Source: a virus (taxonomy: Duplodnaviria > Heunggongvirae > Uroviricota > Caudoviricetes). Taken from it: a DNA stretch of 49,084 nucleotides. The stretch is taken from IMG/VR virus record IMGVR_UViG_2851982317_000003. One strand, 5' to 3'. The position numbers and the translations under genes were made by a program. Positions within the stretch are counted from its first letter, which is position 1. Every line of letters starts with the position of its first letter. This document shows positions 1-49,084 of this stretch, in pieces. Below the pieces are notes generated by a model. That model ran no database searches. It was not told the origin of the DNA and saw only the letters and a list, made by a program, of their open reading frames with translations.

Positions 1-1284
1 TTACTTCTTCGCCTCTGCAACCACTTTACTACCCACGCCGCGGTTATTGTATTCCCACATGCGGTTGTAGTTAGTGTCATTCAGATTGCGCTGTATTTCG
101 TCGTTATCATCTACGCTGCCGGTATTACCCGCAAACGGACGATTAGAGATCACCGCATCGGCCCACGGTTTAGCCGTGTTAAAACCTTCGTTGATGGCGC
201 TATCACGGATCACCACCTGACCGTTGGTATTGGCATCAACATCCAGCGAGCGGCCCAGTTGCGCCACACCATCACCGAAAGCATTGAAACGGCTGTTTAC
301 GGCGAGGAAACCGTAGTAAATGTTGGACAGCGTAGCCGGTGCAAACACATACGCTTCTTGCTGAGTACGTGAGTTCACCACGCGGAATTCGGTGTTATCG
401 AACACCACTGCGCCGCGACCAGAAACGATATCCACATCCCCTTCAATGTAGCTGTTGGTCACCAGCGTACGCGGCTGACGATTCGTTTCCAGACGGTTCT
501 GCACACCGCTGTTGGTGACAAAGAAGGTGTTCTGACGACCGAGAATGTTAACGTTGTTAATCTGTACCTGGTCACCATCAGTACGCAGTGCCACCGCCGG
601 ATGGTTACCTGCATCTACGCTATCGCCCAGCGTGTTTTCGATGGTCAGATTTTGCAGTTGCAGGCCATTGTTTTGTGACCAGAAGACCGCAGAGCAGAGA
701 ACACCGATACTGTCGCTGCGTTTGCTCTGGCAGCTATCGTACATATACCACGCTGGTTTACCTGGCATATATTTGCCGCGCGGGTTGACGTCGTGACGCC
801 AGTCGGCAGGGCTCATGCCACCATCAAGGGAAAGCCCAATCTTCACATCAATCGGTTTTTCACCTGTACCGTACAGAGTAATTCCACCCGGAGCGGCAGG
901 GACATATACCGTTCCCTGATACTCACCAGGCATCACGGCAATATACTGGCGCTTGTTGGTACGCTTGATAATTGCCGCATCTACCGCCGCCTGAATCGTG
1001 GTATGCGTTACACCTTGAGTGCCCGCCGGGCCGACAACAAAGTCAGGTTGCGCAGGCAGGGTAATCGGGGAAGGATTCCACGCTGCAGCACCTGGTGTCA
1101 GGGATGCAAAATAGTGTTGAGCATCGAAATTCTGCGCTTCTTTTGCCGACAGAATCGGGCGAGAAGAGGTACCAGGCGCGGTTTGATCAGAAGGACGTTG
1201 ATCGGGCGGGGTTGAGCTACAGGCGGTCAGCGTCACGCCAAAAGCCAATGCCAGCGCCAGACGGGAAACTGAAAATGTGTTCAC
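1..1284 (-). CDS. ybhC: YbhC-like outer-membrane lipoprotein (pectinesterase / acyl-CoA thioesterase family); chromosomal gene flanking the prophage
   Basis: 427-aa ORF with lipoprotein-type signal (LTLTAC); lies immediately outside the lambda att core, as at E. coli attB-lambda. Confidence 0.85.
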   Translation of the reverse strand: MNTFSVSRLALALAFGVTLTACSSTPPDQRPSDQTAPGTSSRPILSAKEAQNFDAQHYFASLTPGAAAWNPSPITLPAQPDFVVGPAGTQGVTHTTIQAAVDAAIIKRTNKRQYIAVMPGEYQGTVYVPAAPGGITLYGTGEKPIDVKIGLSLDGGMSPADWRHDVNPRGKYMPGKPAWYMYDSCQSKRSDSIGVLCSAVFWSQNNGLQLQNLTIENTLGDSVDAGNHPAVALRTDGDQVQINNVNILGRQNTFFVTNSGVQNRLETNRQPRTLVTNSYIEGDVDIVSGRGAVVFDNTEFRVVNSRTQQEAYVFAPATLSNIYYGFLAVNSRFNAFGDGVAQLGRSLDVDANTNGQVVIRDSAINEGFNTAKPWADAVISNRPFAGNTGSVDDNDEIQRNLNDTNYNRMWEYNNRGVGSKVVAEAKK

Positions 1285-1320
1285 AGGTTGCTCCGGGCTA
1301 TGAAATAGAAAAATGAATCC

Positions 1321-1418
1321 GTTGAAGCCTGCTTTTTTATACTAAGTTGGCATTATAAAAAAGCATTGCTTATCAATTTGTTGCAACGAACAGGTCACTA
1401 TCAGTCAAAATAAAATCA
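1321..1418. other. attL: attL of a lambda-type integration (bacterial arm - core - P' arm); core GCTTTTTTATACTAA at 1331-1345
   Basis: Exact lambda 15-bp core followed by sequence recalled as the lambda P' arm (GTTGGCATTATAAAAAAGCATTGCTTATCAATTTGTTGCAACGAACAGG...) running into int. Confidence 0.9.
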
Positions 1419-2489
1419 TTATTTGATTTCAATTTTGTCCCACTCCCTGCCTCTGTCATCACGATACTGTGATGCCATGGTGTCCGACTTATGCCCGAGA
1501 AGATGTTGAGCAAACTTATCGCTTATCTGCTTCTCATAGAGTCTTGCAGACAAACTGCGCAACTCGTGAAAGGTAGGCGGATCCCCTTCGAAGGAAAGAC
1601 CTGATGCTTTTCGTGCGCGCATAAAATACCTTGATACTGTGCCGGATGAAAGCGGTTCACGACGAGTAGATGCAATTATGGTTTCTCCGCCAAGAATCTC
1701 TTTGCATTTATCAAGTGTTTCCTTCATTGATATCCCGAGAGCATCAACATGCAATGTTGTTGGGATGGCAATTTTTACGCCTGTTTTGCTTTGCTCGACA
1801 TAAAGATATCCATCTACGATATCAGACCACTTCATTTCGCATAAATCACCAACTCGTTGCCCGGTAACAACAGCCAGTTCCATTGCAAGTCTGAGCCAAC
1901 ATGGTGATGATTCTGCTGCTTGATAAATTTTCAGGTATTCGTCAGCCGTAAGTCTTGATCTCCTTACCTCTGATTTTGCTGCGCGAGTGGCAGCGACAGG
2001 GTTTGTTGTTATATGGCCTTCAGCTATTGCCTCTCGGAATGCATCGCTCAGTGTTGATCTGATTAACTTGGCTGACGCCGCCTTGCCCTCGTCTATGTAT
2101 CCATTGAGCATTGCCGCAATTTCTTTTGTGGTGATGTCTTCAAGTGGAGCATCAGGCAGCCCCCTCCTTATTGCTTTAATTTTGCTCATGTAATTTATGA
2201 GTGTCTTCTGCTTGATTCCTCTGCTGGCCAGGATTTTTTCGTAGCGATCAAGCCATGAATGTAACGTAACGGAATTATCACTGTTGATTCTCGCTGTCAG
2301 AGGCTTGTGTTTGTGTCCTGAAAATAACTCAATGTTGGCCTGTATGGCTTCAGTGATTGCGATTCGCCTGTCTCTGCCTAATCCAAACTCTTTACCCGTC
2401 CTTGGGTCCCTGTAGCAGTAATATCCATTGTTTCTTATATAAAGGTTAGGGGGTAAATCCCGGCGCTCATGACTTCGCCTTCTTCCCAT
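1419..2489 (-). CDS. int: Lambda integrase (tyrosine recombinase)
   Basis: 356-aa ORF matching lambda Int as recalled (MGRRRSHERRDLPPNLYIRNNGYYCYRDPRTGKEFGLG...); adjacent to attL. Confidence 0.97.
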   Translation of the reverse strand: MGRRRSHERRDLPPNLYIRNNGYYCYRDPRTGKEFGLGRDRRIAITEAIQANIELFSGHKHKPLTARINSDNSVTLHSWLDRYEKILASRGIKQKTLINYMSKIKAIRRGLPDAPLEDITTKEIAAMLNGYIDEGKAASAKLIRSTLSDAFREAIAEGHITTNPVAATRAAKSEVRRSRLTADEYLKIYQAAESSPCWLRLAMELAVVTGQRVGDLCEMKWSDIVDGYLYVEQSKTGVKIAIPTTLHVDALGISMKETLDKCKEILGGETIIASTRREPLSSGTVSRYFMRARKASGLSFEGDPPTFHELRSLSARLYEKQISDKFAQHLLGHKSDTMASQYRDDRGREWDKIEIK

Positions 2490-2685
2490 TTCTGATCCTC
2501 TTCAAAAGGCTACCTGTTACTGGTCGATTTAAGTCAACCTTTACCGCTGATTCGTGGAACAGATATTCTCTTCCATCCTTAACCGGAGGAGGGAATATCC
2601 TGCATTCGCGCACCCATCGACGAACTGTTTCAAGGCTTCTTGGGCGTCGCTGGCGAGCGTTCCACTCCTGAAGTGTCAAGTACAT
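2467..2685 (-). CDS. xis: Excisionase
   Basis: 72-aa ORF (MYLTLQEWNARQRRPRSLETVRRWVRECRIFPPP...) overlapping int start, as in lambda. Confidence 0.95.
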   Translation of the reverse strand: MYLTLQEWNARQRRPRSLETVRRWVRECRIFPPPVKDGREYLFHESAVKVDLNRPVTGSLLKRIRNGKKAKS

Positions 2686-2710
2686 CGCAAAGTCTCCGCA
2701 ATTACACGCA

Positions 2711-2733
2711 AGAAAAAACCGCCATCAGGCGGC
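2711..2733 (-). terminator. Candidate intrinsic terminator on minus strand (stem CCGCC/GGCGG + T-run)
   Basis: Plus-strand AAAAAACCGCCATCAGGCGG reads on the minus strand as a GC hairpin followed by TTTTTT. Confidence 0.4.
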
Positions 2734-2892
2734 TTGGTGTTCTTTCAGTTCTTCAATTCGAATATTGGTTATGTCTGCATGTGCTATCTGCGCCCATATC
2801 ATCCAGTGGTCGTAGCAGTCGTTGATGTTCTCCGCTTCGATAACTCTGTTGAATGGCTCTCCATTCCATTCTCCTGTGACTCGGAAGTGCAT
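2725..2892 (-). CDS. Small hypothetical early-left ORF (55 aa), not in the supplied ORF track
   Basis: ATG...TGA read by hand (MHFRVTGEWNGEPFNRVIEAENINDCYDHW...); sits between xis and ea8.5 on the early-left strand. Confidence 0.35.
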   Translation of the reverse strand: MHFRVTGEWNGEPFNRVIEAENINDCYDHWMIWAQIAHADITNIRIEELKEHQAA

Positions 2893-2979
2893 TTATCATC
2901 TCCATAAAACAAAACCCGCCGTAGCGAGTTCAGATAAAATAAAACCCGCGAGTGCGAGGATTGTTATGTAATATTGGGT

Positions 2980-3261
2980 TTAATCATCTATATGTTTTGT
3001 ACAGAGAGGGCAAGTATCGTTTCCACCGTACTCGTGATAATAATTTTGCACGGTATCAGTCATTTCTCGCACATTGCAGAATGGGGATTTGTCTTCATTA
3101 GACTTATAAACCTTCATGGAATATTTGTATGCCGACTCTATATCTATACCTTCATCTACATAAACACCTTCGTGATGTCTGCATGGAGACAAGACACCGG
3201 ATCTGCACAACATTGATAACGCCCAATCTTTTTGCTCAGACTCTAACTCATTGATACTCAT
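2980..3261 (-). CDS. ea8.5: Lambda Ea8.5-like protein
   Basis: 93-aa ORF in the lambda ea8.5 position; length and sequence recalled as Ea8.5. Confidence 0.8.
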   Translation of the reverse strand: MSINELESEQKDWALSMLCRSGVLSPCRHHEGVYVDEGIDIESAYKYSMKVYKSNEDKSPFCNVREMTDTVQNYYHEYGGNDTCPLCTKHIDD

Positions 3262-3452
3262 TTATAAACTCCTTGCAATGTATGTCGTTTCAGCTAAACG
3301 GTATCAGCAATGTTTATGTAAAGAAACAGTAAGATAATACTCAACCCGATGTTTGAGTACGGTCATCATCTGACACTACAGACTCTGGCATCGCTGTGAA
3401 GACGACGCGAAATTCAGCATTTTCACAAGCGTTATCTTTTACAAAACCGATC

Positions 3453-4001
3453 TCACTCTCCTTTGATGCGAATGCCAGCGTCAGACATCATATGCAGATA
3501 CTCACCTGCATCCTGAACCCATTGACCTCCAACCCCGTAATAGCGATGCGTAATGATGTCGATAGTTACTAACGGGTCTTGTTCGATTAACTGCCGCAGA
3601 AACTCTTCCAGGTCACCAGTGCAGTGCTTGATAACAGGAGTCTTCCCAGGATGGCGAACAACAAGAAACTGGTTTCCGTCTTCACGGACTTCGTTGCTTT
3701 CCAGTTTAGCAATACGCTTACTCCCATCCGAGATAACACCTTCGTAATACTCACGCTGCTCGTTGAGTTTTGATTTTGCTGTTTCAAGCTCAACACGCAG
3801 TTTCCCTACTGTTAGCGCAATATCCTCGTTCTCCTGGTCGCGGCGTTTGATGTATTGCTGGTTTCTTTCCCGTTCATCCAGCAGTTCCAGCACAATCGAT
3901 GGTGTTACCAATTCATGGAAAAGGTCTGCGTCAAATCCCCAGTCGTCATGCATTGCCTGCTCTGCCGCTTCACGCAGTGCCTGAGAGTTAATTTCGCTCA
4001 C
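3453..4001 (-). CDS. ea22: Lambda Ea22-like protein
   Basis: 182-aa ORF in the lambda ea22 position; length matches. Confidence 0.8.
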   Translation of the reverse strand: MSEINSQALREAAEQAMHDDWGFDADLFHELVTPSIVLELLDERERNQQYIKRRDQENEDIALTVGKLRVELETAKSKLNEQREYYEGVISDGSKRIAKLESNEVREDGNQFLVVRHPGKTPVIKHCTGDLEEFLRQLIEQDPLVTIDIITHRYYGVGGQWVQDAGEYLHMMSDAGIRIKGE

Positions 4002-4219
4002 TTCGAACCTCTCTGTTTACTGATAAGTTCCAGATCCTCCTGGCAACTTGCACAAGTCCGACAACCCTGAACGGCCAAGCGTCTTCGTTCATCTATCGGA
4101 TCGCCACACTCACAACAATGAGTGGCAGATATAGCCTGGTGGTTCAGGCGGCGCATTTTTATTGCTGTGTTGCGCTGTAATTCTTCAATTTCTGATGCTG
4201 AATCAATGATGTCTGCCAT
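3998..4219 (-). CDS. orf73: TraR/DksA-type C4 zinc-finger protein (lambda Orf73-like)
   Basis: 73-aa ORF with CxxC...CxxC motif (CCECGDPIDERRRLAVQGCRTCASCQ). Confidence 0.8.
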   Translation of the reverse strand: MADIIDSASEIEELQRNTAIKMRRLNHQAISATHCCECGDPIDERRRLAVQGCRTCASCQEDLELISKQRGSK

Positions 4220-4272
4220 CTTTCATTAATCCCTGAATTGTTGGTTAATACGCTTGAGGGTGAATGCGAATA

Positions 4273-4295
4273 ATAAAAAAGGAGCCTGTAGCTCC
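4273..4295 (-). terminator. Candidate intrinsic terminator within the early-left operon
   Basis: Plus-strand AAAAAAGGAGCCTGTAGCTCC reads on the minus strand as a GGAGC/GCTCC hairpin followed by TTTTTT. Confidence 0.4.
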
Positions 4296-4317
4296 ATGAT
4301 GATTTTGTTTTTCATGC

Positions 4318-4533
4318 TCACCGTTCCTTAAAGACGCCGTTTAACATGCCGATCGCCAGGCTTAAATGAGTCGGTGTGAATCCCATCAGCGTTACCGTTT
4401 CGCGGTGCTTCTTCAGTACGCTACGGCAAATGTCATCGACGTTTTTATCCGGAAACTGCTGTCTGGCTTTTTTGATTTCAGAATTAGCCTGACGGGCAAT
4501 GCTGCGAAGGGCGTTTTCCTGCTGAGGTGTCAT
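4318..4533 (-). CDS. Lambda orf61-region small protein (start taken at internal Met MTPQQENAL; ORF extends to 4599)
   Basis: ORF in the lambda orf61 position; start choice uncertain. Confidence 0.6.
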   Translation of the reverse strand: MTPQQENALRSIARQANSEIKKARQQFPDKNVDDICRSVLKKHRETVTLMGFTPTHLSLAIGMLNGVFKER

Positions 4534-4609
4534 TGAACAAGTCCCATGTCGGCAAGCATAAGCACACAGAATATGAAGCCCGCTGCCAGAAAAATGCATT
4601 CAGTGGTTG

Positions 4610-4801
4610 TCATACCTGGTCTCTCTCATCTGCTTCTGCTTTCGCCACCATCATTTCCAGCTTTTGTGAAAGGGATGCGGCTAACGTGTGAAATTCTTCG
4701 TCTGTTTCTACTGGTATTGGCACAAACCTGACTCCAATTTGAGCGAGGCTATGTGCCATCTCGATACTCGTTCTTAACTCAACGGGAGATGCTTTGTGCA
4801 T
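4610..4801 (-). CDS. orf63: Lambda Orf63-like protein
   Basis: 63-aa ORF ([23 protein letters not shown]...) in the lambda orf63 position. Confidence 0.8.
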   Translation of the reverse strand: MHKASPVELRTSIEMAHSLAQIGVRFVPIPVETDEEFHTLAASLSQKLEMMVAKAEADERDQV

Positions 4802-4962
4802 ACAGCTCCCCGTTTATTATTTATCTCCTCAGCCAGCCGCTGTGCTTTCAGGGGATTTCGGATAACAGAAAGGCCGGGAAATACCCAGCCTCGCTTCGTA
4901 ACGGAGTAGACGAAAGTGATCGTGCCTACGCGGATATTATCGTGAGGATGTTTCATCGCCAT
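4774..4962 (-). CDS. orf60a: Lambda Orf60a-like protein
   Basis: 62-aa ORF just upstream of exo on the minus strand. Confidence 0.7.
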
Positions 4963-5633
4963 TGCTCCCCAAATACAAAACCAATTTCAGCCAGTGCCTC
5001 GTCCATTTTTTCGATGAACTCCGGCACCATCTCGTCAAAACTCGCCATGTACTTTTCATCCCGCTCAACCACGACATAATGCAGTCCTTCACGCTTCATA
5101 CGCGGGTCATAGTTGGCAAAGTACCAGGCATCTTTTCGCGTCACCCACATGCTGTACTGCACCTGGGCCATGTAAGCCGACTTTATGGCCTCGAAACCAC
5201 CGAGCCGGAACTTCATGAAATCCCGGGAGGTAAACGGGCATTTCAGCTCAAGGCCATTGCCGTCACTGCATAAACCATCGGGAGAGCAGGCGGTACGCAT
5301 ACTTTCGTCGCGATAGATGATCGGGGATTCAGTAACATTCACGCCGGAAGTGAATTCAAACAGAGTTCTGGCGTCGTTCTCGTACTGTTTTCCCCATGCC
5401 AGCGCCTTAGCATTAACTTCCGGAGCCACACCGGTGCAAACCTCAGCCAGCAGGGTGTGGAAGTAGGACATTTTCATGTCAGGCCACTTTTTTCCGGAGC
5501 GGGGTTTTGCTATCACATTGTGAACTTCTGAAGCGGTGATGACGCCGAGCCGTAATTTGTGCCACGCATCATCCCCCTGTTCGACAGCTCTCACGTCGAT
5601 TCCGGTACGCTGCAGGATAATGTCCGGTGTCAT
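4953..5633 (-). CDS. exo: Lambda exonuclease (Red-alpha)
   Basis: 226-aa ORF ([43 protein letters not shown]...). Confidence 0.97.
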
Positions 5634-6415
5634 GCAGCCACCTTCTGCTCAGTGGCTTTCTGTTTCAGGAATCCAAGAGCTTTCACTGCTTCGGCCTGTG
5701 TCAGTTCTGACGATGCGCGAATGTCGCGGCGAAATATCTGGGAACAGAGCGGCAATAAGTCGTCATCCCATGTTTTATCCAGGGCAATCAGCAGAGTGTT
5801 AATCTCCTGCATGGTTTCATCGTTAACCGGAGTGATGTCGCGTTCCGGCTGACGTTCTGCAGTGTATGCGGTATTTTCGACAATGCGCTCGGCTTCATCC
5901 TTGTCATAGATACCAGCAAATCCGAAGGCGAGACGGGCACACTGAATCATGGCTTTATGCCGTAACATCCGTTTGGGATGCGACTGCCACGGCCCCGTGA
6001 TTTCTCTGCCTTCGCGGGTTTTGAATGGTTCGCGGCGGCATTCATCCATCCACTCGGTAACGCAGATCGGATGATTGCGGTCTTTGCGGTAAATCCGGCA
6101 TGTGCAGGATTCGTTGTCCTGTTCAAAGTCCATGCCGTCAAACTGCTGGTTTTCGTTGATGATGCGGGACCAGCCATCAACGCCCACCACCGGAACGATG
6201 CCGTTCTGCTTATCAGGGAAGGCGTAAATTTCTTTCGTCCACGGATTAAGACCGTACTGGTTGGCGACGATCAGCAATGCGATGAACTGCGCATCGCTGG
6301 CATCACCTTTAAATGCCGTCTGGCGAAGAGTGGTGATCAGTTCCTGTGGGTCGACAGAATCCATGCCGACTCGTTCAGCCAGCTTCCCAGCCAGCGTTGC
6401 GAGTGCTGTACTCAT
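5630..6415 (-). CDS. bet: Bet single-strand annealing protein (Red-beta)
   Basis: 261-aa ORF ([37 protein letters not shown]...); overlaps exo start. Confidence 0.97.
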
Positions 6416-6420
6416 CCGTT

Positions 6421-6717
6421 TTATACCTCTGAATCAATATCAACCTGGTGGTGAGCAATGGTTTCAACCATGTACCGGATGTGTTCTGCCATGCGCTCCT
6501 GAAACTCAACATCGTCATCAAACGCACGGGTAATGGCTTTTTTGCTGGCCCCGTGGCGTTGCAAATGATCGATGCATAGCGATTCAAACAGGTGCTGGGG
6601 CAGGCCTTTTTCCATGTCGTCTGCCAGTTCTGCCTCTTTCTCTTCACGGGCGATCTGCTGGTAGTGACGCACCCAGCTCTGAGCCTCAAGACGATCCTGA
6701 ATGTAATAAGCGTTCAT
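6421..6717 (-). CDS. gam: Gam, RecBCD inhibitor (98-aa GamS-length form)
   Basis: [56 protein letters not shown]... Confidence 0.95.
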
Positions 6718-6792
6718 GGCTGAACTCCTGAAAATGGCTGTGAAAATATCGCCCGCGAAATGCCAGGCTGATTAGAAAAACAGGAAAGGGGA

Positions 6793-6999
6793 TTAGTGAT
6801 TCAGGCCGTTGCCGCGTCCGTCGAGAAAAACTTCCACGAGCAAGTCACGGGTATAAGTGCGCTCGATGCCGCGATGCAGATAAAGCCGTCCGCGTAAATT
6901 AGCTGATGCAGTCCAGGTACCATCTTTGTGTTTGACCAGCATTCCTGGCATGACCGCACCGCGATTAACGGTCTGCGTTCCGTAATGTTGATGAACCAT
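6793..6999 (-). CDS. kil: Kil-family host cell-division inhibitor (KilR-like), start at internal Met with AGGAG RBS
   Basis: 68-aa reading MVHQHYGTQTVNRGAVMPGMLVKHKDGTWTASANLRGRLYLHRG...VFLDGRG with KilR-like pattern (H..GT...PG..V.H...T..ASAN...LY...VFLGRDG); kil position next to gam. Confidence 0.6.
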   Translation of the reverse strand: MVHQHYGTQTVNRGAVMPGMLVKHKDGTWTASANLRGRLYLHRGIERTYTRDLLVEVFLDGRGNGLNH

Positions 7000-7259
7000 A
7001 AAAACTCCTGCCCGTAAGCTGGGCTGCTGAACATATAAAGACTTCTGCGCGTATTCAGGCGGTGGATGGCCGCCGGTTGTCATAACTAAGCCGCCTCGTT
7101 GAAGCGACTGAGGTATGAAGTGTTGAGTTGATTTCAGCTGGTCACACCGACGTTCACGCGTCCGCTTCACCCCTCGCACTCCCCGGAGCCTGCTGAAATT
7201 CAAGCTGCGGATCTAAGCGGTCATCGCAACGGTGAATCAGGTGATTGCCGTATCGTTGT

Positions 7260-7400
7260 GTTGTTGCGACATGGTGATAATAGCTATTGCTATTGATGAT
7301 ATCAATACTTATTGCTATTGATAGATGTGTTTTGATATTAAATATTTGATAGCAAAAAGAATTAATTTTGTGACTTGCATCGCATAGCGATAACTGAAGC
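7260..7400 (-). promoter_or_regulatory. Candidate OL/pL operator-promoter region (leftward early promoter)
   Basis: AT-rich block with repeated TTGCTATTG / TATTGAT motifs and an ATTGATGATATCAAT inverted repeat; the same words recur in the cI-cro intergenic region. Confidence 0.45.
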
Positions 7401-7444
7401 GGGGTTGTGGTGGTTTTTTGAACGGTGTGTGTGATGAGGGGAGG

Positions 7445-7472
7445 TAAAAGAAAACCCGGCACGGTGGCCGGG
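7445..7472 (-). terminator. Intrinsic terminator downstream of the DUF4411 gene (hairpin CCCGGC-ACGGTG-GCCGGG, U-run on minus strand; plausibly bidirectional)
   Basis: Perfect 6-bp GC stem with T-rich tracts on both sides, immediately after the stop of the 7478-7990 gene. Confidence 0.6.
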
Positions 7473-7477
7473 ACGTT

Positions 7478-7990
7478 TTATTTCAAAGAAAAATTATGAC
7501 TAGCGTATCTTGGAAGAAATTCATATAGTGTTAATGTCTTAACGCCGTGAGAAGCAGCAGCATCCGGGATCATTATTCTTTTTTTAGGTTTGCCACCGGA
7601 TGGTTTCTCATGGGTAATAATAGTATATCCATGTGTCATCGCATGGGCTATTAAAAAAGCATCTGCTTTTTCATGGCTTGCAAAATCAAACTTTGCCTTT
7701 TCGGTAACATCTAATTTAGTTGACCAATTTATTAACTTTGCATAATTTTCTATTGAACTATGCTCATCTTCGAAGAATGATGATGGTAACTCTTCTTTAA
7801 TCCATTTACACAATGGATCATCTTTTGCACATAGTTCTTTTTTTACAGCATTAATGCTATAAATCAGACCATTAATGTGTAAAGCGAGAAGAAAATCCCA
7901 AAATATTTTGCAATAATTGAAGTTATATGCAAAGTTTTTTGCCTCTATGAAGACATTACTATCAATTAAGAATTTTCCATTATGAATCAT
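7478..7990 (-). CDS. DUF4411-family (PIN-like fold) protein; second gene of the cI-proximal accessory cassette
   Basis: 170-aa ORF (MIHNGKFLIDSNVFIEAKNF...); start overlaps the stop of the upstream peptidase gene (ATGA), i.e. translationally coupled. Confidence 0.65.
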   Translation of the reverse strand: MIHNGKFLIDSNVFIEAKNFAYNFNYCKIFWDFLLALHINGLIYSINAVKKELCAKDDPLCKWIKEELPSSFFEDEHSSIENYAKLINWSTKLDVTEKAKFDFASHEKADAFLIAHAMTHGYTIITHEKPSGGKPKKRIMIPDAAASHGVKTLTLYEFLPRYASHNFSLK

Positions 7991-8581
7991 AGAGATTCTC
8001 GTTTTTTATAAAATTCAACAACTGTATCTGCTTTTACATTTAGCAGTACGCCTGCTTCCCTTAATGGTAATTGTTGAGACATTGCTTTGGAAATTATTAT
8101 ATTCGTAAGTTTTGGACTGTTGCGAACAGGTAATGTGTTAAAGAAAGAACCACCATTAGATTCTTTTTTGGGCTTATTGTAAGCTTGATCTTTAATTATC
8201 TCCAAAGTGTTTCTTTCTATCAAATCTAATTGTAACGCTTTGATTGCACAAGCGAAATCACTAACCTTAAATAACTTAGAAACCTCTTTTACTCGATAAT
8301 AATTATTATCGCTGGATGCATTAAGCCAGAAAGATTTGAAGAGATTATCAGGCATTAAGATTTCAGCAGCAACTTTATTACAAAAAGATTCTATGTTTTT
8401 TTCTGTGTCCCACCCAGAGACTCCATCGACTCCAAGCCAAAGATGAGCCACCTCATGAAATAATGTAAATACCTGCGCAGATAACGCGTCCGAGCTATTT
8501 ACAAAAATGATCGGAGCAACGCTATCAGATATACAGAAACCACGAAACTCTCGCGTGTCAAGTTTTCTTTTATTATTATTA

Positions 8582-8590
8582 CCCACAACA
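8582..8590. repeat. IS1 target-site duplication, left copy (CCCACAACA)
   Basis: 9-bp direct repeat abutting the IS1 left terminus. Confidence 0.9.
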
Positions 8591-8645
8591 GGTGATGCTG
8601 CCAACTTACTGATTTAGTGTATGATGGTGTTTTTGAGGTGCTCCA

Positions 8646-8921
8646 GTGGCTTCCATTTCCATCAGATGTCCTTCCTGCTCCGCTACTGAAGGCGTGGTGC
8701 GTAACGGCAAAAGCACTGCCGGACATCAGCGCTATCTCTGCTCTCACTGCCGTAAAACATGGCAACTGCAGTTCACTTACACCGCTTCTCAACCCGGTAC
8801 GCACCAGAAAATCATTGATATGGCCATGAATGGCGTTGGATGCCGGGCAACAGCCCGCATTATGGGCATTGGCCTCAACACGATTTTACGTCACTTAAAA
8901 AACTCAGGCCGCAGTCGGTAA
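8646..8921 (+). CDS. insA: IS1 InsA
   Basis: 91-aa [46 protein letters not shown]... Confidence 0.95.
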
Positions 8922-9343
8922 CCTCGCGCATACAGCCGGGCAGTGACGTCATCGTCTGCGCGGAAATGGACGAACAGTGGGGCTATGTCGGGGCTAAATC
9001 GCGCCAGCGCTGGCTGTTTTACGCGTATGACAGGCTCCGGAAGACGGTTGTTGCGCACGTATTCGGTGAACGCACTATGGCGACGCTGGGGCGTCTTATG
9101 AGCCTGCTGTCACCCTTTGACGTGGTGATATGGATGACGGATGGCTGGCCGCTGTATGAATCCCGCCTGAAGGGAAAGCTGCACGTAATCAGCAAGCGAT
9201 ATACGCAGCGAATTGAGCGGCATAACCTGAATCTGAGGCAGCACCTGGCACGGCTGGGACGGAAGTCGCTGTCGTTCTCAAAATCGGTGGAGCTGCATGA
9301 CAAAGTCATCGGGCATTATCTGAACATAAAACACTATCAATAA
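8840..9343 (+). CDS. insB: IS1 InsB (made as an InsAB' fusion by frameshifting)
   Basis: 167-aa ORF in the -1 frame overlapping insA. Confidence 0.9.
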
Positions 9344-9358
9344 GTTGGAGTCATTACC

Positions 9359-9367
9359 CCCACAACA
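9359..9367. repeat. IS1 target-site duplication, right copy (CCCACAACA)
   Basis: Identical 9-mer abutting the IS1 right terminus. Confidence 0.9.
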
Positions 9368-9934
9368 CCATTCTTGAAAACTAATACGCCAGTGTCTTCT
9401 ATTAGTTTTGCCACTTTAGAAAAATAGCTCTCAAAAGTGACATTTTTTATCTCTTTTTGTATATCAAAATGTATTGTGTTTGCTATGTCTGTAGCAACAA
9501 CCTTATAATTTAATTTTCTATTAAATTTAAATTTACCAATAAAATCGAGTGGATCATCATTACCATTTTCTCTTAAATAGTCTTTGTACCACTCAAGTTT
9601 ATATTCTATATCATAGTAAACATCAAAAAAATCTTTTCCTAACTCACGGCTATTTATAGCTTGCCTTAAGTCAGGGATCTTGGGTTTGGCTGGAGTTGGT
9701 GGCGTTTCAAGAAATAAAAAACCGAAAGGGATTCCTCCAATTTTTGCCAGTTTTTCTGCTGCGGATTTACTTACCACTCCGTTAAGAAATTTATTAATCT
9801 TTTTGGGCATGACTTGGTCAGCAAGAGTTTCGATAGAAACTCCTTGAGAATTTGCTATCCAATCAATCATCTTCCTAGACAATTGAAATTCAACCGCTGC
9901 CATGTTATCACCTAGTTAAAAAAACCTATTATTC

Positions 9935-9998
9935 AACAATTATTGTTGTGCACCTGATAGCTAACGTCAAGCCTAATTTATTGCCTTACTACAGTAAG
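9935..9998. promoter_or_regulatory. Two inverted repeats in the promoter-proximal gap between cI and the peptidase gene: CAACAATTATTGTTG (9935-9949) and CTTACTACAGTAAG (9985-9998)
   Basis: Perfect 7-1-7 and 6-2-6 palindromes in the 129-bp intergenic region; candidate operator sites. Confidence 0.35.
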
Positions 9999-10032
9999 CT
10001 GAAAAGCGAAGTGCATAATTTTGTTCTGATTT

Positions 10033-10761
10033 CTACCCATGCTTTCTATATGTCTGCGGCATGCTCCCGATGACTTTCCCGAAGATGAACACGCGGTTCA
10101 TCTCGTCTTTCTCGATCGGGTCCCACGGTGAGTAGCTCTTGTTATCAGAGATAACCAGCAGCTTATCCTTCATCATTTGCAGGCGTTTTACATGGGCGGT
10201 GTCGTCATACAGAAACGCATAGATACCATCACCGTCGAAAGATTTAACCGTGATATCAACGAACAGCAGATCACCTGGTTCGATCGTTCCTGACATGCTG
10301 TCACCACGCACGTTAATGATGCGGATATTTTCCGCCTTCCTGCCATCGAACATGTGACGAGCATCGTCAAACGAGTATTCAACCGAGCGTAGAACTTCTA
10401 CAAACTCACGGTTGATTACACCCGGCCCGGCACTGACTTCTATATCAAGAACGTCAATTTTGAAGTATTTGGAATGGCTGATAGCAGGCTTCCCTGATTG
10501 TTGACCGTCATTTCTCATCGGGCCTATGCCTGAAGAGAGCCATTCTGTTCGAACACCCAATGCATTAGCTATTTCAACAATTTTTGTTGAGCCGCGCGCG
10601 TTGCCGCTTGTCAGTCTCCAGATTGTGGGTTGAGCTACGCCAGACGCCTTTGCAAGAGCGCCTTGAGACATTCCAGATTGTTCCATCGCTAGATTTAAGC
10701 GATCAGCAAGAGTTTCTTTTTTCATAAGTTTTAATTTATACGCTTGCGTATTGATGGTCAA
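10033..10761 (-). CDS. cI: CI-type prophage repressor (N-terminal HTH + C-terminal LexA-like S24 self-cleaving domain); true start probably the internal Met MKKETLAD
   Basis: HTH (QGALAKASGVAQPTIWRL) and S24 motif (VRGDSMSGTIEPGDLLFVD...VKRL); divergent from the cro-like gene. Confidence 0.85.
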   Translation of the reverse strand: MTINTQAYKLKLMKKETLADRLNLAMEQSGMSQGALAKASGVAQPTIWRLTSGNARGSTKIVEIANALGVRTEWLSSGIGPMRNDGQQSGKPAISHSKYFKIDVLDIEVSAGPGVINREFVEVLRSVEYSFDDARHMFDGRKAENIRIINVRGDSMSGTIEPGDLLFVDITVKSFDGDGIYAFLYDDTAHVKRLQMMKDKLLVISDNKSYSPWDPIEKDEMNRVFIFGKVIGSMPQTYRKHG

Positions 10762-10829
10762 AACACGTTTTGCTATTGCTTGGATTAATACGCATTGCTA
10801 TTATTCATTCATTGCAATACCAATAGGAA
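10735..10829. promoter_or_regulatory. OR / pRM-pR divergent operator-promoter region
   Basis: Intergenic region between divergent cI and cro-like genes; palindrome ATACGCTTGCGTAT (10738-10751) and TTGCTATTG motifs. Confidence 0.55.
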
Positions 10830-11063
10830 TTGATAATGACAAATCAAACCATTCAACTCGCAATCAGTATTACAGGTAGTCAAAAACGACTGGCAGATCT
10901 ATGCGGTGTAGCCCAACCCACAGTTTGGCGTTGGCTACACGGTGGCGGAATTGATGCCCGCTATGTAATGAAAATTGTCTCAGCCACTGGTGGAAAGATT
11001 AAACCAGCAGATATTCGTCCCGACCTCGCACCATTGTTTAACGCGAGTAATTCTGCCGCCTAA
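10830..11063 (+). CDS. Cro-like / YdaS-like HTH regulator
   Basis: 77-aa HTH protein (QKRLADLCGVAQPTVWRWL) divergent from cI. Confidence 0.7.
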   Translation: MIMTNQTIQLAISITGSQKRLADLCGVAQPTVWRWLHGGGIDARYVMKIVSATGGKIKPADIRPDLAPLFNASNSAA

Positions 11064-11087
11064 ACTGCGGCGTTAACTGATAAGGCA

Positions 11088-11633
11088 ATGACTATGCAAC
11101 CACTTACATACCAACAGACTAGCGGATTTAGCCCGACTGCGGTGATAAATCGTTCTCAAACAAAACAGGTGCCAGGCCACGAAAAAATCCGTGATGCCGT
11201 CCGCGCCTGGTCGGCTGCAGATAATCAGGATGTTGTTGCCGCACTCATTGTGAATGAGTATCGGGAGCAGGGCGGCGGCACCATCGATTTCCCTGATGAT
11301 GTCAGCCGTGCACGCCAGAAGCTGTTCCGCTTCCTCGATAACAAATTCGATTCTGAAAAATACCGAAATAACGTGCGTGAACTGACCCCGGCAATTCTGG
11401 CGGTACTACCGCTGGAATATCGCGGTTACCTGGTTGAGCAGGATAGCTTCATGACTCGGTTGGCTGAAATGGAAAAGGAACTCAGTGAGGCAAAACAGGC
11501 TGTCATTCTCAACGCACCACGCCACCAGAAACTGAAGGAGATGAGTGAAGGTATTGTGTCGATGTTTCGTGTGGACCCGGATCTGGCTGGTCCATTGATG
11601 GCGATGGTTACCACCATGTTGGGGGCAATATGA
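11088..11633 (+). CDS. YdaT-like protein in the cII position
   Basis: 181-aa ORF with YdaT-like motifs (EYREQGGGTIDFP, LTPAILAVLPLEYR). Confidence 0.6.
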   Translation: MTMQPLTYQQTSGFSPTAVINRSQTKQVPGHEKIRDAVRAWSAADNQDVVAALIVNEYREQGGGTIDFPDDVSRARQKLFRFLDNKFDSEKYRNNVRELTPAILAVLPLEYRGYLVEQDSFMTRLAEMEKELSEAKQAVILNAPRHQKLKEMSEGIVSMFRVDPDLAGPLMAMVTTMLGAI

Positions 11634-11719
11634 CAGGTTTAAAAATGGCGAAAGTCGGTCTGCGGGAACAGAACCGACTTTCAGGTGCAAATCGTAACAC
11701 ACTCATTGCGGGAGGAATT

Positions 11720-12649
11720 ATGGCAAACACTGCTGAGATATTCAATTTTCCTGTGCCGGATGCGGCACAAAAGGAGCCGCGCGTGGCAGATCTCGATGAT
11801 GGTTATACGCGCATTGCAAATGAGTTGCTGGAAGCTGTAATGCTGGCCGGATTAACACAGCACCAGCTTCTGGTCTTCCTGGCTGTCATGCGCAAAACAT
11901 ATGGCTTTAATAAAAAACTGGATTGGGTGAGCAACGAGCAACTTTCCGAGTTGACCGGGATATTGCCGCACAAGTGTTCTGCTGCAAAAAGTGTTCTGGT
12001 AAAGCGTGGGATTTTTATTCAGAGCGGGCGGAATATAGGCATTAATAATGTGGTCAGTGAATGGTCAACATTACCCGAATCAGGTAAGAAAAATAAAGTT
12101 TACCTGAAAGAGGTAAATTTACCTGAATCAGGTAAGAAAAGTTTACCCAAATCAGGTAAAGGCACTTACCCGAATCAGGTAAACACAAAAGACAAACTAA
12201 CAAAAGACAATATAAAACCTTATTCGTCCGAGAATTCTGGCGAATCCTCTGACCTGCCAGAAAACGACCTTCCTGTGGTGAAAGCGGATGCTGCGATTCA
12301 GAACGGCAGCAAGTGGGGGACAGCAGAAGACCTGACCGCCGCAGAGTGGATGTTTGACATGGTGAAGACCATCGCGCCATCAGCCAGAAAACCGAATTTT
12401 GCAGGGTGGGCTAACGATATCCGTCTGATGCGTGAACGTGATGGACGTAACCACCGCGACATGTGTGTACTGTTCCGCTGGGCCTGCCAGGACAACTTCT
12501 GGTCCGGTAACGTGCTGAGTCCGGCCAAACTCCGCGACAAGTGGACCCAGCTCGAAATCAACCGAAACAAGCAACAGGCTGGCGTGACAGCCGGCAAACC
12601 AAAACTCGACCTGACAAACACAGACTGGATTTACGGGGTGGATCTATGA
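11720..12649 (+). CDS. O: Replication initiator O (non-lambda N-terminal iteron-binding domain, lambda-like C-terminal domain)
   Basis: ATG with GGAGG RBS; ori iterons inside the gene; C-terminus lambda O-like; stop overlaps the P start (ATGA). Confidence 0.85.
   Translation: MANTAEIFNFPVPDAAQKEPRVADLDDGYTRIANELLEAVMLAGLTQHQLLVFLAVMRKTYGFNKKLDWVSNEQLSELTGILPHKCSAAKSVLVKRGIFIQSGRNIGINNVVSEWSTLPESGKKNKVYLKEVNLPESGKKSLPKSGKGTYPNQVNTKDKLTKDNIKPYSSENSGESSDLPENDLPVVKADAAIQNGSKWGTAEDLTAAEWMFDMVKTIAPSARKPNFAGWANDIRLMRERDGRNHRDMCVLFRWACQDNFWSGNVLSPAKLRDKWTQLEINRNKQQAGVTAGKPKLDLTNTDWIYGVDL
12071..12183. repeat. ori iterons: five ~18-bp inverted-repeat units (TTACCCGAATCAGGTAAG and variants) followed by an A-rich tract
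   Basis: Units at about 12071, 12100, 12119, 12143 and 12166, then AAACACAAAAGACAAACTAACAAAAGACAATATAAAACC. Confidence 0.85.
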
Positions 12650-13347
12650 AAAACATCGCCGCACAGATGATTAACTTTGACCGTGAGCAGATGCGCCGGA
12701 TCGCCAACAACATGCCGGAACAGTACGACGAAAAGCCGCAGGTACAGCAGGTAGCGCAGATCATCAACGGTGTATTCAGCCAGTTGCTGGCAACTTTCCC
12801 TGCGAGCCTGGCTAACCGTGACCAGAACGAACTGAACGAAATTCGCCGCCAGTGGGTTCTGGCTTTCCGGGAAAACGGGATCACCACAATGGAACAGGTT
12901 AACGCTGGAATGCGCGTAGCCCGTCGGCAGAATCGACCATTCCTGCCATCACCCGGGCAGTTTGTCGCCTGGTGCCGGGAAGAAGCATCCGTTACCGCCG
13001 GGCTGCCAAACGCCAGCGAGCTGGTTGATATGGTTTACGAGTATTGCCGGAAGCGCGGGCTGTATCCGGATGCAGAGTCTTATCCGTGGAAATCAAACGC
13101 GCACTACTGGCTGGTTACCAACCTGTATCAGAACATGCGGGCCAATGCGTTGACTGACTCGGAATTACGGCGCAAGGCTGCCGATGAACTTGCCCATATG
13201 ACTGCGAGAATTAACCGTGGTGAGGCTATACCTGAACCAGTAAAACAACTTCCTGTCATGGGCGGTAGACCTCTAAATCGTGCACAGGCTCTGACGAAGA
13301 TTGCAGAAATCAAAGCTAAGTTCGGACTGAAAGGAGCCAGTGTATGA
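12646..13347 (+). CDS. P: Replication protein P (DnaB helicase loader)
   Basis: 233-aa reading from MKNIAAQMINFDREQMRRIANNMPEQYDEKPQVQQ..., lambda P-like. Confidence 0.95.
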   Translation: MKNIAAQMINFDREQMRRIANNMPEQYDEKPQVQQVAQIINGVFSQLLATFPASLANRDQNELNEIRRQWVLAFRENGITTMEQVNAGMRVARRQNRPFLPSPGQFVAWCREEASVTAGLPNASELVDMVYEYCRKRGLYPDAESYPWKSNAHYWLVTNLYQNMRANALTDSELRRKAADELAHMTARINRGEAIPEPVKQLPVMGGRPLNRAQALTKIAEIKAKFGLKGASV

Positions 13348-13637
13348 CGGGAAAAGAAGCAATTATTCATTACCTGGGGACGCATAAGAGCTTCTGTGCG
13401 CAGGACGTTGCTGCGGTAACAGGCGCAACAGTAACCAGCATAAATCAGGCTGCGGCTAAAATGGCGCGGACAGGAATCTTAGTTATTGATGGTAAGGTCT
13501 GGCGAACGGTGTATTACCGGTTCGCTACCAAGGAAGAACGGGAAGGAAAGGTGAGCACGAATCTGATTTTCAAGGAGTGTCGCCAGAGTGCCGCGATGAA
13601 GCGGGTGTTGGCATTTTATCGCGGCAATTTTCAATAG
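13344..13637 (+). CDS. ren: Ren
   Basis: 97-aa ORF overlapping the P stop (ATGA); lambda Ren-like. Confidence 0.9.
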   Translation: MTGKEAIIHYLGTHKSFCAQDVAAVTGATVTSINQAAAKMARTGILVIDGKVWRTVYYRFATKEEREGKVSTNLIFKECRQSAAMKRVLAFYRGNFQ

Positions 13638-13674
13638 ACTATGTACATAAAAATATCATTTTTTTAATACATGT

Positions 13675-13881
13675 CTAATTATTGGACGAAATTGGTTTTT
13701 GCTTTGGTTTAGTTAGCCTAGCAATCAAGCCAGAGGCAATAATGATGATCCAAGCAATTTGATGCAATGCTACTCCAATATAAGAACCTTTATAGATAAT
13801 AAAGGCATAGATCGCTAGAAACGAAATAAATATCCATAACGAAAGTTGATAAATTTTGGCGCGCATATTTAATCCAATCAA
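13675..13881 (-). CDS. Small hydrophobic two-TM membrane protein (hypothetical)
   Basis: 68-aa ORF in an AT-rich tract; two hydrophobic segments. Confidence 0.35.
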   Translation of the reverse strand: MIGLNMRAKIYQLSLWIFISFLAIYAFIIYKGSYIGVALHQIAWIIIIASGLIARLTKPKQKPISSNN

Positions 13882-14122
13882 TCAGAAAGACGAGTAATCA
13901 TAGAGGTACTATCACCCGGGTAACTATTGCTATTATGAACGGATAGGATAGAGGCTTCAATAACATATGCATCAAGTATGATGGAATATGTAGATGAAAA
14001 TGACTTGTGTCAAATTTGTGGAAATGAGTACCATGTTTCTCTGAAATTGATGTCGTTAATGGCTAGTGATAGTGAACTTTTTTACTTTATAATTCCTTTG
14101 GTTATAACAATAAGGTAAATTT

Positions 14123-14683
14123 ATGAAGAAGATAATATTATTAGCCATGATTATTGGTTCTTTAACAGGTTGCGCTAGTGTGCCACCATTGAATTTTTCA
14201 ACACCTAACGTGGGAGTTAGCCAGAAAAAAATAGATGCTGAAATTAAGTCATTAACGGTATCACTTGCTCGTCCAGATGAGCAGAAAGGGGATATCACTG
14301 CTGGTATGGAGGCTATAACTCCAATTTGGCGTGAATCTTTGCAGGAAGCACTCGACCGAATGACTATTTTTCGTGATAGTTCACCAAATACGGTTAGCTT
14401 AAATGTTAAAGTGTTGGCTCTTGACGTTCCTGCTTTTGGTGTTTCAATGACAACTAAAGCAATTGCAAGGTATGAAATAATCAACCGTGCGAATGGTGAT
14501 ATTATATATACGCAGGATATTGAGTCTACCGGTACTGTTCCAGCCAGTTACGCATTCTACGGTATTGTTCGAGCACGCGAATCTGTTAATCGCGCGGTGC
14601 AAAACAACATAACGCAGTTCTTGCAAGCATTAGAAAGTGTTGATCTTTCTCGTCCAATGTTTCCTGTTAGGGTAGCTAAATGA
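14123..14683 (+). CDS. Lipoprotein of unknown function (signal peptide + lipobox LTGC)
   Basis: 186-aa ORF MKKIILLAMIIGSLTGCAS...; good RBS; in AT-rich accessory DNA after ren. Confidence 0.7.
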   Translation: MKKIILLAMIIGSLTGCASVPPLNFSTPNVGVSQKKIDAEIKSLTVSLARPDEQKGDITAGMEAITPIWRESLQEALDRMTIFRDSSPNTVSLNVKVLALDVPAFGVSMTTKAIARYEIINRANGDIIYTQDIESTGTVPASYAFYGIVRARESVNRAVQNNITQFLQALESVDLSRPMFPVRVAK

Positions 14684-15132
14684 AGCGATTATTCGTAATT
14701 GCTCCACTCTTAGTGTTGGTTGGATGCGCACAAAATATATCGCCAAATAATTATTCTGTTGGCTCTGTGGGCATGGTTAATCGAACTATCGCTGGTACAG
14801 TTATTAGTGCCAGGGGGGTTGATATCAGTGGGACTTCCGCGTTAGGCGGGACTGCTGGGGCTGCCGTGGGGGCAACCGCTGGTTCTGCGCTTGGTGGGGG
14901 AGTTCGTTCTAATATCGTTGGTGCCGTTGGTGGTGCAGTCATTGGTGGTATTGCCGGGGCAGCAATCGAATCTTCAGTAACAAAACAAACAGGCATGGAA
15001 TATGTTGTCGAAACTGAGAATGGGAATTTAATGACCATTGTTCAAGGCAAAGATCCGTTATTTACTCAAGGAAGTAAGGTCCTTGTTTTATACGGAAACT
15101 CTTCTCGCATAATAACAGACCCGCGTCACTAA
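14680..15132 (+). CDS. SlyB-like glycine-zipper outer-membrane lipoprotein
   Basis: 150-aa ORF with lipobox (LVGCAQ) and Gly-zipper (GGTAGAAVGATAGSALGGGV...GAVGGAVIGGIAGAAI); start overlaps the upstream stop (ATGA). Confidence 0.7.
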   Translation: MKRLFVIAPLLVLVGCAQNISPNNYSVGSVGMVNRTIAGTVISARGVDISGTSALGGTAGAAVGATAGSALGGGVRSNIVGAVGGAVIGGIAGAAIESSVTKQTGMEYVVETENGNLMTIVQGKDPLFTQGSKVLVLYGNSSRIITDPRH

Positions 15133-15322
15133 CATACCTTTTGATTTTGTAAAATCAATTCGTAATAATAAAGTCATCGGAGCTTGAACAACTCCGGTGA
15201 CTTCTGCGCTAAACGGGGACGTTTATGCGCACATACAATCCAAACTCTCTTCTCCCTTCACAGATGCAGAAATGCACCTGCGATTTTTTGCATCCAGCGT
15301 CTGACCTCTGCGGAGGTGAAGC

Positions 15323-15778
15323 GTGAACCTACCACAAGATGGCATCAAACTGCATCGCGGTAACTTCACCGCTATCGGCCAGCAGATCCAGCCTTATCTG
15401 GAGGACGGAAAATGCTTTCGCATGGTGCTTAAACCGTGGCGTGAGAAACGCAGTCTTTCCCAGAATGCACTCAGCCACATGTGGTACAGCGAAATCAGTG
15501 AATACCTCATCAGCAGGGGGAAATCGTTCGCTACCGCAGCATGGGTAAAAGATGCTCTCAAACACACATACCTCGGTTATGAAACCAAGGACCTGGTTGA
15601 TGTCGTAACCGGCGAAATCACTACTATCCAGTCGTTACGCCATACTTCCGATCTTGATACCGGAGAGATGTATGTCTTCCTGTGTAAGGTTGAAGCCTGG
15701 GCGATGAATATTGGCTGCCACCTGACTATTCCGCAGAGCTGCGAGTTCCAGCTGCTGCGCGACAAGCAGGAGGCGTAA
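15323..15778 (+). CDS. ybcN: YbcN-like nin-region protein (DLP12 ybcN homolog)
   Basis: 151-aa [58 protein letters not shown]... Confidence 0.75.
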
Positions 15779-15948
15779 TGGCTACACCGCTTATTCGTGT
15801 CATGAACGGACACATCTACAGAGTACCAAATCGTCGTAAGCGTAAGCCTGAGCTGAAGCCATCCGAAATACCAACACTGCTCGGATATACCGCTAGCCTG
15901 GTTGATAAAAAATGGTTGCGACTGGCAGCAAGGAGGAATCATGGCTGA
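15778..15948 (+). CDS. ninE: NinE-like small protein (56 aa), not in the supplied ORF track
   Basis: ATG overlapping the ybcN stop (TAATG); [37 protein letters not shown]... Confidence 0.6.
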   Translation: MATPLIRVMNGHIYRVPNRRKRKPELKPSEIPTLLGYTASLVDKKWLRLAARRNHG

Positions 15949-16231
15949 TTTGAGAAAAGCAGCGCGTGGTCGGGAATGCCAGGTAAGAATCACTGGCGTA
16001 TGTAATGGCAACCCTGAAACGTCTGTACTGGCACATATCCGGCTGGCTGGATTGTGCGGCACCGGTATTAAACCGCCAGACCTTATTGCCACCATTGCCT
16101 GTTCTGCCTGTCACGACGAAATCGACCGCCGCACGCATTTTGTCGATGCTGAGTACGCAAAAGAATGCGCGCTGGAAGGTATGGCGAGAACGCAGGTTAT
16201 CTGGCTGAAAGAGGGGGTAATCAAGGCGTGA
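15941..16231 (+). CDS. ybcO: YbcO-like (DUF1364) nin-region protein; start taken at [10 protein letters not shown]
   Basis: Cys/His-rich protein ([11 protein letters not shown]...[11 protein letters not shown]) as in DLP12 ybcO. Confidence 0.8.
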
Positions 16232-16590
16232 ATACTTACCACATCACACTACCCTGGCCTCCGAGCAATAACCGCTATTACCGCCATAATCGCGGGCGCA
16301 CACACATCAGCGCAGAAGGGCAGGCATACCGCGATAACGTCACCCGAATCATTAAAAACGCAATGCTGGATATCGGCCTGGCTATGCCAGTGAAAATCCG
16401 TATTGAGTGCCACATGCCGGATCGCCGTCGCCGTGACCTGGATAATCTGCAAAAGGCCGCTTTTGACGCACTCACCAAAGCAGGTTTCTGGCTGGATGAT
16501 GCTCAGGTCGTTGATTACCGCGTTGTGAAGATGCCTGTTACCAAAGGTGGGAGGCTGGAACTGACCATCACCAAAATGGGGAATGAATGA
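16228..16590 (+). CDS. rusA: RusA Holliday-junction resolvase (GTG start overlapping the ybcO stop)
   Basis: 120-aa reading [37 protein letters not shown]... Confidence 0.9.
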
Positions 16591-16727
16591 TGTTTGAGTC
16601 TTATATGGCAGAGCGTCTTCGCCGCCGCTGGGTGCGCCTGCGCTTATATCGTTTTCCTGGTTCTGTTTTGACCGATTACCGGATACTGAAGAATTACGCC
16701 AAAACCCTGACAGGAGCAGGAGTATGA
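16587..16727 (+). CDS. ylcG: YlcG-like small protein (46 aa), not in the supplied ORF track
   Basis: ATGATG start overlapping the rusA stop; [25 protein letters not shown]... Confidence 0.5.
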
Positions 16728-16812
16728 AGTCAGAGATAACAATCAACTAATACTATTTTGTTGATTTTTGCTTGTAATTGGCGTTCTGGTCTGATTTTTG
16801 TGGAGTAAGTTG

Positions 16813-17196
16813 ATGCGTGATATTCAGATGGTTCTTGAGCGTTGGGGAGCGTGGGCGGCTAATAATCATGAAGATGTGACCTGGTCGTCCATTGCCGCCG
16901 GTTTTAAGGGATTAATTACTTCAAAAGTAAAATCTCGCCCGCAATGTTGTGACGATGACGCGATGATCATTTGCGGGTGCATGGCCCGTCTGAAAAAGAA
17001 CAACAGCGATTTGCACGATTTATTAGTAGATTATTATGTAGTCGGTATGACATTCATGTCACTGGCAGGTAAGCATTGCTGCTCTGATGGTTATATCGGG
17101 AAAAGGTTACAGAAGGCTGAGGGTATAATTGAAGGGATGTTAATGGCATTAGATATCCGGTTAGAGATGGATATCGTTGTTAATAACTCTAATTAA
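16813..17196 (+). CDS. quuD: Late-gene antiterminator Q (DLP12 QuuD / phage-21-82 type)
   Basis: 127-aa reading [33 protein letters not shown]...[16 protein letters not shown]. Confidence 0.85.
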
Positions 17197-17204
17197 TATG
17201 CCAG

Positions 17205-17260
17205 TTGTTTACTAAAAGTTATTAAAAATGGGGCGTTGCAACGCCCCCAAAAATAAAGGG
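17205..17260 (+). promoter_or_regulatory. Candidate pR'/qut region containing a perfect 18-bp palindrome GGGGCGTTGCAACGCCCC (17230-17247)
   Basis: Immediately downstream of Q, where lambdoid phages carry pR' and the Q-utilisation site. Confidence 0.35.
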
Positions 17261-17335
17261 TAATATATAACAGAAGGTTTATATAGTTAGAAGCAAGGTT
17301 GTGCTCCTAAAGGAAGTGGCTTGAGGGAGCCACTT

Positions 17336-17377
17336 ATATGTTGGGGAGGCAAAGCCTCCCGCAACATATCTTTTTCG
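17336..17377 (+). terminator. Strong intrinsic terminator, candidate tR' (15-bp stem ATATGTTGGGGAGGC / GCCTCCC-G-CAACATAT followed by CTTTTT)
   Basis: Long GC-rich hairpin plus T-run about 140 nt downstream of Q, consistent with a short 6S-like late leader. Confidence 0.55.
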
Positions 17378-17385
17378 TAATCAGA

Positions 17386-18468
17386 TTAGAACTGATACAC
17401 CAGACCTACAGCGACGATGTCGTCGGTATCAATACCAGCTGTTTTGGTAAACTTACTATCGTCAATTAAGTTGATTTTGTAATCAACAAAAGTGGACATG
17501 TTTTTATTAAAGTAGTAAGTAGCACCGACATCGACATACTTGACTAAGTCTCGGTCACCATGAACACCAAGGTCTTTACCTTTTGACTGAAGGTAAGCAA
17601 CAGATGGTCGCAGACCGAAGTCAAACTGATATTGTGCTACTGCTTCAAAGTTTTGTGCTTTGTTTGCAATATGGTTATTACCAAAAACGGTCATATTCTG
17701 AGTTTCAGAATATGTGGTAGCCAGATAGATATTGTTCGCATCATATTTCAGGCCTGCAGCCCATACTTCCGCATTTTTGCCGGAGGCATTGAATTTGCTC
17801 TTACCATAGGCGACCTGACCGTCAGTGCGATCTGATTTAGCATAGGTTGCACCCACGCCGAATCCTTCATACTCATAAGTAGTGGAGAAACCGAAACCAT
17901 CACCATTGGCTTCAGTTACGTCAGTGCGGTCATTTTTACCCTGATACTGAGCAGCAAAGTTCAGGCCATCGACCAGACCAAAGAAGTCGTTGTTACGATA
18001 GGTTGCAACACCAGTGGTGCGACCAGTCATGAACACATCTGTTTGGGTCCAGGTATCGCCACCGAATTCTGGCAGAACGTCAGTCCACGCACCGATGTCG
18101 TATGCTACACCGTAGTTACGGCCGTAATCGATTGAGCCGTAGTCACCGAATTTCAGGCCTGCAAATGCAAGACGGGTTTTGTCTTTGGAGGAACCTTGAG
18201 ATTCAGCGCGGTTGCCTTTGAATTCATATTCCCACTGACCGAAACCAGTCAGTTGATCGTTGATTTGGGTTTCACCTTTGAAGCCAAGACGGGCATAAGT
18301 AGTATCACCATCATCTGCATCATTAGAGGAGAAGTAGTGCTTAGCATTAACTTTCCCGTACAGATCCAGCTTGTTACTGTCTTTATTATAAATTTCAGCT
18401 GCCTGAGCAGACATCGCCATCAGTACTGATGCAGCTACAGCAGAAATTGCCACTGTTAATTTTTTCAT
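17386..18468 (-). CDS. nmpC: OmpC-family trimeric porin, phage-borne (Lc / NmpC-like lysogenic-conversion gene)
   Basis: 360-aa ORF with signal peptide ([23 protein letters not shown]), AEIYNKD...C-terminal VYQF; between Q and holin in opposite orientation. Confidence 0.9.
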
Positions 18469-18896
18469 CGTGAGCCCTTTTTTTTGAACTATTATTAAAA
18501 AATGATGTCACTGCGCGATAAATATTCATCTAATCAATGTGATTATTTCAAGATGTAAGTTTTGGTTTCTCGTTTGATTTGTGAAGTAGATCTCTATTTT
18601 TATCTGAACTTTTTTCTATCGAATCCTATTCATGGCTCTTGGCTGAATAAAAATAAATCTATTAGCCAATTTATATTAACGGCTATTATTTATAAGTGCT
18701 CTATAATTTGAAGGTTCAATTTAAACCAGCTAAAAATAACACTGGAAATTATTTGTTGGTTATTTGTTGAGATTTGCTTATGTATTTGTAGTGGTGTTTT
18801 CAATACTCGGTAGCATTCTCGCAAATATCATTTAGTGGTTTACGTACGTAAAAAATTGGTTATGCTGTTAAGAGTGGTTACTTCGTCACACAGCTT

Positions 18897-18921
18897 AAAC
18901 CCGCCGTCGAGCGGGTTTTTC
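18897..18921 (+). terminator. Candidate intrinsic terminator upstream of the holin (CCCGC-CGTCGA-GCGGG + TTTTT)
   Basis: GC hairpin followed by a T-run in the long AT-rich intergenic region. Confidence 0.4.
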
Positions 18922-19057
18922 CATTTTTTGAGTCTCGATATTAGCTGATAACCCAATACCTGAGTTATTCACTGACTCCGAGTCTGTTACGTTTCTGCTT
19001 TTTTGCGATACGTTGTATTCCCTCAATTTACACCCGCTTTGTCTGCGAGGTGGGGTT

Positions 19058-19273
19058 ATGAAATCCATGGATAAGTTAACAACGGGTGTCGCCTATGGCA
19101 CCTCAGCAGGTAGTGCCGGGTACTGGTTTTTACAGCTGCTAGATAAAGTCACGCCCTCACAGTGGGCGGCAATTGGAGTGCTGGGTAGCCTGGTATTTGG
19201 CCTGCTGACGTACCTGACAAACCTTTATTTCAAGATTAAAGAAGACAAGCGTAAGGCTGCACGGGGAGAGTAA
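19058..19273 (+). CDS. essD: Class II holin / pinholin (S21-like) with dual-start MKSM motif; ORF-track start 19013 is upstream
   Basis: 71-aa reading [31 protein letters not shown]...; two TM segments. Confidence 0.9.
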
Positions 19274-19277
19274 TTCA

Positions 19278-19622
19278 ATGACTCAAAACTATGAACTGAT
19301 TGTGAAAGGGATCCGCAATTTTGAGAATAAAGTTACGGTAACTTTAGCGTTACGGGACAAAAAACGCTTTGACGGTGAAATTTTTGACCTAGACATCTCG
19401 CTGGACCGTGTTGAAGGTGCCGCGCTGGAGTTTTATGAGGCAGCAGCCAGAAGGAGCATCAGACAGGTCTTCCTGGATGTTGCTGCCGGGTTATGTGAAG
19501 GGGATGAGCTGTCGCCGGAAAAGCGCCCCATAATTTTAGAGGCGCAGAATGTGTGGATAACCTACAAAGGAAAGCTACCGGGAAGAATTACTGGTTCTCT
19601 GAAGACTCCGCCGAAATGGTAA
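19278..19622 (+). CDS. Hypothetical soluble protein inserted between holin and endolysin
   Basis: 114-aa ORF with GGGGAGAG RBS just after the holin stop; no recognisable motif. Confidence 0.5.
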   Translation: MTQNYELIVKGIRNFENKVTVTLALRDKKRFDGEIFDLDISLDRVEGAALEFYEAAARRSIRQVFLDVAAGLCEGDELSPEKRPIILEAQNVWITYKGKLPGRITGSLKTPPKW

Positions 19623-19860
19623 TTTCACCAGCATATTTTTCTTCCAGTAATACCGCCAGCCACTTGAAAGAATTTTGTTGTTGCTGGGACCATTTGGGGT
19701 TGAGTGATTCAAGCTGGAGCGATGCCAGTGTTGGTTGCATTTGTTCCTTGGGAATTGAGAATGCCAGATATGAAAATGCGACAGTAAGGGCATTTACATC
19801 ATCCCGAAGCCTGGAAATGCAGTCGAGCAACTCCTGTAGAGAAATGGTGCTATTGTCCAT
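19588..19860 (-). CDS. Hypothetical protein, convergent with and overlapping the 3' end of the preceding ORF by about 35 bp
   Basis: 90-aa reading from MDNSTISLQELL... with GAGAGG RBS. Confidence 0.4.
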   Translation of the reverse strand: MDNSTISLQELLDCISRLRDDVNALTVAFSYLAFSIPKEQMQPTLASLQLESLNPKWSQQQQNSFKWLAVLLEEKYAGEITISAESSENQ

Positions 19861-19965
19861 AAACAATCCTCTCTATTGTATTTAACTATTCCTTGCCTGA
19901 TTCAACAGGCCGGGACAGATAAACATATCCAGGGTTCAGAAACCGATAAATCCTGATAAATATCC

Positions 19966-20499
19966 ATGAACGCAAAAATCAGATACGGCCTGTCGGCTGC
20001 CGTTCTGGCACTGATTGCCGTCGGTGCGCCTGCGCCTGATATTCTCGACCAGTTTCTGGATGAAAAAGAAGGTAACCACACAACGGCATACCGCGATGGT
20101 TCCGGCATCTGGACCATCTGTCGGGGTGCCACGGTGGTGGATGGAAAACCCGTTTTTCCCGGTATGAAACTGTCGAAGGAAAAATGCGACCAGGTTAACG
20201 CCATTGAACGGGATAAGGCGCTGGCATGGGTGGAGCGCAATATTAAAGTGCCACTGACCGAACCACAGAAAGCGGGTATCGCGTCATTTTGTCCCTATAA
20301 CATTGGCCCCGGTAAGTGTTTCCCGTCGACGTTTTATAAGCGGCTGAATGCCGGTGATCGTAAAGGTGCATGCGAGGCGATTCGCTGGTGGATAAAAGAT
20401 GGTGGGCGCGATTGCCGCATACGTTCAAATAACTGCTATGGACAGGTTATTCGTCGTGACCAGGAAAGCGCATTAGCCTGTTGGGGGATAGATCAGTGA
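19966..20499 (+). CDS. SAR-endolysin (T4-lysozyme-like GH24 muramidase with N-terminal signal-anchor-release domain)
   Basis: 177-aa ORF; hydrophobic N-terminus ([18 protein letters not shown]) and E-x8-D-x5-T catalytic triad ([16 protein letters not shown]). Confidence 0.9.
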
Positions 20500-20954
20500 G
20501 CAGAGTCGCCGCGATTATTTATGCTCTGGTTATCTGCATCATCGTCTGCCTGTCATGGGCTGTTAATCATTACCGTGATAACGCAATCGCCTACAAAGAG
20601 CAGCGCGATAACAAGGCCAGTGAACTGGAGAAGGCGAACGCCACCATCGCTGACATGCGGAAGCGTCAACGTGATGTAGCAGAACTCGACGCAAGATACA
20701 CAAAGGAGCTTGCTGATGCTAACGCGACTATCGAAAGTCTCCGTGCTGATGTTTCTGCTGGGCGTAAGCGCCTGCAAGTCGCCGCCACCTGTGCAAAGTC
20801 AACGACCGGAGCCAGCGGCATGGGCGATGGAGAAAGCCCAAGACTTACAGCAGATGCTGAACTCAATTATTACCGTCTCCGAAGTGGAATCGACAGGATA
20901 ACCGCGCAGGTTAACTACCTGCAGGAGTACATCAGGACGCAATGTCTGAAATAA
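20496..20954 (+). CDS. Rz: Rz i-spanin (GTG start overlapping the endolysin stop)
   Basis: N-terminal TM segment then coiled-coil-like region; Rz position. Confidence 0.85.
20710..20901 (+). CDS. Rz1: Rz1 o-spanin lipoprotein embedded in the +1 frame of Rz (true start probably the internal Met before LLGVSAC)
   Basis: Lipobox (GVSAC) followed by Pro-rich mature region ([16 protein letters not shown]), fully nested in Rz. Confidence 0.75.
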
Positions 20955-20985
20955 TTTTTTTGCAAATCACAAAGTCCATTTAATG

Positions 20986-21010
20986 AGCCTCGCGATGCGG
21001 GGCTTTTTTG
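20986..21010 (+). terminator. Intrinsic terminator after the lysis cassette (AGCCTCGC-GAT-GCGGGGCT + TTTTT)
   Basis: GC hairpin with T-run directly downstream of the Rz stop. Confidence 0.6.
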
Positions 21011-21158
21011 CAATAAATGCGTACCGCAACGCATGTTTTTTTTACACCGAACCTGCCCCTTTGGAATGGGCCTTTGAGGATACCAGTTAGTGCTGGCGAG
21101 CCTCGGTGGGCTGGTTTCCTGTGCGGCAAAGGTTCATTTCAAATGGTAGGTAAACGTT

Positions 21159-21680
21159 ATGAATATCGTGCCACTTAATTACAAAGGTGAAATTGTCAGT
21201 TTCAACACTGATGGTTGGATCAACGTCACAGGTGTTGCTGAGAGATTTGGGAAACGCATTGATAACTGGATGCGTTTGGCAGAAACGCTTGAATACGTTC
21301 GTGCTTTAGACGAAGCGTTGACCGGGAAAGAATCTCAAATTTTACATCCCTCACAATCGAGGTATGTAAAAACCAGCAAGGCACGAAAGGACAGGGGTGG
21401 TGGTACGTGGCTACATCCAAAACTTTCAGTTGCATTTGCCCGTTGGTGTGATGCTCGTTTTGCTGTGTGGTGCGACCTGCACATTGATAGTCTGCTTCGC
21501 GGTGAACTGACTGAGCAGCAGAAATATGAGCAAGCATGTCGCATTCGCGATGACCGGAAATCAAAAGCCAGCAATGGGGCAAGAGAGATGGCTCGCTGGC
21601 GATGGGATAAGCCGGTTATTGAAGCAAATGTTGAGTACTGGCGCGAGCAACTGCAGTTGACTCTCGATATCGCGTGCTGA
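21159..21680 (+). CDS. KilA-N domain protein
   Basis: 173-aa ORF with KilA-N-like core (GTWLHPKLSVAFARWCDARFAVWCD). Confidence 0.55.
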   Translation: MNIVPLNYKGEIVSFNTDGWINVTGVAERFGKRIDNWMRLAETLEYVRALDEALTGKESQILHPSQSRYVKTSKARKDRGGGTWLHPKLSVAFARWCDARFAVWCDLHIDSLLRGELTEQQKYEQACRIRDDRKSKASNGAREMARWRWDKPVIEANVEYWREQLQLTLDIAC

Positions 21681-21748
21681 TGGCAAACGCAAAACGTAAC
21701 CGGCTCATTTAAACCGTCTGGTCTGTTTCCTCCGGCTCTACAAAAATA

Positions 21749-22426
21749 ATGTCCATCATTTTTAATGGACACTATCGTATGAAACACCGGACCTGGATCA
21801 CTGAAGCTTTACGTCTTCACTTTGAAGAACATTTACCCCGGGTTGTGGCCGGGCGTCGCCTGGGTGTACCAAAATCAACAGTTTGTAGTATGTTCGTGCG
21901 CTTTCGGAGAGCTGGCCTTTCGTGGCCTTTGCCCGCAGGCATGTCGGAGCAGGAACTTGATGCCTGCCTTTACGGACAATTTTCCACGGTACCAGTCGTA
22001 CGTCCTGAAAGCACCGTTATATCCGAAGCCCCCGTGGTAAAAAAACGTCCCCGGCGGCCCAACTTCCCTTATGAGTTTAAAATCGCCTTAGTGGAGCAGT
22101 CACTGCAGCCCGGAGCCTGTGTGGCGCAGATCGCCCGGGAAAACGGAATCAACGATAACCTGCTCTTCAACTGGCGCCATCAATACCGGAAAGGTGGCCT
22201 GCTGCCTTCCGGAAAAAATATGCCGGCACTGCTTCCCGTGACGTTAACGCCGGAGCCGGATAATAAAATCCCGGCCCCCGCACAGGAACCAGAGCAGATA
22301 AATACACCGTCCGACAGTCTGTGTTGTGAGCTGGTTCTGCCGGCCGGAACTCTCAGGCTTAAAGGTAAACTGACGCCGGCGTTATTACAGACACTTATCC
22401 GCGAAATAAAAGGGAGCAGCCACTGA
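21749..22426 (+). CDS. IS66-family accessory protein TnpA (orfA); start uncertain
   Basis: Contains the PRRPNFPYEFKIALVEQSLQPGACVAQIARENGINDNLLFNWRHQYRKG motif. Confidence 0.7.
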   Translation: MSIIFNGHYRMKHRTWITEALRLHFEEHLPRVVAGRRLGVPKSTVCSMFVRFRRAGLSWPLPAGMSEQELDACLYGQFSTVPVVRPESTVISEAPVVKKRPRRPNFPYEFKIALVEQSLQPGACVAQIARENGINDNLLFNWRHQYRKGGLLPSGKNMPALLPVTLTPEPDNKIPAPAQEPEQINTPSDSLCCELVLPAGTLRLKGKLTPALLQTLIREIKGSSH

Positions 22427-22773
22427 TGATATCTCTCCCTGCAGGTTCGCGTATCTGGCTGGTTGCAGGTATCACCGATATGCGAAATGGCTTTAACGGC
22501 CTGGCATCAAAAGTTCAGAACGTCCTGAAGGATGACCCGTTCTCCGGACACCTGTTCATCTTCCGCGGACGCCGGGGTGACCAGATAAAAGTGTTGTGGG
22601 CTGACAGTGACGGACTGTGCCTCTTCACCAAACGCCTGGAGCGGGGCCGCTTCGTCTGGCCAGTCACCCGTGACGGCAAGGTGCACCTTACTCCGGCTCA
22701 GTTATCCATGCTTCTTGAAGGTATCAACTGGAAGCACCCGAAACGAACGGAACGCGCTGGAATCCGCATATAA
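22426..22773 (+). CDS. IS66-family TnpB (orfB)
   Basis: 115-aa ORF MISLPAGSRIWLVAGITDMRNGFNGLASKV..., start overlapping the orfA stop. Confidence 0.85.
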   Translation: MISLPAGSRIWLVAGITDMRNGFNGLASKVQNVLKDDPFSGHLFIFRGRRGDQIKVLWADSDGLCLFTKRLERGRFVWPVTRDGKVHLTPAQLSMLLEGINWKHPKRTERAGIRI

Positions 22774-22792
22774 CCCGTTGTAAAGTGAGGAT

Positions 22793-24364
22793 ATGGACAC
22801 CTCACTTGCTCATGAGAACGCCCGCCTGCGGGCACTGTTGCAGACGCAACAGGACACCATCCGCCAGATGGCTGAATACAACCGCCTGCTCTCACAGCGG
22901 GTGGCGGCTTATGCTTCCGAAATCAACCGGCTGAAGGCGCTGGTTGCGAAACTGCAACGTATGCAGTTCGGTAAAAGCTCAGAAAAACTTCGTGCAAAAA
23001 CCGAACGGCAGATACAGGAAGCACAGGAGCGAATCAGCGCACTTCAGGAAGAAATGGCGGAAACGCTGGGTGAGCAATATGACCCGGTACTGCCATCCGC
23101 CCTGCGCCAGTCTTCAGCCCGTAAACCGTTACCGGCCTCACTTCCCCGTGAAACCCGGGTTATCCGGCCGGAAGAGGAATGCTGTCCTGCCTGTGGTGGT
23201 GAACTCAGTTCTCTGGGATGTGATGTGTCAGAGCAACTGGAGCTTATCAGCAGCGCCTTTAAGGTTATTGAAACACAACGTCCGAAACAGGCCTGTTGCC
23301 GGTGCGACCATATCGTGCAGGCACCAGTACCTTCAAAACCCATTGCACGCAGTTATGCCGGAGCGGGGCTTCTGGCCCATGTTGTCACCGGGAAATATGC
23401 AGACCATCTGCCGTTATACCGCCAGTCAGAAATATACCGTCGTCAGGGAGTGGAGCTGAGCCGTGCCACACTGGGGCGCTGGACAGGTGCTGTTGCTGAA
23501 CTGCTGGAGCCGCTGTATGACGTCCTGCGCCAGTATGTGCTGATGCCCGGTAAAGTCCATGCTGATGATATCCCCGTCCCGGTCCAGGAGCCGGGCAGCG
23601 GTAAAACCCGGACAGCCCGGCTGTGGGTCTACGTCCGTGATGACCGTAACGCCGGTTCACAGATGCCCCCGGCGGTCTGGTTCGCGTACAGTCCGGACCG
23701 GAAAGGTATCCATCCACAAAATCACCTGGCCGGTTACAGCGGTGTGCTTCAGGCCGATGCTTACGGTGGTTACCGGGCGTTATACGAATCCGGCAGAATA
23801 ACGGAAGCCGCGTGTATGGCTCATGCCCGGAGAAAAATCCACGATGTGCATGCAAGAGCGCCCACCTACATCACCACGGAAGCCCTGCAGCGTATCGGTG
23901 AACTGTATGCCATCGAGGCAGAGGTCCGGGGCTGTTCAGCAGAACAGCGTCTGGCGGCAAGAAAAGCCAGAGCCGCGCCACTGATGCAGTCACTGTATGA
24001 CTGGATACAGCAACAGATGAAAACACTGTCGCGTCACTCAGATACGGCAAAAGCGTTCGCATACCTGCTGAAACAGTGGGATGCACTGAACGTGTACTGC
24101 AGTAATGGCTGGGTGGAAATCGACAACAACATCGCAGAGAACGCCTTACGGGGAGTGGCCGTAGGCCGGAAAAACTGGATGTTCGCGGGTTCCGACAGCG
24201 GTGGTGAACATGCGGCGGTGTTGTACTCGCTGATCGGCACATGCCGTCTGAACAATGTGGAGCCAGAAAAGTGGCTGCGTTACGTCATTGAACATATCCA
24301 GGACTGGCCGGCAAACCGGGTACGCGATCTGTTGCCCTGGAAAGTTGATCTGAGCTCTCAGTAA
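22793..24364 (+). CDS. IS66-family transposase TnpC (leucine zipper, zinc finger, DDE domain)
   Basis: 523-aa ORF with CPACGG...CxxC zinc-finger and DDE region. Confidence 0.9.
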
Positions 24365-24807
24365 ATATCAATACGGTTCTGACGAGTCGCTTACGACTGA
24401 TGGAAAGACATCCTAATTTCAGCCAAACATTGAAGGAGTTGTTATGTCAGCAGAAGGTTTCAATAACCCATCAAAATTCCGGGATGAGTGGGATAGCAGC
24501 GTAAAGAGTAAGTGATGCCATCACAAAAGCCATTCCCTACAGAGTGGCTTTGATAATGGCTTATACCCTACACGGGATAACTTAACTGATATCCCTTTTA
24601 AAGGATAAAGGTATTCAAGCCTGACACATCATGCGCTGTATCGTCGCCGTATTCCCGTATTAACAGAGACCGTAGCCCGACGGGGAACTCCTTCTGCGCG
24701 AGTGTGCGGGAATAATCAAAAACGATGCACACCGGGGTTACCGGGTACACATATTTCATCATGCCAGCGAGTCCGGTTCTGGCACGGAAGAAACCGGACG
24801 TTATGAT

Positions 24808-25218
24808 TTAGTGCGGAAATATTTGTGTAGTGTTCTGAATGTTCTCAGTAAAGAGTAATGAATTATCAAAGGTATAGTAATACCTTTTGTTTTCGTGGAT
24901 ATTTGTAATCCATCTGAAAACCCCTGCTGTAGCAAGATTTTTCCTGTATTCGTAAAATGATAACTCTCCTGATTTGAATCCTTTTAAGGTGGCTTCTATA
25001 AGGCATTTATTTTTTGAAAATCTTACATTTACAACCTTACCCTGTCCTTTTATTAAAACCGTATTATCGTTTTCAAGAACAAGATGAATATTCTCTGTGG
25101 CTAAATAGTAAATGTAATGTGAGACATTGTGACGTTTTAGTTCAGAATAAAACCAGTGATAGTTTAAATTATTTCGCACTTTATCGAATATTTGTTTAAA
25201 AATGGCAACCTGAGCCAT
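24808..25218 (-). CDS. ybcV: YbcV-like (DUF1398) prophage protein; start at MAQVAIF
   Basis: [58 protein letters not shown]... Confidence 0.8.
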
Positions 25219-25275
25219 TGTAGTACCTTCCATGTGATATGAGGGGGCGTAGTCTGCACGATTATCTAGATTGCT

Positions 25276-25509
25276 TCAATCTGGTCTAACCTGTTTTCTG
25301 AGCAATTCAGTAATGTCACTCTTTTCTTTGTTTGCTTCAGGCGAAACTCTTTTTTCTGAGCACAGTCTCCGGCGGCAGGCTTCAATGACCCAGGCTGAGA
25401 AATTCCCGGACCCTTTTTGAACAAGAGCGATGTTAATTTGTTCAATCATTTGGTTAGGAAAGCGGATGTTGCGGGTTGTTGTTCTGCGGGTTCTGTTCTT
25501 CGTTGACAT
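25276..25509 (-). CDS. ylcI: YlcI-like small protein; real gene is the C-terminal 77 codons of the 25276-25782 track ORF
   Basis: MSTKNRTRRTTTRNIRFPNQMIEQINIALVQKGSGNFSAWVIEACRRRL...; the track ORF runs spuriously across cos. Confidence 0.7.
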   Translation of the reverse strand: MSTKNRTRRTTTRNIRFPNQMIEQINIALVQKGSGNFSAWVIEACRRRLCSEKRVSPEANKEKSDITELLRKQVRPD

Positions 25510-25707
25510 GAGGTTGTCCCGTATTCTGTGTTGCTGATTTGTATTGTCTGAAGTTTTTTTTACGTTAAGTTGATGCAGATCAATTAATACGATACCTGCG
25601 TCATAATTGATTATTTGACGTGGTTTGATGGCGTAGATGCACGTTGTGACATGTAGATGATAATTATTATCATTTTGCGGGTCCTTTCCGGCGATCCGAC
25701 AGGTTAC

Positions 25708-25719
25708 GGGGCGGCGACC
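25708..25719. other. cos: cosN cohesive-end site (GGGCGGCGACCT); cosB extends to about 25897
   Basis: Lambda 12-nt cohesive-end sequence preceded by the lambda right-end sequence (CGGCGATCCGACAGGTTACG) and followed by the lambda left-end sequence up to Nu1. Confidence 0.95.
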
Positions 25720-25897
25720 TCGCGGGTTTTCGCTATTTATGAAAAATTTCCGGTTTAAGGCGTTTCCGTTCTTCTTCGTCATAACTTAATGTTTTTATTT
25801 AAAATACCCTCTGAAAAGAAAGGAAACGACAGGTGCTGAAAGCGAGCTTTTTGGCCTCTGTCGTTTCCTTTCTCTGTTTTTGTCCGTGGAATGAACA

Positions 25898-26417
25898 ATG
25901 GAAGTCAACAAAAAGCAGCTGGCTGACATTTTCGGTGCGAGTATCCGTACCATTCAGAACTGGCAGGAACAGGGAATGCCCGTTCTGCGAGGCGGTGGCA
26001 AGGGTAATGAGGTGCTTTATGACTCTGCCGCCGTCATAAAATGGTATGCCGAAAGGGATGCTGAAATTGAGAACGAAAAGCTGCGCCGGGAGGTTGAAGA
26101 ACTGCGGCAGGCCAGCGAGGCAGATCTCCAGCCAGGAACTATTGAGTACGAACGCCATCGACTTACGCGTGCGCAGGCCGACGCACAGGAACTGAAGAAT
26201 GCCAGAGACTCCGCTGAAGTGGTGGAAACCGCATTCTGTACTTTCGTGTTGTCGCGGATCGCAGGTGAAATTGCCAGTATTCTCGACGGGCTCCCCCTGT
26301 CGGTGCAGCGGCGTTTTCCGGAACTGGAAAACCGACATGTTGATTTCCTGAAACGGGATATTATCAAAGCCATGAACAAAGCAGCCGCGCTGGATGAACT
26401 GATACCGGGGTTGCTGA

Positions 26418-26443
<26 letters not shown>
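25898..26443 (+). CDS. nu1: Terminase small subunit Nu1
   Basis: 181-aa ORF (MEVNKKQLADIFGASIRTIQNWQEQGMPV...). Confidence 0.97.
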
Positions 26444-30124
<3,681 letters not shown>

Positions 30125-30144
<20 letters not shown>

Positions 30145-31443
30145 TCTCCCGCATATTGCCAGCATGGCCTTTAATGAGCCGCTGATGCTTGAACCCGCCT
30201 ATGCGCGGGTTTTCTTTTGTGCGCTTGCAGGCCAGCTTGGGATCAGCCGCCTGACGGATGCGGTGTCCGGCGACAGCCTGACTGCCCAGGAGGCACTCGC
30301 GACGCTGGCATTATCCGGTGATGATGACGGACCACGACAGGCCCGCAGTTATCAGGTCATGAACGGCATCGCCGTGCTGCCGGTGTCCGGCACGCTGGTC
30401 AGCCGGACGCGGGCGCTGCAGCCGTACTCGGGATGACCGGTTACAACGGCATTATCGCCCGTCTGCAACAGGCTGCCAGCGACCCGATGGTGGACGGCAT
30501 TCTGCTCGATATGGACACGCCAGGCGGAATGGTGGCGGGGGCATTTGACTGCGCTGACATCATCGCCCGTGTGCGAGACATAAAACCGGTATGGGCGCTG
30601 GCCAACGACATGAACTGCAGTGCAGGTCAGCTGCTTGCCAGTGCCGCCTCCCGGCGTCTGGTCACGCAGACCGCCCGGACAGGCTCCATCGGCGTCATGA
30701 TGGCTCACAGTAATTACGGTGCTGCCCTGGAGAAACAGGGTGTGGAAATCACGCTGATTTACAGCGGCAGCCATAAGGTGGATGGCAATCCCTACAGCCA
30801 TCTTCCGGATGACGTCCGGGAGACACTGCAGTCCCGGATGGACGCAACCCGCCAGATGTTTGCGCAGAAGGTGTCGGCATATACCGGCCTGTCTGTGCAG
30901 GCTGTGCTGGATACCGAGGCTGCAGTGTACAGCGGTCAGGAGGCCATTGATGCCGGACTGGCTGATGAACTTGTTAACAGCACCGATGCGATCACCGTCA
31001 TGCGTGATGCACTGGATGCGCGTAAATCCCGTCTCTCAGGAGGGCGAATGACCAAAGAGACTCAATCAACAACTGTTTCAGCCACTGCTTCGCAGACTGA
31101 CGTTACTGACGTGGTGCCAGCGACGGAGGGCGAAAACGCCAGCGCGGCGCAGCCGGACGTGAACGCGCAGATCACCGCTGCGGTTGCGGCAGAAAACAGC
31201 CGCATTATGGGGATCCTCAACTGTGAGGAGGCTCACGGACGCGAAGAACAGGCCCGCGTGCTGGCAGAAACCCCCGGTATGACCGTGGAAACGGCCCGCC
31301 GCATTCTGGCAGCTGCACCACAGAGTGCACAGGCGCGCAGTGACACTGCGCTGGATCGTCTGATGCAGGGGGCACCGGCACCGCTGGCTGCAGGTAACCC
31401 GGCATCTGATGCCGTTAACGATTTGCTGAACACACCAGTGTAA
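30125..31443 (+). pseudogene. C: Head protease/scaffold gene C with an apparent 1-bp deletion at about 30431-30436 (GTG start)
   Basis: N-terminal 103 codons end PYSG-stop; the rest (MTGYNGIIARLQQ...) continues in the +2 frame from an overlapping ATG; span is 1319 nt against the recalled 1320. Confidence 0.7.
30838..31443 (+). CDS. nu3: Scaffolding protein Nu3 (in-frame internal start within the C-terminal part of C)
   Basis: ATG at 30838 in the frame of the C-terminal C reading, ending at the C stop. Confidence 0.75.
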   Translation: MDATRQMFAQKVSAYTGLSVQAVLDTEAAVYSGQEAIDAGLADELVNSTDAITVMRDALDARKSRLSGGRMTKETQSTTVSATASQTDVTDVVPATEGENASAAQPDVNAQITAAVAAENSRIMGILNCEEAHGREEQARVLAETPGMTVETARRILAAAPQSAQARSDTALDRLMQGAPAPLAAGNPASDAVNDLLNTPV

Positions 31444-31452
31444 GGGATGTTT

Positions 31453-31785
31453 ATGACGAGCAAAGAAACCTTTACCCATTACCAGCCGCTGGGCAACAGT
31501 GACCCGGCACATACGGCAACCGCGCCCGGCGGATTGAGTGCGAAAGCGCCTGCAATGACCCCGCTGATGCTGGACACCTCCACCCGTAAGCTGGTTGCGT
31601 GGGATGGCACCACCGACGGTACTGCCGTTGGCATTCTGGCGGTTGATGCTGACCAGACCAGCACCACGCTGACGTTCTACAAGTCCGGCACGTTCCGTTA
31701 TGAGGATGTGCTCTGGCCGGAGGCTGCCAGCGACGAGACGAAAAAACGGACCGCGTTTGCCGGAACGGCAATCAGCATCGTTTAA
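31453..31785 (+). CDS. D: Head decoration protein D
   Basis: [41 protein letters not shown]... Confidence 0.95.
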
Positions 31786-31805
31786 CCTTACCCTTCATCA
31801 CTAAA

Positions 31806-31828
31806 GGCCGCCTGTGCGGCTTTTTTTA
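31806..31828 (+). terminator. Intrinsic terminator/attenuator between D and E (GCCGC-CTGT-GCGGC + T7)
   Basis: GC hairpin plus TTTTTTT. Confidence 0.55.
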
Positions 31829-31840
31829 CGGGATTTTTTT

Positions 31841-32866
31841 ATGTCGATGTACACAACCGCCCAGCTGCTGGCGGCAAATGAGAAGAAATTTAAGTTTGAT
31901 CCGCTGTTTCTGCGTCTCTTTTTCCGTGAGAGCTATCCCTTCACCACGGAGAAAGTCTATCTCTCACAAATTCCGGGACTGGTAAACATGGCGCTGTACG
32001 TTTCGCCGATTGTTTCCGGTGAGGTTATCCGCTCTCGTGGCGGCTCCACCTCTGAATTTACACCGGGATATGTCAAGCCGAAGCATGAGGTGAATCCGCA
32101 GATGACCCTGCGTCGCCTGCCGGATGAAGATCCGCAGAATCTGGCGGACCCGGCTTACCGCCGCCGTCGCATCATCATGCAGAACATGCGAGACGAAGAG
32201 CTGGCCATTGCTCAGGTCGAAGAGATGCAGGCAGTTTCTGCTGTGCTTAAGGGCAAATACACCATGACCGGTGAAGCCTTCGATCCGGTTGAGGTGGATA
32301 TGGGCCGCAGTGCGGCGAACAACATCACACAGTCCGGTGGTACGGAGTGGAGCAAGCGTGACAAGTCCACGTATGACCCGACCGACGATATCGAAGCCTA
32401 TGCGCTGAACGCCAGCGGAGTGGTGAATATCATCGTGTTTGATCCGAAAGGCTGGGCGCTGTTCCGTTCCTTCAAAGCCGTCAAGGAGAAGCTGGATACC
32501 CGTCGCGGCTCTAATTCCGAGCTGGAGACAGCGGTAAAAGACCTGGGCGAAGCGGTGTCCTATAAGGGGATGTATGGCGATACGGCGATCGTCGTGTATT
32601 CCGGACAGTACGTGGAAAACGACGTCAAAAAGAACTTCCTTCCGGACAACACGATGGTGCTGGGGAACACTCAGGCACGCGGTCTGCGCACCTATGGCTG
32701 CATTCAGGATGCGGACGCACAGCGCGAAGGTATTAACGCCTCTGCCCGCTACCCGAAAAACTGGGTGACCACCGGCGATCCGGCGCGTGAGTTCACCATG
32801 ATTCAGTCAGCACCGCTGATGCTGCTGGCTGACCCTGATGCGTTCGTGTCCGTACAACTGGCGTAA
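31841..32866 (+). CDS. E: Major capsid protein E
   Basis: MSMYTTAQLLAANEKKFKFDPLFLRLFFRESYPFTTEKVYLSQIPG... Confidence 0.97.
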   Translation: MSMYTTAQLLAANEKKFKFDPLFLRLFFRESYPFTTEKVYLSQIPGLVNMALYVSPIVSGEVIRSRGGSTSEFTPGYVKPKHEVNPQMTLRRLPDEDPQNLADPAYRRRRIIMQNMRDEELAIAQVEEMQAVSAVLKGKYTMTGEAFDPVEVDMGRSAANNITQSGGTEWSKRDKSTYDPTDDIEAYALNASGVVNIIVFDPKGWALFRSFKAVKEKLDTRRGSNSELETAVKDLGEAVSYKGMYGDTAIVVYSGQYVENDVKKNFLPDNTMVLGNTQARGLRTYGCIQDADAQREGINASARYPKNWVTTGDPAREFTMIQSAPLMLLADPDAFVSVQLA

Positions 32867-32907
32867 TCATGGCCCTTCGGGGCCATTTTCTCTCTGTGGA
32901 GGAGTCT

Positions 32908-33303
32908 ATGACGAAAGATGAACTGATTGCCCGTCTTCAGGTGCTGGGTGAGCAACTGAACCGTGATGTCAGCCTGACGGGGACGAAAGAAGAACTGGTG
33001 CTCCGTGTGGCAGAGCTGGAAGAGGAGCTTGATGACACGGATGACGCTGCCGGTCAGGACACATCTGTCAGCCCGGAAAATGCGCTGACCGGACATGAAA
33101 ATGAGGTGGTATCAGCGCAGCCGGATACCGTGATTGATACGGCTGCTCTGGTCACGGTCGTGGCACTGGTGACGCTGCATACTGATGCACTTCACGCCAC
33201 GCGGGATGAGCCTGTGGCATTTGTGCTGCCGGGAACGGCGTTTCGTGTCTCTGCCGGTGTGGCAGCCGAAATGACAGAACATGGCCTGGCCAGAATGCAA
33301 TAA
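32908..33303 (+). CDS. FI: DNA-packaging protein FI
   Basis: MTKDELIARLQVLGEQLNRDVSLTGTKEELVLRVAELEEELDD... Confidence 0.9.
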   Translation: MTKDELIARLQVLGEQLNRDVSLTGTKEELVLRVAELEEELDDTDDAAGQDTSVSPENALTGHENEVVSAQPDTVIDTAALVTVVALVTLHTDALHATRDEPVAFVLPGTAFRVSAGVAAEMTEHGLARMQ

Positions 33304-33314
33304 CGGGAGGCGCT

Positions 33315-33668
33315 GTGGCTGATTCCGATAACCTGTTCGATGCTGCCATTGCCCGCGCCGATGAAACGATACGCGGGTACATGGGAACGTCAGCCACCAT
33401 GACATCCGGTGAGCTGTCCGGTGCTGTGATACGTGGTGTTTTTGATGACCCTGAAAATATCAGCTATGCCGGACAGGGGGTGCGCGTTGAAGGCTCCAGC
33501 CCGTCCCTGTTTGTCCGGACTGATGATGTGCGGCAGCTGCGGCGTGGAGACACACTGACCATCGGCGAGGAAAACTTCTGGGTGGACCGGATTTCGCCGG
33601 ATGATGGCGGAAGCTGTCATCTCTGGCTTGGGCGTGGCGTGCCGCCTGCCGTTAACCGTCGCCGCTGA
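33315..33668 (+). CDS. FII: Head completion protein FII
   Basis: 117-aa ORF MADSDNLFDAAIARADETIRGYMG... Confidence 0.95.
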   Translation: MADSDNLFDAAIARADETIRGYMGTSATMTSGELSGAVIRGVFDDPENISYAGQGVRVEGSSPSLFVRTDDVRQLRRGDTLTIGEENFWVDRISPDDGGSCHLWLGRGVPPAVNRRR

Positions 33669-33679
33669 AAGGGGGATGT

Positions 33680-34258
33680 ATGGCCATAAAAGGTCTTGAG
33701 CAGGCCGTTGAAAACCTCAGCCGTATCAGCAAAACGGCGGTGCCTGGTGCCGCCGCAATGGCCATTAACCGCGTTGCGTCATCCGCGATATCGCAGTCTG
33801 CGTCACAGGTTGCCCGTGAGACAAAGGTACGCCGGAAACTGGTAAAGGAAAGGGCCAGGCTGAAAAGGGCCACGGTCAAAAATCCGCAGGCCAGAATCAG
33901 GGTTAACCGGGGGGATTTGCCCGTAATCAAGCTGGGTAACGCGCGGGTTGTCCTTTCCCGCCGCAGACGTCGTAAAAAGGGGCAGCGTTCATCCCTGAAA
34001 GGTGGCGGCAGCGTGCTTGTGGTGGGAAACCGTCGTATTCCCGGCGCGTTTATTCAGCAACTGAAAAATGGCCGGTGGCATGTCATGCAGCGTGTGGCCG
34101 GGAAAAACCGTTACCCCATTGATGTGGTGAAAATCCCGATGGCGGTGCCGCTTACCACGGCGTTTAAACAGAATATTGAACGGATACGGCGTGAACGTCT
34201 TCCGAAAGAGCTGGGCTATGCGCTGCAGCATCAACTGAGAATGGTAATAAAGCGATGA
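33680..34258 (+). CDS. Z: Tail completion protein Z
   Basis: 192-aa ORF. Confidence 0.95.
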   Translation: MAIKGLEQAVENLSRISKTAVPGAAAMAINRVASSAISQSASQVARETKVRRKLVKERARLKRATVKNPQARIRVNRGDLPVIKLGNARVVLSRRRRRKKGQRSSLKGGGSVLVVGNRRIPGAFIQQLKNGRWHVMQRVAGKNRYPIDVVKIPMAVPLTTAFKQNIERIRRERLPKELGYALQHQLRMVIKR

Positions 34259-34650
34259 AACATACTGAACTCCGTGCAGCCGTACTGGATGCACTGGAGA
34301 AGCATGACACCGGGGCGACGCTTTTTGATGGTCGCCCCGCTGTTTTTGATGAGGCGGATTTTCCGGCAATTGCCGTTTATCTCACCGGCGCTGAATACAC
34401 GGGCGAAGAGCTGGACAGTGATACCTGGCAGGCGGAGCTGCATATTGAAGTTTTCCTGCCTGCTCAGGTGCCGGATTCAGAGCTGGATTCGTGGATGGAG
34501 TCCCGGATTTATCCGGTGATGAGCGATGTCCCGGCACTGTCAGATTTGATCACCAGTATGGTGGCCAGTGGCTATGACTACCGGCGCGACGATGATGCGG
34601 GCCTGTGGAGTTCAGCCGATCTGACTTATGTCATTACCTATGAAATGTGA
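34255..34650 (+). CDS. U: Tail terminator protein U
   Basis: 131-aa ORF overlapping the Z stop. Confidence 0.95.
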
Positions 34651-34657
34651 GGACGAT

Positions 34658-35398
34658 ATGCCTGTACCAAATCCAGTAATGCCGGTGAAAGGGGCCGGGA
34701 CCACACTGTGGGTTTATAAGGGGAACGGTGACCCTTATGCGAACCCGCTTTCAGACGTTGACTGGTCGCGTCTGGCTAAAGTTAAAGACCTGACGCCCGG
34801 CGAACTGACCGCTGAGTCCTATGACGACAGCTATCTCGATGATGAAGATGCGGACTGGACTGCGACCGGGCAGGGGCAGAAATCTGCCGGAGATACCAGC
34901 TTCACGCTGGCGTGGATGCCCGGAGAGCAGGGGCAGCAGGCGCTGCTGGCGTGGTTTAATGAAGGCGATACCCGTGCCTATAAAATCCGCTTCCCGAACG
35001 GCACGGTCGATGTGTTCCGTGGCTGGGTCAGCAGTATCGGTAAGGCGGTGACGGCGAAGGAAGTGATCACCCGCACGGTGAAAGTCACCAATGTGGGACG
35101 TCCGTCGATGGCAGAAGATCGCAGCACGGTAACAGCGGTAACCGGTATGACCGTGACGCCAGCCAGCGCTTCCGTAGTGAAAGGGAAGAGCACCACGCTG
35201 ACCGTGGCATTCCAGCCGGAAGGCGCAACCGACAAGAGCTTCCGTGCGGTGTCAGCGGATAAAACAAAAGCCACCGTGTCGGTCAGTGGTATGACCATCA
35301 CCGTGAATGGCGTTGCTGCAGGCAAGGTCAACATTCCGGTTGTATCCGGTAATGGTGAGTTTGCTGCGGTTGCAGAAATCACCGTCACCGCCAGTTAA
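34658..35398 (+). CDS. V: Major tail tube protein V
   Basis: [42 protein letters not shown]... Confidence 0.95.
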
Positions 35399-35413
35399 TC
35401 CGGAGAGTCAGAG

Positions 35414-35836
35414 ATGTTCCTGAAAACCGAATCATTTGAACATAACGGTGTGACCGTCACGCTTTCTGAACTGTCAGCCCTGCAGCGTATTGAGCATCTC
35501 GCCCTGATGAAACGGCAGGCAGAACAGGCGGAGTCAGACAGCAACCGGAAGTTTACTGTGGAAGACGCCATCAGAACCGGCGCGTTTCTGGTGGCGATGT
35601 CCCTGTGGCATAACCATCCGCAGAAGACAAAGCAGCCTTCCATGAATGAAGCCGTTAAACAGATTGAGCAGGAAGTGCTTACCACCTGGCCCACAGAGGC
35701 AATTTCTCATGCTGAAAACGTGGTGTACCGGCTGTCCGGTATGTCTGAGTTTGTTGTGAATGATGCACCTGAACAGGCAGATGACGCCGGGCCAGCAGAG
35801 CCTGTTTCTGCGGGAAAGTGTTCGACGGTGAGCTGA
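35414..35836 (+). CDS. G: Tail assembly chaperone G
   Basis: 140-aa ORF; slippery GGGAAAG heptamer at 35812-35818 near its 3' end. Confidence 0.95.
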   Translation: MFLKTESFEHNGVTVTLSELSALQRIEHLALMKRQAEQAESDSNRKFTVEDAIRTGAFLVAMSLWHNHPQKTKQPSMNEAVKQIEQEVLTTWPTEAISHAENVVYRLSGMSEFVVNDAPEQADDAGPAEPVSAGKCSTVS

Positions 35837-36252
35837 GTTTTGCCCTGAAACTGGCGCGTGAGATGGGGCGACCCGACTGGCGCGCCATGCTTGCCGGGAT
35901 GTCATCCACGGAGTATGCCGACTGGCACCGCTTTTACAGTACCCATTATTTTCATGATGTTCTGCTGGATATGCACTTTTCCGGGCTGACGTACACCGTA
36001 CTCAGCCTGTTTTTCAGCGATCCGGATATGCATCCGCTGGATTTCAGTCTGCTGAACCGGCGCGAGGCTGACGAAGAGCCTGAAGATGATGTGCTGATGC
36101 AGAAAGCGGCAGGGCTTGCCGGAGGCGTCCGCTTTGGCCCGGACGGGAATGAAGTTATCCCCGCTTCCCCGGATGTGGCGGACATGACGGAGGATGACGT
36201 AATGCTGATGACAGTATCAGAAGGGATCGCAGGAGGAGTCCGGTATGGCTGA
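35818..36252 (+). CDS. T: Tail assembly protein T, expressed as a G-T fusion by -1 programmed frameshift
   Basis: ORF in the -1 frame overlapping the G 3' end, downstream of the slippery site. Confidence 0.9.
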   Translation: MFDGELSFALKLAREMGRPDWRAMLAGMSSTEYADWHRFYSTHYFHDVLLDMHFSGLTYTVLSLFFSDPDMHPLDFSLLNRREADEEPEDDVLMQKAAGLAGGVRFGPDGNEVIPASPDVADMTEDDVMLMTVSEGIAGGVRYG

Positions 36253-38824
36253 ACCGGTAGGCGATCTGGTCGTTGATTTGAGTCTGGATGCGGCCAGATT
36301 TGACGAGCAGATGGCCAGAGTCAGGCGTCATTTTTCCGGTACGGAAAGTGATGCGAAAAAAACAGCGGCAGTCGTTGAACAGTCAATGAACCGGCAGGCG
36401 CTGGCTGCACAGAAAGCGGGGATTTCCGTCGGACAGTATAAAGCCGCCATGCGTATGCTGCCTGCACAGTTCACCGACGTGGCCACGCAGCTTGCAGGCG
36501 GGCAAAGCCCGTGGCTGATCCTGCTGCAACAGGGGGGTCAGGTTAAGGACTCCTTCGGCGGGATGATCCCCATGTTCAGGGGGCTTGCCGGTGCGATCAC
36601 CCTGCCGATGGTGGGGGCCACCTCGCTGGCGGTGGCGACCGGTGCGCTGGCGTATGCCTGGTATCAGGGCAACTCAACCCTGTCCGATTTCAACAAAACG
36701 CTGGTCCTTTCCGGCAATCAGGCGGGACTGACGGCAGATCGTATGCTGGTCCTGTCCAGAGCCGGGCAGGCGGCAGGGCTGACGTTTAACCAGACCAGCG
36801 AGTCACTGACGGCGCTGGTGAATGCCGGTGTGCGTGGTGGTGAGCAGTTTGAGGCGATCAGCCAGAGTGTGGCGCGTTTCTCCTCTGCATCCGGCGTGGA
36901 GGTGGACAAGGTCGCTGAAGCCTTCGGGAAGCTGACCACAGACCCGACGTCGGGACTGACAGCGATGGCACGTCAGTTCCATAACGTGACGGCGGAGCAG
37001 ATTGCGTATGTTGCTCAGTTGCAGCGTTCCGGAGATGAAGCCGGCGCATTGCAGGCGGCGAGCGAGGCCGCAACGAAAGGGTTTGATGACCAGACCCGCC
37101 GCCTGAAAGAGAACATGGGCACGCTGGAGACCTGGGCAGACAGGACAGCACGGGCATTCAAATCCATGTGGGATTCGGTGCTGGATATTGGTCGCCCGGA
37201 CACTGCCCAGGGAATGCTGGAGAAAGCAGAAAAGGCTTTTGATGAGGCGGACAAAAAATGGCAGTGGTATCAGAGCCGGAGCCACCGGCGCGGTAAAACC
37301 TCAGCATTTCTTGCCAATCTCCGGGGAGCATGGGAGGACAGAGCGAATGCGCAACTTGGACTTTCAGCCGCCACGTTGCAGGCCGATCTTGAAAAGGCCA
37401 GAGAGATGGCAGCAAAGGACTGGGCCGAGTCTGAGGCATCACGGCTGAAATATACCGAAGAGGCGCAGAAGGCTTACGAACGGCTGCAGACGCCGCTGGA
37501 GAAATATACCGCCCGTCAGGAAGAACTGAACAAGGCACTGAAGGACGGGAAAATCCTGCAGGCGGATTACAACACGCTGATGGCGGCGGCGAAAAAGGAT
37601 TATGAAGCGACGCTGAAAAAGCCGAAACAGTCCGGCGTGAAGGTGTCTGCGGGCGATCGTCAGGAAGACAGTGCTCATGCTGCCCTGCTGACGCTTCAGG
37701 CAGAACTCCGGACGCTGGAGAAGCATGCCGGAGCAAATGAGAAAATCAGCCAGCAGCGCCGGGATTTGTGGAAGGCGGAGAGTCAGTTCGCGGTACTGGA
37801 GGAGGCGGCGCAACGTCGCCAGCTGTCCGCACAGGAGAAATCCCTGCTGGCGCATAAAGATGAGACGCTGGAGTACAAACGCCAGCTGGCTGCACTTGGC
37901 GACAAGGTTACGTATCAGGAGCGCCTGAACGCGCTGGCGCAGCAGGCGGATAAATTCGCACAGCAGCAACGGGCAAAACGGGCCGCTATTGATGCGAAAA
38001 GCCGGGGGCTGACTGACCGGCAGGCAGAACGGGAAGCCACGGAACAGCGCCTGAAGGAACAGTATGGCGATAATCCGCTGGCGCTGAATAACGTCATGTC
38101 AGAGCAGAAAAAGACCTGGGCGGCTGAAGACCAGCTTCGCGGGAGCTGGATGGCAGGCCTCAAGTCCGGCTGGAGTGAGTGGGAAGAGAGCGCCACGGAC
38201 AGTATGTCGCAGGTTAAAAGTGCAGCCACGCAGACCTTTGATGGTATTGCGCAGAATATGGCGGCGATGCTGACCGGCAGTGAACAGAACTGGCGCAGCT
38301 TCACCCGCTCCGTGCTGTCCATGATGACAGAAATTCTGCTTAAGCAGGCAATGGTGGGGATTGTCGGGAGTATCGGCAGCGCCATTGGCGGGGCTGTTGG
38401 TGGCGGCGCATCAGCGTCAGGCGGTACAGCCATTCAGGCAGCTGCGGCGAAATTCCATTTTGCGACCGGAGGATTTACGGGAACCGGCGGCAAATATGAG
38501 CCAGCGGGGATTGTTCACCGTGGTGAATTTGTCTTCACTAAGGAGGCAACCAGCCGGATTGGCGTGGGGAATCTCTACCGGCTGATGCGCGGCTATGCCA
38601 CCGGCGGTTATGTCGGTACACCGGGCAGCATGGCAGACAGCCGGTCGCAGGCGTCCGGGACGTTTGAGCAGAATAACCATGTGGTGATTAACAACGACGG
38701 CACGAACGGGCAGATAGGTCCGGCTGCTCTGAAGGCGGTGTATGACATGGCCCGCAAGGGTGCCCGTGATGAAATTCAGACACAGATGCGTGATGGTGGC
38801 CTGTTCTCCGGAGGTGGACGATGA
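36245..38824 (+). CDS. H: Tail tape-measure protein H
   Basis: 859-aa ORF MAEPVGDLVVDLSLDAARFDEQMARVRRHFSG... Confidence 0.97.
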   Translation: MAEPVGDLVVDLSLDAARFDEQMARVRRHFSGTESDAKKTAAVVEQSMNRQALAAQKAGISVGQYKAAMRMLPAQFTDVATQLAGGQSPWLILLQQGGQVKDSFGGMIPMFRGLAGAITLPMVGATSLAVATGALAYAWYQGNSTLSDFNKTLVLSGNQAGLTADRMLVLSRAGQAAGLTFNQTSESLTALVNAGVRGGEQFEAISQSVARFSSASGVEVDKVAEAFGKLTTDPTSGLTAMARQFHNVTAEQIAYVAQLQRSGDEAGALQAASEAATKGFDDQTRRLKENMGTLETWADRTARAFKSMWDSVLDIGRPDTAQGMLEKAEKAFDEADKKWQWYQSRSHRRGKTSAFLANLRGAWEDRANAQLGLSAATLQADLEKAREMAAKDWAESEASRLKYTEEAQKAYERLQTPLEKYTARQEELNKALKDGKILQADYNTLMAAAKKDYEATLKKPKQSGVKVSAGDRQEDSAHAALLTLQAELRTLEKHAGANEKISQQRRDLWKAESQFAVLEEAAQRRQLSAQEKSLLAHKDETLEYKRQLAALGDKVTYQERLNALAQQADKFAQQQRAKRAAIDAKSRGLTDRQAEREATEQRLKEQYGDNPLALNNVMSEQKKTWAAEDQLRGSWMAGLKSGWSEWEESATDSMSQVKSAATQTFDGIAQNMAAMLTGSEQNWRSFTRSVLSMMTEILLKQAMVGIVGSIGSAIGGAVGGGASASGGTAIQAAAAKFHFATGGFTGTGGKYEPAGIVHRGEFVFTKEATSRIGVGNLYRLMRGYATGGYVGTPGSMADSRSQASGTFEQNNHVVINNDGTNGQIGPAALKAVYDMARKGARDEIQTQMRDGGLFSGGGR

Positions 38825-39150
38825 AGACCTTCCGCTGGAAAGTGAAACCCGGTATGGATGTGGCTTCGGTCCCTTCTGTAAGAAAGGTGCGCTTTGGTGA
38901 TGGCTATTCTCAGCGAGCGCCTGCCGGGCTGAATGCCAACCTGAAAACGTACAGCGTGACGCTTTCTGTCCCCCGTGAGGAGGCCACGGTACTGGAGTCG
39001 TTTCTGGAAGAGCACGGGGGCTGGAAATCCTTTCTGTGGACGCCGCCTTATGAGTGGCGGCAGATAAAGGTGACCTGCGCAAAATGGTCGTCGCGGGTCA
39101 GTATGTTGCGTGTTGAGTTCAGCGCAGAGTTTGAACAGGTGGTGAACTGA
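38821..39150 (+). CDS. M: Tail tip protein M
   Basis: 109-aa ORF. Confidence 0.95.
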   Translation: MKTFRWKVKPGMDVASVPSVRKVRFGDGYSQRAPAGLNANLKTYSVTLSVPREEATVLESFLEEHGGWKSFLWTPPYEWRQIKVTCAKWSSRVSMLRVEFSAEFEQVVN

Positions 39151-39848
39151 TGCAGGATATCCGGCAGGAAACACTGAATGAATGCACCCGTGCGGAGCAG
39201 TCGGCCAGCGTGGTGCTCTGGGAAATCGACCTGACAGAGGTCGGTGGAGAACGTTATTTTTTCTGTAATGAGCAGAACGAAAAAGGTGAGCCGGTCACCT
39301 GGCAGGGGCGACAGTATCAGCCGTATCCCATTCAGGGGAGCGGTTTTGAACTGAATGGCAAAGGCACCAGTACGCGCCCCACGCTGACGGTTTCTAACCT
39401 GTACGGTATGGTCACCGGGATGGCGGAAGATATGCAGAGTCTGGTCGGCGGAACGGTGGTCCGGCGTAAGGTTTACGCCCGTTTTCTGGATGCGGTGAAC
39501 TTCGTCAACGGAAACAGTTACGCCGATCCGGAGCAGGAGGTGATCAGCCGCTGGCGCATTGAGCAGTGCAGCGAACTGAGCGCGGTGAGTGCCTCCTTTG
39601 TACTGTCCACGCCGACGGAAACGGATGGCGCTGTTTTTCCGGGACGTATCATGCTGGCCAACACCTGCACCTGGACCTATCGCGGTGATGAGTGCGGTTA
39701 TAACGGTCCGGCTGTCGCTGATGAATATGACCAGCCTACATCCGATATCACGAAGGATAAATGCAGCAAATGCCTGAGTGGCTGTAAGTTTCGCAATAAC
39801 GTCGGCAACTTTGGCGGCTTCCTTTCCATTAACAAACTTTCGCAGTAA
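39150..39848 (+). CDS. L: Tail tip protein L
   Basis: 232-aa ORF. Confidence 0.95.
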   Translation: MQDIRQETLNECTRAEQSASVVLWEIDLTEVGGERYFFCNEQNEKGEPVTWQGRQYQPYPIQGSGFELNGKGTSTRPTLTVSNLYGMVTGMAEDMQSLVGGTVVRRKVYARFLDAVNFVNGNSYADPEQEVISRWRIEQCSELSAVSASFVLSTPTETDGAVFPGRIMLANTCTWTYRGDECGYNGPAVADEYDQPTSDITKDKCSKCLSGCKFRNNVGNFGGFLSINKLSQ

Positions 39849-39853
39849 ATCCC

Positions 39854-40597
39854 ATGACACAGACAGAATCAGCGATTCTGGCGCACGCCCGGCGATGTGC
39901 GCCAGCGGAGTCGTGCGGCTTCGTGGTAAGCACGCCGGAGGGGGAAAGATATTTCCCCTGCGTGAATATCTCCGGTGAGCCGGAGGCGTATTTCCGTATG
40001 TCGCCGGAAGACTGGCTGCAGGCAGAAATGCAGGGTGAGATTGTGGCACTGGTCCACAGCCACCCCGGTGGTCTGCCCTGGCTGAGTGAGGCCGACCGGC
40101 GGCTGCAGGTGCAGAGTGATTTGCCGTGGTTGCTGGTCTGCCGGGGGGCGATTCATAAATTCCGCTGTGTGCCGCATCTCACCGGGCGGCGCTTTGAGCA
40201 CGGTGTGACGGACTGTTACACACTGTTCCGGGATGCTTATCATCTGGCGGGGATTGAGATGCCGGACTTTCATCGTGAGGATGACTGGTGGCGTAACGGC
40301 CAGAATCTCTATCTGGATAATCTGGAGGCCACAGGGCTGTATCAGGTGCCGTTGTCATCAGCACAACCGGGCGATGTGCTGCTGTGCTGTTTTGGTTCAT
40401 CGGTGCCGAATCATGCCGCCATTTACTGTGGTGATGGCGAGCTGCTGCACCATATTCCTGAACAACTGAGCAAACGAGAGAGGTATACCGACAAATGGCA
40501 GCGACGCACACACTCCCTCTGGCGTCACCGGGCATGGCGCGCATCTGCCTTTACGGGGATTTGCAACGATTTGGCCGCCGCATCGACCTTCGTGTGA
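39854..40597 (+). CDS. K: Tail tip assembly protein K (the real start may be an internal codon)
   Basis: MTQTESAILAHARRCAPAESCGFVV...; 102-nt overlap with I. Confidence 0.9.
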   Translation: MTQTESAILAHARRCAPAESCGFVVSTPEGERYFPCVNISGEPEAYFRMSPEDWLQAEMQGEIVALVHSHPGGLPWLSEADRRLQVQSDLPWLLVCRGAIHKFRCVPHLTGRRFEHGVTDCYTLFRDAYHLAGIEMPDFHREDDWWRNGQNLYLDNLEATGLYQVPLSSAQPGDVLLCCFGSSVPNHAAIYCGDGELLHHIPEQLSKRERYTDKWQRRTHSLWRHRAWRASAFTGICNDLAAASTFV

Positions 40598-41166
40598 AAA
40601 CGGGGGCTGAAGCCATCCGCGCACTGGCCACACAGCTCCCGGCGTTTCGTCAGAAACTGAGCGACGGCTGGTATCAGGTACGGATTGCCGGGCGGGACGT
40701 CAGCACGTCCGGGTTAACGGCGCAGTTACATGAGACTCTGCCTGATGGCGCTGTGATTCATATTGTTCCCAGAGTCGCCGGGGCCAAGTCAGGTGGCGTA
40801 TTCCAGATTGTCCTGGGGGCTGCCGCCATTGCCGGATCATTCTTTACCGCCGGGGCCACCCTTGCAGCATGGGGGGCAGCCATTGGGGCCGGTGGTATGA
40901 CCGGCATCCTGTTTTCTCTCGGTGCCAGTATGGTGCTCGGTGGTGTGGCGCAGATGCTGGCACCGAAAGCCAGAACTCCCCGTACACAGACAACGGATAA
41001 CGGCAAACAGAACACCTATTTCTCCTCACTGGATAACATGGTTGCCCAGGGCAATGTTCTGCCGGTTCTGTACGGTGAAATGCGCGTGGGGTCGCGGGTG
41101 GTCTCTCAGGAGATCAGCACGGCAGACGAAGGGGATGGTGGTCAGGTTGTGGTGATTGGTCGCTGA
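40495..41166 (+). CDS. I: Tail tip assembly protein I
   Basis: 223-aa ORF. Confidence 0.95.
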   Translation: MAATHTLPLASPGMARICLYGDLQRFGRRIDLRVKTGAEAIRALATQLPAFRQKLSDGWYQVRIAGRDVSTSGLTAQLHETLPDGAVIHIVPRVAGAKSGGVFQIVLGAAAIAGSFFTAGATLAAWGAAIGAGGMTGILFSLGASMVLGGVAQMLAPKARTPRTQTTDNGKQNTYFSSLDNMVAQGNVLPVLYGEMRVGSRVVSQEISTADEGDGGQVVVIGR

Positions 41167-41225
41167 TGAAAAACGTTTATGTGAAACCGCCTCCGGGCGG
41201 TTTTGTCGTTTATGGAGCGTGAGGA

Positions 41226-44200
41226 ATGGGTAAAGGCAGCAGTAAGGGGCATACTCCGCGCGAAGCGAAGGACAACCTGAAGTCCACGCAGTTGCTGAGT
41301 GTGATCGATGCCATCAGCGAAGGGCCGGTTGAAGGTCCGGTGGATGGATTAAAAAGCGTGCTGCTGAACAGTACGCCAGTGCTGGACAGTGAGGGGAATA
41401 CCAATATCTCCGGCGTCACGGTGGTGTTCCGGGCCGGTGAGCAGGAGCAGACACCGCCGGAGGGATTTGAATCCTCCGGCTCCGAGACGGTGCTGGGTAC
41501 GGAAGTGAAATACGACACGCCGATCACCCGGACCATCACGTCGGCAAACATTGACCGACTGCGTTTTACCTTCGGCGTGCAGGCACTGGTGGAAACCACC
41601 TCAAAGGGGGACAGGAATCCGTCGGAAGTCCGCCTGCTGGTTCAGATCCAGCGTAATGGTGGCTGGGTGACGGAAAAAGACATCACCATTAAGGGCAAAA
41701 CCACCTCGCAGTATCTGGCCTCGGTGGTGGTGGGTAACCTGCCGCCGCGCCCGTTCAATATCCGGATGCGCAGGATGACGCCGGACAGCACCACAGACCA
41801 GCTGCAGAACAAAACGCTCTGGTCGTCATACACCGAAATCATCGATGTGAAACAGGGCTACCCGAACACGGCACTGGTCGGCGTGCAGGTGGATTCGGAG
41901 CAGTTCGGCAGCCAGCAGGTGAGCCGTAATTATCATCTTCGCGGGCGCATTCTGCAGGTGCCGTCGAACTATAACCCGCAGACGCGGCAATACAGCGGTA
42001 TCTGGGACGGAACGTTTAAACCGGCATACAGCAACAACATGGCCTGGTGTCTGTGGGATATGCTGACCCATCCGCGCTACGGCATGGGGAAACGTCTTGG
42101 TGCGGCGGATGTGGATAAATGGGCGCTGTATGTCATCGGCCAGTACTGCGACCAGTCAGTGCCGGACGGCTTTGGCGGCACGGAGCCGCGCATCACCTGT
42201 AATGCGTACCTGACCACACAACGTAAGGCGTGGGATGTGCTCAGTGATTTCTGCTCGGCGATGCGCTGTATGCCGGTATGGAACGGGCAGACGCTGACGT
42301 TCGTGCAGGACCGACCATCAGATAAGGTGTGGACCTATAACCGCAGTAATGTGGTGATGCCGGATGATGGCGCGCCGTTCCGCTACAGCTTCAGCGCCCT
42401 GAAGGACCGCCATAATGCCGTTGAGGTGAACTGGATTGACCCGAATAACGGCTGGGAGACGGCGACAGAGCTTGTGGAGGACACGCAGGCCATTGCCCGT
42501 TACGGTCGTAACGTCACGAAGATGGATGCCTTTGGCTGTACCAGCCGGGGGCAGGCACACCGCGCCGGGCTATGGCTGATTAAAACAGAACTGCTGGAAA
42601 CGCAGACCGTGGACTTCAGCGTGGGCGCAGAAGGGCTTCGCCATGTGCCGGGCGATGTTATTGAAATCTGTGATGATGACTATGCCGGTATCAGCATCGG
42701 CGGGCGCGTGCTGGCGGTAAACAGCCAGACCCGGACGCTGACGCTCGACCGTGAAATCACGCTGCCATCCTCCGGTACCACGCTGATAAGCCTGGTTGAC
42801 GGAAGTGGCAATCCGGTCAGCGTGGAGGTTCAGTCCGTCACCGACGGCGTGAAGGTGAAAGTGAGCCGTGTTCCTGACGGCGTTGCTGAATACAGCGTGT
42901 GGGGGCTGAAGCTGCCGACGCTGCGCCAGCGCCTGTTCCGCTGCGTGAGTATCCGTGAGAACGACGACGGCACGTATGCCATCACCGCCGTGCAGCATGT
43001 ACCGGAAAAAGAAGCCATCGTGGATAACGGGGCGCACTTTGACGGCGACCAGAGCGGCACGGTGAATGGTGTCACGCCGCCAGCGGTGCAGCACCTGACT
43101 GCCGAAGTCACCGCAGACAGCGGGGAATATCAGGTGCTGGCGCGCTGGGACACGCCGAAGGTGGTGAAGGGCGTGAGCTTCCTGCTCCGTCTGACCGTAA
43201 CAGCGGATGACGGCAGTGAGCGGCTGGTCAGCACGGCCCGGACGACGGAAACCACATACCGCTTCACGCAGCTGGCGCCAGGAAACTACAGGCTGACAGT
43301 CCGGGCGGCAAATGCCTGGGGACAGCAGGGCGATCCTGCATCGGTATCGTTCCGGATTGCCGCACCGGCAGCACCGTCGAGGATTGAGCTGACGCCGGGC
43401 TATTTTCAGATAACCGCCACGCCGCATCTTGCCGTTTATGACCCGACGGTACAGTTTGAGTTCTGGTTCTCGGAAAAGCGGATTACCGATATCAGGCAGG
43501 TTGAAACCACAGCACGCTATCTTGGCACGGCGCTGTACTGGATAGCCGCCAGTATCAATATCAAACCGGGCCATGATTATTACTTTTATATCCGCAGTGT
43601 GAACACCGTTGGCAAATCGGCATTCGTGGAGGCTGTTGGTCAGCCGAGTGATGATGCATCCGGTTATCTGGATTTTTTCAAAGGCGAGATAGGGAAAACC
43701 CATCTGGCTCAGGAGCTGTGGACGCAGATTGATAACGGTCAGCTTGCGCCTGACCTGGCTGAAATCAGGACGTCCATTACGGATGTCAGCAATGAAATCA
43801 CGCAGACCGTCAATAAGAAACTGGAAGACCAGAGTGCGGCAATTCAGCAGATACAGAAGGTTCAGGTTGATACAAATAATAACCTGAACAGCATGTGGGC
43901 TGTGAAGCTGCAGCAGATGCAGGACGGACGCCTTTATATCGCGGGTATTGGTGCCGGTATTGAGAACACCCCTGACGGCATGCAGAGTCAGGTGCTGCTG
44001 GCGGCAGACAGGATTGCGATGATTAATCCTGCGAATGGCAACACAAAGCCGATGTTTGTTGGGCAGGGCGATCAGATATTCATGAATGACGTGTTCCTGA
44101 AACGCCTGACGGCTCCCACCATTACCAGCGGCGGTAATCCTCCGGTATTTTCCCTGACACCGGACGGGCGGCTGACGGCGAAAAATGCCGATATCAGCGG

Positions 44201-44705
44201 TAACGTGAATGCGAACTCCGGGACGCTCAACAACGTCACGATTAACGAGAACTGTCGGGTTCTGGGAAAACTGTCCGCCAACCAGATTGAAGGCGATCTC
44301 GTTAAAACAGTGGGCAAAGCTTTCCCCCGGGACTCCCGTGCACCGGAACGGTGGCCATCAGGGACCATCACCGTCAGGGTTTATGACGATCAGCCGTTTG
44401 ACCGGCAGATTGTTATTCCGGCGGTGGCATTCAGCGGCGCTAAACATGAGCGGGAGAATAACGATATTTATTCGTCATGCCGCCTGATAGTACGGAAAAA
44501 CGGTGCTGAAATTTATAACCGTACCGCGCTGGATAATACGCTGATTTACAGTGGTGTTATTGATATGCCTGCCGGTCACGGTCACATGACACTGGAGTTT
44601 TCGGTGTCAGCATGGCTGGTAAATAACTGGTATCCCACAGCAAGTATCAGCGATTTGCTGGTTGTGGTGATGAAGAAAGCCACTGCAGGCATCACGATTA
44701 GCTGA
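41226..44705 (+). CDS. J: Central tail fibre / host-specificity protein J
   Basis: 1159-aa ORF ([41 protein letters not shown]...). Confidence 0.95.
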
Positions 44706-44723
44706 ATTTTATAACCCAGATAC

Positions 44724-44749
44724 GGGCGCCAGAAATGGCGCCTTTTTTA
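44724..44749 (+). terminator. Intrinsic terminator after J (GGCGCC-AGAAAT-GGCGCC + T6)
   Basis: Perfect GC hairpin followed by TTTTTT. Confidence 0.6.
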
Positions 44750-44772
44750 TTGCAGAAAAGCGAGAGGTAATT

Positions 44773-45372
44773 ATGCGTAAATTATGTGCTGTTATTTTGT
44801 CCGCAGCCATCTGTCTGTCCGTATCCGGTGCGCCTGCATGGGCGTCTGAACATCAGGCCACACTGAGCGCAGGGTATCTTCATGCCCGTACGAACGCTCC
44901 CGGCAGCGATAATCTGAACGGGATTAACGTGAAATACCGTTATGAGTTTACGGACACGCTGGGGCTGATTACGTCATTCAGTTATGCCAACGCTGAAGAT
45001 GAGCAAAAAACGCATTACAGCGATACCCGCTGGCATGAAGATTCCGTGTGTAACCGCTGGTTCAGCGTGATGGTGGGGCCGTCTGTGCGCGTGAATGAAT
45101 GGTTCAGCGCGTATGCGATGGCGGGTATGGCTTACAGCCGTGTGTCGACTTTCTCCGGGGATTATCTCCGCGTAACTGACAACAAGGGGAAAACGCACGA
45201 TGTGCTGACCGGAAGTGATGACGATCGCCACAGCAACACGTCTCTGGCGTGGGGAGCTGGCGTGCAGTTTAACCCGACCGAATCCGTGGCCATTGATATT
45301 GCTTATGAAGGCTCCGGCAGTGGCGACTGGCGCACTGACGGTTTCATCGTGGGTGTCGGTTATAAATTCTGA
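44773..45372 (+). CDS. lom: Lom outer-membrane protein (Ail/Lom family beta-barrel)
   Basis: 199-aa ORF with signal peptide and terminal GYKF. Confidence 0.9.
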
Positions 45373-45398
45373 TTAGCCAGGTAACACAGTGTTATGAC

Positions 45399-45426
45399 AG
45401 CCCGCCGGTTCAGGCGGGCTTTTTTG
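45399..45426 (+). terminator. Intrinsic terminator after lom (AGCCCGCC-GGTTCA-GGCGGGCT + T5)
   Basis: 8-bp GC stem plus T-run. Confidence 0.6.
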
Positions 45427-45436
45427 TGGAGTGGAT

Positions 45437-47788
45437 ATGGCAGCAGTAAAAATCTCAGGTGTGCTGAAAGATGGTGCGGGAAAACCAATACAGAACTGCA
45501 CTATTCAACTGAAGGCAAAGCGTAACAGCACCACGGTACTGGTGAACACGGTGGCCTCTGAAAATCCGGATGAAGCCGGACGTTACAGCATGGATGTTGA
45601 GTATGGCCAGTACAGCGTCACCCTGCTGGTTGAAGGTTTTCCGCCTTCACATGCCGGGACCATTACCGTCTATGAAGGCTCCAGACCAGGTACGCTGAAT
45701 GATTTTCTCGGTGCCATGACGGAAGATGATGTCATGCCGGAGGCATTGCGTCGTTTTGAGGCAATGGTGGAAGAAGTGGCACGCAACGCCGAAGCCGCCT
45801 CTCAGAGCGCAGCGGCGGCAAAGAAATCCGAAACTGCAGCGGCATCATCAAAGAACGCGGCGAAAACCTCAGAAACGAATGCAGCTAATAGTGCACAGGC
45901 GGCAGCGACCTCACAGACTGCATCAGCAAACTCCGCGACAGCAGCCAAAAAATCAGAAACCAACGCGAAAAACAGCGAGACAGCCGCAAAGACGAGCGAA
46001 ACCAACGCAAAGTCCAGCCAGACGGCAGCGAAAACCAGCGAAACGAATGCCAAAGCCAGTGAAACTGCGGCAAAAAACAGCCAGGTTGCGGCAGCCGGTT
46101 CTGCGACTTCAGCAGCTGGATCAGCAACTGCTGCGGCTAACAGCCAGAAAGCTGCGAAGACGAGTGAAACTAACGCAAAGTCCAGCCAGACGGCAGCGAA
46201 GACCAGCGAAACGAATGCCAAAGCCAGCGAAACTGCGGCGAAAAACAGCCAGGATGCAGCAGCCCAAAGCGAGAGTGCCGCAGCTGGTTCTGCAAGTGCG
46301 GCGGCTTCTTCTGCCACTGCATCAGCCAACAGTCAAAAAGCAGCAAAAACCAGTGAAACCAACACAAAGGCGAGCGAGACTGCGGCGACTAACTCGGCGA
46401 AAGCATCCGCTGCAAGCCAGATGGCTGCAAAAGCAAGTGAAGACGCAGCCAGAGAGTATGCAAGCCAGGCAGCAGAGCCGTATAAATATGTCTTACAGCC
46501 ACTGCCTGATGTGTGGATACCGTTTAATGACTCGATGGATATGATTACAGGATTTGGCCCGGGATATAAAAAAATAACAGTGCGCGATGATGTGGTCACT
46601 ATACCATCCGACAAAATTGTCCCGTTTTCCCGCGCGAGTTCCGCGACCTATATCAATAAGTCCGGCGCTCTTACCATTGCAGAAATTAATGAGCCACGTT
46701 TTGAAAAAGAAGGGCTGTTAATTGAAGGGCAGAGAACAAATTACTTCACAAACTCAAACGCTCCGGAATTGTGGAATAAAAATCCAGGCCTGAAGATAAG
46801 CGAGACAAAAACCGATTCCAGGGGTTTTAAATATGCAACGTTTACCCCAGAAAAATATTTAGATAGTTCTGGCTCATATGGAATTATATCAGGGGCAGCA
46901 GCAAATAAGATAGCGGTAGTCAAAAATGATGCAGTTACAATATCCTTTAGAGCAAAAGGGGATAATGTAAGATTTGCGGCTAGATTTGATAAAGGGGATT
47001 CGCCAGTTGCTGTAGCTGCCATTTTTATTGATAGCGCCACACTAGATACATTCACGTCTGGAGCAGATGCGTCTAATATTGCTGTGAAAAATGTTGTTCG
47101 TGACGGTGAGTGGGTTGCTGTAGAGGCTGTTTATAAAGTAACAGACGACTCTACATATATTAACGGCGCCATTCTGATGTCAAACAAACTGGGTGCTAAT
47201 TTTGATAAGACTAGTTTTATGGATGTAACCACCCCTCAAATAGAGCTAGGTTCTTGCTTATCATCATTTATTGTCACACCAGGTGTTCCTGCGACAAGGG
47301 CGAGTGATATGGTTATTTTTTCAACCAGAAATAACATAAGTTCTGTCCCTTTAAGCTGTCTTGTTGAAATACATAAAAATTGGGACTCTACGCCAAATCA
47401 GGCCCCACGAATTTTAACCACTATTGGCGTGGCGACTAATGATGAACAACTGGTATTGGCTTTCAGGACGCCTACAAGTCCGGATGTAGAACCTTTACCT
47501 TATGTTCAGTTTGGAGTGAGATCTGCATATCTTAGTCCATCTGTGAAGGCCGGGCGCAAAATGATTGCTGGTTTTGTCTGTAATAGCTCGACTGAATTTC
47601 GTTGCTGTTGTAATGGTTACCTGTCACCTGTTCAGACTTCGTCATGGAAGAATACCGGAGCTGCACATGAAATACGTATTGGGGGAACTTCTGCTGGAGG
47701 AGAACGTCACTTGTTTGGTCACGTTCGTAACCTGAGAATATGGCATAAAGAATTAACTGATGCGCAAATGGGGGAGAGTATTAAATGA
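45437..47788 (+). CDS. stf: Side tail fibre Stf (lambda-like N-terminus, Ala/Ser/Thr-rich repeat shaft, divergent low-GC C-terminal domain)
   Basis: MAAVKISGVLKDGAGKPIQNCTIQLKAKRNSTTVLVNTVASENPDEAGRYSMDVEYGQYSV... is lambda Stf-like at the N-terminus. Confidence 0.85.
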   Translation: MAAVKISGVLKDGAGKPIQNCTIQLKAKRNSTTVLVNTVASENPDEAGRYSMDVEYGQYSVTLLVEGFPPSHAGTITVYEGSRPGTLNDFLGAMTEDDVMPEALRRFEAMVEEVARNAEAASQSAAAAKKSETAAASSKNAAKTSETNAANSAQAAATSQTASANSATAAKKSETNAKNSETAAKTSETNAKSSQTAAKTSETNAKASETAAKNSQVAAAGSATSAAGSATAAANSQKAAKTSETNAKSSQTAAKTSETNAKASETAAKNSQDAAAQSESAAAGSASAAASSATASANSQKAAKTSETNTKASETAATNSAKASAASQMAAKASEDAAREYASQAAEPYKYVLQPLPDVWIPFNDSMDMITGFGPGYKKITVRDDVVTIPSDKIVPFSRASSATYINKSGALTIAEINEPRFEKEGLLIEGQRTNYFTNSNAPELWNKNPGLKISETKTDSRGFKYATFTPEKYLDSSGSYGIISGAAANKIAVVKNDAVTISFRAKGDNVRFAARFDKGDSPVAVAAIFIDSATLDTFTSGADASNIAVKNVVRDGEWVAVEAVYKVTDDSTYINGAILMSNKLGANFDKTSFMDVTTPQIELGSCLSSFIVTPGVPATRASDMVIFSTRNNISSVPLSCLVEIHKNWDSTPNQAPRILTTIGVATNDEQLVLAFRTPTSPDVEPLPYVQFGVRSAYLSPSVKAGRKMIAGFVCNSSTEFRCCCNGYLSPVQTSSWKNTGAAHEIRIGGTSAGGERHLFGHVRNLRIWHKELTDAQMGESIK
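45790..46440 (+). repeat. Tandem and direct DNA repeats inside stf (about 33-bp periodicity; near-identical ~95-bp copies at about 45991-46088 and 46158-46252)
   Basis: Repeated GACGAG(C/T)GAAAC(C/T)AACGCAAAGTCCAGCCAGACGGCAGCGAA...; encodes AAKTSETNAKxS repeats. Confidence 0.85.
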
Positions 47789-48066
47789 AAGATTTAACAC
47801 TCAAATTTGCAGACAGGGCCGACTTTTCGGCCTTTATGGATAGCACGGGCTATTATGATGACGAGTCGATGCAGGATGATATTCTTATTGACGTGATAGG
47901 TAACGTGTACAAAGAAACCGGAGAACTGACTGAAGATGGCGAACCGGTGTGTGTTAAGGAAGACGGATATTTTGTAAACGTGCGCATCATTAATGATGCA
48001 AAAAAATCGTCAATATTCGATGAATACGCGGTTGTTGTTGAACATCAACTTCGTGGCTGGATGTGA
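47785..48066 (+). CDS. Small acidic hypothetical protein translationally coupled to stf (possible fibre accessory/chaperone)
   Basis: 93-aa ORF whose ATG overlaps the stf stop (ATGA). Confidence 0.45.
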   Translation: MKDLTLKFADRADFSAFMDSTGYYDDESMQDDILIDVIGNVYKETGELTEDGEPVCVKEDGYFVNVRIINDAKKSSIFDEYAVVVEHQLRGWM

Positions 48067-48075
48067 GGGAGACAA

Positions 48076-48780
48076 ATGGCTACATCGACAGTAATTCCGG
48101 GAGACATCACCACGCTGAAGGGAGATGTCAGTAAAGCGAAGGAAGATATTTCCTCAATTAACGGTAAAGTATCAACGCTTCAGACTGATATGACCAGTGC
48201 AAAGCAGGATATCAGCTCCAGATACACAAAAACTGAAGTTGATAATAAGCTGAAAAACAAAGTGGAAGTGAACGATCTGGAAAGTGGTCGTTATGGCGGA
48301 GATTTTTATCCACTGACAGGTCGTGAAGCGTTTTATTTATGGAGTTTGGCCACGACTACAGCGGCGGCAAACCTTTATCTTAATCCTGACCCTGCAATTT
48401 CGTCTGTACTGCGGTCAACATCGTCTATCCGCTATAAACATTCAGTAGAGACGATAGATTAAGAGCACGCCGATCTCATTTTCAGGATGCGCCCTGTATG
48501 GTACAGGTCACAATGCGAAAATGACAGGCGTGACTGGGGATTCTACGGATTGATTGCCGAGGAAGTAGGAGAAATTGCCCCTCAGTTTGTACACTGGCGA
48601 TCAGCTAACGAAGATGATGCACCGGAAGCTATTTCCAGCAATGGCCTTGTTGCCGAAGGTGTAATGTACGAACGTCTGGTTGTTCCACTGATTCACCATA
48701 TCCAGAAACTGACTGAAAGAGTTGATGAACTTGAGTCAGAATTGAAGTTGTTATCAACTTCCCGAAGCGATATCGGATAA
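48076..48780 (+). pseudogene. Tail-fibre-like protein with C-terminal intramolecular-chaperone (peptidase S74-like) domain, interrupted by an in-frame TAA at 48460-48462
   Basis: Track ORFs 48076-48462 and 48487-48780 share a frame; the stop falls inside the recognisable motif (SSIRYKHSVETID-stop-...GFYGLIAEEVGEIAPQFV...YERLVVPLIHHIQKL). Confidence 0.5.
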
Positions 48781-48790
48781 AGGAGGAGTA

Positions 48791-49084
48791 ATGGATATAA
48801 CACCTTTTCTTCATGCGCTTTGTGCTGTGGCTGCGCAGGTACTGATTGGTCTTTTTACCGGAAACTGGGTTTACGGGGCGATAGCCGGTTGTACGTTCTT
48901 CATTGCGCGTGAACACACCCAGGCAGAATATCGCTGGATTGAAATGTTCGGGCATGGCAAGCGAATGAATATGCCGTGGTGGGGCGGTTTTGATCCGCGT
49001 GTTTGGGATGTGGCAAGCCTGATGGATTTTGCTGTGCCGGTGGTGGCGTGTCTGCTGATCTGGCTGTTGGTTAATCGTGGGTGA
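48791..49084 (+). CDS. Hypothetical membrane protein (two or three hydrophobic segments)
   Basis: 97-aa ORF with good RBS (AAGGAGGAG); no recognisable family. Confidence 0.4.
   Translation: MDITPFLHALCAVAAQVLIGLFTGNWVYGAIAGCTFFIAREHTQAEYRWIEMFGHGKRMNMPWWGGFDPRVWDVASLMDFAVPVVACLLIWLLVNRG

Follow-up and report, generated by a model that had tools for sequence, protein, structure and literature searches.

The window, by which we mean the whole stretch of Caudoviricetes DNA analysed here (49,084 nucleotides; IMG/VR record IMGVR_UViG_2851982317_000003), carries a cargo unit on the cI side of its early-left operon, consisting of an HTH/ImmA-like gene split by IS1 followed by a DUF4411 ORF (7990..7478). 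This unit terminates just upstream of the operon's promoter, pL: a terminator scan placed an intrinsic terminator at 7472..7455 on the minus strand (CCCGGCCACCGTGCCGGG then TTTTCTTTT), and the DUF4411 ORF ends 6 nt before it. Next is an OL-type operator region (7271..7357) with the repeats TAGCTATTGCTATT and TACTTATTGCTATT and a palindrome at 7330-7357; the operator repeats D2, D8, I1 and I17 are shared with the cI/cro intergenic region (10754-10804). Within the operator repeats sits a sigma-70-like pL promoter (7305..7277, minus strand; 10/12 matches in the promoter scan), with a -35 of TTGATA at 7305..7300, a 17-nt spacer and a -10 of TATTAT at 7282..7277. Transcription from pL probably starts near 7270. 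We compared the leader and kil among 43 unique sequences from relatives, and conservation shifts sharply at about 7270: the operator region falls into two immunity types (24 versus 19 sequences), and the DNA downstream of this point is conserved. An earlier note on this DNA had taken 6793-7462 as a single region; its upper bound falls within the 7472..7455 terminator and lies outside the pL transcript. Read along the minus strand, the order would be the cargo-operon terminator, OL/pL, a leader of about 270 nt and a 68-codon KilR-family gene with its own Shine-Dalgarno sequence. The leader itself appears to be a mosaic, in which about 150 nt specific to this E. coli prophage lineage are followed by 120 nt of a structured RNA cassette.

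The gene kil (6999..6793, minus strand; 68 codons including the stop), of the KilR/phi80 FtsZ-inhibitor type, is the first to follow pL and is located about 270 nt downstream of the operator-flanked promoter. It matches PHROG 294, 'Kil protein for bacterial septation inhibition', with E = 2.4e-38 over profile positions 4-80 of 83. A Shine-Dalgarno sequence, AGGAG (7009..7005), stands 5 nt ahead of the ATG, and both it and the AUG are unpaired in the centroid fold. The earlier note's KilR-like gene of 68 codons with a good ribosome-binding site, first after pL, is thus confirmed. The start at 6999 aligns with the Met starts of the HK225, phi80, HK639 and KO-TP1 homologues (M-x-x-(Q)-HYGT), the product is 85% identical to HK225 Kil and 42% identical to phi80 Kil, and NCBI PGAP annotates the 68-aa form. 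Variable sites among relatives number 8, 11 and 35 at codon positions one, two and three (35/54 at the third). The next gene is gam, at 6717, and this placement of Kil upstream of gam in the early-left operon is that of the family of about 68-73 residues. By family membership, the product would be an inhibitor of FtsZ and cell division, as has been found for KilR of the Rac prophage (PMC12482147, PMC5793797).

The kil frame stays open upstream to a TTG at 7203, which gives a 136-codon frame (7203..6793, minus strand) that includes the sequence RLRGVRGVKRTRERRCDQLK. The earlier note had likened this stretch to an N-type arginine-rich motif. The opening is as described, but neither an N-type gene nor an extension of Kil survives comparison with relatives. 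An in-frame TAG at 7110 is present in 14/43 sequences, and frame-breaking indels occur in 6/43, namely a 5-nt insertion after 7132 (three sequences), a 1-nt insertion after 7174 (one) and a 2-nt deletion at 7046-7045 (two). Variable sites in the extension are distributed 10/7/10 over the codon positions, with no third-position bias, in contrast to the 8/11/35 of kil; a reading frame under purifying selection is not what this pattern describes. The PHROG 294 profile spans only residues 60-136 of the 136-codon ORF, the remainder has no PHROG match and the extension no Pfam match, and PGAP called nothing in the leader. The 3' half of the Arg-rich extension also overlaps the non-coding cassette, which precedes unrelated genes in other phages. 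As for the openness itself, 5% of shuffles of the 204 nt upstream were equally free of in-frame stops. We conclude that the 136-codon frame is no gene but a chance reading that runs through the leader into kil. The Arg-rich frame probably arises incidentally from a stretch that is GC-rich and in part palindromic (CGGACGCGUGAACGUCGG).

Several features of the leader nevertheless make a short translated product possible. Arg and Lys reach 9/20 residues, a density matched by 0.8% of shuffles, with the interval counted having been chosen after the fact. The two commonest polymorphisms in the Arg-rich stretch, at 7186 and 7165, happen to be synonymous in the frame, and G7170A turns the GTG that follows GGGGAG into ATG in six relatives. 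Further downstream, an AUG at 7083 is in the kil frame in 41/43 relatives, and rare variants of the cassette lean to synonymous or in-frame changes. One such product would be a short Arg-rich peptide that acts as a minimal N-like RNA-binding antiterminator, the candidate being MKRTRERRCDQLKSTQHFIP from GTG 7170, with GGGGAG 8 nt ahead of the start and an end at 7110 where the TAG is present. Its location directly behind pL is where N genes sit. Yet of the 14 polymorphic sites in 7203..7108, 9 change an amino acid or create a stop in the Arg-rich frame, relatives carry the 1-nt insertion within the stretch and the 5-nt insertion just behind it, and the peptide has no match to a family in PHROG or Pfam, no boxA and no partner site in the pR operon. 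Lambda N needs NusA- and RNA-polymerase-binding regions, which a peptide of 20-30 residues would be without. We regard an antiterminator peptide of this kind as extremely improbable. From pL to kil, the DNA most likely specifies an untranslated RNA leader and does not hide an antiterminator gene like N.

PHROG and Pfam scans of 30 ORFs over 2554-19273, which cover the pL and pR operons, Q and the holin, detected no member of the N, cIII, ral or sieB families. The earlier note's observation that these genes are missing therefore stands, and a separate, conventional N homologue elsewhere, which it had named as a finding that would refute it, did not appear among these ORFs. That note had also proposed looking for boxA-like elements in 7000-7260; on the minus strand from 7270 to 7000, and likewise after cro, we found no match to YGCTCTTWA with up to one mismatch. 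Overall, boxA-like matches were present in the number expected by chance, with none at relevant places. The gap between cro and the cII-like gene is only 24 nt, and we detected no second copy of the leader, as an analogue of nutR or putR, in the pR operon or elsewhere in the window. The locus does resemble lambda in having an operator-controlled pL at the same place relative to cI, a gam-bet-exo-orf60a-orf63-orf61 block downstream and a terminator in the operon. It differs from lambda in lacking an N homologue, boxA, sieB, ral, ea10 and cIII, and in that its kil is of the KilR type whereas lambda Kil has 47 residues; about 2.2 kb of lambda is replaced here by 0.48 kb.

For lambdoid phages without N, specialists usually assume antitermination by put RNA (PMC12315714), a process that requires the zinc-binding domain of the RNA polymerase beta-prime subunit (PMC9378689). 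The window shares with HK022 and HK639 the absence of N and the presence of conserved non-coding RNA directly after pL. We built a put covariance model (R1) from HK022 putL and putR and five HK639-type putL elements, seven sequences in all, a set with which a very divergent antiterminator RNA could be missed. With filters off, the best hit in the window scored 11.3 bits (E = 0.33) at 28555-28583, inside structural genes, and the model matched none of 11 related loci. HK022 and HK639 differ further in that the window has no second element in its pR operon. The stretches fetched from SEN34, Mulock, phiES15, mEp237 and HK225, other kil-proximal phages, likewise contain neither an annotated N nor a match to put. 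We conclude that the put default for N-less lambdoids fails in this phage, which, with neither an N/nut nor a put system, would have no dedicated early antiterminator.

Within the pL operon, scan and sequence identify 4295..4281 on the minus strand (GGAGC-UACAG-GCUCC then UUUUUUAUUAUU; GGAGCTACAGGCTCC then TTTTTTATTA) as the first credible intrinsic terminator, which agrees with the earlier note's report of termination within the operon. It is located after the recombination genes, between an orf61-like and a DksA/TraR-like gene; the minus-strand candidates that come before it in the operon are weak or within coding sequence. Because no credible terminator precedes the recombination genes, kil, gam, bet and exo need no antiterminator; for the same reason these genes and the three small genes after them would be transcribed straight from pL. 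Genes past 4295..4281 may depend on partial read-through or on promoters of their own. The earlier note's broader interpretation, in sum, holds for kil as the first gene, the missing N, cIII, ral and sieB and the terminator downstream, as does its description of the ORF, ribosome-binding site and open frame; what falls away is the Arg-rich frame as an N-type gene, the extension being unconserved and its openness no more than chance.

The first part of the leader, segment I (7270..7120, minus strand), is non-coding and was found in close E. coli relatives only. It contains CAACAACACAAC at 7266..7255 and the GC-rich stretch with the 'Arg-rich motif' at about 7191..7141. Its core (7236-7121) has a diversity of 0.022, about 2.4 times less than the 0.053 at third positions of kil, and it shows no special folding (z = -0.55) and no Rfam family, put match or boxA. 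This low diversity, in a segment with no detectable structure, counts against our reading of the leader. The L045/O157 variant has other sequence in place of roughly the first 35 nt. A possible compensatory pair, C7186-G7165, was rejected because the neighbouring bases cannot pair, and a leaderless ORF at the transcript start (MSQQHNDTAIT) was rejected as well, its ATG being ATA in 28/43 relatives.

Segment I, alone or with the cassette, could be a new cis-acting antiterminator RNA in the role of putL, enabling RNA polymerase to pass the 4295..4281 terminator and to withstand Rho. It occupies the position of putL, and one contig (L016) has an HK639-type putL directly before the same cassette; HK639 and many contigs with an HK639-type putL also carry this downstream cassette. 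Segment I is also kept across immunity types with a diversity below that of synonymous sites, in an operon that has a terminator and a phage that has neither N nor put. Weighing against this are the lack of put likeness in sequence or structure, the unremarkable folding and the missing partner element in the pR operon; because the relatives are more than 95% identical, no covariation is available. Moreover, the cassette here is without a preceding terminator, unlike in N- and put-carrying phages, which fits an operon that is not built around processive antitermination. We give this possibility only a very slim chance, and favour an untranslated leader with no dedicated antiterminator.

The cassette makes up the 3' 120 nt of the leader (7119..7000), about half of it. 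Its 5' half (7119..7053, minus strand) contains hairpin 1 (7118..7080), with a CAUA/UAUG lower stem and a variable upper stem, a conserved AUG (7083..7081) and hairpin 2 (7074..7058), GGCGG-CCAUCCA-CCGCC. The 3' half (7052..7000, minus strand) contains a variable spacer, a GCAGAAGUCUU box, a small hairpin GCCC-AGCUUAC-GGGC (7024..7010) and the AGGAG of kil. The cassette consensus, CAUACC, a covarying hairpin and then GUUAUGACAACC-GGCGG-CCAUCCA-CCGCC, is present in the window, and the cassette contains a near-invariant 30-mer with a mini-ORF (MTTGGHPPP). A second covariance model (R2) gave a single hit in the window, at 7119..7053 (91 bits, E = 4e-22), and one hit per fetched locus, including HK639 and phi80; phages of the phi80, HK639 and HK225 types have the cassette in their early-left operons. 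Among 27 distinct sequences, six pairs of hairpin 1 change on both sides and 97.9% of cells pair, compared with 32-51% when partners are slid; the predicted fold agrees with this hairpin. An exact cassette 26-mer is shared by more than 120 viral contigs, in which it follows terminators of various kinds and precedes unrelated genes; since most cassette sequences were gathered by exact pattern, the sample is biased. Of 128 loci, 105 have kil no more than 1 kb further downstream, usually at 0.1-1 kb; in the window, 84 nt separate the cassette AUG from kil. The hairpin ahead of the ribosome-binding site has four interchangeable versions among relatives, read by direct inspection, with stems GCC/GGC, CGCG/CGCG or GCCC/GGGC ahead of unrelated genes. 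In phi80, HK225, HK639 and most other contigs the cassette is directly behind an intrinsic terminator (stem plus T-run), whereas the window and its close relatives have no terminator ahead of it and join it to segment I, the junction being CAACACTT followed by CATACC.

Rfam searches of the whole window at gathering thresholds returned no hits, and relaxing E to as much as 10 for the leader and the HK225 cassette gave chance-level matches only (CRISPR repeat, snoRNA, rsmX, ROSE). Lambda has no cassette, with only a marginal 14-bit R2 hit upstream of cIII. The cassette is also absent from other kil-proximal phages, SEN34, Mulock, phiES15 and mEp237, and therefore kil does not require it. By eye, neither strand of the cassette has a consistent -35/-10 pair, which makes a terminator-plus-promoter 'moron' reading unlikely. 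The prophage sRNAs Pas, AgvB and AsxR are encoded in the late region and are unrelated. We propose that the cassette may be a cis-acting element of the toxic kil block's mRNA, affecting its processing or stability or gating its translation by means of the sequestered AUG and mini-ORF. Structured RNAs are known from other early operons, among them the RNase III site of the lambda N leader and the RNase III sites of T7. Like these, the cassette has a predicted irregular hairpin (about 14 pairs, with stems that covary) ahead of a gene start within a polycistronic early transcript. It differs in its near-invariant 30-mer with an AUG and mini-ORF, and, unlike intercistronic RNase III hairpins, it is found once per fetched locus and not between every gene.

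A variant of this idea has translation initiating at the AUG at 7083. Translation of the mini-ORF MTTGGHPPP... would then control the kil block or, in this lineage, give a Kil extended to 96 residues, and a ribosome that reaches or stalls on Pro-Pro-Pro would remodel hairpin 2 and the surroundings of the ribosome-binding site. Proline-rich leader peptides of the mgtP/mgtL type gate downstream expression, and pyrBI is a case of translation-coupled attenuation. The cassette resembles them in having a short upstream ORF with consecutive Pro codons over a GC hairpin; in the window, by comparison, the ORF is putative, its AUG is sequestered in a stem and no T-run follows hairpin 2. Such a T-run is present in some relatives, and the HK639 record annotates hairpin 2 as a terminator; translation could therefore oppose termination there. 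The AUG is invariant in all cassettes, the nine-codon start is retained across cassette types, and the ...EVLY* ending is retained in six spacer classes of differing length; variants not covered by the search pattern comprise ACC>ACT (two cases), GGC>GGT and an in-frame insertion of 3 nt. On the other hand, the AUG is inside the lower stem of hairpin 1, the upstream GAGG is unconserved (GAGU or GAGC in other stem versions), and the downstream conserved box is in another frame in about half of the spacer classes. The 2-nt deletion in two relatives breaks the fusion to kil, and the almost wholly conserved wobble bases point to constraint at the RNA level, in a cassette sample that comes mostly from the exact-pattern collection and is hence biased. 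We consider use of this AUG decidedly unlikely, and continue to read the cassette as part of an untranslated leader.

Another possibility is that the long untranslated leader is a Rho/NusG-dependent attenuator that silences the toxic kil gene against leaky transcription from pL. This is how kilR of the Rac prophage is reported to be kept silent, and its 5'UTR gives rise to an sRNA, KilS (PMC5793797, PMC8175672). The Rac racR-kilR locus and the window both have a KilR-family gene early in a leftward prophage operon behind a long untranslated 5' region, 270 nt in the window, as well as YdaS/YdaT-like genes at the cro and cII positions and no annotated N (PMC5793797; PMC8175672). They differ in that the repressor gene and kilR of Rac are separated by sieB, ydaF and ydaG, and the leaders share no sequence similarity: blastn-short of the Rac kilR 5'UTR and KilS against the leader gave matches of 9 nt or less only. 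The two ends of the leader are relatively C-rich, with C/G ratios of 1.56-1.62, but within the strand these values rank no higher than the 85th-88th percentile, and the middle is G-rich (0.56; 2nd-4th percentile). Rho dependence is not readable from sequence. On this evidence an attenuator of the Rac type is unlikely.

Taken together, the results are best explained by an untranslated mosaic pL leader with a chance Arg-rich frame, no N/nut or put system, and a kil block transcribed straight from pL, a joint reading to which we assign a probability of about 0.72. The same leader is present in 2224 of 5426 complete E. coli genomes (41%), and the architecture is therefore an ordinary one; in E. 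coli 203740 (NZ_CP025913), which carries this prophage, the leader is 100% identical. A very common group of E. coli prophages runs its early-left operon without N or a detectable put RNA. These prophages also have a structured RNA cassette, conserved across phi80-, HK639- and HK225-type phages and with no Rfam match, upstream of a toxic inhibitor of cell division. If the cassette controls Kil expression, it would be a convenient case in which to study how a prophage toxin is controlled post-transcriptionally; should it have no such role, the locus would be an ordinary promoter-leader-gene arrangement. A more ambitious proposal, which we find highly doubtful, is that the leader is an RNA-only control device for the toxic kil block, either a put-independent elongation or termination RNA (segment I with or without the cassette) or a translation-sensing gate formed by MTTGGHPPP and hairpin 2. 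Were it correct, such a device would operate in the phage lineage of about 40% of complete E. coli genomes, and in the translation-sensing version EF-P or proline supply, for example, would decide expression of Kil and the genes behind it.

These findings also bear on existing annotation. The 136- to 140-codon entries named 'Kil' or 'membrane carboxypeptidase' in Perceval, 1W and 3W are over-extended, the gene being 68 codons long; in the Perceval record, the frame of the 136-codon type is annotated as a 140-aa 'Kil'.

The window is a lambdoid prophage; among phages, those of Bievrevirus, for example 4A7 and Perceval, come closest to it (~97% identity). On the minus strand, a cI-like repressor gene (10761..10033) is followed by an HTH/Peptidase_M78 (ImmA/IrrE-like) cargo gene, split by IS1 (~8646-9343) into pieces at 9903..9337 and 8604..7987, a DUF4411 gene of the cargo unit (7990..7478), a strong intrinsic terminator (7472..7455), and operator-like repeats with a sigma-70-type promoter (-35 7305..7300, -10 7282..7277). 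No convincing gene occupies the ~270 nt that separate this promoter, pL, from a 68-codon ORF preceded by AGGAG (6999..6793), which is followed by gam, bet and exo and then by genes homologous to lambda orf60a, orf63 and orf61. The ORF matched PHROG 294 (Kil, septation inhibition) with E = 2.4e-38, so that the ORF map and the profile agree with the earlier note in making kil the first gene after pL. We found the cargo between cI and pL (7478-9903) to differ in relatives, with SIR2 in an O157 prophage and an ASCH-domain gene in 4A7. The region consists of a promoter, an untranslated mosaic leader and the 68-codon kil gene. This architecture is ordinary and widespread: among 5426 complete E. coli genomes, 2224 contain the leader, O157 prophages included, and other enterobacterial phages also carry kil near pL with no annotated N.

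The kil frame does stay open upstream, as had been noticed, as far as a TTG at 7203, and translates as RLRGVRGVKRTRERRCDQLK. The earlier note likened its Arg-rich stretch to an N-type arginine-rich motif. To examine this frame, relatives were gathered by an exact-pattern scan of viral contigs, and 43 unique sequences with the window's leader were aligned. An in-frame TAG replaces CAG through C7110T in 14/43, and the frame is broken by a 5-nt insertion after 7132 in three relatives, a 1-nt insertion after 7174 in one and a 2-nt deletion at 7046-7045 in two. Within kil, all indels in the same set are multiples of three, except in the disrupted locus L041. Variable sites at codon positions 1/2/3 numbered 10/7/10 in the extension compared with 8/11/35 in kil. 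The Kil profile alignment begins at residue 60 of the long ORF and not before, Pfam gave no match for the upstream frame, the Kil homologues of HK225, phi80, HK639 and KO-TP1 share kil's start methionine, and PGAP called the 68-residue protein alone, leaving the leader without any call. A 68-codon open frame arose in 5% of shuffles of the upstream stretch, and the Arg/Lys density was met in 0.8%, for a stretch chosen after the fact. The Arg-rich stretch coincides with a GC-rich near-palindrome, CGGACGCGUGAACGUCGG. Because of the stop codon and indels, the codon positions, the profile start, the Pfam result, the homologue starts, the PGAP calls and the shuffles, we take the 136-codon frame, with some doubt left, to be a chance reading; the N-like interpretation is not supported. 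A very short peptide could still be translated from the Arg-rich stretch, because its two commonest polymorphisms are synonymous and six relatives have ATG in place of the GTG at 7170, which follows GGGGAG, and we consider this highly improbable. The public records of Perceval (OV696612) and of 1W and 3W (OM475428, OM475430) carry an annotation that spans leader and kil, either a 140-aa "FtsZ inhibitor protein Kil" or a "membrane carboxypeptidase"; our results indicate that such entries are over-extended or mis-named.

The one new element of the region is a structured RNA cassette upstream of kil, with strong covariation and a near-invariant core. In a sensitive search, distant recurrence was limited to the 3' part of the leader (~7119..7040), found in HK225, phi80, Enterobacter phages and Klebsiella KO-TP1. 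In HK225 and phi80 the cassette lies directly behind an intrinsic terminator, which in phi80 is tL1A, after the annotated N gene, and upstream of kil or of small genes preceding kil. An exact-pattern scan returned more than 120 viral contigs with a constant order: CAUACC, hairpin 1 (7118..7080 in the window), a near-invariant GUUAUGACAACC-GGCGG-CCAUCCA-CCGCC containing hairpin 2 (7074..7058), and a variable spacer. Behind the spacer follow a GCAGAAGUCUU box and a small GC hairpin, and the order ends with a Shine-Dalgarno sequence and the beginning of the next gene, which differs between phages. The upper stem of hairpin 1 is entirely different between cassette versions. Among 27 distinct sequences, six pairs of hairpin 1 have both sides changed, 97.9% of cells pair compared with 32-51% when partners are slid, and the covariation score was reached by 0/500 shuffles. 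A covariance model built from this alignment scored 91 bits at 7119..7053, found one copy per locus and recovered the HK639 cassette that the exact pattern had missed. The cassette is absent from lambda and is not matched by any Rfam family. In 105/128 loci it is followed within 1 kb by a kil homologue, and several kil-bearing phages lack the cassette. In the window it is joined at ...CAACACUU|CAUACC to ~150 nt of lineage-specific leader, not to a terminator. Hairpin 2 is followed by 5-8 T in HK639 (L004 2250-2278), where the record labels it a terminator, and in five further loci (L024, L075, L101, L119, L156); since the window's copy has no T-run behind it, hairpin 2 may terminate transcription in certain phages only. 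The cassette would most likely act in cis on the kil block, through its processing, stability or translation. Another conserved module between genes, GCCGGCCATCCAATCGCC...AAAGCATTTCTCCCGCATCAGCGGGTAACTAC...GAGGG..ATG, was seen in Klebsiella phage KO-TP1 (L128, 1215-1283) and many viral-contig loci. It precedes other early-left genes, is visible as read-through peptides of type "KAFLPHQRVTTEG", and has the motif GGCCAUCCA in common with hairpin 2.

An invariant AUG (7083..7081) in the cassette opens a mini-ORF, MTTGGHPPP, which in many phages ends ...EVLY* ahead of the next gene. Spacers fall into classes that differ in length, of which six keep this frame and about as many lose it. In the window it is by chance in frame with kil, hence the long open frame first noticed. 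A looser scan found the variants ACC>ACT (twice), GGC>GGT and a 3-nt in-frame insertion, as well as CCG>UCG, which keeps a G-U pair; these types hint at some peptide-level constraint. However, the AUG lies within the lower stem of hairpin 1, the GAGG upstream of it is not conserved and wobble bases are nearly invariant; we regard translation of the mini-ORF as a rival reading, though an unlikely one.

Searches of the window's early ORFs gave no family match to N, cIII, ral or sieB, as had been suspected, and boxA was found neither in the leader nor after cro. Only 24 nt separate cro from a cII-like (YdaT-type) gene, too short a gap for nutR and tR1 of the lambda kind. A put covariance model, made from HK022 putL and putR and HK639-type putL sequences from cassette-bearing contigs, found nothing in the window (best score 11 bits, within structural genes) or in 11 related loci. 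A recent survey of lambdoids assumed a put mechanism where N is absent (PMC12315714); our searches do not support that default in this lineage. The window holds no second copy of the leader. The leader's lineage-specific part (7270..7120) folds no better than shuffles (z = -0.55), and its diversity of 0.022, compared with 0.053 for third and 0.005 for first and second codon positions of kil, indicates moderate constraint. The intrinsic terminator reported in the early-left operon is real: the first credible one downstream of pL lies at 4295..4281, after orf61, and kil, gam, bet, exo and the three small genes can therefore do without an antiterminator. Beyond this terminator are only a DksA-like gene, an ea22-like gene and integration genes; their transcription could come from leakage through the 5-bp stem, start at promoters of their own or depend on a factor not yet recognised. 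Both the cassette and the absence of a recognisable early antiterminator would be cheap to test.

The nearest biological parallel is Rac, an N-less prophage with kilR early in its leftward operon and YdaS/YdaT-type genes. Silencing of Rac kilR works through NusG/Rho, and the sRNA KilS comes from the kilR 5'UTR (PMC5793797; PMC8175672). By this parallel the window's leader could plausibly be a Rho-dependent attenuator, but it has no sequence in common with the Rac leader and its C/G profile is only mildly rut-like, and we hold this reading to be doubtful. Where the pL transcript is predicted to begin, CAACAACACAAC (7255-7266, minus strand) is a perfect 12-nt complement of nt 72-83 of E. coli GcvB, the R1 seed; for GcvB targets, the consensus reported is CACAACA (PMC4104026). 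A duplex of this site with GcvB is predicted at -39.1 kcal/mol compared with -27.9 ± 3.9 for shuffles. The site is kept in 41/43 relatives, whereas another sequence takes its place in the O157/L045 variant. On induction it might serve as a target or sponge of GcvB, comparable with AgvB but not related to it in sequence.

On the rightward side, within 11040-11090, a hairpin, GCCGC-CTAAACT-GCGGC, has the stop codon of cro in its loop. It resembles terminators that precede the cassette elsewhere (AGCCGCCTAACCAGCGGCTTTTTT) but lacks a T-run, and may be a tR1-like terminator that has decayed. Between the early-right genes and Q (16798-17196) are three minus-strand ORFs (15329-16746) for which PHROG gave no match; to reach Q without any N, transcription from pR has to traverse 1.4 kb of antisense genes as well as terminator-like sites at 15067-15085 and 15265-15282. 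A full-length Gram-negative porin gene (18468..17386) lies between Q and holin. In the 486-nt gap (13638-14122) after a ren-like gene, TAACTATTGCTATT at 13921-13934 is identical at 13/14 positions to the OL repeat TAGCTATTGCTATT, with several promoter-like sites nearby on both strands (14013..13985, 13960..13932, 14066-14093), and this gap may hold a third repressor-controlled promoter, in the nin-equivalent region.

Follow-up and report, generated by a model that had tools for sequence, protein, structure and literature searches.

The rexA-rexB genes of phage lambda, which lie between cI and OL on the cI strand with a terminator before OL, provide a lysogen-expressed accessory exclusion function. 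RexAB works as a membrane ion-channel system, not as a nuclease. The locus reported here occupies a comparable place in an E. coli prophage, and the closest described system in gene content is VapB52-VapC52 (Rv2515c-Rv2514c) of M. tuberculosis (PDB 9vzy/9vzz; NAR, June 2026; PMC13273310). In that pair the PIN protein is toxic and the peptidase protein neutralises it, and the crystal structure of the complex revealed a 1:2 arrangement (PMC13273310). Single-stranded DNA (ssDNA) triggers self-cleavage of the antitoxin and thereby frees the tRNA-cleaving PIN toxin; the substrate of the peptidase is VapB52 itself, and a conserved "FR" motif in the linker between its N-terminal and middle domains (NTD/MD linker) is the place of cleavage (PMC13273310). 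A "cysteine switch", C229, occupies the Zn site of VapB52 in the inactive state, and for VapC52 an anti-phage effect is documented by toxin overexpression only (PMC13273310). The pairing of such a peptidase with a DUF4411 protein was predicted in 2017 (PMC5499597), and the broader class is that of RosmerTA and ImmA-type antitoxins (Millman 2022; PMC10440598).

Other systems share parts of this design. RosmerTA (RmrT/RmrA; Millman et al. 2022; Ernits et al. 2023) is a two-gene defence and toxin-antitoxin (TA) class with an HTH plus ImmA-type Zn-peptidase antitoxin and a variable partner toxin; its founder RmrT toxins either lack any known domain or act by depolarising membranes, and PIN-like partners of ImmA-type antitoxins were noted in NetFlax (Ernits et al. 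2023). PD-lambda-2 of E. coli (Vassallo et al. 2022) also fuses an Xre-HTH to an ImmA/IrrE peptidase and acts by TA-like abortive infection, but it comprises three genes (HigB-like, Xre-peptidase and P4-antitoxin-like), its peptidase fusion is toxic and it lacks DUF4411. In CapP-CapH (CBASS) and IrrE/PprI-DdrO, a protease activated by ssDNA or DNA damage cleaves an HTH protein, a separate repressor, with transcription of CBASS or repair genes as the output. Rousset 2021 reported a different prophage TA, without DUF4411, and a literature search for work on how prophages defend against temperate phages brought up no relevant paper.

Results

Organisation of the cI-to-OL region

We analysed a window of 49,084 nucleotides (IMG/VR record IMGVR_UViG_2851982317_000003) from a lambda-like prophage carried by E. 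coli ATCC 43886. Its cI-type repressor gene (10033-10725, minus strand) encodes 230 aa with an Xre HTH and a LexA-like S24 self-cleaving domain (Pfam HTH_3, E 1.8e-6; Peptidase_S24, E 1.3e-18), is a RefSeq CDS in both ATCC 43886 and IAI1, and is a backbone gene that forms the upstream edge of a cargo slot. The downstream landmark of the slot is a set of OL-like operator repeats in the backbone (7271-7360); the first 49 nt (7271-7319) share 73% identity with 10754-10802, between cI and cro, and the repeats have internal palindromes too. Between these edges, on the minus strand, lie a 129-nt leader from the cI stop to the peptidase start (9904-10032), an ImmA/IrrE-type peptidase gene interrupted by IS1, a gene for a 170-aa DUF4411, PIN-like putative toxin (7478-7990) whose start overlaps the peptidase stop through ATGA, and an intrinsic-terminator-like hairpin CCCGGCCACCGTGCCGGG followed by the T-run TTTTCTTTT (7472..7455, terminator scan). 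The cassette has a GC content of 30-37%, against about 50% in the flanks. All elements of a preliminary description of this region were present and correct to the base, and the rexAB-like position and polarity that it proposed were confirmed by RefSeq annotation of ATCC 43886 and IAI1. Pfam gave only Peptidase_M78 and DUF4411 in the pair, with no RexA or RexB homologue. The window contained no Rfam family and no tRNA, and folding of the OL-to-kil leader was not better than that of shuffled sequences (z -1.03).

The IS1 copy (insA/insAB', 8591-9358, 768 bp) lies on the plus strand, opposite to the cassette, splits the peptidase gene at codon 182, and was recognised by its terminal inverted repeats, a RefSeq IS1 transposase and a perfect 9-bp target duplication CCCACAACA at 8582-8590 and 9359-9367. 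In the reconstruction, the 5' part of the gene (codons 1-182) is at 9359-9903 and the 3' part (codons 182-379) at 7987-8590, both on the minus strand, whereas in the IS1 allele the 5' ORF (9337..9903) runs into IS1 and gives a product of 188 aa. Removing IS1 and one duplication copy yielded a single ORF of exactly 379 aa, the length first estimated as about 379. The top database match of the rebuilt protein was P0063, a partial NCBI E. coli entry to which it is identical across that entry's 369 residues; the structure model was made on P0063, corresponding to rebuilt residues 1-369. At the same position, IAI1 has an unbroken 1,140-nt ImmA/IrrE CDS (WP_000741702.1).

Among 5,426 complete genomes the cassette was found in 33, and because 31 of these carriers are intact, with only 2 having the IS1 allele, and the toxin protein is the same in both alleles (WP_000581650.1), the insertion appears to be recent. 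The antitoxin gene of the window copy is cut at codon 182, and this copy therefore no longer senses or fires and is of little functional consequence by itself. In a TA pair one would not expect an intact toxin gene beside a broken antitoxin gene, and the arrangement calls for an argument from polarity or from the remaining fragment: we infer that the IS1 copy is tolerated probably since IS1 is polar on the toxin gene, and that the surviving 188-aa N-terminal fragment would retain the toxin-binding domain without the peptidase.

Homology of the two proteins to VapBC52

Both proteins gave Pfam matches far beyond chance, the peptidase to Peptidase_M78 (E 1.2e-13, residues 169-291) and its partner to DUF4411 (E 1.2e-37). 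The 5' part of the peptidase gene encodes a five-helix Xre-like N-terminal domain, a flexible D78-L79-R80 linker and the start of the middle domain, while the 3' part supplies the Zn-peptidase core of M78 type (H224-E225-x-x-H228, E246, C249-N250) together with a helical subdomain and a four-helix C-terminal domain. In the AF2 model (pLDDT 87.5), N-terminal helices at 10-64 precede a low-pLDDT linker at 70-89, and the overall layout of five N-terminal helices, linker, four beta-strands plus helices and C-terminal helices agrees with the description of VapB52. The best Foldseek matches of this model were CapP, IrrE and PprI-ssDNA, with a probability of 1.0 to 7t5t, 3dti and 8sln for the peptidase middle domain, and the N-terminal domain matched C.BclI (probability 0.92). 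Pfam, model and Foldseek thus agree on the HTH plus HExxH ImmA/IrrE-type peptidase that had been read from the letters at first.

The DUF4411 protein was modelled with a pLDDT of 88.7, and its best 15 Foldseek matches were PIN-domain chains, mostly VapC toxins, so the modelling supports the earlier view that the protein is PIN-like. Its residues D10, N12, E52, D110 and E128 were invariant in 36/36 relatives.

The Foldseek PDB set (to April 2026) does not include 9vzy and returned only generic VapC and CapP/IrrE matches; the VapBC52 homologue was reached through the literature and a PDB sequence search. The peptidase profile matched 9vzy_A (VapB52) with an E value of 2.8e-24, the alignment covering positions 8-370 of the 376 in the profile and residues 3-385 of the chain, and the DUF4411 profile matched 9vzy_D (VapC52) with an E value of 7.8e-13 (hhalign 98.1%). 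Single-sequence searches against the VapBC52 pair gave E values of 8e-7 and 7e-6. Identity to the M. tuberculosis pair is only about 23-27%. In these alignments H224, H228 and E246 correspond to the VapB52 Zn ligands H216, H220 and E245, D78-L79-R80, within the low-pLDDT stretch, corresponds to D-F-R of the VapB52 NTD/MD linker, and D10, E52, D110 and E128 of the DUF4411 protein correspond to D6, E48, D99 and E117 of VapC52. Residues H224, E225, H228, E246, D78 and R80 were invariant in 75/75 relatives of the peptidase; D and R of the linker motif are fixed, with F between them in 56 of the 75 and L in 14. The cysteine-switch position C229 of VapB52 aligns to S237, which is Ser in 69/75 relatives, and the loop has no Cys in 74/75. 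Judging from these alignments, the cysteine switch looks like a trait of VapB52 and CapP rather than of the whole family, and with Ser in place of the switch Cys, activation may therefore differ from that of VapB52.

The E. coli cassette and VapBC52 accordingly have the same two genes in the same order, with the antitoxin gene directly upstream in one operon. Each has a large antitoxin (about 380-415 aa) with an Xre-like N-terminal domain, an HExxH peptidase plus helical middle domain and a four-helix C-terminal domain, homologous end to end and with the Zn ligands H, H and E kept, and a DUF4411 PIN toxin with the same four acidic residues; the D-[F/L]-R linker motif is kept as well. They differ in S237 for the switch Cys, in a linker that reads L-R, not F-R, and in setting, being E. 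coli phage cargo downstream of cI, here as an IS1-broken copy, versus a mycobacterial chromosomal locus. By homology, the module is of an already known kind and can be named after VapBC52. The preliminary description, made from sequence alone and without the literature, had found no named system. Its proposal of a peptidase-plus-effector TA or defence cargo agrees with the homology of both proteins to VapB52-VapC52, full length in the case of the peptidase. The pair is, in our view, likely to be a TA/abortive-infection module of VapBC52 type that occupies the cI-to-OL slot as accessory cargo.

Matches to other catalogued systems were weaker or partial. PADLOC matched the peptidase to capP (E 1e-14) and, weakly, to twelve RmrA models (E 6e-8 to 8e-4, ≤30 bits), two of which span most of the protein; the DUF4411 protein matched no PADLOC model at E ≤1, RmrT models included. 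Strict RosmerTA membership (PADLOC-DB v2) was rejected on these grounds, with no RmrT match and RmrA matches of E 6e-8 or worse. CapP and IrrE/PprI have the same fold as the peptidase middle domain, but in contrast to CapP-CapH the HTH-like domain is fused here, the presumed substrate is the protein itself and the output would be nuclease release; no CBASS genes were found near the cassette.

That the polarity is the reverse, with the HTH-peptidase inhibiting growth (as for PD-lambda-2B and in the original COG2856 proposal), the DUF4411 protein acting as regulator or accessory nuclease, and IS1 having removed a toxic gene, seems to us very improbable. The Xre-peptidase fusion of PD-lambda-2 is indeed toxic alone and rescued by its partner, and IS1 struck the peptidase gene and left DUF4411 intact. 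Yet in VapBC52, homologous end to end, toxicity resides in the PIN protein and is neutralised by the peptidase protein, the PIN catalytic residues are invariant, a rmrA deletion was unobtainable in RosmerTA, and the PD-Lambda-2_B match to the window peptidase is marginal (E 8.5e-4, residues 212-289).

Predicted promoter of the cassette and terminator of the backbone

A promoter scan of the leader identified a promoter-like site with the -35 element TTGACG (9970..9965), a 17-nt spacer and the -10 element AACAAT (9947..9942); the leader's Shine-Dalgarno sequence is AGGTGAT. This 129-nt leader is specific to the cassette, being absent from a prophage that has the same cI and carries a toxin-antitoxin-chaperone (TAC) cassette. 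Nine cassettes whose peptidases are about 52-78% identical to that of the window have TTGAC and an AAnAnT -10 at a fixed distance, with an unconserved spacer. Such a pattern indicates that the cassette has a predicted promoter of its own, conserved across diverged cassettes, which distinguishes it from rexA-rexB, as does the lack of sequence or domain kinship.

The palindrome CAACAATAATTGTTG at 9934-9948 overlaps the leader -10. An operator palindrome as a family feature was dropped, real and shuffled upstream regions being nearly equal (best perfect palindrome upstream of 73 peptidase genes, mean 5.07 nt versus 4.97 nt in shuffles). The sole remaining operator lead is that some enterobacterial cassettes have an ACAAT/ATTGT repeat at the -10.

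The preliminary description closed the pair with a terminator before OL. The hairpin is there, but it belongs to the phage backbone, not to the cassette, and ends the slot whatever the cargo: the terminator and the OL side are common to the TAC-carrying prophage, with homology restarting directly after the cargo stop codon, and the OL-side flank is common to >1,200 genomes.

Pairing, distribution and the cargo slot

A survey of homologous pairs placed the peptidase gene directly upstream of the DUF4411 gene in 77/77 assessable bacterial genome loci from many phyla and in 73/73 assessable viral contigs. A CI-type repressor lies immediately before the pair in at least 34 of these 73 contigs, where very diverged versions directly follow LexA-like CI repressors of quite different alleles. 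A CI/LexA-like gene was upstream in only 3/80 genome loci. Cultured phages (INPHARED, 50,697 records) yielded one distant DUF4411 match only, at 27% identity.

The same CI protein (WP_001295669.1) also occurs with the TAC cassette in the slot, and prophages with both flanks in common carry HipA+DUF3037, PP2C+kinase, SIR2, ASCH, other cargo or an empty slot. Cargo junctions are exact, since homology to other-cargo prophages stops at the cI stop codon and resumes at the backbone terminator. Because the same cI allele occurs with other TA/defence-like cargo or none, the pair counts as accessory cargo rather than as a component of the switch, in line with the earlier suggestion of lysogenic-conversion cargo rather than a core function.

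These observations bear on whether the peptidase could act like ImmA or CapP as an anti-repressor, cleaving CI or a different phage repressor during induction. M78 places the peptidase in the ImmA/IrrE/CapP family, whose members cleave HTH repressors, and the gene adjoins cI in many phages. The HTH-like domain is, however, fused to the peptidase, in place of the separate cognate HTH repressor of ImmA/ImmR- or CapP/CapH-type systems, and CI has its own S24 self-cleavage domain and a sequence free of the D-[F/L]-R motif. Moreover, VapB52 cleaves itself, the peptidase has DUF4411 as its constant partner, including at loci far removed from phages, and the same CI works with the TAC cassette, related prophages having other cargo or none. 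We consider a switch component highly unlikely, as the preliminary description already held on account of the self-cleaving domain of CI, and an anti-repressor or core-switch role was rejected on finding the same CI allele with other cargo or an empty slot.

The distribution also bears on a selfish TA that stabilises the prophage or its immunity region through addiction alone, with no defence, the rex slot merely giving lysogen expression. The pair is widespread in chromosomes without phage context, the DUF4411 protein has no PADLOC match, the VapC52 anti-phage data are from overexpression, and loss through IS1 is tolerated, all of which would fit such an element. Other occupants of the slot are nevertheless mostly of TA/defence type (TAC, HipA, SIR2, Ser/Thr kinase), the middle domain resembles CapP, the ssDNA sensor of CBASS defence, RosmerTA systems with ImmA-type antitoxins do defend, and the pair recurs beside repressors in viral contigs. 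On balance, stabilisation without defence is unlikely.

Discussion

From the observed anatomy, homology, conserved residues, strict pairing, cargo status and slot of the E. coli pair, and by analogy with M. tuberculosis, we propose how a VapBC52-type abortive-infection module would work here. In the lysogen, a conserved sigma-70 promoter of its own would drive the IS1-free operon, probably fed also by read-through of the cI transcript, and transcription would end at the backbone terminator. The 379-aa antitoxin would restrain the 170-aa PIN nuclease as an inactive dimer: the antitoxin's Xre-like N-terminal domain would grip the toxin and its four-helix C-terminal domain would cover the active site. 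Build-up of ssDNA through phage replication or recombination, or through DNA damage, would activate the CapP/IrrE-like Zn-peptidase middle domain, which would cut the protein's own N-terminal-domain linker at D-[F/L]-R (D78-L79-R80). The freed PIN nuclease (D10, E52, D110, E128) would then cleave tRNA, stopping translation and aborting the infection. From the M. tuberculosis homologue (PMC13273310) we infer the 1:2 stoichiometry, the self-cleavage set off by ssDNA, the cutting of tRNA and the resistance to phages.

It is distinctly unlikely, in our judgement, that the pair is a temperate-phage module wired to the lysis-lysogeny switch rather than a free-riding defence gene. If it were, ssDNA would signal to both proteins, to CI via RecA and to the antitoxin directly, and the prophage's own induction could free the PIN nuclease, which might remodel the pool of tRNAs, bring about host shut-off or serve as a fail-safe or commitment mechanism. 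The replacement of Cys by Ser would then imply an activation chemistry unlike the cysteine switch of CapP and VapB52, and a phage sparing its own burst would pose a new self-immunity problem.

For the VapBC52-type module that we favour, the pairing data describe a family that is an obligate two-gene module in many bacterial phyla and in at least 73 viral contigs. The pair, which RefSeq labels only as "ImmA/IrrE family metallo-endopeptidase" and "DUF4411 family protein", gains a name and a testable mechanism. The slot from the cI stop codon to the common terminator swaps TA/defence-like cassettes and is a handy place to seek lysogen-expressed defence genes, and the intact allele of IAI1 makes the ssDNA-sensing, self-cleaving antitoxin known from M. 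tuberculosis tractable in E. coli.

Cassette anatomy and interruption by IS1

The window matched E. coli ATCC 43886 (CP024256) at 100% identity and is a lambda-like prophage adjoining ybhC. On the minus strand, the cI gene (10033-10725; Pfam HTH_3 plus Peptidase_S24, E 1.3e-18) was followed by a 129-nt leader (9904-10032) delimited by comparison with a differently loaded prophage, by the 5' (9359-9903) and 3' (7987-8590) parts of a peptidase gene obtained from ORFs and reconstruction, by the DUF4411 gene (7478-7990; ORFs and Pfam) and by a terminator-like hairpin found in a terminator scan (7472..7455), while a repeat search located OL-like repeats at 7271-7360 and IS1 at 8591-9358, between the two peptidase parts. 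The IS1 copy is 768 bp long, with terminal inverted repeats and a perfect 9-bp target duplication, and its excision in silico regained a 379-aa ORF, broken at codon 182, whose end overlaps the start of the DUF4411 gene in an ATGA. The preliminary description of a repressor-adjacent, IS1-split gene pair was borne out in every detail.

The cassette was present in 33 of 5,426 complete E. coli genomes, always adjoining this cI, and was intact in 31 of these carriers, among them IAI1, whose allele with the 129-nt leader occupies NC_011741 815954-817731; the IS1 allele was confined to ATCC 43886 and E2528-C1 (2/33). Considering that the DUF4411 protein (WP_000581650.1) has the same sequence in intact and IS1 alleles and that the peptidase gene is intact in close relatives of the same prophage, the IS1 insertion looks recent.

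A promoter-like site at 8575-8604 (minus strand), with its -35 TTGGCA in the IS1 inverted repeat, an 18-nt spacer and its -10 AATAAT in cassette DNA, is directed into the peptidase 3' half and the DUF4411 gene. This hybrid site, a consensus match of a type whose number was not above background, could be a source of residual toxin in strains with the IS1 allele. The prophage region (window 1-25000) further contains an IS66-like ISCro1 element and a gene for an OmpC-like porin, and in related strains an IS3 element is present as well, so that the prophage is gathering IS elements.

The gene pair resembles VapBC52 of M. tuberculosis

HMM searches agreed with the proposed protein identities (Pfam Peptidase_M78, 1.2e-13; DUF4411, 1.2e-37), and PHROGs contained full-length families for the peptidase and the DUF4411 protein (3e-76 and 1e-67). 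The AF2 model of the DUF4411 protein (pLDDT 88.7) had a PIN fold and its 15 best PDB matches were PIN-domain chains, for the most part VapC toxins, in line with its earlier description as PIN-like; D10, N12, E52, D110 and E128 showed no variation among 36 relatives. The peptidase model (pLDDT 87.5) comprised a five-helix N-terminal domain, a low-confidence linker at residues 70-89, an HExxH domain of four strands and helices, and a helical C-terminal domain. Its best structural matches were CapP, IrrE and PprI-ssDNA, its N-terminal domain was matched by the controller protein C.BclI in a structure search, and its conserved residues were H224, E225, H228, E246, C249 and N250.

A full-text search for DUF4411 identified a June 2026 paper on VapBC52 of M. 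tuberculosis (Rv2515c-Rv2514c; PMC13273310). According to that work, VapB52 is a 415-aa antitoxin in which an Xre-like N-terminal domain serves toxin binding, the middle domain is a CapP-like HExxH peptidase and a four-helix C-terminal domain blocks the PIN active site; the antitoxin:toxin complex is 1:2, ssDNA sets off self-cleavage of the antitoxin, VapC52 cleaves tRNA (residues D6, E48, D99 and E117), and VapC52 overexpression increased mycobacteriophage resistance (PMC13273310). Against PDB sequences, the peptidase profile matched 9vzy_A (VapB52) over its full length (E 2.8e-24) and the DUF4411 profile matched 9vzy_D (VapC52; E 7.8e-13); single-sequence searches gave E values of 8e-7 and 7e-6, and in pairwise comparison the two peptidases were 27% and the two toxins 23% identical. 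The Zn ligands and four PIN acidic residues aligned between the two pairs, as did the linker motif D78-L79-R80 of the window peptidase with D-F-R of VapB52. In contrast, the window peptidase has S237 where VapB52 has its "cysteine switch", C229; Ser occupies this position in 69 of 75 relatives, and the switch appears not to be family-wide, a finding that we present as new. By these sequence comparisons we place the window pair in the VapBC52 family, an assignment that is new for the E. coli prophage pair. A reversed polarity in the style of PD-lambda-2, in which the peptidase would be the toxic partner, is unlikely, as the VapBC52 structure speaks against it.

Strict pairing of DUF4411 with the peptidase

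With each species represented by a single genome, 80 DUF4411 loci were detected, in Proteobacteria, Actinobacteria, Chloroflexi, Spirochaetes, Planctomycetes, Bacteroidetes, Acidobacteria, Cyanobacteria and other phyla. At every locus with upstream DNA available (77/77), a full-length peptidase homologue (~380 aa) lay directly upstream on the same strand, and the peptidase gene was also directly upstream in all 73 assessable IMG/VR viral contigs, so the proposed pair held throughout this neighbourhood survey. The pairing is in keeping with Matelska et al. (2017), who predicted that DUF4411.1, encoded behind fused HTH-DUF955 genes, serves as a toxin, and it fits the RosmerTA class as well as the ImmA-antitoxin zone of Ernits et al. 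(2023); its breadth and strictness are new.

Three IMG/VR viral contigs (L158-L160) have a full-length peptidase gene followed by a DUF4411 match over residues 6-47 only, which in L159 is not explained by the contig end. The toxin may be truncated in these contigs, or another toxin may stand in its place.

A cargo slot in the rex-like position

At least 34 of the 73 viral contigs had a CI/LexA-type repressor gene as the immediate upstream neighbour in the same orientation, its product sharing 24-99% identity with the window CI or 33-65% with lambda CI; the arrangement occurred at only 3 of the 80 genome loci. These counts indicated that the module, when carried by a phage, repeatedly occupies the position of lambda rexA-rexB, and this recurrent repressor-adjacent position is new. 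At a non-phage locus in an Acidobacteria MAG (L062), a LexA-like gene (2114-2704; 38% identity to E. coli LexA) is directly upstream of the pair, a further tie of the module to an SOS-type regulator. Beyond OL in the window, RefSeq has a Kil-like cell-division inhibitor CDS at 6793-6999; no N-like antiterminator gene was annotated or evident between OL/pL and this gene (7000-7270, minus strand), and the OL-to-kil stretch had no Rfam match, with leader RNA folding no better than shuffles (z -1.03).

The GC content of the cassette was 30-37%, against ~50% in the flanks. Elsewhere, the same CI protein (WP_001295669.1) adjoins a TAC-like cassette in this slot, consisting of a hypothetical protein ("toxin"), an MqsA-like antitoxin and a SecB chaperone. 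Because slot content changes while the CI allele stays constant, an anti-repressor role of the peptidase, already doubted in the preliminary description, was rejected. In an evenly spaced sample of prophages with both flanks in common, the slot held HipA plus DUF3037, a PP2C phosphatase plus Ser/Thr kinase, SIR2, ASCH, DUF6932, DUF6414, DUF7946 or BamE, or was empty; several of these alternative cargoes are uncharacterised. In differently loaded prophages, upstream homology stopped exactly at the cI stop codon and returned at the terminator, just past the cargo stop, which assigns the terminator and OL to the backbone and the 129-nt leader to the cassette. These exact boundaries are new. The slot (7473-10032; loci L083-L085) is a hotspot of cargo exchange whose junctions are precise to the base.

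Expression and proposed function

A promoter scan of the leader found TTGACG-17 nt-AACAAT, and nine cassettes with peptidases ~52-78% identical to that of the window retained TTGAC and an AAnAnT -10 at constant spacing around an unconserved spacer, good comparative support for a predicted promoter of the cassette's own, from which transcripts would start near 9935. As the terminator scan gave no hit in the stretch that separates cI from the cassette, the cI transcript probably also runs on into the cassette genes. The -10 of the leader site is overlapped by a palindrome, CAACAATAATTGTTG, and palindrome enrichment was not found across the peptidase-DUF4411 family. A copy of the palindrome region (TTCAACAATTTTTGTTGAGC) occurs in the cI coding sequence at 10573-10592, 641 nt upstream of and 90% identical to 9932-9951. 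This copy may be a second binding site or may have arisen by chance, as cI belongs to the backbone common to other cargoes.

The best-supported reading of the cassette is a VapBC52-type toxin-antitoxin or abortive-infection module expressed in the lysogen. The peptidase would be activated by ssDNA, the activated antitoxin would cut its own linker, presumably between L79 and R80, and this cut would release the PIN nuclease for tRNA cleavage; our own evidence comprises anatomy, homology and context, and the biochemistry is carried over from the M. tuberculosis pair. A pure addiction module is possible; the evidence for defence is indirect. For the VapBC52-type module, the IS1 break before the HExxH motif of the antitoxin means that the window copy cannot fire. 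Its intact toxin gene may be tolerated because IS1 is polar on downstream transcription, and also because the remaining 188-aa fragment retains the N-terminal domain, the part of VapB52 needed for toxin binding (PMC13273310). Cassettes of this kind are already known from the VapBC52 family, to which the E. coli prophage pair is an added member.

What the first reader, a model, noticed from the sequence alone, without database searches (positions are those of the whole stretch)
8582..9367. IS1 insertion with a perfect 9-bp target duplication splits the peptidase gene
IS1 (768 bp, canonical termini, insA/insB) is flanked by CCCACAACA on both sides. Removing IS1 plus one duplication copy (777 bp, a multiple of 3) rejoins the N- and C-terminal peptidase fragments in frame, showing a single simple transposition into an intact gene. 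The DUF4411 partner is left intact but uncoupled from its upstream gene, which may matter if the peptidase acts as an antitoxin or sensor.
Basis: seen in the sequence. Interest (0 to 1): 0.5.

Follow-up and report, generated by a model that had tools for sequence, protein, structure and literature searches.

The report
IS1 insertion splitting a prophage peptidase gene

Summary
IS1 occupies 8591-9358 (768 bp). It has 23-bp imperfect terminal repeats, insA/insB' on the + strand and an A6C frameshift site. It is flanked by CCCACAACA at 8582-8590 and 9359-9367. Deleting 777 bp restores a 379-aa minus-strand ORF, identical in protein to the intact gene of E. coli strain 203740.

The window is E. 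coli E2528-C1, a defective lambdoid prophage at ybhC. Of 5,426 complete E. coli genomes, 32 carry the locus, 31 of them uninterrupted. Only E2528-C1 has this junction, and its chromosome holds at least 40 IS1 matches.

The broken gene encodes an HTH + ImmA/IrrE (M78) metallopeptidase. It overlaps the intact DUF4411 (PIN-like) gene downstream by 4 bp. The pair is conserved across Proteobacteria and is homologous to a solved complex (PDB 9vzy). It resembles RosmerTA, sits in the prophage immunity region where lambda has rexAB, and has only about 30% GC.

One correction: IS1's transposase genes face away from DUF4411, so read-through from the IS1 promoter runs towards cI. Only a candidate hybrid promoter at the IS1 left end points at DUF4411.

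Verdict: a real, recent, ordinary insertion. Low interest.

The parts
8582..8590 (.). Left copy of the 9-bp target-site duplication, CCCACAACA
   Evidence: A single copy is present at the empty site of strain 203740.
8591..9358 (+). IS1 element, 768 bp. Left terminal repeat 8591-8613, right terminal repeat 9336-9358 (18/23 match)
   Evidence: It is 97.7% identical to the IS1B copy in the sister strain's O gene.
8646..8921 (+). insA (91 aa: zinc ribbon + HTH)
   Evidence: Pfam PF03811 (2.6e-20) and PF12759 (5.3e-31).
8840..9343 (+). insB' frame (DDE transposase). It is fused to insA by a -1 frameshift at AAAAAAC, 8897-8903
   Evidence: Pfam PF03400 (2.3e-78). NCBIfam transpos_IS1. PGAP annotates a programmed frameshift. 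The motif was read.
9359..9367 (.). Right copy of the 9-bp target-site duplication, CCCACAACA
9337..9903 (-). N-terminal fragment of the HTH-ImmA/IrrE gene: native residues 1-182 (HTH, helical domain, first strand of the M78 fold), then 6 IS1-encoded residues (VMTPTY) and a stop. PGAP calls it 'hypothetical protein'
   Evidence: Domain boundaries come from the AF2 model.
7987..8590 (-). C-terminal fragment of the same gene (residues about 180-379). It holds the HEVAH zinc motif and a C-terminal helical domain, and has lost its promoter and native start. PGAP extends it to a TTG at 8604 inside IS1
7478..7990 (-). Intact DUF4411 (PIN-like) gene, 170 aa, with a 4-bp ATGA overlap onto the peptidase stop codon. 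This is the presumed toxin/effector
   Evidence: Pfam PF14367 (1.2e-37). Protein WP_000581650.1 is identical in the IS1-free strain. Acidic residues D10, E52, D110 and E128 are invariant. It hits PDB 9vzy_D.
7455..7472 (-). Intrinsic-terminator-like hairpin plus T-run, 6 bases after the DUF4411 stop codon; the end of the module
9942..9970 (-). Native promoter-like site of the module, TTGACG-17-AACAAT. It overlaps the palindrome CAACAATTATTGTTG (9934-9948)
   Evidence: The same TTGACG-17-AACAAT lies upstream of the Klebsiella homologue.
8575..8604 (-). Candidate hybrid promoter made by the insertion: -35 TTGGCA inside the IS1 left terminal repeat (8604-8599), an 18-nt spacer, and -10 AATAAT in the target gene (8580-8575). 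It points at the C-terminal fragment and DUF4411
   Evidence: 10 of 12 matches. This is only a consensus match: 13 sites were found in the region against 9.5 +/- 3.1 in shuffles. IS1 fusion promoters are documented (PMC9330008, citing Prentki 1986).
10033..10761 (-). Context: the cI-like prophage repressor (HTH + S24 peptidase), 130 bp upstream of the module. PGAP start is at 10725

Best explanation
A resident IS1 copy transposed once into codons 180-182 of a 379-aa gene and made the usual 9-bp target duplication. E2528-C1 carries at least 40 IS1 matches on its chromosome.

The gene encodes an N-terminal HTH, a helical domain and an ImmA/IrrE (M78) zinc peptidase. It is the first gene of a self-contained two-gene module whose second gene is a DUF4411 PIN-like nuclease. 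The module is a low-GC cargo cassette inside the immunity region of a lambdoid prophage, between OL and the cI-like repressor, where lambda carries rexAB.

By homology and architecture it is a RosmerTA-like toxin-antitoxin or abortive-infection module. In that reading the HTH-peptidase is the autoregulating antitoxin or sensor, and it binds and restrains the PIN-like effector.

The insertion cuts the peptidase fold in two. That should abolish the full-length protein. Because IS1 is polar, it should also largely silence DUF4411, which would explain why the cell tolerates losing the presumed antitoxin.

The event is recent and strain-specific. It is one more step in the decay of an already defective prophage.

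Shown here: the insertion, the duplication, in-frame restoration, the empty sites, domain identities, conservation of the gene pair, and homology to the 9vzy complex.

Inferred: the toxin/antitoxin roles, anti-phage function, polarity, and the consequences for the cell.
For: Insertion anatomy and empty site.

Uniqueness: 32 of 5,426 genomes have the locus and 31 are uninterrupted. Only one genome has the junction, and E2528-C1 reaches the 40-place limit for IS1.

Recency: the restored protein is 379/379 identical to the sister strain's. There is one synonymous SNP in 10.8 kb, and the DUF4411 protein accession is the same in both strains.

Domains: Peptidase_M78 at 51.4 bits (cut-off 22) and DUF4411 at 129.6 bits (cut-off 23.5). 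H224, E225 and H228 are invariant in 28 homologues, and the insertion falls in the conserved FKNGVV.NN motif. The AF2 model has pLDDT 86, the break lies between strands 174-178 and 184-188, and the best fold match is CapP, 7t5t.

Module conservation: the M78 gene is followed by a DUF4411 gene in a Klebsiella Rac-like prophage (again just downstream of the repressor), in Delftia and in a Pasteurella island.

Physical interaction in a homologue: the family profile hits 9vzy_A at 9.6e-22 over positions 10-333, and DUF4411 hits 9vzy_D at 7e-6; both chains come from one entry.

Rosmer-like: weak RmrA hits. A delta-rmrA mutant could not be transformed (Millman preprint). ImmA antitoxin nodes pair with PIN-like toxins (PMC10440598). 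DUF4411.1 is predicted to be a toxin partnered with HTH + DUF955 (PMC5499597).

Setting: 30-31% GC against about 52% in the flanks. OL and OR share a 49-nt similarity at 7271 and 10754 that brackets the module. A terminator follows DUF4411, and a native promoter is conserved with Klebsiella.

Prophage decay: portal and tail-fibre pseudogenes and an ISCro1 insertion.
Against: No experiment on this module exists in the material I could reach. No paper was found for 9vzy, and DUF4411 matches no PADLOC toxin model.

Polarity is assumed from classical IS1 genetics and was not measured. A hybrid promoter-like site at the left end of IS1 could instead keep DUF4411 transcribed. If so, survival of the strain would need another explanation: the N-terminal fragment still neutralises, or DUF4411 is harmless without activation.

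With a single occurrence, selection and drift cannot be told apart.
Confidence: 0.85

Rival explanations
1. The insertion is not a plain knockout but rewires expression. The -35 TTGGCA in the IS1 left terminal repeat and the -10 AATAAT in the target form a hybrid promoter. This promoter transcribes DUF4411 free of the HTH-peptidase's autoregulation. Cells survive because the 188-aa N-terminal fragment still binds DUF4411, or because DUF4411 needs the peptidase to be activated.
For: A promoter-like site with 10 of 12 matches and an 18-nt spacer lies at 8604-8575 on the minus strand. IS1 fusion promoters are documented (PMC9330008). DUF4411 is intact, with its invariant acidic residues. The N-terminal fragment keeps the HTH and the helical domain.
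Against: Promoter-like sites in this AT-rich region are no more frequent than in shuffles (13 against 9.5 +/- 3.1). There are no expression data. DUF4411's ribosome-binding site is weak, and the gene normally overlaps the upstream ORF by 4 bp, which suggests translational coupling that such a transcript would not restore.
Confidence: 0.12
2. The peptidase is not an antitoxin. It is an ImmA-type anti-repressor of the prophage, cleaving the prophage repressor for induction, so the IS1 insertion mainly locks the prophage in lysogeny.
For: ImmA of ICEBs1 and IrrE/CapP cleave HTH repressors (PMC10440598; fold match to CapP). The gene lies next to the repressor gene.
Against: The neighbouring repressor has its own S24 self-cleavage domain. 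The M78 gene carries its own fused HTH. It always travels with DUF4411, including outside prophage immunity regions in Delftia and Pasteurella. A homologous pair crystallises as a complex.
Confidence: 0.03
3. The IS1 is an assembly artefact or part of a larger IS1-mediated rearrangement, not a simple insertion.
For: The genome holds at least 40 IS1 matches, a setting in which assemblers can misplace repeats.
Against: An exact 9-bp duplication at the exact IS ends, flanks collinear with 31 empty-site genomes, and only one SNP in 10.8 kb against the sister strain. A rearrangement or a misjoin would not leave a target duplication with both flanks contiguous.
Confidence: 0.01

Closest known systems
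IS1 (IS1 family; IS1A/IS1B-type elements of E. coli)
   Same: 768 bp, about 23-bp imperfect terminal repeats, insA + insB' with an A6C -1 frameshift, a 9-bp target duplication, and an AT-rich target. Annotated as IS1 in RefSeq.
   Different: Nothing of substance. It is 97.7% identical to the IS1B copy in the sister strain, so it is another isoform. The exact isoform was not assigned.
RosmerTA (RmrA Zn-peptidase antitoxin + RmrT toxin; Millman et al. 2022)
   Same: A two-gene module whose larger protein is an HTH + ImmA/IrrE-type zinc peptidase. It is carried on mobile elements. Weak PADLOC RmrA hits, some spanning nearly the full length.
   Different: The partner is a DUF4411 PIN-like protein that matches no PADLOC RmrT model. 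The RmrA scores are low (17-30 bits). Neither toxicity nor phage defence has been tested for this pair.
HTH-DUF955(COG2856) + DUF4411.1 predicted toxin-antitoxin modules (Matelska et al. 2017); PDB 9vzy complex
   Same: Same domain pair, same gene order (peptidase first, DUF4411 downstream) and the same length class. The family profile matches 9vzy_A at E 9.6e-22, and DUF4411 matches 9vzy_D.
   Different: Only about 25-30% sequence similarity to the crystallised pair. I found no publication describing its function.
Lambda rexA-rexB (lysogen-expressed exclusion genes between cI and OL/PL)
   Same: Same position in the immunity region: downstream of the repressor gene, same strand, ending before OL. 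Low-GC cargo cassette.
   Different: No sequence or fold relationship. This module has its own conserved promoter. Exclusion activity is untested.
CapP/CapH, ImmA/ImmR and IrrE/DdrO protease-repressor switches
   Same: M78 metallopeptidase fold (best solved fold match is CapP, 7t5t) and association with an HTH DNA-binding domain.
   Different: Here the HTH is fused to the peptidase, and the partner is a PIN-like nuclease rather than a separate repressor controlling a larger operon.

Membership tests
IS1 insertion sequence | Length about 768 bp with about 23-bp imperfect terminal inverted repeats (GGTGATG... / GGTAATG...) | tested here: met
   768 bp; repeats match at 18 of 23. The left-end sequence is unique in the window, 0 expected.
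IS1 insertion sequence | insA and insB' ORFs joined by a -1 frameshift at A6C, giving the InsAB' transposase | tested here: met
   Pfam InsA domains and DDE_Tnp_IS1. NCBIfam transpos_IS1. AAAAAAC at 8897-8903. PGAP 'programmed frameshift'.
IS1 insertion sequence | 9-bp direct target duplication, and an empty site in related genomes | tested here: met
   CCCACAACA twice. A single copy in strain 203740. 31 uninterrupted genomes.
ImmA/IrrE (Peptidase_M78, COG2856) metallopeptidases | Match to PF06114 above the gathering score, with the HExxH zinc motif | tested here: met
   51.4 bits against a cut-off of 22. HEVAH at 224-228, with H224, E225 and H228 invariant in 28 homologues.
ImmA/IrrE (Peptidase_M78, COG2856) metallopeptidases | Site-specific proteolysis of an HTH repressor or partner protein | not testable with these tools
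   Needs biochemistry.
RosmerTA defence system | RmrA: a Zn-peptidase antitoxin recognised by the system's models | tested here: inconclusive
   12 PADLOC RmrA models hit, but weakly (E 6e-8 to 8e-4, 17-30 bits). CapP scores higher, 9.8e-15.
RosmerTA defence system | RmrT: a toxin recognised by the system's models | tested here: not met
   The DUF4411 protein has no PADLOC hit at E <= 0.01. RmrT toxins are known to be diverse (PMC10440598).
RosmerTA defence system | Toxicity neutralised by the partner, and protection against phage | not testable with these tools
   Needs expression and plaque assays.
DUF4411 (PIN-like; cluster DUF4411.1 of Matelska 2017) | Match to PF14367, conserved acidic active-site residues, and a position downstream of an HTH-DUF955 fusion gene | tested here: met
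   129.6 bits against a cut-off of 23.5. D10, E52, D110 and E128 invariant. The gene order holds in the window and in loci L004-L009.
HTH-M78 : DUF4411 complex (PDB 9vzy) | Both proteins homologous to the two chains of the entry | tested here: met
   Profile A2 against 9vzy_A: E 9.6e-22 over positions 10-333 of the profile and 4-345 of the chain. DUF4411 against 9vzy_D: 7.3e-6.
HTH-M78 : DUF4411 complex (PDB 9vzy) | Physical complex between the two E. coli proteins | not testable with these tools
   Only single-chain prediction is available. The fold library predates the entry.
Lysogen-expressed cargo in the rexAB position | Located between the repressor gene and OL/PL, on the repressor's strand | tested here: met
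   The repressor is at 10033-10761(-), the module at 7478-9903(-), and the OL/OR similarity at 7271-7319 and 10754-10802. The slot is the same in the Klebsiella Rac-like prophage. Expression in lysogens was not tested.

The most novel reading that the evidence does not exclude
The IS1 insertion is a natural separation-of-function allele. It removes the M78 peptidase half of the presumed antitoxin, leaves the PIN-like DUF4411 gene intact, and possibly drives that gene from an IS1/target hybrid promoter. If DUF4411 is expressed in E2528-C1, there are two possibilities. Either the HTH + helical N-terminal fragment (1-182) is sufficient to neutralise it, or DUF4411 is inert until the peptidase activates it. 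The second case would make the peptidase an activator or sensor rather than an antitoxin, and would revise the RosmerTA-like model for this family.
Probability: 0.1. Interest if true: 0.4.

Novelty: already known. Interest (0 to 1): 0.12.

Why it matters
It matters little beyond annotation. The insertion is one IS1 hop in a genome with at least 40 IS1 matches, inside a prophage that already has a broken portal gene and another IS.

There are two small practical points.

1. RefSeq lists the two halves as separate, apparently intact CDSs ('hypothetical protein' and 'ImmA/IrrE family metallo-endopeptidase'). They should be one pseudogene.

2. The strain is a ready-made natural mutant of an uncharacterised E. 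coli HTH-ImmA/DUF4411 module, and near-isogenic strains such as 203740 carry the intact allele. Anyone studying this family could compare them to ask whether the peptidase half is needed to restrain the PIN-like partner.

Tried and rejected
Rfam scan of the whole window at gathering threshold: no match, so there is no known RNA element at or near the site.

Megablast of the restored locus against 50,697 phage records: no match. A tblastn search with DUF4411 found only one distant hit, 27% identity, in an unannotated faecal phage contig. The module is therefore not documented in a sequenced, free-living phage.

Contig look-up for the Pseudomonas homologue P0099: not on record.

Foldseek against the PDB copy (entries to April 2026) did not contain 9vzy, so the complex interface could not be mapped. 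Only CapP (7t5t) came up.

Literature searches for 9VZY/9VZZ returned irrelevant papers. A search for ImmA + PIN structural work returned nothing on this pair.

Inverted-repeat search for a conserved operator upstream of homologues in Klebsiella, Delftia and Pasteurella: nothing shared. The palindrome at 9934-9948 is not conserved in Klebsiella, although the promoter hexamers are.

Anti-repressor reading of the peptidase: rejected. The repressor has its own S24 domain, and the M78-DUF4411 pair also occurs outside prophage immunity regions.

Read-through from the IS1 transposase promoter into DUF4411: rejected on orientation.

Full report
**1. The observation**

I read 7000-11500 and listed the ORFs, then checked the claims by script.
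- CCCACAACA lies at 8582-8590 and at 9359-9367. The repeat cannot be extended by a base on either side. These are the only + strand copies in the window.
- The 768 bp between them begin GGTGATGCTGCCAACTTACTGAT and end with the reverse complement of GGTAATGACTCCAACTTATTGAT (18 of 23 matched). The left end occurs once in the window against 0 expected.
- The + strand carries insA at 8646-8921 (InsA zinc ribbon 2.6e-20, InsA HTH 5.3e-31). It also carries the insB' frame at 8840-9343 (DDE_Tnp_IS1 2.3e-78). The AAAAAAC frameshift motif is at 8897-8903.
- Deleting 777 bp yields a single 379-aa ORF on the minus strand.

**2. Independent empty sites**

The restored 1.8-kb locus was searched against 5,426 complete E. 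coli genomes.
- 32 genomes have it, all at 99.7% identity or more, and all on chromosomes.
- 31 align as one uninterrupted piece, with both genes annotated intact.
- One, strain E2528-C1 (NZ_CP035870.1), aligns at 100% in two pieces spanning 2,577 bp. This is the window's source: locus L001 is identical to the window at offset 1550.

Strain 203740 has the same prophage at the same site, with a single CCCACAACA at the junction. With IS1 removed, the window differs from it at one base in 10.8 kb (8122, synonymous). The restored protein is 379/379 identical to its WP_000741702.1. The DUF4411 protein has the same accession in both strains.

A query of IS1 plus 150-bp flanks found this junction in only 1 of 5,426 genomes.

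So this is a recent, strain-specific hop in an IS1-rich genome, with no decay since the insertion.

**3. What was hit**

The window is a lambdoid prophage at ybhC, the lambda attachment region. Its gene order is int, xis, exo, bet, gam, kil, then the immunity region, then O/P-like replication genes, Q, lysis, head and tail. The prophage is already defective: the portal gene has an internal stop, there is a tail-fibre pseudogene, and an IS66-family ISCro1 has inserted.

The interrupted gene lies 130 bp downstream of the cI-like repressor (HTH + S24; 10033-10761, minus strand), on the same strand. It is followed, with a 4-bp ATGA overlap, by a 170-aa DUF4411 gene (7478-7990; PF14367, 1.2e-37). 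A terminator-like hairpin at 7472-7455 comes next.

A 49-nt similarity between 7271-7319 and 10754-10802 marks the OL and OR operator regions that bracket the module. The module therefore sits where lambda has rexAB. Its GC content is 30-31%, against about 52% in the flanks, as expected of acquired cargo.

**4. The protein**

- Pfam gives Peptidase_M78 / IrrE-like (51.4 bits, residues 169-291).
- A database search found 461 homologues of very uniform length (about 379 aa) in Enterobacterales, Pasteurellaceae, Neisseriaceae, Burkholderiales and Pseudomonas.
- In a 28-sequence alignment H224, E225, H228 (HEVAH), E246 and C249 are invariant. The insertion point falls inside the conserved FKNGVV.NN..R.L...EFRGF block.
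- An AlphaFold model (pLDDT 86, pTM 0.77) shows an N-terminal HTH-like helical bundle (about 1-64) and a helical domain (90-170). The peptidase sheet and HExxH helix follow (174-231), and then a helical C-terminal region.
- IS1 cuts between strands 174-178 and 184-188. The catalytic fold is split.
- The N-terminal product would be residues 1-182 plus VMTPTY. The C-terminal part has lost its promoter and start codon.
- The best solved fold match in the available library is the CBASS protease CapP, 7t5t.

**5. The module**

The M78 gene is followed by a DUF4411 gene in every neighbourhood examined:
- four Klebsiella Rac-like prophage loci, again just downstream of the prophage repressor;
- Delftia;
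- a Pasteurella integrative island.

DUF4411 keeps its invariant acidic residues D10, E52, D110 and E128. Both proteins have PHROG families: phrog_2439 matches full length, and phrog_11126 matches DUF4411.

The PDB holds an entry, 9vzy, with an 'HTH cro/C1-type domain-containing protein' (393 aa) and a 'DUF4411 family protein' (162 aa) in one crystal. The family profile matches the first chain at E 9.6e-22 over nearly its whole length. The window's DUF4411 matches the second chain at 7e-6. I take this as evidence that homologous pairs form a complex. I found no paper describing it.

The literature places the pair among predicted three-domain toxin-antitoxin systems: HTH + DUF955 protease + PIN-like DUF4411.1 (PMC5499597). 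It also places it in the 'ImmA/Rosmer' zone of the NetFlax network, where ImmA-type antitoxins pair with PIN-like toxins (PMC10440598).

In RosmerTA the delta-rmrA mutant could not be obtained, presumably because of toxicity (Millman preprint). rmrA is also essential in Tn-seq of Pectobacteriaceae.

PADLOC gives only weak RmrA hits (17-30 bits), a better CapP hit, and nothing for DUF4411. I therefore call the module RosmerTA-like in architecture, not a demonstrated member.

**6. Consequences of the insertion (inference)**

The module has its own promoter-like site, TTGACG-17-AACAAT at 9970-9942. The same hexamers and spacing lie upstream of the Klebsiella homologue, which is 53% identical in protein. 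The N-terminal fragment is therefore probably still made.

Transcription continuing towards DUF4411 must cross 768 bp of IS1 in antisense. IS1 is classically polar in both orientations (my own knowledge of the gal/lac literature, not tested here). My favoured reading is that DUF4411 is largely silenced, which explains why loss of the presumed antitoxin is tolerated.

The transposase genes and the IS1 left-end promoter (seen as CTGCCA-16-TATGAT at 8598-8625, + strand) point the other way, towards the N-terminal fragment and cI.

The only IS1-derived candidate facing DUF4411 is a hybrid site: -35 TTGGCA in the left terminal repeat, 18 nt, and -10 AATAAT in the target (8604-8575, minus strand). 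IS1 fusion promoters are documented (PMC9330008, citing Prentki et al. 1986). But promoter-like matches in this AT-rich stretch are no more common than in shuffles, so this is a lead, not a finding.

**7. Rivals**

- An ImmA-type anti-repressor role for the prophage is unlikely. The repressor has its own S24 domain, the peptidase has its own HTH, and the pair also occurs outside prophages.
- An assembly artefact or a larger rearrangement is contradicted by the exact target duplication and the collinear flanks.
- Selection and drift cannot be distinguished from one occurrence.

**8. Verdict**

The finding is real and its interpretation is essentially right, but it is an ordinary event: a known IS, a textbook 9-bp duplication, and a strain-specific knockout in a decaying prophage. 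The disrupted module belongs to a family that has been predicted as a toxin-antitoxin system since 2017 and now has a solved complex.

The residual interest is as a natural mutant for testing whether the peptidase half is needed to restrain the PIN-like partner. There is also a minor annotation correction, since RefSeq lists the two halves as separate intact CDSs.

Noticed in passing
window 9934-9948 and 10575-10589: The palindrome CAACAA-N3-TTGTTG occurs exactly twice in the 49-kb window (0.01 expected). One copy overlaps the -10 of the peptidase module's promoter. The other lies 641 bp away, inside the HTH-coding part of the cI-like repressor gene. These may be a pair of operators for the module's HTH domain, or the match may be chance within coding sequence. 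The palindrome is not conserved upstream of the Klebsiella homologue.
   Followed up: partly
window 7000-7470: No N-like antiterminator gene is annotated or evident between kil (6793-6999) and the immunity region. About 480 bp is non-coding and holds OL-like operator repeats (TTGCTATTG motifs, 7271-7319, 73% similar to 10754-10802). Rfam finds nothing there. How early leftward antitermination works in this prophage is unclear.
   Followed up: no
window about 21749-24364 (L003 24721-27336): A complete IS66-family element (ISCro1: tnpA, tnpB, transposase) is inserted between the lysis/KilA-N region and the terminase genes of the same prophage.
   Followed up: no
window about 28543-30144 (portal) and about 48077-48781 (tail fibre): RefSeq marks the portal gene and a tail-fibre gene as pseudogenes with internal stops. 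The prophage is therefore very probably unable to make particles, independently of the IS1 event.
   Followed up: no
window 17386-18468: An ompC-like porin gene sits between the Q antiterminator and the lysis genes of the prophage. This is a typical lysogenic-conversion cargo position.
   Followed up: no
L002 (strain 203740) 13241-13938 and 15859-17021: The sister strain's copy of the same prophage keeps the peptidase gene intact. It has a different IS1 (IS1B type, 97.7% identical) in the replication O gene and an IS3 further on. The same prophage is being eroded independently by IS elements in different strains.
   Followed up: partly
window 7987-8604 and 9337-9903 (RefSeq EW999_RS08505, EW999_RS08495): PGAP annotates the two halves of the split gene as separate, unflagged CDSs. 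One of them uses a TTG start that lies inside the IS1 terminal repeat. They should be a single pseudogene.
   Followed up: yes
L004-L007 (Klebsiella), about 4243-6649: In Klebsiella Rac-like prophages the homologous M78-DUF4411 pair occupies the same slot just downstream of the prophage repressor (HTH_3, 155 aa), after a 32-aa YoaK-like ORF. This suggests that the post-repressor slot is a recurrent docking site for this cassette in unrelated prophage types.
   Followed up: partly

Follow-up and report, generated by a model that had tools for sequence, protein, structure and literature searches.

The gap between the cI-like gene and a peptidase gene of a prophage: a probable cassette promoter with a palindrome over its -10 block

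Locus, cassette genes and boundaries

The DNA considered here (the window, 49,084 nucleotides of a viral record, 100% identical to a prophage of the ETEC strain E2528-C1) carries on its minus strand a cI-like S24 repressor gene, then an intergenic gap, and then, starting at 9903, the gene for a HTH-M78 (ImmA/IrrE) peptidase, which is followed by a DUF4411 (PIN-like) gene, a terminator and, in turn, pL-like and OL sequences (Table 1). An earlier note on this DNA placed two perfect palindromes in a 129-bp gap at this point and took them for possible operators or part of a secondary promoter. The gap is real, being bounded by the stop codon of the cI-like gene at 10033-10035 and the ATG of the next gene at 9903-9901, and its A+T content is 67%.

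Table 1. Features of the window, in minus-strand order
Feature	Position	Strand	Basis or remark
cI-like S24 repressor gene	10033..10725	-	Pfam Peptidase_S24 and HTH_3; annotated cI in related phages
Intergenic gap	9904..10032	none	129 bp; read as the 5′ control region of the cassette, not the 3′ region of cI
Inverted repeat 2	9985..9998	none	CTTACT-ac-AGTAAG; minus strand CTTACT-gt-AGTAAG
-35 hexamer TTGACG	9965..9970	-	Promoter scan; invariant in nine protein-defined lineages
Block CAACAAT	9942..9948	-	Holds -10 hexamer AACAAT (9942-9947); upstream arm of palindrome 1
Palindrome 1	9934..9948	none	CAACAAT-t-ATTGTTG, 7-bp arms, one central base; minus strand CAACAAT-a-ATTGTTG
Leader	9908..9924	-	T7 run 9918-9924; Shine-Dalgarno AGGTGA 9908-9913, 4 nt before ATG
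HTH-M78 (ImmA/IrrE) peptidase gene, 5′ part	9359..9903	-	Codons 1-182, with Xre-like HTH
IS1	8591..9358	+	768 bp, splits peptidase gene; comparison with uninterrupted L001; annotation
Peptidase gene, 3′ part	7987..8590	-	HEVAH zinc motif
DUF4411 (PIN-like) gene	7478..7990	-	Pfam DUF4411 E = 1e-37; 4-nt overlap with peptidase end
Intrinsic terminator	7445..7472	-	CCCGGCCACCGTGCCGGG and T-run; 5 nt past DUF4411 stop codon
pL-like promoter TTGATA-17-TATTAT (7305-7277) and OL words	7277..7320	-	Far boundary of insertion site

The 9-bp target duplication of the IS1, cccacaaca, stands at 8582-8590 and 9359-9367. The insertion breaks the peptidase gene after codon 182, so that the HTH-bearing N-terminal fragment and the DUF4411 gene are intact. 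In the uninterrupted L001 the peptidase, which is matched by Pfam Peptidase_M78, has 379 aa, and the gene is likewise unsplit in the 31 remaining E. coli carriers of the cassette, among them IAI1 (NC_011741.1). Were the peptidase an essential antitoxin, the insertion would be lethal unless it were polar on DUF4411 or the N-terminal fragment sufficed.

An AlphaFold model of the peptidase (pLDDT 86.6) has an N-terminal five-helix bundle (residues 10-19, 24-31, 36-40, 46-56 and 60-64) and then the M78 domain, with a low-confidence linker, residues ~66-90, between the two. For the peptidase part the best Foldseek matches are CapP (7t5t) and IrrE (3dti); the first 59 residues give local matches to the controller proteins C.BclI and C.AhdI at an rmsd of 2.7-2.9 Å. 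Also pertinent is a full-length homologue in the PDB, 9vzy (chain 9vzy_A, 393 aa, 'HTH cro/C1-type domain-containing protein', E = 2e-20), whose alignment to the peptidase starts at residue 10. Because the Pfam HTH models fell below threshold on the whole protein, and neither Pfam nor NCBIfam gave an HTH match on its N-terminal 81 residues, the fold is taken from the model and the PDB homology, which bear out the 'HTH-like domain' of the earlier note as an HTH of the Xre/cro-C1 type. Among PADLOC models those for RmrA (Rosmer antitoxin) match the peptidase weakly, at a best E of 6e-8, and the capP model scores better.

In 2,208 E. coli genomes and 18 phage records, homology to cI breaks off at query positions 681-694, mostly at 684-688, equivalent to ~10033 of the window, the cI stop codon. 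Since it stops there, the gap belongs with what follows. Gap and downstream gene occur in 32 of 5,426 genomes, the gap being seen only together with the cassette, and a search of phage records with the cassette DNA gave no match. The GC content of the cassette is 0.29-0.37 as against about 0.5 in the flanks, and the same cI allele is followed in Lambda_4C10 and PhiR68_2 by unrelated two-gene cassettes. Judged from these comparisons, an inserted cassette occupies the rexAB position of lambda, and the gap forms its 5′ end. There is no terminator between cI and the cassette, and therefore read-through from pRM is also to be expected, as for rexAB. The stretch from cI to pL/OL takes variable cargo (window 7445-10032; L118 2004-3500; L119 1948-3496).

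Promoter, leader and terminator across cassette lineages

The earlier note had suggested, as one of two possibilities, a secondary promoter analogous to lambda pLIT. On the minus strand, which is that of the downstream gene, a promoter scan picks out TTGACG-17-AACAAT at 9970-9942, with TTGACG agreeing with 5/6 of the -35 consensus and AACAAT, 17 nt away, with 4/6 of the -10 consensus, including A at position 2 and T at position 6. By the same scan, promoter-like matches are no commoner in the region than in shuffles, and it is comparison of lineages that is informative. As all 32 genomes with the cassette are at least 99% identical over the gap, variation within E. coli is uninformative in this regard. 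Protein searches yielded a graded series of homologues, and exact-protein look-ups eight further lineages at 70-82% protein identity, nine with that of the window. These nine sit behind five different repressor genes, dinI or ydcA, and DUF4411 is always next. (In other prophages the HTH-M78/DUF4411 cassette lies directly downstream of at least five different repressor genes.)

When 210 nt around the start codon were aligned for the nine lineages, the only invariant upstream blocks were TTGACG, CAACAAT, GGTG and ATG, with a T-rich stretch kept as well, and the distance between TTGACG and CAACAAT is exactly 16 nt in every lineage. Two fixed blocks at a constant distance with a free spacer are, to judge by sequence, the signature of a sigma-70 promoter. 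The idea of a secondary promoter thus gains support, because blocks and spacing are invariant across contexts while their surroundings are randomised, and the gap very probably holds the cassette's own promoter. We infer promoter activity, and a start site at G 9934 or G 9937, from the position of the blocks; palindrome 1 spans the distance from the -10 block to that start, its second arm falling 1-8 nt downstream of the block. The T-run and GGTG of the leader are kept across lineages. The likeness to pLIT has proved loose, and extends no further than the presence, past cI, of a second promoter specific to the cargo; comparison with a moron, taken up below, serves better.

With pattern scans over viral and metagenome contigs the tally of distinct promoter lineages came to 17, in 8 of which the invariance of TTGACG and CAACAAT is by construction because the search pattern required both. 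At greater distance, a profile search of genome contigs gave, among the matches listed, homologues 33-54% identical, most with unrelated upstream regions; L003 and L007, also among those listed, have TTGACC-17-AATACT upstream. Three contigs of Pasteurellaceae bacterium Macca (L004, L005 and L006, again among the matches listed) carry identical 51%-identical homologues with identical upstream regions, which suggests several related prophages or a repeated element.

A different type of case is provided by L160 and L162. Their peptidase shares 23% and their DUF4411 protein 24% identity with the window proteins, and in place of the window's HTH they have a canonical HTH_3 domain with another recognition helix, yet the -35 and -10 blocks are the same and the leader is 69-79% identical to the leaders of the window, L087 and L127, with 69-71% to that of the window. 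In both, control regions are better conserved than genes (L160 995-2759, L162 869-2634, reverse strand of each locus). At the other end, a hairpin CCCGGCC(N3-5)GCCGGG with a T-run follows DUF4411 not only in the window but also in L087, L088, L089, L092, L127, L162, L163 and L153; changes in its loop and stem are compensatory, with pairing kept, and L162 retains it despite cassette proteins that share no more than 23-24% identity with the window's. The genes have thus diverged more than the two ends that enclose them, as would suit an expression unit that moves as a whole; more speculatively, recombination at the conserved ends may exchange the coding part.

The two repeats and the readings they allow

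Both repeats that prompted interest in the gap exist, though 'two perfect palindromes' needs amendment: the first lies one base lower than the 9935-9949 originally given, and the second, at the coordinates noted earlier, has 6-bp arms about a 2-nt non-symmetric spacer and so is no perfect palindrome. Dinucleotide-preserving shuffling of the gap, done 20,000 times, gave an inverted repeat with arms of at least 7 and a spacer of at most 4 in 7% of cases (P = 0.07), and one with arms of at least 6 in 23% (P = 0.23). By sequence alone palindrome 1 is marginal and inverted repeat 2 is at chance level. The further claim, that the repeats are unrelated to the operator words of the immunity region, holds: ATTGCTATTG at up to one mismatch is absent from the gap, while such words cluster at OL (7280-7320) and OR (10769-10830), with isolated sites also at 13926-13935 and 45292-45301. 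Operators for cI or Cro are ruled out as an explanation of the gap repeats because these words are missing there.

Whether palindrome 1 could be an operator for the HTH of the peptidase, the other possibility originally raised, is a matter on which the lineages give mixed evidence. An inverted repeat of at least 5 bp that uses the -10 block is present in 10 of the 17, against 2.5 expected from composition-preserving shuffles of spacer and leader, an enrichment that is overstated because the lineages share ancestry and that comes, on our own estimate, to roughly P = 0.05 when independent origins only are counted. Individually, the 7-bp arms of the window have P = 0.034 and the 8-bp arms of L165 P = 0.004. 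The dyad at palindrome 1 is probably not an accident of sequence, and it does place dyad symmetry over the core promoter of the operon. However, the arm that partners the -10 block is found 1 nt downstream of it in the window, 2 nt downstream in L127 and L160, 3 nt downstream in L087, L091, L083 and L162, and 5 nt downstream in L163, but 2 nt upstream in L088 and L091 and 8 nt upstream in L165. Such variation in spacing and side counts against an operator, because a rigid dimer would not tolerate it, and the dyad is, on this comparison, unlike the fixed operator of such a dimer.

Nor do the proteins and the site vary in step. L088, whose HTH is near-identical to that of the window (A3V, I25L, I37L and A50G in the first 60 residues), is without the downstream arm and so without the window's dyad, and half-site sequence and spacing are not kept among relatives with the same DNA-binding domain. 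Conversely, L160 and L162 keep ACAAT-N2/3-ATTGTG before a 23%-identical protein, so that the site does not change along with the recognition helix there. These data could be reconciled by a dimer whose HTH domains are tethered flexibly, and the model does show the low-confidence linker between HTH and peptidase. Palindrome 1 is, on the sequences, a plausible candidate for a site at which the cassette's HTH-peptidase acts as repressor, at somewhat less than even odds, and this is the likeliest added role of the dyad; the protein would, by analogy with toxin-antitoxin autoregulation, bind there and occlude the -10 block and start site. For inverted repeat 2 an operator role is unsupported.

Relative to the inferred start, inverted repeat 2 occupies about -64 to -51 and precedes the -35 hexamer; its right arm reaches into an A-rich tract, semi-conserved and similar to an UP element. 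In the aligned upstream regions of lineages other than L091 there is nothing, or there are unrelated repeats. By eye, a LexA box was also considered and rejected, TACTGTA being one half-site with no ACAG 8 nt later. Most likely the repeat is without function, being due to chance or at most a feature of one sub-lineage.

Sequence features, cassette boundaries and conserved promoter, leader and terminator are observed, and the explanation that seems best to accommodate them, with a probability of about 0.7, is that the gap is the promoter region of a self-contained cassette, that palindrome 1 is its -10 block together with an inverted copy and that repeat 2 is functionless. The unit, lying between a repressor gene and pL/OL, would comprise promoter, HTH-M78 peptidase gene, DUF4411 PIN-like gene and terminator. 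Its minus-strand promoter would be of sigma-70 type, with TTGACG, a 17-nt spacer, AACAAT and a leader of ~30 nt containing the T-run and AGGTGA, and the invariant CAACAAT block would have its inverted copy, ATTGTTG, over the start site. With its own promoter, and no terminator before it, the cassette could be transcribed alone and also by read-through from cI.

Of the alternatives, the most durable keeps the promoter and dispenses with protein recognition: palindrome 1 would then be the -10 block beside a start-site and leader motif (ATTGTG, T-run, GGTG) that is complementary to it by chance. This is a real possibility, if one well short of even odds. It accords with retention of ATTGT(G) as part of a leader that keeps 71-79% identity even between cassettes with 23-24%-identical proteins, with the variation of 1 to 3 nt in the spacing of ATTGT(G) to the -10 block, with the lack of a dyad in seven of the 17 lineages, and with the TG dinucleotides that, as read from the sequence, fall 5-8 nt past the -10 block, where transcription would usually start. 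Yet dyads have arisen independently on the other side of the block, in L088, L091 and L165 (the last with the 8-bp arms already mentioned), and the spacing in L163 is another one again, all of which leader conservation alone explains poorly.

A more ambitious version of the promoter-and-operator reading, and an unlikely one, has the -10 block and its movable inverted copy serve as operator of a single-protein switch of ImmR/ImmA type. A dimeric HTH-M78 protein would occupy the -10 block and start site through HTH domains borne on flexible linkers; infection or damage, once sensed, would lead it to cut off its own HTH, with a burst of the PIN-like effector as the result. The conserved promoter-leader and terminator would be portable ends, or homologous linkers, that let very different HTH-M78/PIN cassettes swap into the repressor-adjacent hot spot of enterobacterial prophages.

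A further regulatory role for inverted repeat 2, as the site of an activator, repressor or host factor close to the UP-element position, is improbable. The repeat adjoins the A-rich tract, and L091 has at the same place in the alignment TTTAC-ggt-GTAAA, whose outer pair has changed on both sides; but the repeat is absent from the other lineages, its arms are at chance level, and its right arm alone overlaps semi-conserved bases. Slightly less probable still is that both repeats are chance and the gap holds no promoter, with the cassette expressed only by pRM read-through together with cI, like rexA. The shuffle probabilities for the two repeats, the unexceptional count of promoter-like sites and the lack of a terminator after cI are all in keeping with it. 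Invariance of TTGACG-N16-CAACAAT in nine protein-defined lineages whose flanking bases have all diverged is not, especially as these include lineages where the cassette follows dinI or ydcA and not a repressor gene.

Least credible of all is that the repeats act as RNA hairpins in a read-through transcript from cI into the cassette, as terminator, attenuator, processing site or stabiliser, for although a 6-bp hairpin at palindrome 1 is part of the minimum-free-energy fold calculated for the gap RNA, that RNA is less structured than its shuffles (z = +1.6, with 195 of 200 folding at least as well), a scan of 9904-10032 finds no terminator-like site, Rfam has no match for the gap, the T-run begins 9 nt past the palindrome 1 stem, inverted repeat 2 gives a 2-nt loop, and there is no RNA-level reason for the hairpin always to take in the -10 block. 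An RNA element or terminator in the gap can be set aside on these grounds.

Parallels in known systems

Several well-studied arrangements are relevant to a promoter region at the head of such a cassette. Morons are accessory genes with their own promoter and terminator that lie between conserved genes of lambdoid phages, and are reportedly described in the comparisons of HK97 and HK022 by Juhala and colleagues in 2000. The window cassette has a promoter, two genes and an intrinsic terminator between cI and pL/OL, a composition unlike that of its flanks, and other cargo at the same site in related phages with the same cI, and on each of these counts it qualifies as a moron. What sets it apart is conservation of the window-type promoter-leader and terminator across cassettes with 23-24%-identical proteins.

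In lambda, pLIT is at the end of rexA and drives rexB only. Like rexA-rexB, the window cassette lies between cI and pL/OL on the cI strand with no terminator after cI, and with co-transcription from pRM expected in addition to a second, cargo-specific promoter. The proteins are, however, unrelated to RexA and RexB, and the conserved promoter is intergenic and precedes both genes, where a promoter of pLIT type would be inside the first cargo gene.

With type II toxin-antitoxin operons, in which an Xre-type antitoxin such as MqsA, HigA or HipB binds a palindrome over its own promoter, the window shares a first gene that bears an HTH, a PIN-like gene that overlaps its end, and dyad symmetry across the -10 and start site of the operon promoter. 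The parallel is weakened by the variation in dyad position and spacing among close relatives, and binding, toxicity and neutralisation are putative for the cassette.

Closer in protein architecture are cases where HTH and peptidase are fused. HTH-DUF955 proteins with DUF4411 have been predicted to form toxin-antitoxin-like modules, and DUF4411.1 genes downstream of HTH-DUF955 fusions to be part of putative three-component toxin-antitoxin systems (Matelska et al., PMC5499597), which is exactly the architecture found here. Ernits et al. (PMC10440598) treat proteins of the ImmA-HTH type as antitoxins that form a hub, with connections to phage defence as well as to PIN-like partners, and the RosmerTA and ImmA-HTH antitoxins of that study share with the window protein a fused N-terminal HTH-M78/ImmA peptidase beside a PIN-like gene; the DUF4411 protein of the window differs from RosmerTA in matching no PADLOC model. 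Neither study describes the control region of the cassette. ImmR/ImmA of ICEBs1, CapH/CapP of CBASS and DdrO/IrrE, in each of which an M78 protease cleaves an HTH repressor, also have the M78 fold, and a combination of HTH and protease could couple a signal to derepression. In those systems repressor and protease are separate and the operators are experimentally defined, whereas the window HTH-M78 protein has both fused in one chain, for which cleavage is speculative.

Placed among these systems, the gap is part of an imported cassette and not of the immunity region. It is an ordinary feature of a known kind, and current understanding is not overturned by it. What it offers is a concrete promoter and candidate operator for a widespread, uncharacterised HTH-M78/DUF4411 module at the exclusion-gene site of lambda. 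Should the dyad be autoregulatory, it would give a handle on the control of a PIN-like effector in lysogens by a fused repressor-protease. The better conservation of promoter-leader and terminator than of the proteins that they flank is a small lead on cassette exchange between prophages.

Two further features of the window may be mentioned. CAACAATTTTTGTTG, at 10575-10589, differs from palindrome 1 at a single position and lies where cI encodes its HTH; 0.02 such near-copies would be expected per window. As a partner site of palindrome 1 it was rejected; it probably arises by coincidence from the coding sequence of cI, since it is also present in phages that have the same cI but are without the cassette (L118 and L119). 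On the far side of the cargo site, the interval 6717-7277, between the pL-like promoter and a kil-like gene further downstream, holds no RefSeq gene and no recognisable N gene; at the corresponding place L092 and L093 have a weak N_peptide match.

Follow-up and report, generated by a model that had tools for sequence, protein, structure and literature searches.

The segment at 10033-11633 of the window (the whole stretch of viral DNA that was analysed, 49,084 nucleotides) is best explained as an intact switch between lysis and lysogeny, belonging to a lambda-related E. coli prophage of the Bievrevirus type, an assignment that we regard as very probable. It carries CI, Cro and CII, and represents the ordinary, already known switch of a common and previously sequenced group of lambda-like E. 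coli phages. The genes, protein families, catalytic residues, and operator and promoter sequences, and the near-identity to plaque-forming or inducible phage isolates, were established directly. The gene content given in a preliminary description of this DNA, namely a LexA-like (S24) CI, a YdaS-family HTH protein and a YdaT-family protein, was confirmed by Pfam search at the positions proposed, with small refinements.

CI, its operators and the adjoining cargo

The cI gene (10033-10725, minus strand) encodes 230 amino acids from an ATG start, as in the records of related phages; the longest open reading frame (10033-10761, minus strand) has a TTG start and 242 amino acids. Pfam assigned an N-terminal HTH domain (HTH_3, residues 25-75; E=1.5e-6, 28.6 bits against a cut-off of 23) and a C-terminal S24 autopeptidase domain (Peptidase_S24; E=1.5e-18). 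When aligned with CI of lambda, phi80 and ST104, the protein showed an Ala99-Gly100 cleavage site together with Ser143 and Lys180: Gly100, Ser143 and Lys180 were invariant, and corresponded to Gly112, Ser149 and Lys192 of lambda. Amino acid identity was 99.6% with CI of PhiR30_1, 97.8% with 4A7, 86% with ST104, 24.5% with lambda and 23% with phi80. For CI, PADLOC returned weak HTH matches only.

Sequence reading combined with pattern and matrix scans identified three operators in the OR region (10733-10804), with centres spaced 25 bp: OR3 (10738-10751; ATACGCTTGCGTAT), OR2 (10763-10776; ACACGTTTTGCTAT) and OR1 (10788-10801; ATACGCATTGCTAT). A candidate PRM (10761-10733, minus strand; TTGACC-17-TAAATT) was found by promoter scans, and a candidate PR (10776-10804, plus strand; TTGCTT-17-TATTAT) was read by eye, its sequence then being verified. 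This region was nearly identical in 4A7, PhiR30_1 and Salmonella phage ST104. A promoter scan also gave a candidate PL (7277-7318, minus strand), with the -35 element TTGATA at 7305-7300 and the -10 element TATTAT at 7282-7277. OL1 (7280-7293; ATAGCAATAGCTAT) and OL2 (7305-7318; ATAGCAATAAGTAT) lie here, and ranked 4 and 6 among ~49,000 window positions scored with a weight matrix made from OR1-3; a third OL operator is uncertain. Positions 7299-7369 were 79% identical to the DNA upstream of ST104 gene 24.

From these features, we infer which protein binds where, and likewise the targets of CII. CI would bind the 14-bp operators (ATA-N8-TAT), three at OR and two at OL; in the bound state it would close PR and PL and govern its own promoter PRM, the transcript of which would start at or beside the cI ATG. 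After DNA damage, activated RecA would lead CI to cut itself at Ala99-Gly100, and the prophage would be induced. Bacteriocins that activate RecA induce the Bievrevirus prophages 4C10 and 4A7 (bioRxiv 10.64898/2026.05.26.727859), and it is from these prophages, whose CI and Cro are 97.8% and 100% identical to those of the window, that RecA-stimulated self-cleavage leading to induction is indirectly carried over.

The block had been described as sandwiched between lambda modules; however, ~3.3 kb of non-lambda DNA separates gam from cI. In it lie PL/OL and a terminator, together with a kil of the phi80 type and two low-GC cargo genes, one of them broken by IS1. This cargo (34% GC; 7478-9903, minus strand) is inside the immunity region in the position of lambda rexAB. 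It comprises a DUF4411 gene (7478-7990, minus strand; Pfam E=1.2e-37), the product of which gave no hit in PADLOC, and an HTH + M78 (ImmA/IrrE) gene (7987-8590 and 9359-9903, minus strand; Peptidase_M78 E=2.5e-13), which is split by IS1 (8591-9358) with a 9-bp target duplication (CCCACAACA) and is uninterrupted (379 amino acids) in E. coli IAI1. A GC-rich, bidirectional hairpin terminator (7455-7472), which a terminator scan detected on both strands, ends the cI-cargo unit of leftward transcription and forms the left boundary of the cargo; homology to 4A7, PhiR30_1 and PhiR34_1 stops at 7472-7473, at this terminator. The IS1 in the neighbouring cargo gene, 130 bp from cI, could alter transcription read-through from PRM.

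An antitermination module of the N/nut type was also sought, and neither an N-family gene downstream of PL nor the boxB hairpins of nutL and nutR were found. Tblastn with lambda N, phi80 N, ST104 gp24 and HK022 Nun gave nothing significant (best E=0.13), the cro-cII gap is merely ~30 bp with no nutR/tR1, and the fold of a put-like RNA in the PL leader (7000-7275) was not significant (z=-0.89). A hairpin at the cro stop codon (11055-11071) was rejected as a nut site: it is common with phi80, yet unlike the core of the annotated phi80 nutL. Separately, an arginine-rich stretch (KRTRERR) in a long open reading frame upstream of Kil resembled the arginine-rich motif of N only at E=1.8.

The absence of a detectable N gene, and the presence of IS1 inside the immunity region, might be taken as signs that the switch is a decaying cryptic-prophage remnant that has lost its immunity function. 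This is very improbable: the sole gene broken by IS1 is the cargo HTH-M78 gene, the operators and promoters are intact, and the full-length cI, cro and cII match, at 98-100% identity, their counterparts in phages that form plaques or can be induced and that likewise lack N.

Cro and CII as members of the YdaS and YdaT families

The rightward genes had been described as YdaS- and YdaT-like "instead of" cro and cII; they proved to be Cro and CII themselves. The cro gene (10836-11063, plus strand) is divergent from cI, and the 110-bp gap to the cI start contains OR1-3. Its product, a small single-domain HTH protein of 75 amino acids, matched the YdaS family of Pfam (YdaS_toxin; E=1e-14, 54.5 bits against a cut-off of 30) and PHROG 35 "transcriptional repressor" (9.4e-24). 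Identity was 100% with Cro as annotated in 4A7 and PhiR30_1, 69% with that of ST104/BTP1 and 32% with Rac YdaS. Between the HTH regions of Cro and its own CI, there was 40% identity over 48 amino acids (E=2e-7), the recognition helices were alike (GVAQPTVWRW and GVAQPTIWRL, respectively), and the DNA behind this likeness was detected as an inverted repeat, I1. This HTH identity and the near-identical recognition helices suggest that Cro would bind the same operators as CI, lowering PRM and the early promoters.

The cII analogue (11094, or 11088, to 11633, plus strand; 179-181 amino acids) begins 30 bp past cro and ends 86 bp ahead of the probable start of O. The protein belongs to the YdaT family and is of the phi80-CII type: YdaT_toxin (E=4.9e-30, 104.3 bits against a cut-off of 21) was the only Pfam family matched, PHROG 163 "CII-like transcriptional activator" was matched at 2.4e-67, and identity was 98% with 4A7 CII, 67% with phi80 CII over the full length (180 amino acids) and 35% with Rac YdaT. 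In phmmer searches, CP-933P YdaT (PDB 8bt1) was matched at E=3.6e-4, 8bt1 and 3c4r both aligning at ~4e-4 over the N-terminal domain, while BLASTP gave no match between the YdaT-like protein and lambda CII or ST104 C1. An AlphaFold2 model was all-helical, but was computed from a single sequence and is unreliable (mean pLDDT of 39.7).

The equivalence of YdaS and YdaT to Cro and CII has already been published (PMC5917428, PMC8630535, PMC9986795). YdaT of CP-933P, a homologue of phi80 CII, is a non-toxic DNA-binding protein that activates a PRE-like promoter (PMC8630535, PMC9986795). As in phi80, the YdaT-family protein of the window would serve this phage type as its CII; it is probably an HTH activator that works as a tetramer, and would promote the establishment of repression. 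A lambda-style PRE (TTGC-N6-TTGC) and motifs common to the cro/cII junctions of the window, PhiR34_1 and phi80 were sought, with nothing convincing found; since PRE was not identified, CII is linked to cI by analogy only.

The family names themselves favour another reading, in which the two genes are a toxin-antitoxin pair beside a phage repressor and not Cro and CII: Pfam lists "Bacterial toxin YdaS" and "Bacterial toxin ydaT", RefSeq labels the gene "toxin YdaT domain-containing protein", and Rac YdaS/YdaT are toxic when ectopically expressed (cited in PMC5917428). This reading was largely refuted and retains very little probability, because the genes occupy the exact positions of cro and cII between OR and O, the first product resembles ST104 Cro and has an HTH in common with CI, the second resembles phi80 CII, the CP-933P homologue has the non-toxic, promoter-activating properties given above, and PADLOC gave no hits, the YdaT-like protein included.

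Just downstream of cII, a promoter scan gave a candidate oop/M3-like antisense RNA of ~70 nt (11637-11745, minus strand), with the promoter TTGAAT-17-CATAAT at 11745-11717. It contains a 14-bp hairpin (11650-11682) followed by GCCAUUUUU, has a folding energy of -24.6 kcal/mol (z=-3.65), and matches the annotated M3 RNA of phi80 in position and shape. Termination may be weak because GCCA parts the hairpin from the U-run. This RNA may counter CII. A search of Rfam over 4000-18000 (E<=1) returned two chance microRNA matches, and no oop, nut or thermosensor family.

Relatives and mosaic structure

The mosaic character relative to lambda, as originally proposed, was borne out. Lambda DNA homology is confined to 4900-6799 and 12183-13612: it ends at 6799, returns at 12183 inside O, and is absent from 6800-12182. 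The proposed lambda flanks were found on both sides, exo (4953-5633), bet (5630-6415) and gam (6421-6717) on the left and O, P (12646-13347) and ren (13344-13637) on the right, except that O resembles its lambda counterpart in DNA sequence over the C-terminal third only. O, the replication initiator (11720-12649, plus strand; 309 amino acids), probably starts at 11720 rather than 11630, as its start region (GGGAGGAATTATG) aligns with the starts of lambda O and phi80 gene 15. Its amino acid identity with lambda O was 66.7%, with nucleotide homology from 12183 onward only; the origin-binding part differs from that of lambda, as do five non-lambda ori iterons (TTACCYRAAWSAGGTAA) at 12071-12187 within O.

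The window and lambda have in common the order OL/PL, cargo, cI, three-operator OR, cro, cII, oop-like RNA and O, and a CI with HTH and S24 domains and the conserved Ser/Lys. On the other hand, the operator sequence is another one, nutR/tR1 and N are lacking, and Cro and CII have no detectable similarity to those of lambda. With a CI identity of 24.5%, no match for Cro and no nucleotide homology over 6800-12182, the region does not belong to imm-lambda.

The segments from exo to kil and from cI to ren were colinear, at 96-98% identity, with those of at least nine sequenced phages: 4A7, 4C10, Perceval, D2, 1W, 3W, PhiR30_1, PhiR68_2 and PhiR70_1. The region is thus colinear, neighbours included, with a known immunity type, the very outcome that the preliminary description had named as contradicting its reading, and the "hybrid" nature that the preliminary description had ascribed to this locus is not a peculiarity of it. 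Moreover, 716 of the 5,426 complete E. coli genomes hold at least 80% of the block. In the Bievrevirus-type phages 4A7, Lambda_4C10, Perceval and their relatives, the order exo-bet-gam-kil ... cI-cro-cII-O-P-ren is the same, and CI, Cro and CII are 97.8-99.6%, 100% and 95.5-98% identical to those of the window, respectively; the cargo downstream of ren is also common to PhiR30_1 and the window. The cargo between the PL terminator and cI differs: DUF4411 and HTH-M78 with IS1 in the window, an ASCH-domain gene and a hypothetical gene in 4A7, a transmembrane protein and a hypothetical gene in Perceval, and none in PhiR34_1.

The P22-like Salmonella phages ST104, BTP1, SE1 and ST160 resemble the window in CI (86%) and Cro (69%), and in nucleotide sequence over 10033-11023 (74% identity). 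Since the three OR operators and the PRM/PR hexamers of the ST104 group are almost identical to those of the window, repressor specificity is probably shared. ST104 differs in having a lambda/P22-type CII (c1, 93 amino acids), gene 24 (an N analogue) and P22-type replication genes, whereas in the window CII is of the YdaT type, O/P are lambda-like and N is absent. Phi80 resembles the window in CII, in kil (41%), in an oop/M3-like hairpin RNA in the same place, and in a conserved TTGAT-N8-ATCAA promoter upstream of ybcN/ninB; it differs in CI (23%), cro (gene 30), operators and iterons, and has N with nutL. In Rac (K-12) and CP-933P (O157:H7), YdaS and YdaT are of the same Pfam families and have the same placement relative to the repressor and replication genes, but are distant (32% and 35% for Rac YdaS and YdaT; E ~1e-4 for the PDB chains), and the repressors RacR and PaaR2 are without an S24 domain, in contrast to the LexA-like repressor of the window.

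Relative to lambda, the region is a mosaic in which cI-OR-cro is of the ST104/BTP1 type, cII and kil are of the phi80 type, and the ori has a specificity of its own; this mosaic is an established, widespread lineage and not a local event. Immunity is exchanged in this family as a ~500-bp cassette made up of cro, OR and the part of cI that encodes the N-terminal domain. The sharp breaks in lambda homology at 6799 and 12183, and the Pfam names common with Rac, could also have arisen if a lambda backbone had recently recombined, in this strain alone, with a cryptic prophage of the Rac/DLP12 kind, but sequence comparison refutes this by the identical junctions and neighbours in the independently isolated colinear phages and in the 716 complete genomes, by the absence of nucleotide similarity to Rac, the low identity of the Rac proteins, and the nearest sources being an ST104-type cI-cro and a phi80-type cII.

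Candidate CII boxes and the nin region

An exact TTGAT-N8-ATCAA palindrome at 10830-10847 (TTGATAATGACAAATCAA), across the cro start codon, is a candidate YdaT-type CII box. A second exact copy (15141-15158) overlaps the -35 element of a conserved promoter ~165 bp upstream of the nin genes. The two were the only exact copies in the 49-kb window, and shuffled sequences (n=100) contained 0.04 copies on average and one at most. This enrichment was limited to the exact 5+5 palindrome: the 12-base YdaT box with up to 3 mismatches was found 26 times against 26 expected. YdaT of Rac/CP-933P, a POU-like HTH protein, forms tetramers and binds TTGATT-N6-AATCAA, and the palindrome is similar to the boxes at which YdaT footprints were obtained in CP-933P and Rac (PMC9986795, PMC11879457).

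4A7 and Perceval have a weaker form of the cro-start box, and PhiR34_1, phi80 and ST104 have none. In the nin box, the half-sites were invariant and the spacer freely variable among eight diverse phages, seven of which have a YdaT-type CII, the eighth, phage 82, being represented by a partial record only. It is conceivable, though on balance doubtful, that the phi80/YdaT-type CII of this phage group acts through these candidate sites. If it does, commitment to lysogeny would include direct control by CII of the delayed-early nin-to-Q unit, in a lambda-like phage without N. In lambda, CII-activated antisense transcription (PaQ) serves instead.

The identification of the region as a known switch matters little beyond correct annotation, for which the database labels "toxin YdaS/YdaT" are a misnomer for the Cro and CII of a very common E. 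coli prophage family. Experimental work could prove worthwhile for one part only, the putative CII box at the conserved promoter of the nin region in phages without N.

Gene content and identity of CI, Cro and CII

The window was a lambdoid prophage of Escherichia coli, and was 100% identical to strain E2528-C1 (NZ_CP035870) across a 5-kb stretch around 10033-11633. From the ORF listing and the Pfam and PHROGs matches, exo (4953-5633), bet (5630-6415) and gam (6421-6717), a phi80-type kil (6793-6999) and cI (10033-10725) were assigned to the minus strand, and cro (10836-11063) and cII (11094-11633) to the plus strand, with P (12646-13347) to the right of O and ren (13344-13637) to the right of P. 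ORFs and Pfam matches thus placed the genes for CI, a YdaS-family protein and a YdaT-family protein where the preliminary description had located them.

CI (230 aa, with the ATG that records of related phages take as the start) contained an HTH_3 domain (Pfam, E=1.5e-6) followed by a Peptidase_S24 domain (E=1.5e-18), and was 86% identical to CI of the Salmonella P22-like phage ST104, but only 24.5% to lambda CI. Since G100 (Gly of the Ala-Gly cleavage site), Ser143 and Lys180 were invariant in the alignment with lambda, phi80 and ST104, the self-cleavage machinery appears intact. The gene in the cro position matched YdaS_toxin (54.5 bits; Pfam cut-off, 30), and its product showed 69% identity with Cro of ST104/BTP1, 100% with annotated Cro of 4A7 and PhiR30_1 (related coliphages) and 32% with YdaS of the cryptic prophage Rac. 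This protein and its own CI were 40% identical across the HTH, with nearly alike recognition helices (GVAQPTVWRW and GVAQPTIWRL, respectively), as would be expected for two proteins with common operators. The gene in the cII position matched YdaT_toxin (104 bits; Pfam cut-off, 21), and its product showed 67% identity with phi80 CII over the full length, 52-73% with annotated CII of mEp237, HK225, HK639 and CobraSix, and 35% with Rac YdaT; it also matched structure 8bt1 (YdaT of the cryptic prophage CP-933P; E=3.6e-4) and the PHROGs class "CII-like transcriptional activator" (2.4e-67). Phi80 CII is homologous to CP-933P YdaT, and YdaS and YdaT form no toxin-antitoxin pair, being equivalents of Cro and CII in certain lambdoid phages (PMC5917428; PMC8630535; PMC9986795; PMC11879457). 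Because of the identities with ST104 Cro and phi80 CII, together with this literature, the earlier reading that the two genes stood instead of cro and cII was wrong: they are cro and cII. A hairpin (GCCGC-CTAAACT-GCGGC; 11055-11071) overlapped the cro stop codon; it is kept in phi80 as GCCGC-CTAACCG-GCGGC, is absent from the related coliphage PhiR34_1, and bore no resemblance to the annotated phi80 nutL core.

Operators, cargo genes and the proposed switch

In the cI-cro gap, the 14-bp pattern ATA-N8-TAT occurred three times, at a centre-to-centre spacing of 25 bp: OR3 (10738-10751; perfect palindrome ATACGCTTGCGTAT), OR2 (10763-10776) and OR1 (10788-10801). A candidate PRM (TTGACC-17-TAAATT) enclosed OR3, with its predicted start at or beside the cI ATG, and the candidate PR was TTGCTT-17-TATTAT. 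The OR region was nearly identical among the window, 4A7, PhiR30_1 and ST104, which points to an immunity specificity shared with the ST104/BTP1 group. The best matches outside OR of a weight matrix built from OR1-3 (7280-7293 and 7305-7318) bracketed a leftward promoter (TTGATA-17-TATTAT), and were taken as putative OL1, OL2 and PL. By this placement, the strict immunity region would extend from ~7277 to 10804 and contain cargo genes, like rexAB in lambda.

This cargo, a low-GC (34%) pair at 7478-9903 between the PL-side terminator and cI, consisted of a DUF4411 gene (7478-7990) and an HTH + M78 peptidase (ImmA/IrrE) gene in the slot of lambda rexAB; relatives carry other genes, or none, there. 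The M78 part gave weak PADLOC matches to RmrA, CapP and PD-Lambda-2_B models, DUF4411 gave no PADLOC match, and a defensive or toxin-antitoxin-like role of the pair is possible. The HTH + M78 gene encodes 379 aa without interruption in E. coli IAI1 and is likewise intact in numerous further genomes; in the window, it was split by a complete IS1 (768 bp; 8591-9358) with a 9-bp target duplication (CCCACAACA; 8582-8590 and 9359-9367). This insertion fell within the immunity region, ~670 bp away from the stop codon of cI.

Most likely, CI at OR and OL would keep PR and PL off, Cro would compete with CI at the same operators, and the prophage would be induced via RecA-stimulated CI self-cleavage. 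RecA-activating bacteriocins induce prophages 4C10 and 4A7 (bioRxiv 10.64898/2026.05.26.727859), and 4A7 CI and Cro were 97.8% and 100% identical, respectively, to those of the window, which lends indirect experimental support to the induction step. Since no PRE was located when looked for, the step in which YdaT-type CII would promote the establishment of repression is drawn by analogy with phi80, CP-933P and Rac.

Candidate CII boxes, antisense RNA and the origin

The footprinted box of CP-933P and Rac YdaT is TTGATT-N6-AATCAA (PMC9986795; PMC11879457). Two exact copies of TTGAT-N8-ATCAA were found in the 49-kb window (shuffles: mean 0.04, never more than 1). The first (10830-10847), spanning the cro start codon, was weaker in 4A7 and was not preserved in phi80 or PhiR34_1. 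The second (TTGATTTTGTAAAATCAA; 15141-15158; counterparts at L001 13455, L006 10677 and L007 8048) matched the published box and overlapped the -35 of a conserved promoter (TTGATT-17-AATAAT) ~165 bp upstream of a ninB/ybcN-like gene. At this nin promoter, the half-sites TTTGAT and ATCAA were invariant in eight diverse phages (the window, 4A7, phage 82, HK639, HK225, KO-TP1, CobraSix and phi80), while the spacer differed in almost all; all seven with complete genomes encode a YdaT-type CII, phage 82 being a partial record. The phage 82 record annotates the promoter, and its "possible regulator-binding site" is a different inverted repeat. In a single contrast, the palindrome was missing from the equivalent promoter of a Klebsiella phage whose CII is of the lambda type. 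Shared ancestry of the phages compared could also account for this co-occurrence; from the sequences, we infer only that YdaT-type CII may bind these sites.

Downstream of cII, a candidate oop/M3-like antisense RNA of ~70 nt (11637-11745, minus strand) had the same layout as phi80 M3 RNA: as in lambda, the -10 of its leftward promoter (TTGAAT-17-CATAAT) overlapped the start codon of O. The RNA ended in a stable hairpin of 14 bp (z=-3.65) and had no match in Rfam. Phage and RefSeq records place the O start at 11630, overlapping cII; alignment with the start regions of lambda O and phi80 gene 15 instead gave 11720 as the most probable start. Five iterons (TTACCYRAAWSAGGTAA) within O (12071-12187) differed from those of lambda and phi80, and the last coincided with the return of lambda homology (12183). 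No N/Nun homologue or nut-like site was found between PL and kil (6999-7305), the cro-cII gap (11063-11094) was only ~30 bp, and N is likewise unannotated in the database records of 4A7, Perceval and PhiR30_1. A long ORF (6793-7203) contained, upstream of the methionine of Kil, an Arg-rich segment (GVKRTRERRCDQLK) whose resemblance to an arginine-rich motif was not significant (E=1.8). A low-GC insert after ren (13675-15132) carried a small membrane-protein ORF (minus strand), followed by two lipoprotein-like genes, one at 14123-14683 (annotated in PhiR30_1 as "acyltransferase") and one at 14680-15132 (annotated there as "outer membrane lipoprotein"). At this position, 4A7 and Perceval have emrE/qacE and genes for a serine recombinase and an esterase.

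Mosaicism and exchange of immunity

Nucleotide homology to lambda was limited to 4900-6799 (97%) and 12183-13612 (94%), and therefore the non-lambda block extended beyond 10033-11633, on the left over the cargo, PL/OL and kil, and on the right over the origin-binding part and iterons of O. Within it, cI-OR-cro was ST104-like (74% nucleotide identity; 10033-11023) and cII phi80-like (68.5%; 11054-11637). The proposed mosaicism relative to lambda thus held, with homology breaking at 6799 and 12183, but the supposed lambda O flank did not for the origin-binding part and iterons. The arrangement and its neighbours recurred at 96-98% identity in nine phages (4A7, Lambda_4C10, Perceval, D2, 1W, 3W, PhiR30_1, PhiR68_2 and PhiR70_1), of which Perceval, 4A7 and Lambda_4C10 belong to the genus Bievrevirus, and among complete E. 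coli genomes (n=5,426), 716 contained at least 80% of 10033-11633 and 2,224 at least part of it. Overall, the described gene content and mosaicism were confirmed, and the interpretation was partly supported: the region, neighbours included, is colinear with an immunity type already known from phages, which refutes a hybrid special to this locus, and it is an ordinary immunity region.

PhiR34_1 differed from the window only at 10590-11092, which covers OR, cro and the HTH-bearing N-terminal domain of cI and marks the boundaries of the swap. In those partially matching genomes that were sampled from the 2,224, the cI C-terminal domain and cII were kept, with another N-terminal domain of cI, another OR and another cro. 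Since both differ in one cassette, immunity specificity would be exchanged as a small unit; in this lineage, that unit seems to be the ~500-bp cassette of the cI N-terminal domain, OR and cro.

Follow-up and report, generated by a model that had tools for sequence, protein, structure and literature searches.

The window, by which is meant the whole 49,084-nucleotide stretch of DNA analysed here, belongs to a lambda-like E. coli prophage in which 1.5 kb of cargo is found between ren and ylcH/ybcN (Table 1). When the window is compared by blastn with 4A7, PhiR47_2 and DLP12, homology stops at 13610 and restarts at 15139/15140, and the genes to either side are recognisable as Ren (phrog_142, 8e-43) and YbcN/NinB (NF007281, 2e-83). 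An earlier note, made from the sequence alone, had described a moron in the ren-ybcN slot at 13640-15132; the breaks in homology with related phages fall exactly around the cargo and give limits close to these. The same slot holds other genes elsewhere: in DLP12 it is occupied by emrE-ylcJ-ybcK-ybcL-ybcM, and in 4A7 and PhiR47_2 by SMR/recombinase/esterase genes, such that the conserved backbone genes occur with or without the cargo between them. Its base composition is also unlike that of the backbone, with a GC content of 0.39 compared to 0.51 (0.509) for the window. The description of the insert as AT-rich holds for the cargo overall, and most clearly for its upstream part (0.33 in the small open reading frame (ORF) and intergenic region, 0.405 in the gene for the 186-aa lipoprotein, hereafter LipoA), but not for the second lipoprotein gene, which at 0.468 is not AT-rich itself. 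These comparisons suggest that the lipoprotein pair is a mobile two-gene cassette, carried as exchangeable prophage cargo in a slot of DLP12-type lambdoid phages. It is found intact, with at least 99% identity, in 279 of 5426 complete E. coli genomes (approximately 5%); in IAL7250, the single such genome examined, the cassette is kept and the prophage immunity region has been lost.

Table 1. Features of the cargo segment, with positions counted from the first nucleotide of the window.
Feature	Position	Strand	Basis
Cargo (moron) segment	13611-15139	.	blastn breakpoints, alternative cargo in the same slot, GC content
Small ORF with two hydrophobic stretches, coding status uncertain	13675-13881	-	ORF list
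11-mer ATTGCTATTAT, also in OR (10794-10804)	13926-13936	+	Judged a chance match
Sigma-70-like promoter candidate, GTGATA-16-TATAAT	14066-14093	+	Consensus scan, 10/12 matches
LipoA, 186-aa outer-membrane lipoprotein of an unnamed family, predicted LptE/PqiC/PelC/TraT-core-like fold	14123-14683	+	
ATGA start/stop overlap	14680-14683	+	Read from sequence
SlyB-family glycine-zipper outer-membrane lipoprotein, divergent subfamily, 150 aa	14680-15132	+	phmmer, BLASTP, AF2 model
Predicted two-helix glycine-zipper hairpin, residues 55-101	14842-14982	+	AF2 helices H55-71 and H75-101; SlyB alignment

All three ORFs lie where the earlier note had placed them. The smallest, on the opposite strand to the other two, can be read as 68 aa from a TTG or as 63 aa from an ATG at 13866, the 63-aa version being annotated in PhiR30_1 as a hypothetical protein. 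In 5.8 billion proteins and in phage records, the only copies detected were near-identical ones from E. coli, and the ORF is missing from all non-E. coli loci of the pair. Hence this membrane ORF seems to be an orphan restricted to E. coli, outside the conserved module.

The two lipoprotein genes overlap by an ATGA, an arrangement of the same four nucleotides being found in K. oxytoca and at other loci, and are translationally coupled, as had been suggested. The putative promoter is situated approximately 30 bp upstream of the first of them, in AT-rich DNA, but should be considered a candidate only, because sigma-70-like sites are no more numerous in the region than expected from shuffled sequence. 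The cargo, which ends 7 nt past the stop codon, has no terminator of its own, and no PhoP box of the form (T/G)GTTTA-N5-(T/G)GTTTA could be found in 13882-14122 with up to three mismatches. A further suggestion was that an 11-mer shared with OR might tie expression of the operon to the prophage repressor. The 11-mer is indeed present, at the position given in Table 1 rather than at 13925-13935; it includes TTGCTAT, a core present five times in OL/OR, and ATTGCTTGGAT, a second 11-mer from OR, is present at 13748 in the opposite orientation. However, such sharing is at the level expected by chance, with two OR 11-mers observed in the rest of the window against an expectation of 2.0 +/- 1.8, while TTGCTAT occurs four times outside the operators across the whole window, against approximately six copies expected, and just once in the cargo. 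The similarity to OR does not extend into the sequence on either side of the 11-mer, a scan with the dyad derived from OL/OR detected no 17-bp operator-like dyad in the cargo at up to three mismatches, and in other hosts the conserved module is preceded by unrelated DNA. Control of the operon by the repressor through this site is thus very improbable.

Both proteins have classical lipoboxes, LTG-C17 in LipoA and LVG-C16 in the 150-aa protein, each with Ala at +2 and with a Cys that is invariant, in the family alignment and in 34 relatives respectively. As these lipoprotein signal peptides are without an inner-membrane retention signal, both proteins are predicted to reside in the outer membrane of the host. 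The likeness of the 150-aa protein to SlyB is borne out over its full length: a phmmer search against the PDB aligned its residues 2-149 with residues 3-155 of SlyB (7ojf, E = 7e-15), and BLASTP gave 33% identity with E. coli SlyB (E = 7e-13). An AF2 model (pLDDT 70) comprises a strand at residues 36-49, helices at 55-71 and 75-101 and four further strands, and when superposed with Foldseek its sole significant match was 7ojf_A (E = 2e-9, TM 0.67/0.71). As in SlyB, the lipobox is followed by a beta segment, then by the two-helix hairpin and finally by a beta domain at the C-terminus. The gathering scores of the Pfam glycine-zipper families PF05433/PF13488 are not reached (21.1 bits against 24.2, and 17.8 against 25), with some relatives nonetheless having precomputed matches to PF13488/PF05433.

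Several differences separate the phage protein from SlyB itself (E. coli b1641; PDB 7ojf/7ojg), which is induced by PhoPQ. Its gene has neither slyA as a neighbour nor a PhoP box, and is instead the second gene of a phage moron operon, with a dedicated partner. Under stress, the glycine-zipper hairpins of SlyB form rings in the outer membrane around porins (OmpF/C), BamA and lipid patches (bioRxiv 10.64898/2025.12.22.696046; 10.64898/2026.06.08.730324), and the residues I65, V69 and F73 on helix 1 bind phospholipid and are needed for its function (bioRxiv 10.64898/2026.06.08.730324). In an alignment with the E. coli protein, the corresponding positions in the 150-aa protein are T58, A62 and T66, and small residues occupy them throughout the subfamily. 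As the phospholipid-binding residues are not conserved, the 150-aa protein may not function like SlyB. A partly comparable arrangement in E. coli K-12 is yfgH-yfgI, where the gene for a glycine-zipper outer-membrane lipoprotein, for which a SlyB-like role in membrane stabilisation has been proposed, adjoins a second small envelope gene; however, the gene order is reversed relative to the phage pair. YfgH gives a weak match to the 150-aa protein in one two-sequence comparison (E = 0.03), and no similarity was detected between YfgI and LipoA (hhalign probability 1%).

LipoA, in keeping with its original description as belonging to no named family, has no sequence match in Pfam or the PDB, including when the PDB is searched with a profile of the 186-aa family, and the same databases give no match that would place it in the LptE, PqiC or PelC families. 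The family has a conserved N-terminal stretch, PPLNFSVPNVGVS. In the structure model of LipoA, the lipoprotein signal peptide precedes a small alpha/beta sandwich in which two helices, one region of helix spanning residues 147-170, lie on an antiparallel sheet, as in the lipoproteins LptE, PqiC (DUF330) and PelC. The model therefore indicates a fold of the LptE/PqiC/PelC/TraT-core type, which is typical of outer-membrane lipoproteins that form rings or plug barrels. With only 7-15% identity, the sequence is unrelated to LptE, PqiC (PDB 2iqi), PelC or CsgG-type lipoproteins, and no Lpt, Pqi/Mce, Pel or curli genes are found near LipoA. In the viral structure library BFVD, only weak matches with low TM scores, to a phage CsgG-like protein and to ERF/Rad52 folds, were detected.

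Two public labels for LipoA are misleading and need correction. Many records name it 'UDP-N-acetylglucosamine acyltransferase' (LpxA), which is a propagated annotation error: the LpxA fold is a left-handed beta-helix, LipoA is modelled as an alpha/beta sandwich, and no acyltransferase match is found in Pfam or NCBIfam. The more recent RefSeq label, 'YajG family lipoprotein' (PF03923 Lipoprotein_16; NF008637), fares little better. The NF008637 score is 11.4 bits, against a cut-off of 242, and derives from the signal-peptide region only; none of 37 family members matches PF03923 even at E <= 10; and an hhalign alignment with E. coli YajG covers just 52 N-terminal columns, with a probability of 77%.

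The association between the two lipoprotein genes extends well beyond E. coli. The SlyB-like gene is directly downstream of the LipoA gene, on the same strand, at 59 of 65 loci in genomes of alpha-, beta- and gammaproteobacteria and at 13 of 19 non-E. coli viral loci. All-against-all clustering of the neighbouring ORFs found that only the LipoA and SlyB-like genes recur (81/84 and 73/84 loci), with no third conserved gene near the pair at the 84 loci. At approximately 11 of the 84 non-E. coli loci LipoA is without a SlyB-like gene, and therefore the partnership is not obligatory. No natural fusions of the two were observed, the long members of the LipoA family (P0128, P0130, P0180, P0203 and P0124) having neither a SlyB-like part nor a Pfam domain. 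Copies from E. coli phage share approximately 60% amino-acid identity with those from Xanthomonadales or Burkholderiales. When enterobacterial copies are compared, synonymous sites prove to be saturated, with just two comparisons allowing a dN/dS ratio to be computed (approximately 0.07); the copies appear to be under strong purifying selection.

The contexts in which the pair is found are diverse. Copies are present outside phages in the chromosomes of Stenotrophomonas (beside ispH-lspA-ileS), K. oxytoca and Bordetella, and in temperate phages the pair occupies three distinct slots: the ren/ninB position of the window, a position adjoining and convergent with a cI-type repressor gene (L099), and a position between the tape-measure gene and gpM, on the same strand as both (L096-L098). 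In a fourth slot, between Q and the lysis genes (L109), LipoA is found alone and antisense. Several unrelated phages have acquired the pair. The location beside the tape-measure gene, together with weak matches of the SlyB-like protein to tape-measure and gpI sequences, could be taken to imply a late or structural role for the phage, in tail assembly, DNA injection or lysis. Such a role is exceedingly improbable, as these matches are to Gly/Ala-rich, low-complexity stretches, the lipoprotein signal peptides direct both proteins to the outer membrane of the host, and the pair is also found at chromosomal sites without neighbouring phage genes. In the window, furthermore, the tape-measure gene (36245-38824) abuts the next tail gene (38821-39150), with no pair inserted between them.

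The function that is tentatively favoured, and which seems quite possible if short of probable, is that the cassette is expressed in the lysogen, where the outer membrane would be stabilised by a SlyB-type ring assembled together with a dedicated partner. The operon would be transcribed from its own promoter, and both proteins would be carried to the outer membrane by the Lol pathway. There the SlyB-like protein would oligomerise into a ring, with LipoA and its LptE-type fold as a stoichiometric partner that may touch the inner face of helix 1, where Thr, Ala and Thr replace the bulky lipid-binding residues of SlyB. The complex would alter the organisation of the outer membrane such that the lysogen better withstands envelope stress, with the shielding of surface proteins as a possible side effect.

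This shielding would be the primary function if the pair instead acts in superinfection or surface exclusion, caging or covering the receptors of phages or conjugative pili in the manner of Cor, Llp and TraT. This is the main alternative, and is somewhat unlikely. The repeated capture of the pair by temperate phages would fit such a role, particularly as the positions within a tail gene cluster and beside a repressor are those at which the exclusion genes cor, llp and rex occur, and SlyB rings do enclose OmpF/C and BamA. Like the pair, Cor (phi80/N15/HK022) and Llp (T5) are accessory outer-membrane lipoproteins encoded by phages, in some cases beside tail genes. However, Cor and Llp are single small proteins directed against one receptor, FhuA, and no similarity between them and the pair was detected, whereas the pair is conserved across bacterial classes and is also found outside phages. 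Approximately 60% identity between classes with very different receptors, alongside strong purifying selection, is unlike the pattern of exclusion proteins engaged in an arms race, and the non-phage chromosomal copies also argue against exclusion. No match to any of the three cargo proteins was found by PADLOC, and the PHROGs comparison returned two families of unknown function and weak matches, none of them to an exclusion protein. A search of the literature for the pair, its protein accessions and the phage found nothing relevant. Superinfection exclusion or envelope remodelling, as raised in the earlier note, is a reasonable candidate function. The very high conservation between classes and the non-phage chromosomal copies nevertheless favour a general target in the envelope over a particular phage receptor.

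A further alternative is protection or immunity against attack on the envelope by agents other than phages, such as bacteriocins, tailocins, T6SS effectors acting in the periplasm or on membranes, or antimicrobial peptides and complement of the host, the last in the manner of the serum resistance associated with Bor, Iss and TraT. The same prophage type does carry further surface cargo, with a porin at 17386-18468 in the window and the bor homologue iss in a related E. coli genome. One locus of the pair is near a PAAR-Tle1 gene, and immunity proteins are commonly periplasmic lipoproteins. This T6SS neighbour is a single case, however, and no toxin gene recurs beside the pair at the 84 loci; protection of this kind is distinctly unlikely.

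A more speculative elaboration combines the proposed ring with exclusion: the pair may act as a two-chain analogue of TraT, the surface-exclusion and serum-resistance lipoprotein of IncF plasmids (PDB 9e2v, 9fs5), with LipoA docked on a ring of SlyB-type hairpins in which the face that binds lipid in SlyB has been adapted to hold protein instead, the resulting hetero-oligomeric cage sequestering surface proteins of any identity. This is doubtful. The phage pair consists of two polypeptides with no sequence similarity to TraT, whose helical hairpin is of opposite topology, the loop being periplasmic and the core domain exposed at the surface, which also counts against exclusion more generally. 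Any resemblance would consequently be one of analogy, not of membership. Were it correct, such a cage would protect lysogens and chromosomal carriers broadly, excluding phages, pili or toxins irrespective of receptor, and would represent a previously unrecognised envelope defence module spanning bacterial classes.

The cassette bears on the biology of SlyB itself. SlyB has lately been described as a main device of the outer membrane against stress, and the cassette constitutes a natural experiment on the differences between its paralogues: a SlyB-type protein minus the lipid-binding residues, mostly linked to a partner predicted to have an LptE/PqiC/TraT-core fold. If the pair forms a complex, this would show that accessory subunits can cooperate with glycine-zipper rings, and the cassette would offer a small and portable means of addressing outer-membrane organisation, phage or serum resistance, and lysogenic conversion.

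The lipoprotein genes between ren and ybcN are translationally coupled, overlapping in the sequence ATGA, and form a pair that recurs in other phages and in bacterial chromosomes. They lie in an intact lambda-like prophage that is 99.7% identical to the isolated phage PhiR30_1 over this stretch and is adjoined by ybhC in related genomes. In blastn comparisons with the related phages 4A7 and PhiR47_2 and the K-12 prophage DLP12, backbone homology stops at 13610, within the final 27 nt of ren, and restarts at 15139/15140, 7 nt past the second stop codon; these breaks set the limits of the cargo, which is flanked by Ren (phrog_142, 8e-43) on one side and YbcN/NinB (NF007281, 2e-83) on the other. 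The three ORFs and the coupling described in an earlier note are present, and the insert it placed at 13640-15132 lies close to these limits. In DLP12 this slot is filled by emrE-ylcJ-ybcK-ybcL-ybcM, in 4A7 and PhiR47_2 by genes for an SMR pump, a recombinase and an esterase-like protein; no joined flanks representing an empty slot were found among phage records. Judged from these alignments, the segment is exchangeable cargo. Of 5426 complete E. coli genomes, 279 carry the 1.56-kb stretch at ≥99% identity, in single copy and on the chromosome; one of them, IAL7250, was examined, and there the prophage around it has lost the immunity region and part of ren.

Features of the cargo and of the surrounding prophage (GC fraction of the whole window, 0.509)
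Feature	Coordinates	Strand	Details
OL/PL	near 7270-7360
17-bp dyad, OL	7291-7307		TATTGATGATATCAATA, perfect
DUF4411 protein	7478-7990	minus
Peptidase_M78/ImmA-IrrE protein	7987-8604	minus	4-nt overlap with DUF4411 gene
IS1 copy	8646-9343	plus	immunity-left region
InsA domains	8646-8921	plus	within IS1
IS1 transposase	8840-9343	plus	within IS1
188-aa ORF	9337-9903	minus	after IS1, adjoins cI; no Pfam family
OR region	10762-10835
17-bp dyad, OR	10774-10790		TATTGCTTGGATTAATA
11-mer, OR	10794-10804		ATTGCTATTAT
Cargo	13611-15139
Small membrane ORF	13675-13881	minus	68 aa from TTG; 63 aa from ATG at 13866, as annotated in PhiR30_1; GC 0.33, with divergent intergenic region
11-mer, cargo	13926-13936		ATTGCTATTAT
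Candidate promoter	14066-14093
First lipoprotein gene	14123-14683	plus	186 aa; GC 0.405
Second lipoprotein gene	14680-15132	plus	150 aa; GC 0.468, Gly/Ala-codon rich
Stem in backbone, immediately right of cargo, upstream of ylcH/ybcN	15172-15205		GTCATCGGAG ... CTCCGGTGAC; 10 bp, one G-U pair, 9-nt loop, no T run (by eye)
Porin gene	17386-18468	minus	full-length general porin (Porin_1, 2e-151), nmpC/ompD-type

Searches of 5.8 billion proteins and of phage genomes found no relatives of the small ORF beyond near-identical E. coli copies, and it is restricted to the E. coli element. In DNA of 33% GC, an open frame of 68 codons for a peptide rich in Ile, Phe and Leu does not argue strongly for a gene, and the ORF is a putative gene. 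The suggestion that an 11-mer shared with OR ties the operon to the repressor is not borne out. The copy upstream of the operon exists, one nucleotide to the right of the 13925-13935 originally reported, but OR shares two 11-mers with the remainder of the window, against 2.0 +/- 1.8 expected by chance. The 17-bp dyad derived from OL and OR, together with the core TTGCTAT, five of whose nine copies in the window fall in OL/PL and OR, probably represents the operators of this phage's CI. No dyad with up to three mismatches occurs in the cargo, which has a single TTGCTAT; the four copies outside the operators compare with a chance expectation of about six for the whole window. On these counts, control by the repressor is unsupported. 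Elsewhere in the immunity region, the DUF4411 and Peptidase_M78/ImmA-IrrE genes occupy the place between OL/PL and cI that rexAB takes in lambda, and are for this reason candidates for accessory genes that the lysogen expresses.

The linkage of the two lipoprotein genes is conserved. With one genome taken per species, mostly from alpha-, beta- and gammaproteobacteria, the SlyB-like gene lies immediately downstream of the first gene on the same strand in 59 of 65 loci, as it does in 13 of 19 viral contigs from outside E. coli. All-against-all clustering of every ORF in the 84 non-E. coli loci recovered these two as the only recurring genes (81/84 and 73/84), with no third conserved component; about eleven loci have the first gene without the second, and a search for fused versions gave none. 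The first protein is 54-84% identical to the E. coli copies, the second mostly about 50-75%. Saturation of synonymous sites is seen already between enterobacterial copies, and the dN/dS values that could be calculated are about 0.07, which indicates that the pair diverged long ago under strong purifying selection.

Both products have a basic n-region and a hydrophobic core followed by a lipobox (LTG-C17 in the 186-aa protein, LVG-C16 in the 150-aa protein), bearing out their description as lipoproteins; the lipobox Cys is invariant in both family alignments. The Ala that follows it in each case predicts, by the +2 rule, Lol-dependent sorting to the outer membrane. A second outer-membrane cargo of the same prophage is the porin gene, antisense and downstream of the Q antiterminator gene.

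The 186-aa protein was earlier assigned to no known family, in agreement with the absence of any matching Pfam, NCBIfam or PADLOC model; its sole match among models is phrog_12521, of unknown function, and its family profile matched no PDB sequence. Its comparison list comprises 2iqi (DUF330/PqiC-like; 12.9), PelC (10.6), LptE (10.1), CsgG (9.5), PqiC (9.1) and TraT (7.3), and the protein has the LptE/PqiC/TraT-core fold. With LptE, PqiC, PelC and the TraT core it shares the fold alone, and it belongs to no named family. When 1.8 billion representatives were searched with the family profile, its own family came to 981 clusters at E <= 1e-3, or 97 at E <= 1e-30; it has 35 invariant columns, among them PPLNFSVPNVGVS, directly after the lipidated Cys, and the last helix, RARESxNRxxQNNI. 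Both labels that the protein widely bears in public records, XSB42265.1 and WP_000720581.1 among them, are unsupported by the models and comparisons run here. No domain backs 'UDP-N-acetylglucosamine acyltransferase'. As to 'YajG family lipoprotein', used in recent RefSeq, NF008637 reaches 11 bits where its cut-off is 242, PF03923 hits none of 37 family members even at E <= 10, and hhalign against E. coli YajG covers only the first 52 columns.

The 150-aa protein is a SlyB homologue, as its earlier description as SlyB-like had anticipated. Against all PDB chains, phmmer matched residues 2-149 to SlyB (7ojf/7ojg, E = 7e-15), and identity to E. coli SlyB is 33% end to end. Modelled with AlphaFold from 34 relatives (pLDDT 70), the protein shows a beta segment, a hairpin of two helices (55-71, 75-101) and a beta domain at the C terminus; the model's sole significant Foldseek match in the PDB is 7ojf_A, SlyB13-BamA (E = 2e-9, TM 0.67/0.71). 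While lipobox, homology and fold are thus shared with the SlyB family, the protein scores slightly below the Pfam glycine-zipper thresholds and no PhoP box is found upstream of the operon. Furthermore, replacement by Ala of SlyB I65, V69 and F73 in helix 1 abolishes phospholipid binding and function (bioRxiv 10.64898/2026.06.08.730324), but T58, A62 and T66 stand at these positions, which hold small residues across the whole subfamily. These differences set it apart as a divergent SlyB-family protein.

Chromosomal copies of the pair lie between a TonB-dependent receptor operon and ispH-lspA-ileS in Stenotrophomonas, between SRAP-domain and cold-shock-domain genes in K. oxytoca, and amid toxin-antitoxin and IS genes in Bordetella. 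Copies in temperate phages occupy four different places, of which the ren/ninB slot of the present prophage is one. In a Xanthomonadales-type prophage (L099, 4965-7682) the pair adjoins, and is convergent with, an S24 cI-type repressor gene followed by Cro-like (YdaS) and cII (Phage_CP76) genes; ORF clustering detected the same repressor family in nine further loci, a result that concerns presence and not arrangement. In another siphovirus-type phage (L096-L098; 5001-6013 in L096, 3391-4403 in L098; 73% identity in the first protein) the pair has the tape-measure gene on one side and the minor tail genes M/L/K/I on the other, all on one strand, and a distant relative also adjoins a minor tail gene. 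A virion or lysis role is ranked as very improbable. At the fourth place, in L109, the first gene alone, in antisense orientation, is flanked by the Q antiterminator gene and the Bro/lysis genes. The captured genes in L099 and L109 are opposite in strand to the neighbouring phage genes, and such independent, repeated capture, twice antisense, fits lysogen-expressed morons.

SlyB forms rings of glycine-zipper hairpins around phospholipid patches, porins and BamA upon LPS disturbance (bioRxiv 10.64898/2025.12.22.696046; 10.64898/2026.06.08.730324). Ring formation, or binding to barrels and anionic glycolipids, is typical of lipoproteins with the LptE/PqiC/TraT-core fold; in TraT a single chain carries such a core together with two TM helices that form a ring (PMC12658005). 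The operon would be transcribed in the lysogen from its own candidate promoter, and its products would build a ring of the SlyB type in which the LptE-fold protein is the partner, possibly contacted through the face of helix 1 that has been remodelled with small residues; the ring would then alter outer-membrane organisation. No SlyB-type protein with a dedicated partner, or borne by a phage, was found described in the literature. Because members of the pair from different bacterial classes are still about 60% identical and non-phage loci have it too, a generic envelope target is favoured over receptor-specific superinfection exclusion, which appears rather unlikely; a role against other envelope attacks is less probable again. 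The anatomy and distribution of the pair are clear and unusual; its function, which we infer throughout, would tentatively be to act on a generic envelope target, with stress tolerance as the benefit.
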